Source: Myxococcales bacterium (GTDB lineage: Bacteria > Myxococcota_A > UBA9042 > JABWCM01 > BTVJ01). Taken from it: 48,463 bases of DNA. Under the pieces are notes generated by a model. The model was not told where the DNA came from and searched no databases. It worked only from the letters and a program-made list of their open reading frames with translations. Numbering within the stretch: the stretch's first letter is position 1; each line of letters begins with the position of its first letter. Shown here one piece after another: positions 1 to 48,463 of this stretch. The stretch lies in assembly GCA_045863395.1 (NCBI GenBank), contig BTVJ01000057.1, forward strand, positions 1-48,463. The letters are read 5' to 3'. The position numbers were made by a program, and so were the translations under genes.

Positions 1-8
1 GCCCCCTT

Positions 9-52
9 ACGAAGCCCCCGCAGCCCTGTGCTGCGGGGGCTTCGTGCTTTCT
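9..52 (+). terminator. Probable intrinsic terminator hairpin of an upstream gene outside the window
   Basis: Perfect 16-bp inverted repeat ACGAAGCCCCCGCAGC (9-24) / GCTGCGGGGGCTTCGT (30-45), 5-nt loop, followed by GCTTTCT. Confidence 0.6.
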
Positions 53-142
53 GCCCGCCCGTAACCCGCAACCTTGCGCCGCGGGGGCTTCGTGCTTTCT
101 GCCCGCCCGTGGAGTTGTGCTGCGGTGGGGCTTCGTGCTTTC
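33..142. repeat. Direct repeats of the hairpin's 3' arm and tail
   Basis: GCGGGGGCTTCGTGCTTTCTGCCCGCCCGT identical at 33-62 and 81-110; partial copy GGGGCTTCGTGCTTTC at 127-142. Confidence 0.85.
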
Positions 143-424
143 ACCACGACACAGCGGACGTTCCCGCGATGGCCTTTGCGCCTCGCCTCGGGGTCGCCGA
201 GCATGACACGGGGCACCGCCTCGGCTGGTGGCCCCTGTCGGCTCCTGCTGACTCGGCGCCCGGTAGCGCATCGTCATAGCTTTCACCGCTGCAGCTGATC
301 GTTGACGGCGATGCCCCCGTGAGCCTCGGGGGCTCGCCTCGGGGCCTGCGTCTCACTGGTCCGTTCGGGGCGAATGCTCCGGTGAGGCCGTGTACGAGGG
401 CCGCGGGGGTGACCTGGCGGAGTC

Positions 425-2035
425 CTAGAGGGAGGGGCGCTTGAAGCCGAACCGCTTGTGGTTCTGCTTCCACCACTTGGTCCAGTGGGCCTGGGCTGCG
501 TCGCCGGATCGCCGAGCGGGGTCGGCCTGGTAGCCCGTGAGGGCGGAGAGCACCCGCTGGGCGTTGTAGCCGATGTGTCCTGGGCGGGAGGTGGCCCGGA
601 TGAGGGTTGGGATGGAGCCGTTGCGCATCATCTTGCCCCCGAACGAGAGGCCGGCCTGCTCGAAGCCCTGGCGCATCCACTGTGCCCACGTGTCCGTTCG
701 GTTCTCCGCATACCAGGACTCCCACTTCGCCGCGAGGCGCTCCACGGCGTCTCCTTTGCCTGGCCCCGGTTCGAGGTGGGTGTTCGTCAGATAGGAGAGC
801 GAAGATCGCACCGCATCGCGGGTCTCTCTCTGCGGAGACTTCACCAGCCTGATCAAGAGAGGAACGGTCGTGGTGGAGCCCGACCAGGCGAGGCGCCGAA
901 TGCTCTGGATCTGCAGCTCAGGGTCGTCGCCCTTCGTGGCGAGGCGTTCGAGCACTGGGCGGAGGTCGGCCGGTGCGATGCGAGTGAGGGAGGTGAGGGC
1001 CGCACGCCGGACCTTCGGGTCCTCGTCATCGACGAGCTCCCTGAGCTTGGGGGCCGCTCCTCGGGCCTGCATGCGGTTCAGGGTCTCGATGGCGTCGAGG
1101 CGGTCCTGAGCTCTTGGGGATCCGAGCGTCTCCATGAGCTGAGCGACGCGCGCCCGAACATCAGCGTCCCACGTCTCCACCCAGTCCCAGATGGGTCCCG
1201 TGTTTACGCAGCCCTCGAGGAGGTCGTCCCGAGAGCAGTAGACCCGGATGTGGAAGTGGTCTGCGTGCGGCGAGGAATCCCGCGGCTGATGGAGCACGGC
1301 GGCGGCCATGCGATACAGCTCGTCGTCGGCCCCCTCCTTGCGTGCCTGGTCCAGCAGGATCTCCCGGAGCGGCGTCGAGATGAAGATCCATTGGATCTGG
1401 GCTCCGGGGTCCGTCAGGAGGTGGCGGACGAAGTGCCAGTTGCGCTCCGGATCGAAGCGCTGGGTCCCCGAGCAGTTGATCTGCCTGCCTGCCTTGTCCA
1501 TCAGCGCAAAGTGCTCGAGGGTGCAGGACTCGGCGTCGCCATCGGTCACGTAGAAGGCGACGTCGGCGTCGCGGCCGGAGTTGTGGCTGACGCTCTGGAC
1601 GATGTCACCGCCCTCCTGCCTGCCCAGGTTCCCGACGAGCATCAGGGCGTCCGGCCAGCGCTCGCGGACGCTCTCCGCAGCCCGAGTGATGGCGTTGATG
1701 ATCTGGGGGGTGCCGAAGTTGGTCTGGCGCGCCGCCACGGAAGGAATGAACTTCCACGAGTCGCCTGCGAGGGCCATCTCGACGCCGCCGACGACGTAGC
1801 CGTCCGACGCCGTACCCACGGAGTAGCTGCGGATGGTGGTTCCTCCCGCTGAGTCCGGCAGCGGCTCGGCTCCATAGCGTCCGAGGCGGCGATCCGCTTG
1901 TGAGGGGCGCCGCGAGGCATCCCCCGCGCGGGAGGCCGAGCGGCTGCCAGCCTGCGTGTCCGCGCGCGCTGAGCTGCCGGGGCTGAGCGTCAGGATCGCT
2001 CCGAGGAGTGTCGGCCACAGGTACCTGGCTGGCAT
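425..2035 (-). CDS. Secreted MepA-family (penicillin-insensitive murein endopeptidase, LAS) peptidase with C-terminal HEAT repeats
   Basis: ATG at 2035 after GGAGGAAGG; signal peptide MPARYLWPTLLGAILTL; SHNSGRDAD and HADHFH Zn-ligand motifs; HEAT-like repeats (DEDPKVRRAALTSL). Confidence 0.8.
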   Translation of the reverse strand: MPARYLWPTLLGAILTLSPGSSARADTQAGSRSASRAGDASRRPSQADRRLGRYGAEPLPDSAGGTTIRSYSVGTASDGYVVGGVEMALAGDSWKFIPSVAARQTNFGTPQIINAITRAAESVRERWPDALMLVGNLGRQEGGDIVQSVSHNSGRDADVAFYVTDGDAESCTLEHFALMDKAGRQINCSGTQRFDPERNWHFVRHLLTDPGAQIQWIFISTPLREILLDQARKEGADDELYRMAAAVLHQPRDSSPHADHFHIRVYCSRDDLLEGCVNTGPIWDWVETWDADVRARVAQLMETLGSPRAQDRLDAIETLNRMQARGAAPKLRELVDDEDPKVRRAALTSLTRIAPADLRPVLERLATKGDDPELQIQSIRRLAWSGSTTTVPLLIRLVKSPQRETRDAVRSSLSYLTNTHLEPGPGKGDAVERLAAKWESWYAENRTDTWAQWMRQGFEQAGLSFGGKMMRNGSIPTLIRATSRPGHIGYNAQRVLSALTGYQADPARRSGDAAQAHWTKWWKQNHKRFGFKRPSL

Positions 2036-2174
2036 CCTTCCTCCACGGCGGTGATGGTTCAGGTCCCAGGTGGCTCGGAGCATACACGATGCCACGCATG
2101 CGCGCCCAATTTCTGCCCGCGCGCGCGAGCCCGGCCCCCCGACCTGCCTTGCTCTACTCGGGGGATGATTTGGG

Positions 2175-2203
2175 TTGACACATGCCCCCTCGTTTTCTAA
2201 TGT
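2175..2203 (+). promoter_or_regulatory. Sigma70-type promoter for the small ORF and possibly tRNA-Leu
   Basis: TTGACA (2175-2180)-N17-TAATGT (2198-2203); overlapped by inverted repeat GGGTTGACA...TGTCAGCCC. Confidence 0.65.
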
Positions 2204-2289
2204 CAGCCCGCTCCATGCAAGCGGACGTGCTTTGGCGTGCGGAGCAGCGCGGCGAGCATGCCCCGGTGAGCATGCGGAGGTGAGACCTG

Positions 2290-2499
2290 ATGGCTGTATC
2301 GGCGACTGCGGCAGCGGCGGTAATTGCGGCGCGGGCAAAGCTCAATACCACCTTCTACTGCAAGTTCCTGACGAAGACGGTGTCGATCTCCGACTGCCTC
2401 GACGACTACGTGAACGCAAACGCCCTGAACATCCGCAACTCTCCCTGCTTCAAGTGCTCCCACGGGCTGAAGGTCCGGGCGAACTTCTCAGGGGCGTGA
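2290..2499 (+). CDS. 69-aa hypothetical protein with four Cys (possible metal binder)
   Basis: GGAGGTGA SD upstream of ATG, GC3-biased codons, upstream promoter; Cys in YCK, DCL and CFKC followed by SH. Confidence 0.75.
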   Translation: MAVSATAAAAVIAARAKLNTTFYCKFLTKTVSISDCLDDYVNANALNIRNSPCFKCSHGLKVRANFSGA

Positions 2500-2569
2500 A
2501 GCGCTGCGGGCTGCCCGGCGCGCCGGCCTGTGCTCCGCCCCCCTCCGGCTCCGTACCTTTGTCAGCGTT

Positions 2570-2653
2570 GCCGGGATGGCGAAACGGTAGACGCAGGAGA
2601 CTTAAAATCTCCCGCCCAACGGCGTGCGGGTTCGACTCCCGCTCCCGGCACCA
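2570..2653 (+). tRNA. tRNA-Leu (anticodon TAA)
   Basis: Acceptor GCCGGGA/TCCCGGC-A-CCA; anticodon arm GGAGA-CTTAAAA-TCTCC; long variable arm; T-loop GGTTCGACTCC. Confidence 0.96.
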
Positions 2654-2668
2654 CAGCCCCGCTCGCGG

Positions 2669-4057
2669 TCACGGCCAGAACGCGCCCGTCCCCGACTTCG
2701 CTGTTCGGAAGGACCACGTCTTGTTCCAGGGTTTGTTGACTCGCGTGCCCGTGAGCTTCACCGTGTAGAGGGTCTCCGGCTTCAGGGGGCTGTCGGCGTA
2801 GAGGGACGCGGCGGGCGACCCTGCCAGGTTGGGGTCGTTCTTTGGCGTGAGCAGCGTATGGGGGACGGCGTCGCCGGCCTCGTCGAGGAGCTCGCTGCTC
2901 TGCATGGTGAACGTGACGCCCGAGCCGAACTGGATGGTGATGATCGGGCCGGATGGGTAGCCGTTCTTGGGGGGCGGCGGCTGGGGCGACTCGGCGCCAT
3001 TCCAGGAGAGGTCCACGCCCTCCTGGCCATCGTAGGGGTAGACCACCTCCCAGTCGCTGCTGGAGCCGCCGCCGCTCGAGTTGATGGTGTCGCACGCGGC
3101 GGCCCCCCCATACCCGATGGCCTTGGTGCCGGGGTCCGTCAAGGGGAGGCGGTGGTAGAGGGTCGCGATCCAACCGTCCACGGCCTTTGCTGGGCTGTTC
3201 ATGAAGGCCATGACCTCGGACACGCCGCCGCCGAGGCTCACTCCATGGGCTGCGGCCCGCTTGCCCAGGTCGCCGTAGCAGGGTTCCTCCCAGCTCGGGT
3301 CCTCGTCATGGGGGCTCATGCCGGTCTTCTTGTACTCGCTGATGTTCTTCGCGTAGCAGGCGCAGTGATCCGTCGCCATGGCGTTGAGGCTGGCCAGCAT
3401 GTCCACCGTGGGGACCCCGATCTGCTCGCGGTACCAGTTCACGCGCTCAAGCGCCTTGATCTGCCCTGGAGTGGCGTCGTCGGGGACCGCTCCGCCAGGT
3501 CCACCGCCGCCTGCGTCCGGCGTGTTCGGGTCCTTCGGCGGGACGAAGCTCGTCGACCAAAAGAAGGTCGTCTTGTCGCAGGCGCAGTCGGCGCTCTCGA
3601 AGGTCAGCGTGCCCGACACGGACGTGAACTGGTACGGCTCCACGTCCAGGGGCATGAAGATGCCGTCGATCTTCGTGACCTTGCCCAGAGTCCCCACGAG
3701 GTGCCACTCGGTGACCTTGGTCGACTCGTTGGTTCGCACCTCGATGGTCAGCCCGTCGGAGAAGGACTGGTCATCCAGCTCGTCCGTGCAGTGGTTCGCC
3801 ACGCTCTTGCAGGAGACGTCGTGCACCTGGATGGCCGCCACGCCCTCGGTCAGCACCGTGAAGTCGATGAAGTCGCCCTTCCACTGGCCCCGGGGCGGGC
3901 CCACGTAGCCGTCGTCGGGGGGGCCCGCCTGCCAGACCGCAGCGTCGCTGCCGCCTTTGTCGCCGTCGCAGGACGCGAGGGCCAAGGCTCCGAGTGACGC
4001 GAGGGCCACCCGGGCGATCCACCTGGTGCAATGGTAAGTGAGAGCGGTCTGCTGCAT
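2669..4057 (-). CDS. CAP (SCP-like) domain lipoprotein with C-terminal Ig-like domain
   Basis: Lipobox LASC; CAP-like motifs VNWYREQIG, DHCACY, PHDE, EVMA, GWIATLYHRLPL; C-terminal PLKPETLYTV...WSFRT. Confidence 0.8.
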   Translation of the reverse strand: MQQTALTYHCTRWIARVALASLGALALASCDGDKGGSDAAVWQAGPPDDGYVGPPRGQWKGDFIDFTVLTEGVAAIQVHDVSCKSVANHCTDELDDQSFSDGLTIEVRTNESTKVTEWHLVGTLGKVTKIDGIFMPLDVEPYQFTSVSGTLTFESADCACDKTTFFWSTSFVPPKDPNTPDAGGGGPGGAVPDDATPGQIKALERVNWYREQIGVPTVDMLASLNAMATDHCACYAKNISEYKKTGMSPHDEDPSWEEPCYGDLGKRAAAHGVSLGGGVSEVMAFMNSPAKAVDGWIATLYHRLPLTDPGTKAIGYGGAAACDTINSSGGGSSSDWEVVYPYDGQEGVDLSWNGAESPQPPPPKNGYPSGPIITIQFGSGVTFTMQSSELLDEAGDAVPHTLLTPKNDPNLAGSPAASLYADSPLKPETLYTVKLTGTRVNKPWNKTWSFRTAKSGTGAFWP

Positions 4058-4124
4058 GGGATCTCCTGACGTGCGAGCCCCCCGGCTGCGGCGCAGCGAA
4101 TGGTACGGACCGCCCCTCAGGGCG

Positions 4125-6758
4125 TCAAGGAGCGCCCAGCGCCTGGCGCAGCCACGCCACGAGCTCGTCTGGCGACGCGAGGAGCCACGCGCCGTGGGCG
4201 CTCGCGCCGTCTACCACGCGAAGCTCCGTGCCGGGCGCTGCCGCGGCCAGGACCCGTGCGGAATGAGCAGCGTACTTGTCCTCCGCTCCGGCGAGCAGCA
4301 GCACGCTTCGGGAGCCGAGGCGCTCCATGGCGGGCAGCGCCTCCAGGCCATGGTAGGAGAGCCCCGGGCTCAGGATGGCGAGCGCCTTGACGTGGGAGTC
4401 ATCGAGGGTGCCCAGCAGCGCGGCCGTTCCGCTGACGTCGGCGCCGACCACGGCGACAGGGCGCGCCGGGTCTCCAAGCTCCTTGCGGGCCCATGCCATC
4501 GCCGCCTGGACGTCCGTCGGGAGGGCCTCCCAGTCGGCGCCTGGCATGGTGGCAGCGAGGAGCCCATCGCCGGTGCTCTCCCCGTGGCCTCGCAGGTCCA
4601 CGGCCAACACGGACGCGGGGACCTCGTCGCGGAGCGCCTCGACGTGGGCGGCCCACTCCGCGCGGCTCCCCTTCATCTGGTGGAGGAGCACGACGAGGGG
4701 CGCGCCCGCGTCCGCTGCCGGGAGCCATGACGCCACCAACGTCGGGCCACCATTCGTGGGGATCTGGACCTGCCGGCCCGGGAGCGAGCGCCCGGCGGCC
4801 ACGGGAGCGGTGCGCGCAGGAGCCACGGGCGGTGCAGGCAGGTCCTCTGCCTCCGGTGGGCGCCTCCGGGCAGCGGGAGTGCTCGGCTCCGGCGGGGGCT
4901 CAGGCGCCGAGCACCCGTCGAGGCCGACGGGGAGCACACCCAGGACCATGGCAAGAAGCGCCCTACGGGCCTTGCGAGACCTCCACACCACCAGGGCCAC
5001 GATCAACACGAACCAGAGCCCGCTCCCAGCTCCCGGTGCCGCCCCGCAGCCCCCGGAGGACGCGCCGCTGTCGGAGCCGCCCACGTTGGGGGTCGGGACG
5101 GGGGAGATTCCTCCTCCCCCGCCACCCGTGGGGTCTCCGGGAGTGGCGCCCGGGGTCTTGTCGTCCGGGCCCTCGGTGCCGCCCCCGCCTCCGCCTGCGC
5201 CGGGATCGCCCAGGTCGCCAAGTCCGGCGCCGCCGCCCCGCTCCGGGGCATCGGCGCCGTCGCCGCCCGCCGTCCTCGCGTCCGGGGCCGGGGGCGTGAC
5301 TGAGTCTTTGCCGGGCCCGGCATCGTAAGGGTGCGAGCCCGCGTCTTCGCCCCCCGCGTCCGTCGAGCCGCCGTCCGCGTCACCGGTGGAGCCGGCATCG
5401 GGGTCGTCGACTGGCCCCGGCTCCTCCTCGCAGCCGACTGGCGTCGGGGCCGCCTTCGTGATGGAGAAGGTGTCGATGACCTCGATGTTGCTCGGGTCGT
5501 TGGTGAAGTTCTGCGCGGCCGTCGCGATGACCTCCGCGGTCATGGTGCCGCCGTCGATGCTGACGGTGACGTAGTGGTGCTTGCCGCTGCACACCTGGCT
5601 GCCCGGCGCCTGGCTGGGCCCCGCGCACACGACGTCCTGCATCGGGTCGATGACCACGAACCCCAGGTCGATCTTGTCGTAGGTGAACGCGCCCGCGCCG
5701 CCCGTGATCACGTACATCGTGCCCAGTGAAGGGTCCCCGACCGGGTTGCCCGTCGGGTTGCCCCCGCCCCCCTTCATGGGCGCGAAGCGCTCGTAGAAGT
5801 GGTTGTGGCCCATGAAGACGACGTCCACGTGGTGCTTGTCGAACACGGGGACGAACGCGGCGTTCTGGCCCAGCTCGTTGGGCGGGTGGTTGAACTCCAG
5901 CCCGAAGGCGTTGGCGTGGCTGGTGTAGACCGGGTGGTGGAAGAACACGAAGCGCCACGTCGCCGGGTTCTGCGTCAGCACCTCATCGAGCCACGCGGCC
6001 TGCACCTCGAAGGGCTTGGTGCCCTCGTTGTAGGTCGCCGTCGAGAGCGATGCGAAGATCGCGTCGCCATAGCGGAACCAGTAGAAGTCCTCGGTCTCCG
6101 TCTTGTCGTTGCGCGGGAGCTGGAACACCTGGTTGTAGGCGGCCGTGTCGCCGTCGTCCTTGTCGTCGTCGTGGTTGCCGAGCGACGTCATGTGTACCAC
6201 CTGCGGGAGCAGCGGCGCGCTGACCTGGAGCCACTTGCGCCACTGCTTGGTGTCGGTTCCCTCCTTGACGATGTCCCCGGTGTTGATCACGAAGTCCGGC
6301 GCCTCGCCCAGCGCGTCGGCGAAGATGTCCGACCACTGCGGAGCCGGGCCGCTCTCGTCCTGGGAGCGGCCGTCGCCCAGGGCGACGAAGCGGACCGGGC
6401 CGCAGCCAGGAAGCGGCCCTGTCGAGAACGAGTAGACCTCGCCCCACGCCGACGGCGCCCCCGCGCGGTAGAAATAGGTGGTGTCCGGCTTCAGGTCCCA
6501 GAGCTCGACCTCGTGGACGTGGCCGAGCTCGCCGTTCGCCTTGAACGACGTGCCCGACGCCTCCAGCCCGAGGGCGGGCGTCTCCCCGTACTGCACCAGG
6601 GTAGGCCCCTGCCCGCTGTCGGTGTTCCAGGTGATCGCCATGGTCGATGTGGAGTCCGGGTCGCTCCAGCTCAGGCGGACCCACTTCGGGTACTCCGCCG
6701 CAGACGCGAGGGCGGGGAGCAGGACGACCGCGAGGGTCAGGGCGCGAAGGAAGTGCAT
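4125..6758 (-). CDS. Purple-acid-phosphatase-type metallophosphoesterase + low-complexity linker + MYXO-CTERM-like motif, fused in frame to an alpha/beta hydrolase
   Basis: Signal peptide; FN3-like HEVELWDLKPDTTYFY; GDGR, TGD, GNHD, HHP, GHNH motifs; GGC + TM + RSRK; hydrolase LLH, VDLRGHGES, GAED, AHG. Confidence 0.85.
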   Translation of the reverse strand: MHFLRALTLAVVLLPALASAAEYPKWVRLSWSDPDSTSTMAITWNTDSGQGPTLVQYGETPALGLEASGTSFKANGELGHVHEVELWDLKPDTTYFYRAGAPSAWGEVYSFSTGPLPGCGPVRFVALGDGRSQDESGPAPQWSDIFADALGEAPDFVINTGDIVKEGTDTKQWRKWLQVSAPLLPQVVHMTSLGNHDDDKDDGDTAAYNQVFQLPRNDKTETEDFYWFRYGDAIFASLSTATYNEGTKPFEVQAAWLDEVLTQNPATWRFVFFHHPVYTSHANAFGLEFNHPPNELGQNAAFVPVFDKHHVDVVFMGHNHFYERFAPMKGGGGNPTGNPVGDPSLGTMYVITGGAGAFTYDKIDLGFVVIDPMQDVVCAGPSQAPGSQVCSGKHHYVTVSIDGGTMTAEVIATAAQNFTNDPSNIEVIDTFSITKAAPTPVGCEEEPGPVDDPDAGSTGDADGGSTDAGGEDAGSHPYDAGPGKDSVTPPAPDARTAGGDGADAPERGGGAGLGDLGDPGAGGGGGGTEGPDDKTPGATPGDPTGGGGGGISPVPTPNVGGSDSGASSGGCGAAPGAGSGLWFVLIVALVVWRSRKARRALLAMVLGVLPVGLDGCSAPEPPPEPSTPAARRRPPEAEDLPAPPVAPARTAPVAAGRSLPGRQVQIPTNGGPTLVASWLPAADAGAPLVVLLHQMKGSRAEWAAHVEALRDEVPASVLAVDLRGHGESTGDGLLAATMPGADWEALPTDVQAAMAWARKELGDPARPVAVVGADVSGTAALLGTLDDSHVKALAILSPGLSYHGLEALPAMERLGSRSVLLLAGAEDKYAAHSARVLAAAAPGTELRVVDGASAHGAWLLASPDELVAWLRQALGAP

Positions 6759-6846
6759 CGGGGGCCTCCGGGCGGTGGGCGGCAGTCTAGCACCCAGGTC
6801 CAGAGGGCGCCAGCGGGGGCCGTGGTCGCAGGACTCGCGCGATCAC

Positions 6847-7680
6847 TCAGCACAGGTCGCGGCGGCGATGCTCCAAGGCGGGCAGGTTGCGCCGGATGGT
6901 CGCGAGGCGGCCGTGATCGATGCGCGCCATGCCATAACCCACGCCGTCGGGCACGTCGCAGAGCACCGTTCCCCACGGGTCGATGATCACGCTGTGGCCG
7001 TAGGAGTTTCGCTTGCCCCCGTGGTGGCCCGACTGCCCGGGCGCGATGACGTAGCACTGGTTCTCGATGGCGCGTGCCCGCAGCAGCACGTGCCAGTGGT
7101 CCTTGCCCGTGGTCAGCGTGAAGGCGGCGGGCACCGTCAAGCACGTGGCGCCGGCCTCGACCAGGCGGCGGTAGAGCTCCGGGAAGCGCAGGTCGTAGCA
7201 CACGGAGAGGCCGAACGTGGCCTGGCGCGTCGGCACGGTCACCACCTCGCGCCCGGGGATCACCTGGTCGGACTCCTTGTGGGTCTCGGCCCCCGGGATG
7301 TCGATGTCGAACAGGTGGATCTTCCGGTAGGCGGCCGCGACCTGCCCGTCAGGCCCGAGCCACACCGACGTGTTGTGCGTGCGCCCCGATGTGTCCGTGA
7401 CCTCTGGGAAGCTGCCGAGCAGCAGGTCGACGCCAAGCTCGGCCGCAAGTGCGGACATGCGCGAGATGATGGGGCCATCGAGGGGCTGGGCCGGTGGCCG
7501 CGACTCCGGGTCGATCCTGAGGAAGCTGAAGTTCTCCGGCAGCGCGACGACCTCGGCGCCGTCCGCTGCCGCGGCGCGCACGAGCTCCTCGCAGGTCGAG
7601 AGGTTCTTGTCCACGTCCTCGGTGGAGCGGAGCTGGACGACGGCGCAGCGGAAGCTGGGCTTGGGCTCGGTAGTGTTCAT
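6847..7680 (-). CDS. Carbon-nitrogen hydrolase (Nit1-like amidase)
   Basis: LPEN, YRKIHLFD, CYDLRFPE (Glu-Lys-Cys triad), RARAIENQCY, GHS; start re-called at ATG 7680. Confidence 0.92.
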   Translation of the reverse strand: MNTTEPKPSFRCAVVQLRSTEDVDKNLSTCEELVRAAAADGAEVVALPENFSFLRIDPESRPPAQPLDGPIISRMSALAAELGVDLLLGSFPEVTDTSGRTHNTSVWLGPDGQVAAAYRKIHLFDIDIPGAETHKESDQVIPGREVVTVPTRQATFGLSVCYDLRFPELYRRLVEAGATCLTVPAAFTLTTGKDHWHVLLRARAIENQCYVIAPGQSGHHGGKRNSYGHSVIIDPWGTVLCDVPDGVGYGMARIDHGRLATIRRNLPALEHRRRDLC

Positions 7681-7828
7681 GTGGCTCCCCGTGGGGCTCT
7701 GGCGTTGAGCGGCGCATGCTAGCCAAGATCCGCCGGGCGCGCCAGAGGGAACCCTCGCCACACCTACCCCGTTGCCTTCCGGGCGGGGCCCGGGCAACAT
7801 GGGGCGACGGTGAACCACGGAGGTCGTC

Positions 7829-10390
7829 ATGAGGGCCACTCGGGTGCTGGTGCTGTTGGGGTTGGCGGTCGCGGGCTGCGGCGAGTCCCCGACCTTGCAG
7901 GGGTTGCCGAGCAACCCGCTCGACGTCGTCCTCGGCGACGGGGGCACCATCCCGGGGCTCGTCGGCAAGAAGCTCGGTGAGGCCTGCACCGGCACGGAGC
8001 CCTGCCGCCAGGGCCTCGCGTGCACCGACGGGAAGTGCGCGGCCCAGGGCGACACCAAGGAGGGCGGCCAGTGCTTCGCCTCCATCGAGTGCGCCGGCGG
8101 CCTGTTGTGCGGGCTGGAGCTGACGTGCGTCTCGGAAGGGGAGGGCGGCATCGGCGATGTGTGCTCGCTGCCCCAGGACTGCAAGAAGGAGCTGAGCTGC
8201 CAGATCATGGGCCTGGTCGGCCTGTGCAGCGAGGCGGGCACCAAGGACGTGACCCAGCCGTGCGCCGAGACGGCCGACTGCCTCGCGGGGATGATGTGCG
8301 ATCAGGTGTCGAAGCTGTGCAGCCCGCCGCTGCAGATCCTCGCAGAGGCGTCGAAGGCCATGGCGTGCCCCGCAGAGCCGGAGGGGACCGGACCCATCGC
8401 GTGGTTCCGGGTCCCGCGCGCCGGAGCGGACGTCGACGAGTTCTACACGCTCCCGTTCCCCAACGACGTCCGCGTGAAGGGCGGGCGCGTCGACCTGTCC
8501 GGTCACCCGACGCTGGAGCGGGGCCTGCTCGGCTACGACCTGGTGAAGCGCTTCGTCGACGCCATCGAGGACGAGCTCGGTGGCTTCTCCACGGTTGGCA
8601 GTGCCATCTTCCGCGTGTCACGGCCCCTGACCTTCGGGTCCCTGGTGGCTGGCAAGGGGCCCGCTGACACCATGCTCCTCGTCGACATCACCCCCGGATC
8701 GCCCGACTACGGGACCCGCATGCCGGTGAGCTGGAGCGCCGTGTCAGGCAAGGGCAGCGGCGGGAGCTACGTGTGCGACAACTGGATCGCGCTTCGCACG
8801 CTGTGGGTCCGGCCCCTGCGACAGGGCAACACCTACGCCGCGGTGCTCCGCAAGGGCATCGAGGCCGACGATGGCACGGCGTTCGAGCCGGACGCCGACT
8901 TCGGCGTCGTGACGGGCTCGACCAAGCCGTCCGACGGGACGCTGGCAGCGGCATGGGGCGCCTACGCTCCCCTGCGCGCCTGGGCTGCAGACGGCGCCCT
9001 GTCGCCCTGCGCGTCCCAGGAGTCCGGGCCCTGCCGCATGGACACGAAGGACATGCTCTCTGCGGCCGTCTTCACCACCGCCCGCGCGGACGCCGAGGTG
9101 CAGAAGCTCCGGGACGCCGTGGAGGCCGCTCCTGCGCCGACCATCAGCGGCGCCGTCCTGTGTGACGGCTCCACCAAGTCGCCGTGCGACGATGGGCTGA
9201 GTGGCGACGAGCACCAGCGGGGGTGCATCGGCACCGACGCGCGCTACCACGAGATCCAGGGGCGGTTCACGGCGCCCATCTGGCAGAAGGGCAAGCGCCC
9301 GTACCTGGACCCGGCGGACGGTGGCGGCCTCGCCTTTGACGGGGCGGGCAAGCCCCAGAGCCAGGGCACGGAGGAGATCTGCTTCTCGCTGAGCGTGCCG
9401 AAGGGGGTGCCCATGCCCGAGGGCGGGTGGCCGGTGGTGCTCTACGGCCACGGGACGGGCGGCACCTACCGCTCGCCGATGGCCAACGGCTTCGCCGGGG
9501 AGGTCGCGAAGATCGACGTCGCCGGGACCCAGGTGGGGGTCGCCGTGCTCTCCTTCGACCAGGCGATGCACGGGCCCCGGCGCGGCGACACCAAGCTCGG
9601 GCCCGACGTGCTCTTCTTCAACTTCGCGAACCCCAAGGCGGCCAAGGGCAACGCGCTCCAGAGCGTCGCGGACTGGTTCCGAGTCGAGCGCCTCGCCCGG
9701 ACGCTGGACCTGGGTGACGCGCTCACCGGCTCTCCGGTCCTCCTGGATCCCGAGCGCATCTTCCTGACGTCCCACTCCCAGGGCTCCACGTCGGCGCCGG
9801 CCTTCATGGCCCACTCGGTGCGGACGAAGCTCGGCATCTTCAGCGGGGCCGGCGGGGGCCTGATCCTGTCGCTGCTGTCGAAGACCAGCCCGGTGGACAT
9901 CCCGTCGGCCATCGGCTTCGTGCTGGCCGACGTGGACGGCGCTGGCAAGAGCCGCGTGGGAGAGCACCACCCGGTGCTGAACCTGGTGCAGCACTACTTC
10001 GAGGAGATCGAGCCGCTCGCGTTTGCGCCATCAGTCTTCTTCGAGCCCCCGCCAGGTGTCCCGCCCAAGCACGTGCTGCACGTCTGGGGCTTCGGCGACA
10101 CCTACGTCACCGACGCGACGGCGAAGTCCTTCGCGGCCGCCATGCGGGCCGTCCAGGCGACGCCCTACGAGGGGAAGATCGGCGGGACCAACGCCAAGGA
10201 TCCGCCGTTCTCCAAGACCTGGGTCGCGGACAATGCGTGGGTGACGGGCGCGGTGACGGACCACGCGCCCGACGGGGACTATGACGGGCACTTCGTGCTG
10301 ATGCGGAACAAGGACGCCATCCGGCAGGCGGTGCAGTTCATCGGGACGGCGCTGACCGCCGCCGACGGGATCCCCACCGTCGTCCCCTGA
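7829..10390 (+). CDS. Lipoprotein with N-terminal Cys-rich repeats and C-terminal alpha/beta hydrolase (lipase-like)
   Basis: GGAGG SD; lipobox VAGC; four Cys-rich modules; PFPND, WPVVLYGHGTGG, SHSQG nucleophile elbow, GH near the C-terminus. Confidence 0.8.
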   Translation: MRATRVLVLLGLAVAGCGESPTLQGLPSNPLDVVLGDGGTIPGLVGKKLGEACTGTEPCRQGLACTDGKCAAQGDTKEGGQCFASIECAGGLLCGLELTCVSEGEGGIGDVCSLPQDCKKELSCQIMGLVGLCSEAGTKDVTQPCAETADCLAGMMCDQVSKLCSPPLQILAEASKAMACPAEPEGTGPIAWFRVPRAGADVDEFYTLPFPNDVRVKGGRVDLSGHPTLERGLLGYDLVKRFVDAIEDELGGFSTVGSAIFRVSRPLTFGSLVAGKGPADTMLLVDITPGSPDYGTRMPVSWSAVSGKGSGGSYVCDNWIALRTLWVRPLRQGNTYAAVLRKGIEADDGTAFEPDADFGVVTGSTKPSDGTLAAAWGAYAPLRAWAADGALSPCASQESGPCRMDTKDMLSAAVFTTARADAEVQKLRDAVEAAPAPTISGAVLCDGSTKSPCDDGLSGDEHQRGCIGTDARYHEIQGRFTAPIWQKGKRPYLDPADGGGLAFDGAGKPQSQGTEEICFSLSVPKGVPMPEGGWPVVLYGHGTGGTYRSPMANGFAGEVAKIDVAGTQVGVAVLSFDQAMHGPRRGDTKLGPDVLFFNFANPKAAKGNALQSVADWFRVERLARTLDLGDALTGSPVLLDPERIFLTSHSQGSTSAPAFMAHSVRTKLGIFSGAGGGLILSLLSKTSPVDIPSAIGFVLADVDGAGKSRVGEHHPVLNLVQHYFEEIEPLAFAPSVFFEPPPGVPPKHVLHVWGFGDTYVTDATAKSFAAAMRAVQATPYEGKIGGTNAKDPPFSKTWVADNAWVTGAVTDHAPDGDYDGHFVLMRNKDAIRQAVQFIGTALTAADGIPTVVP

Positions 10391-10741
10391 TCACTCGCCG
10401 ATGAGGCTCCCGACGGTCAGGCCCCGGCGCGACGGCGCCGACCTCGCGGTCGGGGAGCCCGGCGGGGCCTTGGCGCCGATGGGCGGGGCTGCACCCACCT
10501 CGCCGAGCTGGGAGGCGTGGCTACCCGCGAAGTGGACGTCCTGCCGGGGGTCGAAGCGGCGCAGGGTGGCCGTCAGCTCCGCGACGTGCTCCTTCTCTTC
10601 ATCCATCAAGTGCAGCATGAGCTGCTTGACCACCGGCTCGTCCGCCAGGTCGGCGAGCTCCGCGTAGTGGTTGATGGTCTCCAGCTCACGCACGAGGGCG
10701 AGGCGGATCGCGCGCAGCGTGCGCTCGGTCGCCTCCGCCAT
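10391..10741 (-). CDS. Ferritin-like encapsulin cargo protein (Flp; EncB/C/D-like), 116 aa
   Basis: ATG overlaps the encapsulin stop (TGATG); ELETINHY...DEEKEH ferroxidase-like motifs; C-terminal LTVGSL targeting peptide. Confidence 0.92.
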   Translation of the reverse strand: MAEATERTLRAIRLALVRELETINHYAELADLADEPVVKQLMLHLMDEEKEHVAELTATLRRFDPRQDVHFAGSHASQLGEVGAAPPIGAKAPPGSPTARSAPSRRGLTVGSLIGE

Positions 10742-11592
10742 CACGCGCCAGCCTCGATGGTGCAGATGGCGCCGGGGCGCTTCAGGCGGAGGACCAGGCT
10801 CTCGAACACCCGGAACGGGTGGTTCATGCGCTCGGCCCCGAGGTACGCGGTCACGAGATCCTGGGCGATGGCGAGGTCGAAGTTCTGGATGCCGACGGAC
10901 AGCACGATGGCCGTGTTTCCTCGAAGGGCCGGGGTCTGGAACACGCCGGCGCCCGCCAGCTCGCGGACGTGGTTGATCTCGAGGACGCCCGAGCTGGCGT
11001 AGACGCGGTGCAGGCTCGCGTACCACAGCGGGCTCAGGACCACGGCGTAGGGGCCGAAGAAGCCCGCGGACAGGAGCATGGCGCGGGCGTCGACCACGTC
11101 CAGGTAGCCGTTGCCCGCCTCCGTCCAGTCCCGCGCCTTGACTTGGTTTCGCCCCTTGGCGGTGGCGAGGCCGTCGTAGCCGCAGGTCGAGTCGCCGTTG
11201 AAGATGATGTCGTCCTCCTTCTGCGCCACGATGGAGGCAGCGGCAGCGGCGGCGGACACGTCGAGGGGCGACCCGAGCTGGCGCGCGGTCTCGAGGTCGC
11301 GCCAGTAGAGCATGAAGTCCTTGTAGACCAGGGGGATGTTCTCGTGGATGCGCTTCTCTGCCCTGACGAAGCTCGTCTCGGTCTCGCCGAAGACCTCGAC
11401 CTGCGCGGCTCCCGTTCCCGTGAACGTGTCGTAGTCCACGTCCTGGACACCGGCGCCGAGGGGGCCGAAGACGTGGAGGAAGCGGCGCCCGACCAGCATG
11501 CGCCGCGCGACGCCTACGACGGTCTCGTCCAGGTGAGCCCAGTCGTCGGACGAGAGCGGGGCCTCTTCGCGGTTGAGGTATCTGGCTTCCAT
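10741..11592 (-). CDS. encA: Family 1 encapsulin shell protein (linocin M18 family)
   Basis: YLNREEAPL...W..LDETVV..ARR.LVGRRFL..FGPLGAG; KDF.LYWRDLE; EDDIIFNG; GPYAVVLSP; FDLAIAQD. Confidence 0.95.
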   Translation of the reverse strand: MEARYLNREEAPLSSDDWAHLDETVVGVARRMLVGRRFLHVFGPLGAGVQDVDYDTFTGTGAAQVEVFGETETSFVRAEKRIHENIPLVYKDFMLYWRDLETARQLGSPLDVSAAAAAASIVAQKEDDIIFNGDSTCGYDGLATAKGRNQVKARDWTEAGNGYLDVVDARAMLLSAGFFGPYAVVLSPLWYASLHRVYASSGVLEINHVRELAGAGVFQTPALRGNTAIVLSVGIQNFDLAIAQDLVTAYLGAERMNHPFRVFESLVLRLKRPGAICTIEAGA

Positions 11593-11634
11593 GGCTCGTG
11601 AACTCCTGCGTGGCAGTGGTGGGTCCGTCCGGCG

Positions 11635-11664
11635 ACGCTAAGCGACCATGCGCGCGGTTGTCAA
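11635..11664 (-). promoter_or_regulatory. Putative sigma70 promoter of the encapsulin operon
   Basis: Minus strand TTGACA-N18-TAGCGT, upstream of the AGGAG SD of encA. Confidence 0.55.
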
Positions 11665-11680
11665 CGCGGGCGGGCCCAGG

Positions 11681-12064
11681 TCAGTGGATTGCATAGAGCT
11701 GCGCCAGCGTGAAGAACGGGATCTCCACGTCGAAGTGCTCGCCGGTGGCGTCGACCATCTGGTAGCTGCCGCGCATGGACCCGATCTGGGTCGGCAGGGG
11801 GCAGAAGCTCGTGTAGCGGAAGCTCTCCCCGGGCTGGAGGATCGGCTGCTGGCCTACCACGCCGGGCCCGCGGACCTCTTCGGTTCGGCCGTCCGCGTCG
11901 GCGATGATCCAGTGACGCGTCAGGAGCTGGATGGCGTCCGGCCTCTGGTTGGTGATGGTCACCGTGTACGTGAAGAAATAGATGCCCTCATCCGGTTCGG
12001 AGCGAGACGGCACGTATTGGCTTCGCACGTGGACTCGAACGCCCGCGGTCGTCTTCTCGCTCAT
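11681..12064 (-). CDS. apaG: ApaG family protein
   Basis: YFFTYTVTITN, QLLTRHWII, VRGPGVVGQQP, YTSFCPLPT..GSMRGSY; start at ATG 12064. Confidence 0.95.
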   Translation of the reverse strand: MSEKTTAGVRVHVRSQYVPSRSEPDEGIYFFTYTVTITNQRPDAIQLLTRHWIIADADGRTEEVRGPGVVGQQPILQPGESFRYTSFCPLPTQIGSMRGSYQMVDATGEHFDVEIPFFTLAQLYAIH

Positions 12065-12257
12065 CCTGTCGGCACCTCCGGAGGCGGCCTCCGATCCTGT
12101 GGGAGAGCCCCGTGCTACCACCCCCTCGCGCTCGGGGTCAAGTGGGCGCCAGGACAGCGCCAGGGCAGCCGCGGGTCAGGTGCGCGGGGGACCCGGCTCC
12201 CCGAGGACGTTCCGCCAGCGGCCCAAGCCTCCCTCCCTGGCCGTGTCCCGGATTCCC

Positions 12258-12287
12258 TTGACGCGGCGGTGGGCGCGTCGGTAGATT
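12258..12287 (+). promoter_or_regulatory. Putative promoter of the ctaB/oxidase-assembly operon
   Basis: TTGACG-N18-TAGATT, divergent from apaG. Confidence 0.5.
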
Positions 12288-12332
12288 CCGCCAACGGTCG
12301 GGCGTGGCCCGCCGCGAAACCCCTCGGATGCC

Positions 12333-12833
12333 ATGACGAACCTCGACGCCCCCAAGGCGCACGCTGCGCGGCGGCGCACCCGAGCCGCGCTGATAGTCGT
12401 GGCATCCATGGCAGCGCTGGTCGGCGTCGGCCTGGTCATCGTCAGCCGCTACGAGGCCTCCGAGCGGGCCGTCGCGCAGGGGGTGGAGGAGCTGGGGGAG
12501 CGGGGGCGAACGCTGGACGCCGAGGGGTGCGTCGACGCGGTGCTCGACTGGAGCGACCGCTGCGCTGGAATGAAGAGCCTCTGTGACGCCTCCGTACCGC
12601 GAGTGATGGGGGCCTGCCTGGCCGCCCAGGACCGCCGCGCCTGGTGCGCGAGCCTCGGGGATCGCACCTCCGACACCCACTTCGGGTACAGGGAGTGCGC
12701 CGAGCGGGGGGTCAAGGGCGCCGCCAAGAAGAAGTGCGCGATGACCTATCGGGCCATCGACAGCTACTGCAAGCAGCCGAGCGCTGCGGGCACGGCCGAC
12801 GCCGTGGGGCCCGCTCGCCCGTGGAAGGAGTGA
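12333..12833 (+). CDS. Membrane-anchored hypothetical protein with eight Cys
   Basis: Single N-terminal TM helix; eight Cys; stop overlaps the ctaB start (TGATG). Confidence 0.75.
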   Translation: MTNLDAPKAHAARRRTRAALIVVASMAALVGVGLVIVSRYEASERAVAQGVEELGERGRTLDAEGCVDAVLDWSDRCAGMKSLCDASVPRVMGACLAAQDRRAWCASLGDRTSDTHFGYRECAERGVKGAAKKKCAMTYRAIDSYCKQPSAAGTADAVGPARPWKE

Positions 12834-13708
12834 TGAAGGAGACCTCGACACCCTCGCCCGTGCAGGACCTGGTCGCGCTGACCAAGCCGTCGGTCACCTG
12901 GCTGACGATCATCATGGCGGCCGGCGGCATCTGGCTGGCGCCCGGCTCCCTGGAGGCCGGCGTCGCCCTGTGGACGCTCCTGGGCACCGCGCTCGCCGTC
13001 GGCTCCGCGAACGCGCTGAACATGGTGCTGGAGCGGCACACCGATGCGCTGATGCACCGGACCCGCCGCCGGCCCCTGCCGGACGGGCGCCTGTCCACCG
13101 GCGCCGCGCTCGCGTTCGGCCTCGCCATCGGGCTCGCGTCCATGGTGCTCCTGGGCGCCCTGGTCAACCTGCTGACGGCGGCGCTCGGCGGCTTCGCGCT
13201 GCTCAGCTACGTGCTGGTCTACACTCCGCTCAAGCGCCGCACGCCCCTCGCCCTGCTCATCGGGGCGGTCCCGGGGGCCATGCCGCCGCTCATGGGGTGG
13301 ACGGCCGTGACCGGCGCCATCGACGTCCCCGGGCTGGTGCTCTTCGCCATCCTGCTGGTGTGGCAGCTCCCCCACTTCCTCGCTATCGCCCTCTACAACA
13401 AGGCGGACTATGCCCGCGCGGGCATCCAGGTGGTGCCGGTGGTGCGCGGCGACCGGGTGGCGACCCTGCAGGCCCTCGCCTATGCGACGGCGCTGGTGCC
13501 GCTGACGGTCCTCCTCGTGCCCCTCGGCGTGGCGGGGTGGCTCTACGGCGCCGTCGCCCTCGCCCTCGGGCTGTGGTTCCTCGTCGTCGGCCTCGGCGGG
13601 CTGCGGCCCGACGCCGGCGTCCAGTGGGCGCGGCGCTTCTTCCGCGCCTCCATCATCTACCTGCCCGCGCTGATGGCGGCCCTGTCCCTGGACGTGGTGC
13701 TCCGTTGA
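12833..13708 (+). CDS. ctaB: Protoheme IX farnesyltransferase (heme O synthase)
   Basis: LTKP, NM..ERHTDALM.RT..RPLP.GR, YTPLKR, GAMPPLMGW, WQLPHF; ATG at 12833. Confidence 0.95.
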   Translation: MKETSTPSPVQDLVALTKPSVTWLTIIMAAGGIWLAPGSLEAGVALWTLLGTALAVGSANALNMVLERHTDALMHRTRRRPLPDGRLSTGAALAFGLAIGLASMVLLGALVNLLTAALGGFALLSYVLVYTPLKRRTPLALLIGAVPGAMPPLMGWTAVTGAIDVPGLVLFAILLVWQLPHFLAIALYNKADYARAGIQVVPVVRGDRVATLQALAYATALVPLTVLLVPLGVAGWLYGAVALALGLWFLVVGLGGLRPDAGVQWARRFFRASIIYLPALMAALSLDVVLR

Positions 13709-14649
13709 CCCCCGCGCTCCCCGCGGAGCGACTGCGCGTCTCCAACCTCGTCCATCGCTTCGGTGACCGCTCCGTGCTCGACGGGCTCTCCTTCGACGTG
13801 GGGCAGGGCGAGGTGGTCGGGCTGCTCGGTCCCAACGGGAGCGGCAAGTCCACCGCGCTGTCCGTGCTGTGCGGCCTCGAGCCGCAGCAAGGGGGGGCGC
13901 TCCACTTCGAGGGCGAGCCCGTGCGCGGTGGGGACCGCCGCCTGCGCGCCGCCACCGGAGTGGTGTTCCAGAGCCCTAGCCTGGACGACAAGCTGACCGC
14001 GCGACAGAACCTGCACCTCGCCGCGACCCTGCGCGCCATGCCGGAGGCGAGCGTGGCAGTGGATCGAGAGCTCGCGAGGGCGGGCCTCGCGGGCCGCGCC
14101 GACGAGGCGGTGGGGCGGTACTCCGGCGGCATGAGGCGCCGCCTCGACATCGCCCGCGCGCTGCTGCACGGCCCGTCCCTGATGCTGCTCGACGAGCCGA
14201 CGGCGGGCCTGGACGAGGGCGCCTTCCGCGCCACCTGGGAGCACCTGGAGGGCGCGCGCCAGCGGGGCGTCTCCATCCTGGTGAGCACGCACCGGCCCGA
14301 GGAGGCGGAGCGCTGTGACCGCGTCGTCGTCCTGGCGAGGGGGCGCGCCGCGATCATCGCGACGCCCGCAGAGCTGCGGGGGCGCCTCGCCGACGATCTC
14401 ATCGTGCTCCAGGGGGGAGACCTCAGTGAGCTGGCTGTGCTCCTCCACGAGCGCCTGGGCCTCGATGGGCTGGTGGACGGCGCAGAGCTTCACATCCAAT
14501 GCCGCCGAGGGCACGAGCTCGTCCCCCGCATCGTGGAGGCGCTCCCTCCTGGGCGCCTCACCTCGGTCGCGCTTCGCCGCCCGAGCCTCGCTGACGCCTT
14601 CCTGGACTTGACCGGCGCGTCCCTTGACGCCGACGCCGAGGCACCGTGA
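13705..14649 (+). CDS. ABC transporter ATP-binding protein (DrrA/NodI-like)
   Basis: GPNGSGKS, YSGGMRRR, LLDEP, STH; TTG start overlapping the ctaB stop. Confidence 0.9.
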   Translation: MTPALPAERLRVSNLVHRFGDRSVLDGLSFDVGQGEVVGLLGPNGSGKSTALSVLCGLEPQQGGALHFEGEPVRGGDRRLRAATGVVFQSPSLDDKLTARQNLHLAATLRAMPEASVAVDRELARAGLAGRADEAVGRYSGGMRRRLDIARALLHGPSLMLLDEPTAGLDEGAFRATWEHLEGARQRGVSILVSTHRPEEAERCDRVVVLARGRAAIIATPAELRGRLADDLIVLQGGDLSELAVLLHERLGLDGLVDGAELHIQCRRGHELVPRIVEALPPGRLTSVALRRPSLADAFLDLTGASLDADAEAP

Positions 14650-15416
14650 GCGCAACCGCCCGCACGCTGCCGTGGGAGCTCGGCACCGTCGCCGCGCTCT
14701 GGCGCCGCGACCTGCTGCGCCTGTTCCGCGAGCGCTCCCGCTGGTTGGGGGTCGTCCTCCAGCCGCTGCTCTTCTGGGTGGTCATCGGGACGGGCATGGA
14801 CGGGGTGTTCCAGCTCCCGGGCGCAGACGGCACGTCCTACCGCGCCTGGTTCTTCCCCGGCATCCTGATGATGATCGTGCTGTTCACGACCATCTTCGCG
14901 ACCATGTCCGTCATCGAGGACCGGCAGACCGGCTTCCTGCAGCAGGTGCTCGTTGCGCCCGGGTCCCGCCTCGCGCTCGTGCTCGGAAAGGTGGCGGGCG
15001 TCACGACCATGGCGCTGATCCAGGCGGCCCTGTTCCTGCCTCTGGCCCCGTTGGCCGGCTTCTCGCTCGCCTCCATCGCCTGGCCGTCGCTGCTCGCGGT
15101 GATCGTCGTGTCCTGCGTCGGGCTCACCGCCGTCAACCTGTCCATGGCGTGGGTCCTCTCCTCCACGCAGGGCTACCACGCGGTCATGAGCGTCGTGCTC
15201 ATCCCGCTCTGGATCCTCTCGGGGGCCATGTTCCCGGGCGACGGCACCTGGATCGAGGCGGTCATGCGAGTGAACCCTCTGGCCTACGCGGTGGGGGGCG
15301 CGCGCGCGGCCCTCGGGGGCGGTGGCGTTGGCTTCGAGCTCCTGGTCCTCGCGGCGTTTGCCGTAGGCGCCCTCGCCCTGGCGGCGCGCACCTGCTCCCG
15401 AGGGGGACGGCGATGA
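14646..15416 (+). CDS. ABC-2 type permease
   Basis: About six TM segments; FFPG, EDRQTGFLQQVLVAP, LSGAMFP, NPLAY. Confidence 0.9.
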   Translation: MSATARTLPWELGTVAALWRRDLLRLFRERSRWLGVVLQPLLFWVVIGTGMDGVFQLPGADGTSYRAWFFPGILMMIVLFTTIFATMSVIEDRQTGFLQQVLVAPGSRLALVLGKVAGVTTMALIQAALFLPLAPLAGFSLASIAWPSLLAVIVVSCVGLTAVNLSMAWVLSSTQGYHAVMSVVLIPLWILSGAMFPGDGTWIEAVMRVNPLAYAVGGARAALGGGGVGFELLVLAAFAVGALALAARTCSRGGRR

Positions 15417-16030
15417 CCGAGCCCAAGCCGGGCCTCCTCCGAAGTCCCTGGTTCTGGGCGGCCGTGATCGGCGTGGTCACCGTCCCGCTCCTGCGCCCGC
15501 TGACCCGCCACATCCCCGACCCGCCGCCCATCACGGGGCGCATCCAGCCCTTCGAGCTGGTGGACCAGGACGGCGCTCCGTTCGGGTCGGTGCAGCTCGC
15601 GGGTCGGGTGTGGGTGGGCCTCGCCTTCTTCGCGAGCTGCCAGACCGTGTGCCCGCCGCTGCTGGAGGCGGCGAAGGAGATCCACGACAAGTGGGCGGGC
15701 GCGGGCATGGACGTGACCCTGGTCGCCGTGACGGTCGACCCCATCAATGATACGCCGGCGCGCCTGCGCGACGTGGCGCAGAAGTACGGGGCGACGCCCG
15801 GCCGCTGGGTGTTCCTCACGGGCGACGAGGGGGCGGTCCGGCGCCTGGTGGTCGAGGGCTTCGGCTCCGTCATGGAGGGTGCGGGGAACATGGTGGACAT
15901 CGCCCACTCGACCCGCTTCGTCCTGGTCGACCAGCGGGGCAACATCCGCGGCACCTATGGCTCCGACGAGCTGGGAAGGGACGAGGTGCTCCACCGGGCA
16001 GGGCACGTCCTGCGGGAGCACGAGCGGTGA
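15413..16030 (+). CDS. SCO family copper chaperone
   Basis: FELVDQDG, CQTVC (CxxxC), VTVDP..D, HSTRFVLVD. Confidence 0.9.
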   Translation: MTEPKPGLLRSPWFWAAVIGVVTVPLLRPLTRHIPDPPPITGRIQPFELVDQDGAPFGSVQLAGRVWVGLAFFASCQTVCPPLLEAAKEIHDKWAGAGMDVTLVAVTVDPINDTPARLRDVAQKYGATPGRWVFLTGDEGAVRRLVVEGFGSVMEGAGNMVDIAHSTRFVLVDQRGNIRGTYGSDELGRDEVLHRAGHVLREHER

Positions 16031-17025
16031 CACGGACCCTGGCCGCGCGCGGGCCGGTCGCCCTGATCTCGCTGGTCTCCTTGGTCTCGCTGATCCCCCT
16101 CGTCGGGGGCCTCGCGGGCTGCAAGGAGAGCCGCTTCGATCGCCCGCTGGTCCTCGGGGGTGTCCTCGTCCAGCCCGAGGTGCTGGAGAAGGGGTGGCAG
16201 GTCTACCGGCGCATGTGCGTGGGGTGCCACGGGGAGGCGGGCGACGGGCACGGTGACGCCGCCAGCGAGCTGCGGCCGCCCCCGCGGGACCTCCGGAGCG
16301 GGCACTTCAAGTTCGCCTCCGTCCCTGCGGGCGAGCTGCCCACGGACGATGACCTCCGGCGCACGATCCGCCAGGGCCTCGCCGGCACCACCATGGCGCC
16401 CATGACGCGGCTCCCCGCCGACGAGGTGGACGCGGTCATCCAGTTCATCAAGACCCTGTCGCCCCGGTGGAGGTCCGGCTCCCCGGGCCTCCCAGTCCCC
16501 GCTCCACCCGACCCGTGGTCGGATCTCGCCGAGGCCGTCGCGCGAGGCCGCGCGGTGTATCACGGAGAGGGCCGCTGCTGGACCTGTCACCCGGCCTATG
16601 TGCCCCTCAGCGAGATTGCGGTCCTCCCTCACAGCACCCCCTCGGCGGAGACAATTCAGAGTCGTGATATCGCCTTTCGCGGTGACATTTCGCGGTCCAG
16701 AGCCGTCGAGACTGCTTTCGGAAAGGTGTTGCCTCCGGATTTTCTCGGTGATACAGTGCGCGCCGGCGACTCAGTGAAGAGCATCTTTCGTATTATTTCC
16801 GCTGGGATAGGCGGATCGGCGATGCCGGGAATGTACGAAGCGCTCTCCCCGGTGGACCGTTGGGCGGTGGCCCACTACGTCGGGCGCCTCATCCGCGCCA
16901 AGGGCACACCGGAGGCGGAGAGGCTTCGCGGCTCACGCCTCGACGAACCGTCTCCCCGTGCGCCGGCCCGCGGACCGGCGGGCGAGCCGGGCCACCACCC
17001 GGATGGCTCGGGCAAGACCAACTAA
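16027..17025 (+). CDS. Diheme c-type cytochrome lipoprotein
   Basis: Lipobox LAGC; CVGCH and CWTCH; PPPRDL; distal Met motifs GTTM and GSAMP. Confidence 0.85.
   Translation: MTRTLAARGPVALISLVSLVSLIPLVGGLAGCKESRFDRPLVLGGVLVQPEVLEKGWQVYRRMCVGCHGEAGDGHGDAASELRPPPRDLRSGHFKFASVPAGELPTDDDLRRTIRQGLAGTTMAPMTRLPADEVDAVIQFIKTLSPRWRSGSPGLPVPAPPDPWSDLAEAVARGRAVYHGEGRCWTCHPAYVPLSEIAVLPHSTPSAETIQSRDIAFRGDISRSRAVETAFGKVLPPDFLGDTVRAGDSVKSIFRIISAGIGGSAMPGMYEALSPVDRWAVAHYVGRLIRAKGTPEAERLRGSRLDEPSPRAPARGPAGEPGHHPDGSGKTN
16729..16757 (+). promoter_or_regulatory. Putative internal promoter for the act-cox operon inside the diheme cytochrome gene
   Basis: TTGCCT-N17-TACAGT within a visibly AT-richer stretch, about 280 nt before actA. 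Confidence 0.5.
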
Positions 17026-17037
17026 AGGGTAGGTACC

Positions 17038-17681
17038 GTGGCGGTCATCTTTCCTCGCTGGACGAATCGCATCCCCCTGGCCATCGGTGTCGGTGCGCCG
17101 GTGGTCCTGAGCGCGGTCGTCGGCGTGGTGTGGTACTGGTTCTCGCCGTACTACACGGACGTCGGCTACTCCCCCAAGCAGCCCGTGCCCTTCAGCCACA
17201 AGCTCCACGCGGGTGACCTGGGCCTGGACTGCCGCTACTGCCACAACACCGTGGAGCGGGGCGCCTACGCCGCCATCCCGCCGACGGCCACCTGCATGAA
17301 CTGCCATGCGCAGATCCTGCCGCTGAGCCCGAAGCTCGCCCCGGTCCGCGAGAGCTTCGCCTCTGGCGAGCCCGTCGAGTGGGTCCGGGTGCACATGCTG
17401 CCCGACTACGCCTACTTCAACCACAGCGTCCACCTCTCCGCCGGCGTCGGCTGCGTCGAGTGCCACGGGCGCGTAGATCAGATGAAGGAGGTCGAGCAGG
17501 TCCAGCCGTTGAGCATGGGGTGGTGTCTCGAGTGCCACAAGAACCCCGAGCCACGCCTGCGCCCGAAGGACCAGGTTACGAACATGGCGTGGAGCCGCGA
17601 GGAGGCGGGCCCCATCCCGTCCTTCGAGGAGGTTCACGGCCGCAAGCCCTCGCCACCCTTCCACTGCTCCGGGTGTCATCG

Positions 17682-17685
<4 letters not shown>
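17038..17685 (+). CDS. actA: Alternative complex III pentaheme cytochrome c
   Basis: N-terminal TM; CRYCH, CMNCH, CVECH, CLECH, CSGCH; QPVPFSH. Confidence 0.93.
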
Positions 17686-20711
<3,026 letters not shown>

Positions 20712-20712
20712 C

Positions 20713-22146
20713 ATGGCGCAAACGCTCGATCCGTCAGCGACCTACGATCCGGTGGACCGCCGGGCGCCGCTGGTGCTGGGGGACAAGGACTTCCACGCGA
20801 TCACCGAGACGGTGCTCGCGCCCGTCGAGTGGAAGACCCCCAAGACCTGGTACATCACCTTCGCCATCTCCCTGGCGCTGCTCGGCGTGCTCGGCATCAG
20901 CGTCGGCTACCTGATCTGGGAGGGCACCGGCATCTGGGGCCTGAACAACCCGGTGGGCTGGGGCTGGGCCATCGTCAACTTCGTGTTCTGGGTCGGCATC
21001 GGCCACGCCGGCACGCTGATCTCCGCCATCCTCTTCCTCTTCCGGCAGAAGTGGCGCACGTCCATCAACCGGTTCGCCGAGGCCATGACCATCTTCGCGG
21101 TCATGTGCGCGCTCCTCTTCCCGACCATCCATGTCGGCCGCATCTGGCTGCTCTACTGGGTGTTCCCGGTCCCGAACCAGATGGACGTGTGGCCCAACTT
21201 CCGGAGCCCGCTGCTCTGGGACGTCTTCGCGGTCTCCATCTATGGGACCGTGTCCATCCTCTTCTGGTACGTGGGCCTCATCCCGGACCTCGCGACCATC
21301 CGCGACCGGGCCAAGACCCGCATCCGCCGCATCGCCTACGGCATCTTCTCGCTGGGCTGGCGCGGCTCGAACCGCCACTGGCAGAACTACGAGTCGGCGT
21401 ACCTGATCCTCGCGGGCCTCTCGACGCCGCTCGTGCTCTCCGTGCACACCATCGTGTCCTTCGACTTCGCCGTGTCCCAGCTCCCGGGCTGGCACACCAC
21501 CATCTTCCCACCGTACTTCGTCGCGGGCGCCATCTTCTCCGGCTTCGCCATGGTGATCACGCTGATGGTGGTCGCCCGCAAGCTGTTCAACCTGCAGCAC
21601 CTGGTCACGCTCCGGCACTTCGAGAACATGGCGAAGATCATCCTGCTGACGGGCACCATCGTGGGCTACGCCTACGCCATGGAGTTCTTCATCGCCTGGT
21701 ACAGCGGCAACCCCTTCGAGTCCTTCGCCTTCGCCAACCGCGCCTTCGGCCCCTACGCCTGGGCCTACTGGATCATGGTGAGCTGCAACGTGATCTCTCC
21801 GCAGATCTTCTGGTTCAAGAAGGCGCGCACCAGCATCCCGATCCTGTTCACCGTGTCGATCTTCGTGAACATCGGCATGTGGTTCGAGCGCTTCGTCATC
21901 ACGGTGACGTCGCTGCACCGGGACTTCCTGCCGTCGAGCTGGGACTACTACTCCCCCACCGTCTGGGACATCGGCGCCTTCGTGGGCAGCTTCGGGTTGT
22001 TCTTCACCATGTTCCACCTCTTCGTGCGCTTCCTTCCCATGGTGGCCATGGCCGAGGTGAAGTCGGTGCTGCCCGCGGCGGACCCGCACCACGCCGAGGA
22101 GGGGCACGCGGCGCACGGGGCCCGCGCCACCGGAGGAGCGCACTGA
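20713..22146 (+). CDS. actC: Alternative complex III ActC (NrfD/PsrC-like)
   Basis: [43 protein letters not shown]; start ATG 20713 (or TTG 20704). Confidence 0.95.
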
Positions 22147-22147
22147 C

Positions 22148-22687
22148 ATGGCGAAGCCGAAGAACATCTATGGGCTGCTCGCCCAGTTCGAGACGCCGCG
22201 GGACATCTTCCACGCGTGCGAGAACGTGCGGGACGCGGGCTTCAAGCAGTGGGACGCGCACACGCCGTTCCCGGTCCACGGGCTCGACGGGGCCATGGGC
22301 ATGCGGCGCTCGAAGCTCCCGTTCATCGTGCTCGTCGCGGGGCTGACGGGGGCCACGCTGGCGTTTGCCCTCCAGTGGTGGGTGAGCGTCGAGGCGCAGC
22401 CCATCGTCATCGCCGGCAAGCCGCTGTTCTCGTGGCCTGCGTTCGTGCCGGTGACCTTCGAGCTGGCGGTGCTGTTCGGCGCCTTGGGGGCCGTGCTCGG
22501 CATGCTGGGGCTCAACAAGCTCCCCCAGTTCTACCACTCCCTGTTCCGCTCCGAGCGGTTCGAGCGGGTGACGGACGACAAGTTCTTCATCTCCATCGAG
22601 GCGGCGGACCCCAAGTTCGATCTGGACGGCACGACCCGGTTCCTCCAGGGTCTGGGCGCCACCCACGTCGAAGTCGTGGAGAGCTGA
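22148..22687 (+). CDS. actD: Alternative complex III ActD (DUF3341)
   Basis: HTPFPVHGLD, GKPLFSWPAFVPVTFEL, TDDKFFI. Confidence 0.93.
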   Translation: MAKPKNIYGLLAQFETPRDIFHACENVRDAGFKQWDAHTPFPVHGLDGAMGMRRSKLPFIVLVAGLTGATLAFALQWWVSVEAQPIVIAGKPLFSWPAFVPVTFELAVLFGALGAVLGMLGLNKLPQFYHSLFRSERFERVTDDKFFISIEAADPKFDLDGTTRFLQGLGATHVEVVES

Positions 22688-22692
22688 GACCC

Positions 22693-23316
22693 ATGCGCAG
22701 AAACATCGCGACATTCATGGCTTGCGTCGCCCTCGCGGCCATCGCCACCGGCTGCAGGGGCCAGCGGTTCGAGGATCCTCCGATCCACCTGAACCCCAAC
22801 ATGGATCAGCAGGACCGCTTCGACCCCCAGGAGCCCAACCCGTTCTTCGCGGACAAGCGGGCCATGCGGCCGCAGGTCCCCGGCACCGTGGCGCGCGGCT
22901 CCCTCCACGAGGACGACCACCTGTACCGGGGGCGCGTCGGGGGCGAGCTCGTGACGACGCTTCCGGCGGGCATCGCGCTCGACAAGAAGCTGCTCGACCG
23001 CGGGCAGCAGCGGTACAACATCTACTGCGCCCCCTGCCACGACCAGTCGGGTGAGGGGCGGGGCATCATCGTGGAGCGCGGCCTGACGCCGCCGCCCACC
23101 TACCACTCGGACCGCATGCGCACCGCCCCGGTCGGATACATCTACGAGGTGATCAGCAACGGCATCCGCACCATGCCGTCCTACGCCTCGCAGATCCCCG
23201 TCGAGGACCGCTGGGCCATCGTCGCGTACGTGCGCGCCCTCCAGGTCGGCCGCGTGGCGTCCAGAGACCAGGTCCCCGGCGACATCGCCGCCTCCAAAGG
23301 ATGGGGTGTGAAGTGA
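22693..23316 (+). CDS. actE: Alternative complex III ActE monoheme cytochrome c lipoprotein
   Basis: Lipobox ATGC; MR.QVPGTVARG; YCAPCH; MPSY..QI..EDRWAIVAY. Confidence 0.93.
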   Translation: MRRNIATFMACVALAAIATGCRGQRFEDPPIHLNPNMDQQDRFDPQEPNPFFADKRAMRPQVPGTVARGSLHEDDHLYRGRVGGELVTTLPAGIALDKKLLDRGQQRYNIYCAPCHDQSGEGRGIIVERGLTPPPTYHSDRMRTAPVGYIYEVISNGIRTMPSYASQIPVEDRWAIVAYVRALQVGRVASRDQVPGDIAASKGWGVK

Positions 23317-24518
23317 GCCACGCACACGGCATCAAGGTCTCCGGCGACCAGGTCCGGATCCCCGCGGGCAGCCTGTGGGGCAAGCTGCACATCATCGGCG
23401 CCGTCGTCGGCGGAGCCGGCATCGCCGCCACCTTCGGGCTTGGCGCGTCCGACATGAAGCAGGCGTACTTCTCCTGGCTCGTGGCCTACGCCTTCTTCCT
23501 GAGCCTGGCGCTGGGGGGCCTGTTCTTCACCATCGTCCAGTTCGCGGCCCGCGCGGGCTGGAGCGTCGTCGTGCGGCGCTTCGCCGAGACCATGATGGCG
23601 ACGCTCCCCGTGTTCGTCCTGCTGTTCGCGCCCATCGCCCTGGGGCTCCACGACCTCTACCACTGGACCCATGACAATCCCGAGGACAAGATCCTCGCGG
23701 CCAAGTCTCCGTACCTGAACGAGCAGTTCTTCTACGTCCGGGCGGGCGTGTACTTCGCCGTCTGGACGCTGCTCTCGGTGTGGTTCTACCGGAAGTCCGT
23801 CGGGCAGGACACGAGCGGTGACCACGAGGTGACCCGCAAGCTCCAGATCGCGAGCGGGCCCGCCATCCTGCTGTTCGCGCTGACGCTGACCTTCGCGGCC
23901 TTCGACTGGCTGATGTCGCTCGACCCCCACTGGTACTCCACCATGTTCGGGGTGTACTACTTCGCCGGCACGGCGGTGACCACCTTCGCGTTCCTGGCGG
24001 TGCTCGCGGTCCTGACCCGCAGCTCCGGCATGCTCGACGGCATCCTGAGCACGGAGCACTTCCACGACCTCGGCAAGCTGACCTTCGGGTTCACGGTGTT
24101 CTGGACCTACATCGCGTTCTCCCAGTACTTCCTCATCTGGTACGCCAACATCCCAGAAGAGACCATCTGGTTCGCGCACCGCTGGGACAACGACTGGCGG
24201 GGAGTCACCACGCTGCTGGTGCTCGGGCACTTCGTGGTGCCGTTCTTCTTCCTGCTGCCGCGCACCATCAAGCGGAACCCCAAGACGCTGCTCCTCGGGG
24301 CCGGCCTCATGATCGTGATGCACGCCGTGGATCTGTACTGGCTCGTCATGCCGGTCCTGCACCACGAGGGGCCGCACTTCTCCGTGCTCGACCTGACCGC
24401 GTTCCTGGGCGTCGGTGGCGTGTTCTTCGCGGTCTTCGGCGCGCTGCTCCGCAAGCACGCCCTGATCCCCGTCAAGGACCCGCGGCTGCCCGAGTCCGTG
24501 TCCTTCCAGAACGTGTAG
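23313..24518 (+). CDS. actF: Alternative complex III ActF
   Basis: Polytopic; AGWSVVVRR, DWLMSLDPHWYSTMFG, HDLGKL, SQYFLIWYANIPEE; GTG start overlapping the actE stop. Confidence 0.93.
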   Translation: MSHAHGIKVSGDQVRIPAGSLWGKLHIIGAVVGGAGIAATFGLGASDMKQAYFSWLVAYAFFLSLALGGLFFTIVQFAARAGWSVVVRRFAETMMATLPVFVLLFAPIALGLHDLYHWTHDNPEDKILAAKSPYLNEQFFYVRAGVYFAVWTLLSVWFYRKSVGQDTSGDHEVTRKLQIASGPAILLFALTLTFAAFDWLMSLDPHWYSTMFGVYYFAGTAVTTFAFLAVLAVLTRSSGMLDGILSTEHFHDLGKLTFGFTVFWTYIAFSQYFLIWYANIPEETIWFAHRWDNDWRGVTTLLVLGHFVVPFFFLLPRTIKRNPKTLLLGAGLMIVMHAVDLYWLVMPVLHHEGPHFSVLDLTAFLGVGGVFFAVFGALLRKHALIPVKDPRLPESVSFQNV

Positions 24519-24530
24519 CGGAGGAGCCCC

Positions 24531-24980
24531 ATGCAGAACCAGGAGTTCGAGCCGCAGGAGTTTGGAGTGGGAGACCCCCATGCAGCGGAGGTCGGCATCG
24601 AGCCGGACCACCCCCCGACGCGAATGCTGTTCACCCAGCTCGTAGTGATGACCATCATCGTCGTCGTCATGGTGATCGCGCTGGTGGAGTACGTGAAGAT
24701 CGACGTGCGCGCCGAGGTGGAGCGAAAGGACCTCGCCCTGCCGAGTCAGCAGCTCAAGGAGCTGCGCGCCCGGGAGAAGGCGGCGCTCACCGGCTATGAG
24801 CTCCTGGACGCCGAGAAGGGGCTCTACCAGATCCCGGTAGCGCAGGCGATGTCGCGCCTCGTCGCGGAGCCGCAGCTCATCGTGCGCGTGCCGCCGGTCG
24901 GCGACGGCGGGCCCCTGTTCGAGCCCCCGAAGCCCCCCGGTGGGCCGGCCAGCGCTCCTGCTCCGCGGGGCGCCCACTGA
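24531..24980 (+). CDS. Single-TM protein, probable ActG-like subunit
   Basis: Lies after actF; one TM; LTGYELLD...YQIPVAQAM motif. Confidence 0.65.
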   Translation: MQNQEFEPQEFGVGDPHAAEVGIEPDHPPTRMLFTQLVVMTIIVVVMVIALVEYVKIDVRAEVERKDLALPSQQLKELRAREKAALTGYELLDAEKGLYQIPVAQAMSRLVAEPQLIVRVPPVGDGGPLFEPPKPPGGPASAPAPRGAH

Positions 24981-25801
24981 TGCGACCGACGCATGCCGGC
25001 CTCCAGAGCGCGCTCCTCGCGACGCTCGCGCTGAGCGCCGGACAGGTGCGCGCAGAGGAGACCCTGCCGCGCGAGCTGGAGGGCGTGGGTGTGGAGGAGC
25101 GCCTCGGGGCGATGATCGACCCCGACCTGCCCTTCACGGACCACACGGGCGCTCGGGTGACCCTCGGCAAGTACCTGGACGACGGCATTCCCGTGCTGCT
25201 GACCCTGAACTACTACCGCTGCAAGATGCTCTGCAACCTGCAGCTCAACGCGGTCGTGGAGGGGCTCAAGGGGCTGGAGTGGAAGCCCGGCGAGAACTTC
25301 CGCATCGTGACCATCAGCATCGACCCGCGGGAGGGGTGGGAGCTCGGGCGGGACAAGCGGGCCTCCTATCTGGAGACCCTGGGGCGCGGGGAGGTGGACT
25401 GGAGCTTCCTCGTCGGCCGGGACGAGGACGTCCGCACCGTCGCCCGGACCGTGGGCTTCAGCTACAAGTACGACCAGGAGCAGGACCAGTACGCCCACAC
25501 GGCCGCCATCTTCTTCCTCTCGCCCGAGGGCAAGGTCTCCCGCTACCTGTACGGGGTGGACTACCCGAGCCAGAGCCTGAAGTTCGCGCTGATGGAGGCC
25601 TCGGAGGGCCGCATCGGGACGACCATCGACAAGGTCATCCTGAGCTGCTTCCACTATGACTCGTCGATCGGTGCCTACGGGCCATTCGCATTTGGGATCA
25701 TGCGGCTCGGCGCCGCGCTGACAGCCACCCTGCTCATCGGGTGGCTGGGCGTGATGTTCGCGCGAGACCGCCTGCGCCGGCGCGCGGAGGACGGGATTTG
25801 A
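24980..25801 (+). CDS. SCO family protein (caa3-operon type)
   Basis: YYRCKMLC (CxxxC), ISIDP, YAH, SRYLYG, C-terminal TM. Confidence 0.9.
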   Translation: MRPTHAGLQSALLATLALSAGQVRAEETLPRELEGVGVEERLGAMIDPDLPFTDHTGARVTLGKYLDDGIPVLLTLNYYRCKMLCNLQLNAVVEGLKGLEWKPGENFRIVTISIDPREGWELGRDKRASYLETLGRGEVDWSFLVGRDEDVRTVARTVGFSYKYDQEQDQYAHTAAIFFLSPEGKVSRYLYGVDYPSQSLKFALMEASEGRIGTTIDKVILSCFHYDSSIGAYGPFAFGIMRLGAALTATLLIGWLGVMFARDRLRRRAEDGI

Positions 25802-26787
25802 ACCTGAGCAGTCTCATCACGACACTGGCGGACGCGACGAAGGGCGGGGTGTGGATGCCCCCCCAGGCGTCCACCCTGTCCGGAGAGGTGGACAGCCTCT
25901 TCTTCTTCATCTTCTGGCTGTGCGTCTTCTTCTTCGTGGGCATCGTGGGAGCCACCGTGTACTTCGTCGTGAAGTACCGGCGGCGCTCCGCGGCCCAGCG
26001 GACGAGCGGCGTCAAGGGAAACCGCCGCATCGAGATCCTCTGGAGCGTGATCCCGTCCATCCTGCTGCTGGCGATCTTCGCGTGGGGCTTCCGCACCTAC
26101 GTGAAGATGAGCGTCGCGCCCGGCGACTCCATCAACATCCGCGTGACGGGGCAGAAGTGGTTCTGGGCCTTCGACTACCCGCGCGACGGCATCAACACCG
26201 ACGAGCTGGTGGTCCCGGTGGGGCGGCCGGTCAAGCTGACCATGTCGTCGAGGGACGTGATCCACAGCTTCTACGTGCCCGCCTTCCGCATCAAGAAGGA
26301 CGTGCTGCCCAACAGGTACACGCAGGTGTGGTTCCAGGCCGAGCACACGGGCGAGTTCCACGTCTTCTGCGCCGAGTACTGCGGGTCCGCCCACTCGGAG
26401 ATGCGCGCCCGCGTGCGCGTGGTCACCGACCAGCAGTACCAGGACTGGATCGACTCGGGCGGGGGCCTGGGCGGTGAGGGGATGTCGTCGGCGGAGTTCG
26501 GCGCGCTGGTCTTCGAGAAGAAGGGCTGCGGCAAGTGCCACACCGTGGACGGCTCCAAGTTGACGGGCCCGACCATGAAGGGGCTGTTCGGGAGGACGGA
26601 GCACTTCACGGACGGGTCGTCCCAGGTCGTGGACGACAACTACATCCGCGAGTCCATCATGGAGCCCCAGAAGAAGATCGTGCAGGGCTACGAGCCCGTC
26701 ATGCCCACGTTCAAGGGCCTGCTGAAGGACAAGCAGACGGACGCCCTCATCGACTACATCAAGTCGCTGGGCGAAGAGCAGAAGTAG
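25798..26787 (+). CDS. coxB: Cytochrome c oxidase subunit II with fused cytochrome c (caa3 type)
   Basis: Two TMs; DVIHSF; CuA motif [17 protein letters not shown]...MP; TTG start at 25798. Confidence 0.95.
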
Positions 26788-26833
26788 GCGGGCAGCGGGC
26801 GCCGGAGTCGGGGCCCCAACCGTGAGGAGATTC

Positions 26834-28474
<1,641 letters not shown>

Positions 28475-28478
28475 GCAC

Positions 28479-29144
28479 ATGAGCACGGCCCATTCCGCGG
28501 AGGCGGCCCACGAGCACCCGCCGGGGCTCCAGCACCACTTCCACACGCCCGAGCAGCAGCGCTCGTCCGCCAAGCTCGGCATGTGGGTGTTCCTCGCGCA
28601 GGAGATCCTGTTCTTCGGCGGCCTGTTCATGGCCTACGCCGCGTACCGGTTCTTCTACCCGGAGACCTTCCTGGAGGCCCACGAGCACCTGTCCATCCCC
28701 ATGGGCGGCACCAACACGCTCGTGCTGATCACCAGCTCGCTGACCATGGCGCTCGCGGTGCGCGCGGCGCAGACCGGCGACCAGCGGAAGCTCCTCTTGA
28801 ACCTGGCGTGGACCTTCCTGTTCGCGTGCGTCTTCCTCGTGATCAAGTACTTCGAGTACTCGGCCAAGTTCGAGCACGGGCTCCTGCCCGGCAAGTTCTA
28901 CGCGGCCCACGAGCACATCGCCGGCGAGCCGCAGATCTTCTTCGGGCTGTACTTCGTCATGACCGGCTTGCACGGCCTGCACGTCCTCGCCGGCATGGTG
29001 GTGATCGCCTGGGTGTTCATCCGCGCGAGGCAGGGGCGCTACAGCCCCGCGTACTTCACGCCGGTCGAGAACGTGGGCCTCTACTGGCACCTCGTGGACC
29101 TGATCTGGATCTTCCTGTTCCCCCTCTTGTACCTGGTGAAGTAG
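28479..29144 (+). CDS. coxC: Cytochrome c oxidase subunit III
   Basis: [44 protein letters not shown]. Confidence 0.95.
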
Positions 29145-29156
29145 GGAGCGCACACG

Positions 29157-29720
29157 ATGGCACACACCGAGCAAACGGGCGCGGCTGACCACCCGCACTT
29201 CCACCATCGGGAGCACCACGTCATCCCGCTGAGCACCTACTATGGGGTGTACGGCGCGCTGCTCGTGCTGACGGTCGCAACGGTGGGCGTGAGCTACGCC
29301 AACCTGGGGGCGGCCTCCCTCATGGTCGCCATGGCGGTCGCGGTGGTGAAGGCGGCGCTGGTCGCCGGCTACTTCATGCACCTCAAGTACGACGAGAAGT
29401 TCAACAGCTTCGTGTTCTTCTCGTCCATCCTGTTCCTGGCGATCATGTTCGTGCTGACGCTCGCCGACCTCGGCACCCGCGGCCTCGTGGACCCGGAGCT
29501 CGACAACTTCGCGCTCCGGCGGGACCAGGCGGCCCAGCTTCGCATGGACGAGGCGGCGGCGGCTGCCGCGGCTGCTGGTGCCCCCGCGGAGGGCGGCGCA
29601 GCGGGTGGTGCGCCGGCGCCCGAGGGGGCCGCGCCCGCGCAGGGAGCCCCGGCACCGCAGGGAGCCCCGGCACCGCAGGGAGCCCCGCCCGTCGCGCCGA
29701 CGCCGTCGCCGAGCCCCTGA
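29157..29720 (+). CDS. coxD: Cytochrome c oxidase subunit IV with Ala/Pro-rich tail
   Basis: LLVLT.AT, KAALVAGYFMHLKY; His-rich N-terminus; QGAPAP repeats at the C-terminus. Confidence 0.9.
   Translation: MAHTEQTGAADHPHFHHREHHVIPLSTYYGVYGALLVLTVATVGVSYANLGAASLMVAMAVAVVKAALVAGYFMHLKYDEKFNSFVFFSSILFLAIMFVLTLADLGTRGLVDPELDNFALRRDQAAQLRMDEAAAAAAAAGAPAEGGAAGGAPAPEGAAPAQGAPAPQGAPAPQGAPPVAPTPSPSP
29639..29688 (+). repeat. In-frame 18-bp tandem repeat (QGAPAP)
   Basis: GCAGGGAGCCCCGGCACC twice plus a partial third copy. Confidence 0.8.
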
Positions 29721-30080
29721 CCCTCCCCGGAGCCGGAAGGCTGCGAGTGCAGCGCCGATCTCGTCGAAGCGAGCGCATGGAGACAAGCCCCTGACCGCAG
29801 TGCCGCCTGCCATCCCTCCTCCACCCTCCTCGTCCACGCAGCCAGCTCTCCCGTCGGCGGCGAAGCTGAGGGCGATGATCGCGCAGATCACGCCGATCTC
29901 GAGGAAGGTGGCGGGGAGGAGCTCCTTCTGAACGAGCGCCTCCGATGGTGCCTGTGTGGACCGAAGCACAGGCCACCTGCGCGGTGAGCTCCATTCGAAG
30001 CGCTTCGTGAGAGTGGGCGGCGGTCTCTCTCCCCGCAACCGATGGGGGCACGGTCAGCGAACGCCATGGCGTGTGCCCGA

Positions 30081-30115
30081 TTGATCCTGGTAGCGCCGGT
30101 AGCTACATTGACCGC
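30081..30115 (+). promoter_or_regulatory. Leaderless-type promoter and probable operator of TA pair 1
   Basis: TTGATC-N17-TACATT-N6-ATG(30116); GGTAGC twice and palindrome GTAGCTAC overlapping the -10. Confidence 0.65.
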
Positions 30116-30418
30116 ATGAAGGCGGTCGGGATCAAGACCTTGAAGAATGAGTTGAGCCGGTACCTGCAGCTCGTGCGTCGCGGCGAGGTCGTGCTTGTCC
30201 TCGACCGGGACGAGGTCGTCGCGGAGCTGCGCCAACCCTCGGTCCTGGGTCCACACGGCGGTGACAGGTACGAGGCTGCCCTTGCGGTCCTGGAGGCGGA
30301 GGGGGTTGTCAGGCGGGCCCTCGGTCCGGGCCCGTCACCCTCCGATGTCGTCGCAGCGCTGACGCAAGTTCCCGATGTGGAAGAGATTCTTCGAGAGGTG
30401 GGGGGTGACCGCTTCTGA
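30116..30418 (+). CDS. Phd/YefM-family antitoxin
   Basis: MKAVGIKTLKNELSRYLQLVRRGEVVLV.DR..VVAEL. Confidence 0.88.
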   Translation: MKAVGIKTLKNELSRYLQLVRRGEVVLVLDRDEVVAELRQPSVLGPHGGDRYEAALAVLEAEGVVRRALGPGPSPSDVVAALTQVPDVEEILREVGGDRF

Positions 30419-30863
30419 CCCGGCCTTCATCGACAGCAGCGTCGTCCTCTCCATTCTGCTGGGACAACCGCAGGCGCGAGAGGCAGCGGCGCTGTGGGAC
30501 GCACATCCCCGCCGCGCCGCGTCGATCCTCCTGGAGGCGGAGTGTCGGACCGTACTTCGGCGAACCGCACGCGCTCGGGCCACGGTCCTTCCGCCCGATT
30601 GGCGGCCCTCGAGCGAGCGGTTGCTCGAAGAGTGGCTCGAGTCGGTCTCACTCCACGCGGTCACTCCCAAGGTCGTCGCCCGGCTCGGTGCGGAGCATGT
30701 CCTTGGAGGGTGTCGTACGCTCGACGCCTTGCACCTGTCGACCGCGCTGCTGCTCCGCGACCGCGTCGGGGCCGATCTCGTCCTGATCACGTTCGACCGG
30801 GACATGGCCGAGATGGCACGTTCCTTGGGCTTCGTCGTTCGAGGCGTCCCGGACGGGCTGTGA
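30405..30863 (+). CDS. vapC: VapC PIN-domain toxin
   Basis: FIDSS, E in LEAECR, RTLDALHL, TFD; GTG start overlapping the antitoxin. Confidence 0.88.
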   Translation: MTASDPAFIDSSVVLSILLGQPQAREAAALWDAHPRRAASILLEAECRTVLRRTARARATVLPPDWRPSSERLLEEWLESVSLHAVTPKVVARLGAEHVLGGCRTLDALHLSTALLLRDRVGADLVLITFDRDMAEMARSLGFVVRGVPDGL

Positions 30864-31046
30864 GCCCGCAGAGCCAGGTCCACCACGATCAGCGTAGTAG
30901 AGGAGGACCTCGCCGGAGGAGCGGTCTCTGATCGCTTTCAGCTCCTGGATGGGCGCATCCAACCAGCTCCGCGACGGTCCGACCTGCGCGGACACCTCGG
31001 GTGCCCCCCTGTTCATCGCGACGAGCCCGCGCTGGCGCCTGGACGG

Positions 31047-31081
31047 TGGACTCCCGTCGGACCGAGGGCTATGGTGTCCGC
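31047..31081 (+). promoter_or_regulatory. Leaderless-type promoter of pair 2
   Basis: TGGACT-N17-TATGGT-N6-ATG(31082); imperfect palindrome CCCGTCGGACCGAGGG in the spacer. Confidence 0.55.
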
Positions 31082-31324
31082 ATGAGCGTGACCCAGCAGG
31101 ATCGGGACTACATGCGGCGCATCGGCGCCTACAAGGCGCTGTCCCATGCGGAGGCTGCGGCCGCCCACGCCGCCCTGTCGCTGACGGAGCGGCTGCGTGA
31201 GAGCTGGGCGCTGTCGCTGCGCGCCTCTCCACTGCCTGCTGGTGAAGCGGACTGCGACGCGGGGGACCCTGACGAGCTGCGCTTCTACGAGCGGGCGCGT
31301 GCGCTCGGCCTCTGCGATCCGTGA
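31082..31324 (+). CDS. 80-aa hypothetical protein, probable partner/antitoxin of the nucleotidyltransferase
   Basis: Promoter-proximal ATG; LSLTERL motif; GTGA overlap with the next gene. Confidence 0.65.
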   Translation: MSVTQQDRDYMRRIGAYKALSHAEAAAAHAALSLTERLRESWALSLRASPLPAGEADCDAGDPDELRFYERARALGLCDP

Positions 31325-31835
31325 GTCCCCTCGACCTCGACGCCATCTACCGTCTGTTCGACGCCGCCGGCGTGCCGTGGGCGCTCATCGGTGGTCACGC
31401 GGTCAACGCGTGGGTGGAGCCCCGCGCCACCGCCGACGTGGACGTTGTGCCGCGGACTCCGCGGGTCTCGAGCGCCTGCGCGCCGTCTTCGCTGGGCTCG
31501 GGCCGGAGCGCGTGCACGGCGCCACGGCGCCCTCGGGGCCGGACTTCCTTCGATACGTGTCGGATGACCGTCGGGTCGTGGTCGAGATCCAGACGGCCAA
31601 GACCCGACTCCAGCGCGACACATTGCGGCGGGCCGTGCGGCAGGGAGATGCGTGCGTCGCCACTCCTGAGGACCTGCTCGTGATGAAGCTGATCGCCTTC
31701 AGGACCAAGGACCGAGCGGACCTCATTGCCCTCGTGAGTCTCCCGGGGCTCGACTGGCCCTATGTCGAGGACCACGCGCGGGAGTGGGGTGTCCTGGAGC
31801 GTCTGGCCCGCCTGCGCGCCGCGCTCTCGCTGTGA
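31321..31835 (+). pseudogene. Frameshifted nucleotidyltransferase (AbiEii/DUF6036-like)
   Basis: ALIGGHAV...PRATADVDV in one frame, continuing after about 31448 in another frame to ATPEDLLVMKL...KDRADL. Confidence 0.8.
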
Positions 31836-31975
31836 GGAGCCGACTGCAGGAGCTTCGGGACACGTTCCACGGCACCACCACTGCGGTCTGGACAACACTC
31901 CCCCTGGACCAGTAAGTCGCTATTGAACAGTCGTTGGCTCGGCTTGGCGTTGTGGTCGAGCCCCGCAGTCCGTCG

Positions 31976-32374
31976 TCAGCACACCACCGTCACCAGCCCA
32001 CTGGACTGGATGCGCGAATCGAGGGTGAGCAGCGGCAGGCCAAGGACTCGTGCGGTGGAGACGATGAGGCGGTCTCCCGGGTCCCGGTGGAAGCTGTCCG
32101 GCAGCGCGGCGACCTCGGCGGCAATGGCCGCGTCGATGGGGGTGACCCGTACAAGGGGAGCAGCCACTGCCCGGGCGAGCCACGATCCCAAGGGGATGGT
32201 GGGGCGGAGACGCCCGAGTGAGACGAGCGTGGCGATCTCCCACAGGCAGATGTCCGGGACGAGCAGTGGAGACTCTGCTGACACAGTGGCCAGGGCCTCC
32301 GCCATGCGGGGAGTGAGCCGGGTCGGCTCGCTGGTCCACCAGACCAGGACGTGCGTGTCTGCCACGTAGCTCAT
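31976..32374 (-). CDS. vapC: VapC PIN-domain toxin
   Basis: YVADTHVLVWW, LWEI, HRDPGDRLIVSTA, LLTLD. Confidence 0.92.
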   Translation of the reverse strand: MSYVADTHVLVWWTSEPTRLTPRMAEALATVSAESPLLVPDICLWEIATLVSLGRLRPTIPLGSWLARAVAAPLVRVTPIDAAIAAEVAALPDSFHRDPGDRLIVSTARVLGLPLLTLDSRIQSSGLVTVVC

Positions 32375-32607
32375 CTGACCTCGGCCTCCCAAGCACCCGG
32401 GGGCAGTGGTGGCTCGATCAGGTCATCCATGGCCGACATCGTGCCGATGAGCGTGGCCTGTGGCGAGTCGACGTGCGCCGTCACCGGGACCAACCGCGCG
32501 ACAGCCCGACCGCGCTTGAGGATCAGGATCTCCTCGCCCGTGTCGGCCACCTCGTCCAGCAGAGCCAGGCAGCGGGTCTTGAACTCGGTCGCAGGCAGGG
32601 TCTTCAT
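32371..32607 (-). CDS. Phd/YefM-family antitoxin
   Basis: ATEFKTRCLALLDEV..TGEEILILKRGRAVARLVP. Confidence 0.92.
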   Translation of the reverse strand: MKTLPATEFKTRCLALLDEVADTGEEILILKRGRAVARLVPVTAHVDSPQATLIGTMSAMDDLIEPPLPPGAWEAEVR

Positions 32608-32642
32608 GTGACCAGTCTTGGTGACCAGTTTCGCGTTGTCAA
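32608..32642 (-). promoter_or_regulatory. Leaderless-type promoter with tandem operator repeats (pair 3)
   Basis: Minus strand TTGACA-N17-AAGACT-N6-ATG; GTGACCAGT at 32608-32616 and 32621-32629. Confidence 0.7.
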
Positions 32643-32684
32643 CACGAACGAGGCCCAGGGGCGCTGGCGTGCGGAGAACACAGG

Positions 32685-32795
32685 CGGCCTGCCGCCTACG
32701 CTCACTGGCGTTGCCGGCGTCCTCCTGGCCGGCGGCCTGCTCACCCTCGCGTCAATCATCGGCGTCATCATGCTGTTCGGCATCGCGACGCACAG
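32685..32795 (+). pseudogene. Short fragment resembling a CzcA/CusA RND efflux C-terminal TM region
   Basis: LPPTLTGVAGVLLAGGLLTLASIIGVIMLFGIATH resembles the LP.ALIGG...LSIAS.VGFI.LFGIA.RN segment of HME-RND pumps; no start or rest of gene. Confidence 0.55.
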
Positions 32796-32977
32796 CATGC
32801 CAAGCTGTCACGTGCGCCAGCCCGCCGACACTGAGCGCATCGGCGTCCTGGACTCTCTGGTTCGCCCGCGGGCCGCGCTTTCGCTGTGATGGACTGACCC
32901 CGCGGCCGCCTCGCGACACGTCCCACGGCACCAGCGCAGAGGATGAGAGGACTGCCGAGGGGTCACTCCTCGCAGGC

Positions 32978-33391
32978 TCAGCGCGGCCAGACGACCTGGA
33001 CATGCCCACGCCCGGTGACGCTCGCGATGAAGGGTGGGGGGCGGTCACGCGCAAGCTGCTGCATCCGGCCCACGGCGCGAAGGAACGAGTCGGCCATCTC
33101 GTCGGCGGTCGCATTGCCCGTGACGAGCACGAAGAGCCGGACTCCGGAAGACTCCACCTGATAGCGCTCGGACTCGCGGTAACGGATGCGGGCGTCCTTC
33201 GAGAGGCCGATCCAGCCTTCGGACCCCACGCGGCTGAGCCACACCTCGTCGGGGGCGTCCTGGGGGAACAGCTCGTCGTGGGCGACGATGGGCATCCCGG
33301 CGCTCCGGAGGCGCTCGGCTACGTGCCGTCGCCCGAGGGACCGGTCGACGAACCAGGTGAAGCCGGGATCAGGCTGCCTTGGGGAGCGCAC
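32978..33391 (-). CDS. VapC45-like PIN-domain toxin
   Basis: WFVDRSLG, DEVWL, GWIGLSKDARIRY...E; GTG start overlapping the upstream gene's end (start uncertain). Confidence 0.8.
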   Translation of the reverse strand: MRSPRQPDPGFTWFVDRSLGRRHVAERLRSAGMPIVAHDELFPQDAPDEVWLSRVGSEGWIGLSKDARIRYRESERYQVESSGVRLFVLVTGNATADEMADSFLRAVGRMQQLARDRPPPFIASVTGRGHVQVVWPR

Positions 33392-34028
33392 CGCGCAAGA
33401 CCTCTTCGATGGCATCCCTCCCGCAGCCGTAGTCGTCAGCGAGGGCATCCACGGACTCGCCGGCCAGATAGCGCCCGATGACGACGTCGGTGGGGGCGCC
33501 CGTGCCCGCGATGATCGGACGGCCGAAGGCGATGCGGGGGTCGATGACGACGACCCGTGGCGCGTCGTCCGTTGCCACCCGTGTGAAGGGGTAGAGGCGC
33601 GTCGCGAGCCCGGCGGAGTCCCGCTCGACGCGGCGCAGGTGGGTCCCGACAACGCTCCGCAGGGCGACCTGACCTTGGCGGCTCACGTTGAACAGGGTCT
33701 CCAGGTGGGTGATGAAGAGGTCTACGCCGTCGGTCTCGAAGTCCGCGCGCGCCAGCGGCCGAGGGTGACCGAGCTGCACGGTCAGGTACTCTACACCGTC
33801 ACGGATGGCCGTCATCCGGACGCTGTGCACCCGCCGCAGCGCGGCGAGGACGTGCGCCTCGACCAGGTTCGTGAAAGAGAGCACCGTGCGCGCCGGATCC
33901 GGCAGCGCAATCAGCGGCGTGCCCGGGCCCCGGACCCACCGCCGCAGCGTGCCGGCGGGGACGCGCAGCAGGCTCGCGGCTTCGGTGAGCCCGTAGGTTG
34001 CATGGTCTCGTGGGTCGCGGGCGGTCAT
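33369..34028 (-). CDS. HTH + DUF433 antitoxin (VapB45-like)
   Basis: YGLTEAASLLRVP.GTLRRW, LSFTNLVEAH, IDPRIAFGRP, GES..ALA.DY; GAGGAGG SD. Confidence 0.88.
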   Translation of the reverse strand: MTARDPRDHATYGLTEAASLLRVPAGTLRRWVRGPGTPLIALPDPARTVLSFTNLVEAHVLAALRRVHSVRMTAIRDGVEYLTVQLGHPRPLARADFETDGVDLFITHLETLFNVSRQGQVALRSVVGTHLRRVERDSAGLATRLYPFTRVATDDAPRVVVIDPRIAFGRPIIAGTGAPTDVVIGRYLAGESVDALADDYGCGRDAIEEVLRGALPKAA

Positions 34029-34205
34029 CGCAAGAAGAGCCTCCTCGGCACACCTACCACAGTCGGACGCCCGAGGGAATTCCGTGGCGGAGGGACTCCG
34101 CGGGACCACCCGAACGGGGGCCGCGCGACGGCGGAGGGGCCCCGCTCCAGAGCGCCGCTCTGGCGGGCTGGCCAGACGCGAGTGGTTGTGGTCCACTGTG
34201 ATGGC

Positions 34206-34760
34206 ATGGCGCCGAGCCGATCAGAGATCATGGCGCGGATCCGGGGCTCGGACACGGCCCCCGAGGTCGCTCTGCGCGTCGCCCTGGCAGCGCGGGGCAT
34301 CCTCCCCAGCCCTGCTGCCCGCGCTCCCGTGGGGCGCCCTGACCTCGTGCTCGCCGACCGCCGCACCGCCGTCTTCATCGACGGGTGCTTCTGGCACGGC
34401 TGCCCGCTCCACTACGCCCGACCTCGCACCCGCGACGAGTTCTGGGCCGCGAAGCTGGTCTCGAACATCGAGCGCGACGCCCGCCAGTGCGAGGCCCTGG
34501 TTCACGCGGGGTGGGTCGCGCTCCGCTTGTGGGAGCACGACATCGTGGAGGACCCCGAAGAGGTAGCCGCGGTCGTCGAGCAGGTCCTGATGGGCGCTGG
34601 AGCGCCACCTTGGGAGGAGCAGCGGCGTGTTCGTCGCGTGATCGACCTCGGGGATTGTGTCGAGCGGAGGCTCGTGGTACTCCTCGGTGACCCTACGTCG
34701 GTGGTCGAGGTGACAGAGGGGCCTCGTGTCACCGCCAAGGCGCGGGCGCGACGCCGTTGA
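34206..34760 (+). CDS. vsr: Very short patch repair endonuclease
   Basis: RSEIMARIRGSDTAPE, GRPD, FIDGCFWHGCP, FW..K...N.ERD, WEH; extra C-terminal tail. Confidence 0.93.
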   Translation: MAPSRSEIMARIRGSDTAPEVALRVALAARGILPSPAARAPVGRPDLVLADRRTAVFIDGCFWHGCPLHYARPRTRDEFWAAKLVSNIERDARQCEALVHAGWVALRLWEHDIVEDPEEVAAVVEQVLMGAGAPPWEEQRRVRRVIDLGDCVERRLVVLLGDPTSVVEVTEGPRVTAKARARRR

Positions 34761-36520
34761 GGCAGCCCCGGTGGGACCACGGCGGCGCTGCGACGCCCGG
34801 ACCCGCAACGCGCTCTCGACCCTCCCGGACCGCGAGACCGATGCCCAGGACTGCCCGGCCCGACGCGACCGTTCCGACGGGACAAATCCTGCTCTCCGGG
34901 TGGGGCGCGCGTCCGGCGGCCCCACTCTTCCAGGACCTGCAGGTGCCGCCTCGGGAGCCGATCCCGGCTGCGACGACCGACCTCATCAGGCGCAAGCTGC
35001 GCCGCATTCGGGCGGGCGGGGCGCCACGGAGCATGGACCTGTTCGCCGGCTGCGGAGGCATCTCCCTGGGCTTCCTGACGGCAGGCTTCACGCCGGTCGC
35101 ATCCATCGAGAGCGATCCATGGGCGGCCGCGTCGCACGGCGCCAACTTCGGGCTGCGCTCCCATGGCGGCGACCGCCCCGCCCTCCACGTGTCCAGGGAC
35201 GTCACCGCGGAAGACGCGGCCCGCGTCTTCGCAGACCTCGGGCTCGATGGGCCAGTGGACGACCAGGTCGACGTGCTCGTCGGTGGTCCGCCCTGCCAGG
35301 CATTCGCCCGGGTCGGCCGCGCCAAGCTCCGGGAGCAGGCGCAACGGCGCCAGGAAGAGACGGCCGATCAGGCATTTCTGGTCGACGGCCGGGTGAGCCT
35401 CTGGCAGCGCTACGTCGCCTTCATCCGCGCCACGAAGCCCGTCGCCCTGCTGATGGAGAACGTGCCCGACATCCTGAACCACGGCGGCACGAACGTGGCC
35501 GAGCTGGTCTGCAGGAGCCTCGTCGAGGAGGGCTACCGCGTCACCTACACGCTGCTCAATGCAGCCTGGTACGGGGTCCCCCAGACCCGGGAGCGCATGA
35601 TCCTCGTCGGCTTCCACGAGGCGACCGGCATCCAGCCGAGGTTTCCGTCGCCGACCCACCACGTAGACCTGCCGTCAGGATATGCCGGGTCGAAGAACAC
35701 CGCGCGGCGTGTCCTCAGGGAGCACGGCTCGGAGCACCACCGCTGGGTGGCAGACCCTCCGCGCAGTGCGCGTCCCGCCACGACGGCGTCCGAGGCCCTC
35801 GCCGACCTCCCTCCGCTCCGCGCCCTCGATCTGTTGCGGGAGGGGAGACTCCGCCGGGGGGCCAAGGATCCGTCGGAGCGCGTCGACTACACGACGGGCA
35901 CGCCTGGCACCTCGTACTCCCGGCTGATGCGCGAGTGGCCCGGCTACGCGGTCCCCTCTACGACCGGCCACGTCTTCCGCTTCCTGCCCCGCGACTACAA
36001 GATCTTTGCCGAGGTCGAGGCGGGCTGGGAGTACCCCGACGTCCACGCCCACGTGGAGCGGAAGATCGCGGCCTGGCTCGGTGATCGGAAGCGCCGGGGG
36101 TTGAGCACGGACCCGCGCCACCCGGACGTGCGGGACTTCGTCGCGGCGTGGCGCATCCCCTATGACCCCGCCAAGTTTCCGAACAAGTGGTGGAAGCTCG
36201 ACGCCGACAAGCCTGTCCGCACCCTCCTGGCACACCTGGGCAAGGACTCCTACTCGCACATCCACTACGACTCGGCGCAGGCGCGAACAATCACGGTCCG
36301 TGAAGCCGCCCGCCTGCAGTCCTTCCCGGATGGGTTTGTCTTCAAGGGTTCCATGAACCCGGCCTTCCGCCAGATCGGCAACGCCGTACCGCCGCTGTTC
36401 GCCTACGCCATCGCGATGGCCATGCGTGGGTCCCTGGGTGCCCCAGCCATCGGGGACGTGCGGGTCGGGTTTCTGGGCATTCCGCAGTCGGAGATCGCGG
36501 CCACGGAGGGCTCACCATGA
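34757..36520 (+). CDS. DNA (cytosine-5) methyltransferase
   Basis: DLFAGCGG, GGPPCQ, ENV, PQTRER, REAARLQSFPD, GNAVPP; true start may be TTG 34757 or ATG 34841. Confidence 0.95.
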   Translation: MRQPRWDHGGAATPGPATRSRPSRTARPMPRTARPDATVPTGQILLSGWGARPAAPLFQDLQVPPREPIPAATTDLIRRKLRRIRAGGAPRSMDLFAGCGGISLGFLTAGFTPVASIESDPWAAASHGANFGLRSHGGDRPALHVSRDVTAEDAARVFADLGLDGPVDDQVDVLVGGPPCQAFARVGRAKLREQAQRRQEETADQAFLVDGRVSLWQRYVAFIRATKPVALLMENVPDILNHGGTNVAELVCRSLVEEGYRVTYTLLNAAWYGVPQTRERMILVGFHEATGIQPRFPSPTHHVDLPSGYAGSKNTARRVLREHGSEHHRWVADPPRSARPATTASEALADLPPLRALDLLREGRLRRGAKDPSERVDYTTGTPGTSYSRLMREWPGYAVPSTTGHVFRFLPRDYKIFAEVEAGWEYPDVHAHVERKIAAWLGDRKRRGLSTDPRHPDVRDFVAAWRIPYDPAKFPNKWWKLDADKPVRTLLAHLGKDSYSHIHYDSAQARTITVREAARLQSFPDGFVFKGSMNPAFRQIGNAVPPLFAYAIAMAMRGSLGAPAIGDVRVGFLGIPQSEIAATEGSP

Positions 36521-38514
36521 TCTTCACGATCCTGCGCCTCCTGACCCACTCGGAGCTCGGCATGTTCCACGCGTACCGTCGCAGCGGACGCGAGGGATCG
36601 AGGCAGCGCGCCATCAACTTCGACGGGGACGTCGTGGACCGCGTGTTTCCGTCGGCCAAGGACTCGGACCGCATCGCAATCACCTGCCGCTGCCCGGACG
36701 ACGCAGGCACCGTCACGGTGAGAGACCAGTGGCTCAAGAAGCAGGACAAGAACTGGCGCCTGGAGGGTCACTGCCCGACGAGTCCGTACTACGCCTTCGT
36801 CGAGCCCGGCGTCCTGTTCGCGATGGTGGTGGACGCCTCGGTCACCCCGGCGGTTGCCTCGTGGGTGGTCGTGCCGACGGATCACCCGGCGCGGACCGCC
36901 ATTGTCCACCATGGCGAGAGCGCGAGGCTCGGGAGCTCCGCCATGATCGCGCTGTACGGGGAGGAGGGCGACCACTGCCGCTCCGTCCTGGGCGCCCACT
37001 TCCCCCACCTCTTCGAGGAGGCTGGTTCCATGGCGAACGACCCGGCACCGACTCACGGCGGGGAGGTTCCGCCGGATCCCCTCGGCCTGTTCAAGATCCT
37101 GGCGCGTGCCGGGCACAGCCTGCCGAGCGCCGTGGCGGACCTCGTGGACAACAGCCTCTCGCATGGGGCGACCGCCATCGACATCGTGTTCCCGAACCCC
37201 AATGACGGCGGGCGGTGGATGTGCATCCGCGACGACGGCGAGGGCATGACGCCCGACGGCCTGCGCGACGCCATGCGGATCGGGCATCAACGGGAGTATG
37301 GTGACGCCCACCTGGGGAAGTACGGGTACGGCCTCAAGGGCGCAGCGTGGTCGCAGGCCGACCGCCTCACCGTGGTCTCGAAGGCTTCTGGAAGTCCCTT
37401 GGGGCATCTCATCTGGGACAAGGACCACCTCGCGAAGACGGGACGCTGGGAGCTCCTCACCGACCCCGTGGAACCGAGGCACGCGGACGCCGTTCGGATC
37501 GCTGACTCGGGGACCTCCGTCCTGCTCACGCAGATGCGTCCACCATTGGAGGCGCCCAAGGGGAAGAGGGGCGAACCCTACGCACAGGAGCTTGCGGAGA
37601 TCCGCTTCCACCTCGAGCTGGTCTTCCATCGGTTCCTGGAAGGGAGGGTCCCCGGGCGCCAGAAGGTCACGATCCGCCTGAACGGAGCGCCGCTTCGCTC
37701 CAACGACCCCATGGGCCACTCGCTGACCAAGGTGTACGAGGAGCGCCGGATCGAGCTGCCTGCGCAGGACCCGTCCCGTCCAGCCGTGATCGCCGTGCGA
37801 CCCTACGTCACGCCCAACGAGGCGGAGTTCAATGAGCACCACAAGAGCCTGTCGCCCGAGGATCTGCGGGTCGAGCGTGACCGGCTGACGCTCAACGGCC
37901 GGTGGAACGACGCGCAGGGCCTCTACTTCTACCGGCTCCACCGGCTGATCAAGTGGGGTGGGTGGGAGGACCTGTTCGCCAAGGACGAGCACACCAAGCT
38001 GCTCCGCGTGGCGGTCGACTTCGACCGGTCGGCAGAGGAGGCGCTTCAGGTGGACATCAGCAAGCAGCTCGTCCGCCTGCCGTTGGCCGTGCAGGACCAC
38101 CTCAGGGAGATCCTGAGGGGCCCGCGCGCGGAGGCTCGGAGCCGTTATGACAGGAAGGTCAAGCCGCCCGGGCCGCCTCGGCCACCCCACGACGATTCGG
38201 AGCTGAGTGACCCGCCCTCGCCCCCGCATCCTCCGAAGGGCGTGACGCTCCCGAAGGAGTCCAAGAAGACGCCACCGCCCGCAAGAGATGCGTCACCGCT
38301 CCGGCTCGTGGAGGAGGGCACCGCCCCGTGGGAGCGGAAGACGACGTTCACGGGCGAGCAGGTGGAGATCACCCCCGCGATCCCGGCACTGGTGGCTCTC
38401 GCGAAGGCCATCGACAAGGACAACGACGCCAAGAAGGCGCTGTCCGAGTTCCTGCGGGTGCTGGAGCAGGCCGGCGTCGTGTCGCTCCTTGGGGGCGGTC
38501 CCCATGGCGAGTGA
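36517..38514 (+). CDS. MORC/MutL-type GHKL ATPase with an extra 171-aa N-terminal domain (EcoRII-N/B3-like)
   Basis: AVADLVDNS, DDGEGM, LGKYGYGLK, GT, QGLYFYR..RLI.WGGW; ATGA overlap with the methylase. Confidence 0.88.
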   Translation: MIFTILRLLTHSELGMFHAYRRSGREGSRQRAINFDGDVVDRVFPSAKDSDRIAITCRCPDDAGTVTVRDQWLKKQDKNWRLEGHCPTSPYYAFVEPGVLFAMVVDASVTPAVASWVVVPTDHPARTAIVHHGESARLGSSAMIALYGEEGDHCRSVLGAHFPHLFEEAGSMANDPAPTHGGEVPPDPLGLFKILARAGHSLPSAVADLVDNSLSHGATAIDIVFPNPNDGGRWMCIRDDGEGMTPDGLRDAMRIGHQREYGDAHLGKYGYGLKGAAWSQADRLTVVSKASGSPLGHLIWDKDHLAKTGRWELLTDPVEPRHADAVRIADSGTSVLLTQMRPPLEAPKGKRGEPYAQELAEIRFHLELVFHRFLEGRVPGRQKVTIRLNGAPLRSNDPMGHSLTKVYEERRIELPAQDPSRPAVIAVRPYVTPNEAEFNEHHKSLSPEDLRVERDRLTLNGRWNDAQGLYFYRLHRLIKWGGWEDLFAKDEHTKLLRVAVDFDRSAEEALQVDISKQLVRLPLAVQDHLREILRGPRAEARSRYDRKVKPPGPPRPPHDDSELSDPPSPPHPPKGVTLPKESKKTPPPARDASPLRLVEEGTAPWERKTTFTGEQVEITPAIPALVALAKAIDKDNDAKKALSEFLRVLEQAGVVSLLGGGPHGE

Positions 38515-40819
38515 GGGGCGGCCCCGCTTCACGCTGAGGCCCCGGGTCAGGCTCTGGACGGATGGCACAGTCTGGCGGAGCTGGTCGCGACACGAAGACT
38601 ACCTGCGTGCCCAGCCCAAGTGGAAGCCGCATCAGGTCGACTCCGTGGCCGAGGAGTCCCTGCGCATCCTCGCGAAGACCACGCCGGTCGCCCGTCCTGA
38701 GTTCCAGTGCCGCGGCCTCGTCGTCGGCTATGTCCAGTCCGGCAAGACGGCCAACTACACGGCGGTCGCCGCACGTGCGGCCGATGTCGGCTACCGCCTG
38801 ATCATCGTGCTGTCGGGCATCCACGACTCGCTCCGCAACCAGACGCAGCGGCGCCTCGAGCGTGAGCTTGTCGCGGTCGGCGCGGACTGGATTGCGCTCA
38901 CCGGGCCGGAGTCGGACTTCCAGGAGCCTCCCGTGGCGGACGGGTTCGACGCCACCGGGACCGTCCTCGTGGTCGCCAAGAAGATCGTCCCCATCCTGGA
39001 GCGGCTGGTCGGATGGCTCGGCAGGATCGAGGGTCGGCTCGCGGACGTGCCGGTGCTCCTCATCGACGATGAGGCGGACCAGGCGTCCATCAACACACGC
39101 GGCAACCGGCGAGATCCGGGTCTGGACGACGAGGACGTGGTCGATGGCGAGAGCCCGTCCCGCACGAACGGGCTCATCCGCGACCTGCTGAGGCGGTGCC
39201 CGCGGGCGACCTACCTCGCGTACACCGCGACGCCCTTCGCGAACATCCTGATCGACCCTGGCGCCTACGACAATCACGTCGGAGATGACCTCTTCCCCAA
39301 GGACTTCGTGGTGCAGCTCCCCCGGCCGGACGGGTACACCGGCACCGAGGAGCTGTTCGGCGTGAAGGCGCAGGGTCGCGACGTGCTTCGTGTGGTCGAT
39401 GAGCAGGACGTCCGCGCGCTGAAGCCGAAGCGCCGGAGGCGGGGGGCGCCGCTCGTGGCCCACGGGCCTGTCGACCTCCCGCAGTCACTGTGCGACGCCG
39501 TGCTCACCTTCGCGCTCGTCGGGGCCATCCGGCTGCTGCGAGGGCAGGAGGGGCAGCCGCACACGATGCTGGTGCACGTCTCGCAGGCGCAGAAGGAGCA
39601 GCTCCGCATCGGGGCTGCCATCGAGGACCGCGTCCGCGCCTGGTTCAATCACGACCACGCCGAGCCCGGTGTGATCCGCGGGATGATGCGGTCCGCGCTT
39701 GCCGACCTTGGCGACGTGGCGCTCCCCGCCGATGTCGATGCCGTGCTTGTCGAAGCGGCGCGGAACCTCGCGCGCTTGAAGGTCGTCGTGCTCAACAGCA
39801 CCACGGGCGAAGAGCTTGAGTACGAGGAGCAGCCCGGCCGGCAGCTCGTGGCTGTCGGTGGCAACCGCCTCTCTCGGGGCCTTACGCTGGAGGGCCTGAC
39901 CGTCGCCTACTTCCTGCGGACCACGTCGATGGCCGACACCCTGCTCCAGATGGCTCGCTGGTATGGCTTCCGCACCGGATACGATGACCTGATCCGACTC
40001 TGGACCACCAATGGCATCGCCCAATGGTTCGTGGAGCTGGCCCTGGTCGAAGACGCGCTGCGGGACGCGATCATGGCGCTCGACAAGGCGGGCCGGCGCC
40101 CCGATGAGATGGCGATTCGCCTGCGCGCCCACTCTGACCTGCTGCTGACCAGCAGGGCCAAGAGCAGGATGCAGGAGCTCGATGCCCGCTCCTGGTCCGG
40201 CCAGAACCCGCAGACCATCCTGTTTCCACTTCACGACGCCGGCGCGCTGGAGCGGAACCTGGCGCTGGCGTCGGAGCTGCTCTCCCTGCACCCGCCGACC
40301 CAGGATGCCCACGGTGGTGCGATCACGCATGACGTCCCGGGAGAGAGCGTGGCTGCGTTCCTCCACCGCTTCGAGGGCCATACGAACAGCGTAGCCTTCC
40401 AGGGAGATCGCCTCGCGGACTGGATCGTGGAGCGCATGGTCGACGGAGAGCTGACGACGTGGACCGTGTTCGTGGCGAGCCCCGGGCGCGAGAGGCAGGT
40501 GATGCTGGGCGGGCGGCCCTACGGTCTGGTCCGCCGCTCGCTTACGGGGCATGAGGCCATCGGCATCCTGATCGATCCGCGCCACGAGGGGGTGGATCTG
40601 CGCGGCGGTCCCGAGAGCTACCGCTCCGGCGCAGCATACAACGCACGCGCCATGCGGCAGGACCGCCCGCCCGAGCGTGGCCTGCTCCTGCTCTACGCCC
40701 TGGACCCCACCCCACTGTGTGCGCAGTCCCGCGCGGTGCTCGGCGTGGCCCTGTCACTTCCCCGAACCAGCGATGACGGTCGCTCGTGGGTCGTGAACCG
40801 GGGGCTCCTCCGTGCCTGA
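38504..40819 (+). CDS. Z1-domain protein (SF2 helicase-like + Z1)
   Basis: GYVQSGKT, DDEADQAS, YTATPFAN, DLFPKDF, GGNRLSRGLTLEGL, DTLLQMARWYG; ATG at 38504. Confidence 0.92.
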   Translation: MASEGRPRFTLRPRVRLWTDGTVWRSWSRHEDYLRAQPKWKPHQVDSVAEESLRILAKTTPVARPEFQCRGLVVGYVQSGKTANYTAVAARAADVGYRLIIVLSGIHDSLRNQTQRRLERELVAVGADWIALTGPESDFQEPPVADGFDATGTVLVVAKKIVPILERLVGWLGRIEGRLADVPVLLIDDEADQASINTRGNRRDPGLDDEDVVDGESPSRTNGLIRDLLRRCPRATYLAYTATPFANILIDPGAYDNHVGDDLFPKDFVVQLPRPDGYTGTEELFGVKAQGRDVLRVVDEQDVRALKPKRRRRGAPLVAHGPVDLPQSLCDAVLTFALVGAIRLLRGQEGQPHTMLVHVSQAQKEQLRIGAAIEDRVRAWFNHDHAEPGVIRGMMRSALADLGDVALPADVDAVLVEAARNLARLKVVVLNSTTGEELEYEEQPGRQLVAVGGNRLSRGLTLEGLTVAYFLRTTSMADTLLQMARWYGFRTGYDDLIRLWTTNGIAQWFVELALVEDALRDAIMALDKAGRRPDEMAIRLRAHSDLLLTSRAKSRMQELDARSWSGQNPQTILFPLHDAGALERNLALASELLSLHPPTQDAHGGAITHDVPGESVAAFLHRFEGHTNSVAFQGDRLADWIVERMVDGELTTWTVFVASPGRERQVMLGGRPYGLVRRSLTGHEAIGILIDPRHEGVDLRGGPESYRSGAAYNARAMRQDRPPERGLLLLYALDPTPLCAQSRAVLGVALSLPRTSDDGRSWVVNRGLLRA

Positions 40820-41765
40820 CGTGACGGCCGAGCGCTGGGAGTCGCTCCGTCTGCGGCGGTCAGCCTGCGAGCTCATCACCGAGCCCGTCGAGGAGGGCTG
40901 GCCAGGCGGCCTGCTCGGAGTCGACGAGGACGGCCGGCTGCACCTCCTGGTCGCCGTTGAGGGGGATCCCGCGACTCTGTCTCCTGACCTCCGGGGCATC
41001 GAGGTCCGGGTGGTCGAGGACGGGGGGACATGGCTCGACGTCTCCGCCAGGGGCCACCACGAGGAGCTCTTCACCCTGCTCGCCAACGGGATCCTCCGGG
41101 CGATCCGCGCTGAGGGGCGCGACCCGGCAGCCTCCGTCGAGAGCGAGATTGAGGCGCTGCGCGCCGCGCTCCGGCCGGTGCCCTCCGAGTTCGGAGACAG
41201 CAAGCAGATCGGGCTCTTCGGAGAGCTGTGGGTCCTGTCGAACGTGCTGCTCCCGACGCTTGGCGGCCGCGCCTGCCGCCTCTGGAGCGGCCCCGACGGG
41301 GAGCGGCACGACTTTGTGGGACTTGGGGTACACGTGGAGGTGAAGGCCACGACCCGTGGTGAGCAGAGGCACGAGATCTCGCGCCTCGACCAGCTCCGCG
41401 CTCCGCCCGGCAAGCGCCTGCTCCTGGCCAGCGTCCTCCTGGAGCGGTCGCGCGGCGGAGAGCTCACACTGGCCGACCTCATCGACGAGGTCATCGCGAA
41501 GCTGGGTCAGGACTGGCAGGCCATTGACGCACTCGAAGACGGCCTGAAGAGGCTCGGGTGGAGCGACGGACTCCGCCAGTCTGGGGCCCTGCTGCGCTTC
41601 AGTCTCCGCGAGGCCCACGTCTTCGAGGTCGAGGGCTCGTTTCCCCGCCTGCCCGACGACTACGAGCCGCCCCGCGGTGTGACCGGCGTGAAGTACGTGA
41701 TCGACGTGTCGTCTCGGCCGTCGCTGAGCACGTCCGCTGTGGAGGGGATCCTGCGGGCCATGTGA
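40812..41765 (+). CDS. PD-(D/E)XK motif protein (DUF4420-like)
   Basis: GLFGELW, W.GP....HDF......VEVKAT, IS.LDQL, FPRL. Confidence 0.88.
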   Translation: MPDVTAERWESLRLRRSACELITEPVEEGWPGGLLGVDEDGRLHLLVAVEGDPATLSPDLRGIEVRVVEDGGTWLDVSARGHHEELFTLLANGILRAIRAEGRDPAASVESEIEALRAALRPVPSEFGDSKQIGLFGELWVLSNVLLPTLGGRACRLWSGPDGERHDFVGLGVHVEVKATTRGEQRHEISRLDQLRAPPGKRLLLASVLLERSRGGELTLADLIDEVIAKLGQDWQAIDALEDGLKRLGWSDGLRQSGALLRFSLREAHVFEVEGSFPRLPDDYEPPRGVTGVKYVIDVSSRPSLSTSAVEGILRAM

Positions 41766-41948
41766 GCCTGACGCCCCGCGGGGAGCAGGCGCCAGGGACA
41801 AGGGAGTGCCGGGCGACTCCTCTGGGGGGCGGCTGTGGTGCATCGAGATCGAGTTGGGATTGGTCCGGGCTACCATGTGGACACAAACTTGACCGATTGG
41901 CGCTGATCTGCTGTCCTTGCCGGAATCTCACCACTGAAGGAGGACTGC

Positions 41949-42623
41949 ATGGAGCGGACGCGTGAGGAGCTCATCGAACAAGGAGATCGGCTGTCCAGCC
42001 CCGCCGTGATCGCGCAGACGCGGCTCAGCCTGAAGCTGGCCCGGCGGGATGCCGAGGGGCTCGCGGCCAACGGCTGGGCTGTGAAGAAGACGGACGCGCT
42101 GGAGGCGGACCTCGCCGCGCTGGAGGCGGCCAACGCCTCGTACACGGCGCGCTTCGGCGCTCACTCGGCCAACGGCAAGGCGGTGGCTGCGGCCGTGGGG
42201 AGCGCCAAGAAGTGGCGGGTCCGCACCCTGGCCATCGGGCATGCAGCCCTGACCGGGGAGGCGCTCGGGGCGTTGGAGAAGGCGACCTCGCCTACGAGGG
42301 GCAGGGCGGACCGCCTGGCCCAGCAGATTCAGGCCCTCGCGGACATCGTCGAGGCTCACGAGGCCCTCTTCAAGGAGGAGGGCGCGAGCGACGGGCACCT
42401 CGCGGAGGGTAAGGCGCTCGCCGCCGCACTTGCGCAGGGCACGGCGACCCAGGCGAGCCGCCGCCGGGACCTGCCCGCCGCCCACGACGAGCTGGACGAG
42501 CTGGACGGGCGCATCTTCTTCCAGCTCAAGGCGCTCCACCGCTCCGGCCGCGCCCACCATCTCACCGTCGGCGATCGCGCCCGCGCCAACGAGTACAATC
42601 TGGATCTGCTCTACAACCGCTAG
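41949..42623 (+). CDS. 224-aa predicted all-alpha hypothetical protein with apparent internal duplication
   Basis: Strong SD GAAGGAGGA, typical codon bias, Ala/Leu/Glu-rich amphipathic helices; no recognisable catalytic motif. Confidence 0.85.
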   Translation: MERTREELIEQGDRLSSPAVIAQTRLSLKLARRDAEGLAANGWAVKKTDALEADLAALEAANASYTARFGAHSANGKAVAAAVGSAKKWRVRTLAIGHAALTGEALGALEKATSPTRGRADRLAQQIQALADIVEAHEALFKEEGASDGHLAEGKALAAALAQGTATQASRRRDLPAAHDELDELDGRIFFQLKALHRSGRAHHLTVGDRARANEYNLDLLYNR

Positions 42624-42627
42624 ACCT

Positions 42628-43028
42628 CGCCGGCGCCGGAGGCGGGCTGCACGGCGCCGGAGCAGGGCTGCACGGCGCCGGAGCAGGGCTGCACGGGTGC
42701 CGCCACGTCTCCGCACGGCGCCGGAGGTGGGCTGCACGGCGCCGGAGCTGGGCTGCACGGCGCCGGAGCGCCTCCGCACGGCGCCGGAGCAGGGCTGCAC
42801 GCGTGCCGCCACGCCTCCGCACGGCGCCGAAGCGCCTCCGCACGGCGCCGAAGCGCCTCCGCACGGCGCCGAAGCGCCTCCGCACGGCGCCGGAGCACGT
42901 CCGCACGGCGCCCGAGTCGGGCTGCACGGCGCCCGAGTCGGGCTGCACGGCGCCGGAGGCGGGCTGCACGGCGCCAGACGTGGGCTGCACGGCGCCGGAG
43001 CACCTCTGCACGGCTGCCGAGCGCTCGT
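42628..43028. repeat. Tandem array of about 19 units of 21 bp (two units are 22 bp)
   Basis: Consensus GCACGGCGCCGGAG + variable 7-mer (CAGGGCT, GCGGGCT, CGCCTCC etc.); well-conserved units run from 42649 to 43007; 22-bp variants at 42691 and 42797. Confidence 0.95.
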
Positions 43029-43303
43029 CGGGCGTGCAGCACGGTCACGCGCAGGATCAAGAGTGGTGTGATCGTGCGCTGCGCCGCCTGGAGCCACCAG
43101 GAGGCCTCCTGGATGGCGTCCACCTGATGCGCCGCGGGGTGTGGTTGACCCCGGCGGGGTGCTGCCGCTACGCTCACGCCGCAGTGAGGCAGCGTCGGAG
43201 GCGAGTCCTCGTCGCTCGTTGCCGGGCGCGCGCGGTCCCGACGCTTTGCCCCGGGGATGACGCTGCTCTTCCGTCCCGGATTCCGCCCGGTACAGGACCC
43301 GAC

Positions 43304-43480
43304 ATGCTGAACCTCACGCTCCGAGAGGAGTTCCGCGGCAGGGGCCTCCAGGGCACGCAGATCGAGCTGCCGACCGCAGTGACCCTGCCCGCGGCGCGCT
43401 TTCTCGAGATCGTCGACCCGGACGACGCCGACCCGGACGGCGACGCGTGGGTCGGCCTCTACCACCCCCGAATCTCGTGA
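43304..43480 (+). pseudogene. N-terminal remnant resembling a DUF499-family AAA ATPase
   Basis: AGGA SD + MLNLTLREEFRGRGLQGTQIEL...PAARFLEI matches my recollection of DUF499 protein N-termini; ends after 58 codons. Confidence 0.55.
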
Positions 43481-43488
43481 GGCCCCCC

Positions 43489-44673
43489 ATGACCGCGCCC
43501 TTCATCAAGAGCGTGACGCTCCGCGGCTTCCTGTCCTTCCCGCCCGAGGGAGTGACCCTCCCCATGGCGCCCCTCAACGTGCTCATCGGGCCCAACGGAT
43601 CGGGGAAGTCCAACTTCATCGAGGCGCTGGCGCTGCTGCGCGCCGTCCCGAAGGATCTCCCCCTGCCGGTCCGTCAGGGGGGCGGGGTGCGCGAGTGGCT
43701 CTACCGGGGGGAGCCGCAGGCCACGCGCGCCGAGATCGACGTGGTCTTCGGGGAGGGTCACGTCGCGTACCCGCCGACCCTGTCGCCGCCCGCGGTGCGC
43801 TATCACCTGGCCTTCGGGGTGGACGGGGAGTCGTTCGTGGTCCTCGACGAGAGGCTCGAGAACGAGTCGGGGAAGCCCAAGCCCTACTTCTACTTCGGCT
43901 ACGAGAACGGTCGGCCCATGGTGAACGTGGCTGGCGGCAAGAGGGAGCTTCGTCGCGAAGACATCGACCCGGCGCAGTCGATCCTGTCGCAGCGCCGCGA
44001 CCCCGACACCTACCCCGAGATCACGCGCCTCGCCGACCGGCTCGGCCGCATTCGGACGTACCGCGAGTGGGCCTTCGGGCCGGACTCCCCGATCCGCCAG
44101 AGCAGCCGGGCGGACGCGCGCGCCGACGGGCTGAGCGAGGCGCTCGACAACCTGCCGACGCGCCTGGCGGTCCTGAAGCGCGACCCGGCGGTGAAGCGCG
44201 AGCTCCTGGCGCGCCTCGGCGACGTCGCTCCGGGCTTCACCGATCTGGAGGTGGTGCCGGAGGGCGGGCGGCTCCAGCTCTACCTCACCGAGGGGCGCCA
44301 CAACGTCCCGGCGCATCGGCTCTCCGACGGCACGCTGCGCTATCTGGCTCTGCTCGCCATCCTGCTCGACCCGGCGCCGCCGCCGCTGGTCGTCATCGAG
44401 GCGCCGGAGCTCGGGCTTCACTTCGACCTGATGCCGAAGATTGCGCAGCTCCTCGGAGACGCCTCCACCCGCGCCCAGCTCGTGGTCACGACCCACTCCG
44501 ATGTCCTCGTGGATGCCCTCCAGGATGCACCGGAGCGGGTCGTCGTCTGCGAGAAGGGCGACGGAGGCACGACGCTCCATCGCCTGGATGCTGCGCCGCT
44601 CGCGGAGTGGCTCACGAGGTACTCGCTCGGCACCCTCTGGACACGGGGTCAGCTCGGGGGGACGCGATGGTAG
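43489..44673 (+). CDS. ABC-type (AAA_21-like) ATPase with altered Walker B
   Basis: LIGPNGSGKSN, LSDGTLRYL, VIEAPE (usually IEEPE), TTHS; typical LG.LW..G.LGG.RW end. Confidence 0.88.
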   Translation: MTAPFIKSVTLRGFLSFPPEGVTLPMAPLNVLIGPNGSGKSNFIEALALLRAVPKDLPLPVRQGGGVREWLYRGEPQATRAEIDVVFGEGHVAYPPTLSPPAVRYHLAFGVDGESFVVLDERLENESGKPKPYFYFGYENGRPMVNVAGGKRELRREDIDPAQSILSQRRDPDTYPEITRLADRLGRIRTYREWAFGPDSPIRQSSRADARADGLSEALDNLPTRLAVLKRDPAVKRELLARLGDVAPGFTDLEVVPEGGRLQLYLTEGRHNVPAHRLSDGTLRYLALLAILLDPAPPPLVVIEAPELGLHFDLMPKIAQLLGDASTRAQLVVTTHSDVLVDALQDAPERVVVCEKGDGGTTLHRLDAAPLAEWLTRYSLGTLWTRGQLGGTRW

Positions 44674-44948
44674 ACGCGGTGCTGTTCGTCGAGGGTGGGG
44701 GCAACGGTTCAGAGTCGGCGCTCCCATCCGAGACCCGCCCCCTCGAGTCCATCCCGAAGGCAACGGTGGCGAAGTCGCTGGACAAGGCGGCCAGGAAGAC
44801 ACCCAAGAAGGCCTGCGACAAAGGCCGTGACTCCTTCGCGCTGCTCGGTCGCCTCGATCCAGCGAAGCTGAAGGCCGCGGGCCCCTGGGCCCGACGCTTC
44901 TTTGACGCGCTCGACCGACTCCTCCCGCCGTCGGGGGCTCTCTCGTGA
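44667..44948 (+). pseudogene. Internally deleted DUF4276-like (TOPRIM) protein
   Basis: N-terminal LFVEGGG joined directly to C-terminal ALP...ESIPK...KG.DSF.LL..LDP...RF; only 93 aa, central core absent. Confidence 0.7.
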
Positions 44949-46570
44949 CCGCCGTCGCCGGCCTCCTGCCCGGCCAACGGGTCCGTCCCCCCGATTTTGG
45001 CGAGGGAGTGGTCGTCGACCCCCTACGAGACGGGTTGGTTCGCGCCTTCTTTGGTGTCGGCGAGCGCCAGGTGCAGGGGTCGGCCCTTCGCTCCGCGCTG
45101 TCGCGGACCGAGCGGGTGGCCGCAGGGGGTCGAGGGCACGCCTGACCGCCTCCGGTGCGCATGGCTGGCCCTGGAGGCACGGTCACTACCGCTGATGGAG
45201 AGCGCCGCGGCGCTCACGTCAGCTCGCATCGATCTGCTGCCGCATCAGGTCGTGCTCACCCACCGTGTCGCCACCGGGTCGCCGCGTCGCTCTCTGATCG
45301 CGGATGAGGTCGGGCTCGGAAAGACCATCGAGACGGCGCTGATCCTGCGGGACCTTGCGGGACGGGGCGAGCTTCGGCGGGCGCTGATGGTCGTGCCGGC
45401 GGGTCTCGTCAACCACTGGCACCGCGAGCTCAAAGAGGTCTTCCACCTCGACTTCGAGGACTTCGGAAGCAAGGGGGACGTCACCGACCGGAAGACCAAT
45501 GCTTTCGCGAAGCACGACCGCCTCATCGCCAGCATCGACACATTGAAGCGACCGGCCCGCTTGGCCGGGTGTCGTTCAACTTCGATCTGCCGTGGAACCC
45601 GATGGACGTGGAGCAGCGCATCGGGCGCATCCACCGCTACGGGCAGCGGGACACAGCGCAGGTCTACAACCTGGTGCTCTCGGACACCATCGAGGGGCGC
45701 ATCTTCCTGCTGCTCGACGAGAAGCTCACCGAGATCGCCAGGGCCCTCGGCAAGCTGGACGAGCACGGGAACGTGGCGGAGGACTTGCGGAGCCAGATCC
45801 TCGGACAGCTCTCCGAGCGCATCCGGTATGACCAGCTCTACCAGCAGGTGCTGTCCGACCCGGAGCTCCGGCGCACCAAGGTGGAGCTGGAGGTCGCGCT
45901 CGAGCACGCGAAGGAGGCGCGGACCGTCGTCTGGCAGCTCTTCCAGGACCTCGACGGCTTCAACCTCGACGACTACCGCCCGCTGTCCGACGTGAGCGCG
46001 GGCCTCGGCCGCATCGTTCGGTTCCTGCGGATGGACCTCGCCGAGCGCCACATGCGTCTGGAGCCGCGGCCGGACGACACGCTGGCGGTCCTCGACGAAC
46101 ACGGGCGCTTGCACCTGCAGTTCACGACGGATCGGGAGGTGGCGAGGCGGCAGCAGGATGTGGACCTGCTTGGGCTCGATCATCCACTCGTGCAGGCGGC
46201 GCTCCGTCACCACGGGGCCACGGAGCCCGAGCGGCTGGGCGCGGCGGTAGACGGGACGGGGGAGGGGCCAGTCCTCGTGAGCTTCTGGCACGTGGAATCC
46301 CAGGGCGGGGGGCGCGAGCGGTCCGCCCAGATGATCCGCTTGGCGGTGGATGCGACAGGCCGGCGTCTGCCGCACCTCGAGCGGCAGGCCGACGACCTCT
46401 TCTCCCGCGAGTCAGCACCGCCCGCCCTCAGCTTCGGGGAACGTATGGCGCTGCTCCACGACCACGTCGAGCCCATGCTGCAGCGGGAGGTCGTGCTGCG
46501 CGGAGCCAGCCCCGAAGGGGGTGGGTTTCGCGCCGAGCTCGTGGGGCTGGTCGAAGTGAAGGGAGGGTGA
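44945..46570 (+). pseudogene. SNF2/RapA-type helicase with frameshift and large internal deletion
   Basis: LLPHQ, ADEVGLGKT, VVPAGL...W..EL, then after about 45563 directly DLPWNP..VEQRIGRIHRYGQ in another frame; DEAH and motifs III-V absent; +1 shift at the G run 45125-45129. Confidence 0.85.
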
Positions 46571-46671
46571 GGAGCAGGCCAGGATGGCGTCTGATCGCCT
46601 GGGCTCAGGAGGGGGGGCTCGGGAGAGTGAGCGAGCGGGTGAATTCCATCGCAGTCGGATTGCACGAACCT

Positions 46672-48243
46672 TCAGGCGTGCAGCACCGTCACGCGCAGCC
46701 CCAGCGCCGGCGTGGTCGCCTCGACGAAGCGGGTGCGCGTGGCGACCGGCGGCGCTCCCGTGCGCCGGTCGAAGACCACGAGCCAGCCGTGGCCGAGGCC
46801 GAGAGACGACAGATAGCCCTCGATCTGGCGGAGACCCTCCGGCGTGGGGTCTGCGGTGTCGTCGCGACGGACCTTCAGCTCCAGCGCCTCGCGCTGCCAG
46901 CCGCCCTTCTCCGAGGGCACCGGCCAGCGGACGAGCACGTCGATGCGGCGCATCCCGACGCCGTACTCCCGGTCGATGAAGCCGCCGCCGTTGACGATGC
47001 GCTGGAGCCAGGCGAACAGGACGAGCTGCGCCGCCACCTCGTGGTAGGGCATCTTCGGCGCGAGGGCCGCCCCCTGCTCCCGCCAGAAGTCTGCGAAGGC
47101 GTCGAGCATCGCCTGGAGATCGAGGCGCCCGTCGCGGACCCACGTGCGGTCGGGGAGCTGGATGCTGGCCTCCGCGAAGCCCGCGAGGACGCGGACCACG
47201 ACCTCCCGGTAGATGGGGTTTGCCACGGCGGGCGGGTTGCCCTGCGTGACCAGGCCCAGGTCGCGCACGAACTGGAGGTCGTCGTCATACGAGTCCCCCG
47301 GCTCTCCCGGCTCACCGGCCAGCAGGGGCGCGATGACCCGGCGGACCCGCGGCTCCTGGAGCCGCGCGACCAGAGAGTCCAGGTGGGTCTGGCGCGCCAG
47401 GATCAGCCGCTCCTTGGCGCTGTCGAAGTGCGCGGCGGTGATGGGCTCGGAGGGCGGGACCGCAAGCTCCTCGATGACCTCCCGAGCCAGCGCGTTGACG
47501 AGCCAGGGCTGGCCGCCGCTGAGCGCAAAGGCGCGCTCGATGGCGCCGTCCGTAAAGGTCTGTCCCGCGTCGGCCGTGTGCTGGCCATAGAGGGCCCGCA
47601 CCTCGTCACGGTCGAAGCTCCCCAGGCGCACCGACTTGGTTTTCACGTTGAACGGGCTCGACGTCCCCATCCGGTCGGGGTCTGCTCCCGACGCGATGCG
47701 GTAGTCCCGCACGTCCCGGAGGCCGCACAGGACCACGGACCAGGGAGCGCCGCTCGGCCGGGAGGCGAAGCCGGCCCGTAGCTGCCGGAGCACAGACTCG
47801 AGGGCGGCTCCCCGCAGCGCGTCGATCTCGTCGATGAGCAGGACGAGGGGCCTCGGGCACCCGTTCGCCCACGCCCCGAACGCCCCGCGGATCCGTTGCC
47901 CTTCCGGGGCAGCCGGCCAGACGCCCGGGGGCCGCAGCTCCGCGGGCAGGGCGACCGCCTCGAACCCCACCTCTGCGAGCACGGCGTCCTCCGCCTTGCC
48001 GATCTGATCGCCGAAGATCGAGCCCGCCTCACAGGAGAACGCCAGCGCCGCGTACCGTCCATCCGCGGTGAGCGTCCGCGCCAGCGCCCGCAGCGACGTG
48101 GTCTTGCCTGTCTGTCGCGGCGCGTGCACCACGAAGTAGGAGCCCCGCTCCACGAGCCCCCGCGCCTCGGGGATCCGGTCGAGCGGCGGCAGCATGTAGT
48201 GCATCCCCTCGATGCACGGCCCCGCTGTGTTGAACCACCTCAT
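46672..48243 (-). CDS. AAA-type ATPase with C-terminal PD-(D/E)XK-like domain
   Basis: MRWFNTAGPC, HAPRQTGKTT, LIDEID, SPFN, GQPWLVN, NPIY.E, RID..V...ALELK. Confidence 0.9.
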   Translation of the reverse strand: MRWFNTAGPCIEGMHYMLPPLDRIPEARGLVERGSYFVVHAPRQTGKTTSLRALARTLTADGRYAALAFSCEAGSIFGDQIGKAEDAVLAEVGFEAVALPAELRPPGVWPAAPEGQRIRGAFGAWANGCPRPLVLLIDEIDALRGAALESVLRQLRAGFASRPSGAPWSVVLCGLRDVRDYRIASGADPDRMGTSSPFNVKTKSVRLGSFDRDEVRALYGQHTADAGQTFTDGAIERAFALSGGQPWLVNALAREVIEELAVPPSEPITAAHFDSAKERLILARQTHLDSLVARLQEPRVRRVIAPLLAGEPGEPGDSYDDDLQFVRDLGLVTQGNPPAVANPIYREVVVRVLAGFAEASIQLPDRTWVRDGRLDLQAMLDAFADFWREQGAALAPKMPYHEVAAQLVLFAWLQRIVNGGGFIDREYGVGMRRIDVLVRWPVPSEKGGWQREALELKVRRDDTADPTPEGLRQIEGYLSSLGLGHGWLVVFDRRTGAPPVATRTRFVEATTPALGLRVTVLHA

Positions 48244-48279
48244 GCGGCCAACGGTAGCCGTCGCTGCGCGAGGGCGCAA
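48244..48279 (-). promoter_or_regulatory. Leaderless-type promoter of the AAA-nuclease gene
   Basis: Minus strand TTGCGC-N17-TACCGT-N7-ATG; no SD. Confidence 0.55.
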
Positions 48280-48463
48280 GTCGGCTCGGCCCGTCCAGCA
48301 CGCCCTGCTCGGCGACAACAGCGCCCTTGGGGCCCGGATGGCTCGGGGCACTGCTCTGCGGGATGCAACCCCACTGACAGGGTCAGCAACAAATAGCTGC
48401 ACGCCCCCCATGGCCGCCTTCGGGCGGCTCGGCCCCGGCCAACCCCGGGAGGTACCAGGAGTA

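Follow-up and report, generated by a model that had tools for sequence, protein, structure and literature searches.

A predicted B3-MORC fusion with a conserved internal start points to possible means of target choice and tuning in a putative myxobacterial restriction machine

Operons that combine a MORC ATPase with a Z1 helicase and a DUF4420 nuclease were predicted in 2008, in the text of PMC2292703, to be restriction systems. The locus described here raises the question of how such a machine picks its target. It lies in a window, i.e., the whole stretch of DNA analysed, of 48,463 nt (contig BTVJ01000057.1, Myxococcales bacterium, assembly GCA_045863395.1), with the following features:

34206..34760, + strand: Vsr very-short-patch repair endonuclease (Pfam Vsr, 6e-17; start codon approximate)
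35033..36520, + strand: C5 cytosine DNA methyltransferase, 495 aa (Pfam DNA_methylase, 1.5e-55; NCBIfam dcm above cut-off)
36517..38514, + strand: long form, 665 aa, composed of a B3 domain, a linker, a MORC-type GHKL-S5 ATPase, a Pro-rich linker and a C-terminal dimer domain
36517..37014, + strand: predicted DNA-recognition domain of the B3 type (EcoRII-N, BfiI-C, LlaJI.R1-N), residues 1-166, from AF2 and structure search
37015..37021, + strand: internal Shine-Dalgarno (SD) GAGGAGG, codons 167-169
37030..37032, + strand: internal start ATG, codon 172
37030..38514, + strand: predicted short form, 494 aa, the MORC ATPase without B3
37072..38151, + strand: GHKL and S5 ATPase module, residues ~186-545, with the MORC motif GLYFYRLHRLI
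38299..38496, + strand: C-terminal domain, residues ~595-660, predicted homodimer interface common to both forms
38504..40819, + strand: SF2 helicase-like Z1 protein, MzaC-like, 771 aa (Pfam Z1, 1e-59)
40812..41765, + strand: DUF4420 PD-(D/E)XK nuclease, MzaD-like (Pfam DUF4420, 2e-56)

The order C5 methylase, B3-MORC, Z1 helicase, DUF4420 nuclease, accompanied by Vsr, is fixed among 146 loci, a sample biased by its retrieval with patterns drawn from the B3 N-arm. The methylase is present in 114 of the 116 loci with 2 kb upstream, the Z1 protein in 111 of the 112 with 2.5 kb downstream, the nuclease in 103 of the 104 with 3.7 kb downstream, and a Vsr match in 80 of the 99 with 3 kb upstream. 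The methylase stop and the B3-MORC start overlap as ATGA in the window, and an overlap is found in 92/146 loci; the Z1 start likewise overlaps the MORC stop.

The B3-MORC gene is a single open frame of 665 codons, with no stop ahead of the ATG at 37030, as the original prediction had stated. Contigs from two other studies (X4 and X7) span the junction with no gaps, which leaves room for single-base differences there, and an independent 665-aa protein with a 94% identical N-domain (P0030) is open through the same Met. Among the matches listed, 117 of 120 homologs are 640-700 aa long. The proposed 171 aa ahead of the ATPase part also hold, Pfam HATPase_c_3 beginning at residue 30 after the internal ATG; the folded N-domain ends at about F166, which refines that boundary, and residues 167-185 form the linker. 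The ATPase carries the GHKL motifs DLVDN, DDGEG, GKYGYG and GT as well as GLYFYRLHRLI, and so combines GHKL, S5 and GhXhhpXXRhl, the last being the prokaryotic MORC motif as defined in the text of PMC2292703. Its top PDB sequence matches are to MORC2.

Residues 1-171 gave no Pfam match above cut-off, and EcoRII-N was not significantly matched by Pfam, PADLOC or NCBIfam profiles or by PDB sequence search. The EcoRII-N family PF09217 does not match the window domain, its best E-value, 0.23, coming from 1 of 28 family members. Structure prediction supports the B3/EcoRII-N-like fold that had been proposed from sequence patterns. The AF2 model has a pLDDT of 93, and the Foldseek E-value is 7e-5. 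In VIA, each of the first 13 rows is a B3-family domain or a protein that contains one, far ahead of the next row, which falls to Z 3.0. The best VIA match is BfiI-C (3zi5; Z 12.7, rmsd 3.1, 145 residues aligned), and EcoRII-N (3hqf) follows the same fold (Z 11.4, rmsd 3.0, 138 aligned), with solved B3 domains sharing just 5-14% sequence identity with the N-domain. In the ESM Atlas, the features lead to EcoRII-N clusters (0.95), the recognition value being 1777, below the 2300 mark. Two basic/polar patches are invariant, namely R7, E13, E26, Q30, R31 and N34, a patch biased by the search patterns, and N79, W80 and R81. We take these to be the N- and C-arms of the B3 domain.

From fold and context, we infer that the B3 domain supplies the specificity of restriction. 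It could instead act in autoregulation, or as an anchor to DNA without sequence specificity, given that plant transcription-factor B3 domains have the same fold in the VIA search and that a related operon (L148) does without a detected B3. We consider this improbable, since the top structural matches are restriction-enzyme B3 domains and since members of the family occur joined to HNH_2, NurA-like, ResIII helicase and NOV_C domains; a targeting module would be expected to have such a range of partners. This B3 family escapes Pfam, yet it recurs on other nucleases and helicases. In a phylum-wide search it was found in 3 of 401 genomes. Covariation between B3 and the methylase target region is uninformative, because both are nearly invariant across the loci found and the set was fetched by B3 N-arm patterns.

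It had been suggested that the fusion might be recent; the survey points the other way. B3 and GHKL occupy one frame in 145/146 loci, down to ~40% identity, which argues that the fusion is old and leads us to reject its accidental or recent origin by a lost stop. The sole exception, L060, is truncated at 131 aa. The linker of L152 is the same as that of L001. A natural split form does exist: in L149, a B3 of its own lies next to a methylase (49% identical) and a stand-alone MORC-Z1-nuclease-AIPR operon. In L150, B3 is joined to a nuclease domain of the NOV_C type, and its neighbours are a methylase (50% identical) and Vsr. These two arrangements indicate that B3 goes with this methylase family. 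In L148, the same methylase family belongs to a MORC-Z1-AIPR locus with no B3 detected within 14 kb, so B3 is not the sole possible reader.

The second peculiarity of the gene lies at the domain boundary, where GAGGAGG, the 8-nt spacer CTGGTTCC and an in-frame ATG stand as predicted. The site stands out from chance: an SD of equal strength (-11.8 kcal/mol) precedes 18 of 5445 internal ATGs (0.33%) in 600 long ORFs sampled from 1981 in the window's genome; the canonical anti-SD was assumed, because the 16S 3' end was not found in that genome. A single strong SD is not proof of a start, as GTG codon 512 of the same gene scores -12.0. Codon 512 was rejected as a second internal start, being GTA in 28/48 and not conserved. 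The mRNA at the internal start is less structured than the median of the gene in 17/17 cases, and A-richness downstream is 0.39 vs 0.22; both may reflect linker composition and therefore weigh little. RNA runs X15 and X16 yielded short scattered contigs only.

The case for the internal start is carried by its history within the window's clade (49 members, 60-99% identity, FastTree tree). Homologs from Pseudomonas putida and Myxococcus stipitatus are among the members of this clade. Codon 172 is ATG in 5 and GTG in 44 members and never another codon, in frame and at the fixed 8-nt spacing in 49/49. It has switched between ATG and GTG three times with no synonymous change, while 35 control Val columns underwent a mean of 7.7 synonymous changes, the only other zero being the true start. 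Lys167 and Glu168 likewise show no synonymous change, a value reached by none of 35 and none of 33 control columns, respectively. Of the 582 columns, just 8 lack synonymous changes; three of them are at the internal SD and start, and one is the true start. It should be noted that 36 of the 49 members are closely related to one another, which brings the count of independent lineages closer to 11-17. At the codon level, then, the internal start is under selection.

Two explanations would account for the motif with little or no role for a short protein. An SD-like word might be kept for a ribosome pause at the boundary or as an RNA or DNA signal. The motif sits exactly at the domain boundary, purine-rich Lys and Glu codons readily yield such words, and codon 512 offers a chance site of equal strength. 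A pause, however, needs no start codon, and codon 172 switches only between ATG and GTG, with spacing fixed, in 49/49; a consensus scan of the region, which is a weak test, found no internal sigma-70-type promoter. We regard this explanation as very unlikely. Still harder to credit is a neutral, decaying leftover of gene fusion. The split arrangement of L149 and the decay of the start in several lineages would suit it, but the fusion is older than the clade, whose members are 60-99% identical; there, an ordinary synonymous site has changed some 7 times, and these three not at all.

Outside the clade, the start is less constant. Among 41 dereplicated genes, ATG occupies 30 of 851 N-linker codons vs 10 of 2062 C-linker codons, and 16 genes have a linker ATG or GTG with an SD of -5 or better. 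The neighbouring clade has GTA, ATA, GTT or no start at the codon-172 position. In 124 close homologs, compared at the protein level, the residue there is A, T or G in 7 and L in 5 more. The internal start is therefore optional, having been lost in some sister lineages.

Judged from sequence, the internal start probably makes a reader-less short form in addition to the long one. At 494 aa, the predicted product is as long as MORCs that stand alone (494 and 496 aa), and the PADLOC MzaB profile begins at its residue 14. Long and short isoforms of the McrB kind had been proposed from the outset, and what now points to them is selection at the codon level. In the dimer model of the C-terminal domain, the complex score is 0.61 vs 0.00 for the best of 3 controls, the score mark being one reached by 20/30 solved homodimers and 1/23 single chains; at least 91% of contacts recur between runs, and pLDDT is at least 75. 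The modelled interface comprises residues 624-648. Because this domain is common to both forms, the short form could pair with the long one.

We therefore propose, with moderate confidence, the following model. The whole operon would act as an ATP-dependent restriction-modification system, in which the C5 methylase would mark host sites and Vsr would mend the T:G mismatches that methylation causes. The B3 domain of the long form would read the unmethylated methylase site and load the GHKL clamp, which would then engage the Z1 motor and the DUF4420 nuclease. From the second, in-frame ribosome-binding site would come the 494-aa MORC without a reader; pairing with the long form and competing for Z1 and the nuclease, it would set the number of DNA readers per machine and most likely damp self-cleavage, as McrBS does for McrBC.

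The evidence fits either damping or a positive structural role of the short form. The latter, possible although on the unlikely side in our opinion, would make the short form a working subunit, either in a one-reader long/short heterodimer clamp, which would suit an asymmetric site or one-way loading, or simply as a means of making more MORC, and more of the translationally coupled Z1 and nuclease, per reader. In related operons, MORCs usually stand alone at this same size; of the SDs for the two starts, the internal one is the stronger in 42/49 clade members; the Z1 start and the MORC stop overlap; and both forms share the dimer domain. Many intact-looking sister operons, however, lack the internal start, which makes an obligatory heterodimer unlikely.

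The model has precedents in known systems. In McrBC, as far as PMC12707154 and PMC2993543 describe it, an N-terminal reader is likewise set on an NTPase, and an internal in-frame start (McrBS) drops the ~160-170 aa reader of McrBL; here, an in-frame SD and start at the reader/NTPase boundary are, to judge by their lack of synonymous change, under selection. The likeness is one of design, not homology: the McrB NTPase is an AAA+ hexamer and ours a GHKL dimer, and McrB reads methylated DNA, whereas an unmethylated site is proposed here. LlaJI, in the same sources, has a B3 reader on an McrB-type NTPase and an unmodified site. In RpnL/RpnS (PMC10400984), an internal start gives a C-terminal fragment able to bind the full-length protein; Rpn, however, is a single-gene nuclease toxin, while the present fragment would retain the ATPase and lose the reader alone.

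As an operon, the locus resembles the type-3 prokaryotic MORC operon of Iyer, Abhiman and Aravind (2008; PMC2292703, main text), which joins a MORC GHKL-S5 protein with GhXhhpXXRhl, an SFII-Z1 helicase, a novel RE-fold nuclease, a C5 methylase and Vsr. The window has DTLLQMARWYG (Y for F in DThhQXuRhFG), DUF4420 with E-D-ExK, the methylase and Vsr. The main text of that paper names a VP1/RAV (B3) protein solely as the product of a gene of its own, in neighbourhoods of the SWI2/SNF2 type, and contains neither a B3-MORC fusion nor an internal start. Proteins like MzaB, MzaC and MzaD also occur in the same order as in Mza (mzaABCDE), as far as PMC9523054 and the HMM names describe it, with NCBIfam equivalog scores far below the cut-offs (MzaB 141/850, MzaC 354/1500, MzaD 58/420). 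What sets the window operon apart from Mza so described is the presence of the C5 methylase, of Vsr and of the fused B3. Two AIPR (MzaE) queries gave no tblastn match in the 146 loci, many with just 4.5-7.5 kb downstream, and general profile scans of the operon proteins (Pfam, PADLOC and NCBIfam) matched no sigma-like MzaA model. CglI/NgoAVII, as described in PMC4267653, shares the C5 methylase, a B3 recogniser and a DEAD-Z1 ATPase presumably triggered by B3 binding. In those systems a PLD nuclease carries the B3 and GHKL is absent, whereas here the MORC carries it and a PD-(D/E)XK protein encoded by another gene is the nuclease.

Literature searches found no description of the B3-MORC fusion or its internal start. 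A bolder reading, which we offer tentatively, is that this is a new class of ATP-dependent restriction enzyme, in which the MORC clamp carries the reader and one gene gives a targeted and an untargeted subunit. Since the long form would be translationally coupled to the methylase stop and the short form would have its own, stronger start, the pool would automatically turn to blind clamps once the methylase ceased to be translated, and the nuclease would thereby be disarmed.

Taken together, the fusion suggests a way in which the machine could choose its target, and the internal start a way in which its activity might be adjusted. Because the family has only four core genes and its predicted reader is part of the ATPase, experiments can directly address the target site, the sensing of methylation and the order of subunits. 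The conserved internal start is a candidate for the short list of defence genes encoding their own regulator (McrBS, RpnS), a phenomenon whose generality is posed as a question in PMC10400984. If the bolder reading is true, this system would offer the simplest way of learning what directs prokaryotic MORCs, from which the chromatin MORCs of eukaryotes descend, to DNA.

Sequence comparison indicates that the gene at 36517-38514 (+) is real and conserved, joining a B3 domain to a MORC-type ATPase and carrying a selected internal start. It runs for 665 codons without a stop, and the original observation of a GAGGAGG-N8-ATG at the B3/GHKL boundary was borne out: GAGGAGG occupies 37015-37021, and an ATG in the same frame stands 8 nt further on, at 37030. 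In the Pfam scan, HATPase_c_3 was found only 3' of this ATG, and the region 5' of it had no match above cut-off. Contigs from two other studies span the junction gap-free, substitutions there being seen only in part, and a separate relative, the 665-aa database protein P0030, is open through the same Met.

Domains in the full-length model:
residues 1-166, B3 domain
after B3, loose linker (pLDDT 57 at 171-180)
about 186-545, GHKL-S5
between GHKL-S5 and the C-terminal domain, Pro-rich linker, disordered
after the Pro-rich linker, small C-terminal domain

Sequence profile searches did not detect the N-terminal domain as B3/EcoRII-N. The B3/EcoRII-N-like fold originally proposed for it is nevertheless supported by matching of its model (AlphaFold2, 101 sequences, pLDDT 93) to solved structures. 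Among 48,161 solved chains, the top match is DNA-bound BfiI-C (Z 12.7, rmsd 3.1, 145 aligned), followed by EcoRII-N (Z 11.4) and LlaJI.R1-N (Z 10.1), then by UbaLAI, plant B3 domains, and NgoAVII; the earliest unrelated row has Z 3.0. EcoRII-N ranks first in Foldseek (E 7e-5), and ESM Atlas indicates EcoRII-N clusters at 0.95, under its recognition mark.

The search for longer relatives kept 517 proteins from 1855 candidates; among the 120 matches listed, all contain PF13589 and 117 measure 640-700 aa. Loci were taken from genomes (65) and metagenomes (the best 80 of 111). They were fetched with patterns from the B3 N-terminal motifs, so conservation within those motifs is biased. B3 and the GHKL motif share a single frame in 145 of 146 loci, the window counted. 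Where flanks sufficed, the methylase was matched in 114/116 loci, Z1 in 111/112, DUF4420 in 103/104, and Vsr in 80/99. Because the fusion and its operon partners are near-constant, the B3-MORC fusion is, on sequence grounds, old, and the alternative of a recent fusion is not supported. At one locus, L060, the B3 gene is cut short after 131 aa, and what comes next we take to be transposase-like sequence; operon partners were not found there, and this is probably a broken copy.

Several other features of the window were noted. The methylase 5' region (35140-35248) carries about 23 clustered differences in contigs of X4 and X7, runs of two other studies, which are near-identical elsewhere; it reads as a patch of mosaic sequence between strains. 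In X4 and X7, short joints omit parts of the DUF4420 gene (40698-41047, present also in the RNA run X15, and 41185-41976). The gene is continuous in another X4/X7 contig despite them, and they are perhaps repeats or other strains. Upstream of the operon (30071-34196), visual inspection suggests several pairs of small toxin-antitoxin-like genes of PIN and DUF433 type, resembling a defence-island setting. Downstream are a 224-aa ORF without Pfam match and then some 500 bp of tandemly repeated short sequence, translating into 7-residue units (41949-43100), an AAA_21 ATPase (43447-44673), and SNF2 N-terminal and Helicase_C parts in separate overlapping frames (44997-46570), which suggests a deleted or frameshifted helicase gene.

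When 600 long ORFs from the window's genome were sampled and scored with a canonical anti-SD, as the genome's own 16S end was not found, 18 of their 5445 internal ATGs had an equally strong SD. SD strength alone is not taken as proof, because GTG at codon 512 of the same gene scores as well; as a second internal start, that codon was rejected, failing the conservation test described here. In a FastTree tree excluding the linker (130 of 146 rows, after dropping short, truncated, and identical rows and L036), the window falls in a 49-row clade (support 100, 60-99% identity). Six codons past F166, all 49 rows have a start codon, ATG in 5 and GTG in 44, with three swaps between them. Control Val columns (n=35) average 7.7 synonymous changes, the sole other zero being the true start at codon 1. 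Lys167 is AAG and Glu168 is GAG in every row with those residues, while none of 35 Lys and none of 33 Glu control columns is invariant. Zero synonymous change marks 8 of 582 scorable columns: 1, 167, 168, 172, and four scattered. The internal SD beats the gene's own in 42/49 rows (medians -11.4 vs -6.3). These patterns argue that the internal start is under selection.

The site is mostly lost in the neighbouring clade. Among 41 dereplicated genes outside the clade, which include kin and are not independent, so that p-values are inflated in significance, ATG takes 30/851 N-linker codons vs 10/2062 in the C-terminal linker, and a start with SD -5 or better occurs in 16/41 vs 4/41 in that control linker. 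In 124 close relatives, drawn from 178 examined proteins overlapping the loci, the residue is M or V in 112, L in 5, and other in 7. The short product would have 494 aa, the size of stand-alone MORCs (494 and 496 aa), and database protein P0248 is called from the internal start. Of the long and short isoforms envisaged after McrB, selection on the start and SD codons is thus supported, and the short product is predicted.

Homologs proved to be both fused, as in nearly all loci, and stand-alone. Among 49 representatives scanned, the B3 family is modular, joined to GHKL, ResIII helicase (P0179), HNH_2 (P0202), and NurA-like domains (P0185, P0193, P0188, P0192; Pfam NurA match in the first two); P0172 has B3 in tandem, and P0168 carries a sigma-70 tail. 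Two plasmid members adjoin the same methylase family and Vsr:

L149:1700-2278 (-), stand-alone B3, annotated hypothetical, between methylase and Vsr, by a MORC-Z1-nuclease-AIPR operon (Sinorhizobium)
L150:7983-9128 (+), B3-NOV_C fusion with methylase and Vsr (Deinococcus)

The former (192 aa, family profile E 6e-26, 31% identity to the window domain) is flanked by a 49%-identical methylase and is oriented away from the stand-alone MORC operon; it may be an unnoticed reader of some Mza-like systems. The latter, with a 50%-identical methylase, would by gene content be a minimal type II-like system with the same reader. L148 is a counter-case: its methylase belongs to the same family and its operon is MORC-Z1-AIPR, but B3 was not detected within 14 kb. 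Most of 29 short B3 matches are fragment-like; P0007, ending directly after B3, may be a true split allele. In three members of 911-912 aa (L036, L126, L131), an insert of about 245 aa, presumably ParB-like with an HTH by resemblance, separates B3 from GHKL.

In our reading, B3 of the long form would recognise the unmethylated methylase site, and this would, by way of a GHKL clamp, start the Z1 motor and nuclease, as in CglI/NgoAVII, in which the DEAD-Z1 ATPase is presumably triggered by B3 binding (PMC4267653). The C-terminal domain, contained in both forms, gave a homodimer model scoring 0.61 (best control 0.00; runs sharing at least 91% of contacts, pLDDT at least 75) against a mark reached by 20/30 solved homodimers and 1/23 single chains; the model supports pairing of long and short MORC. 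Being dispensable in sister lineages, the short form would act as a tuner. In McrBC, internal initiation yields reader-less McrBS, which pulls the nuclease out of active complexes (PMC12707154). The long-form start overlaps the methylase stop in 92/146 loci, which, speculatively, could tie synthesis of the reader to translation of the methylase and leave the short form free of it.

The operon fits the third MORC operon type as defined in the text of Iyer 2008 (PMC2292703), and its Z1/DUF4420/methylase core is described in Miller 2022 (PMC9523054), with the mechanism left open. It is similar to Mza but falls under the Mza cut-offs, and AIPR, sought with two queries across the loci, gave no match. 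No description of the fusion or internal start was found in the openly accessible papers and preprint main texts searched, nor in the text passages covered of Iyer 2008, PMC8011034, PMC13069673, and the Tiamat and MANTIS preprints. The kind of system is already known yet mechanistically unsolved; the B3 fusion and the internal start would be what is new.
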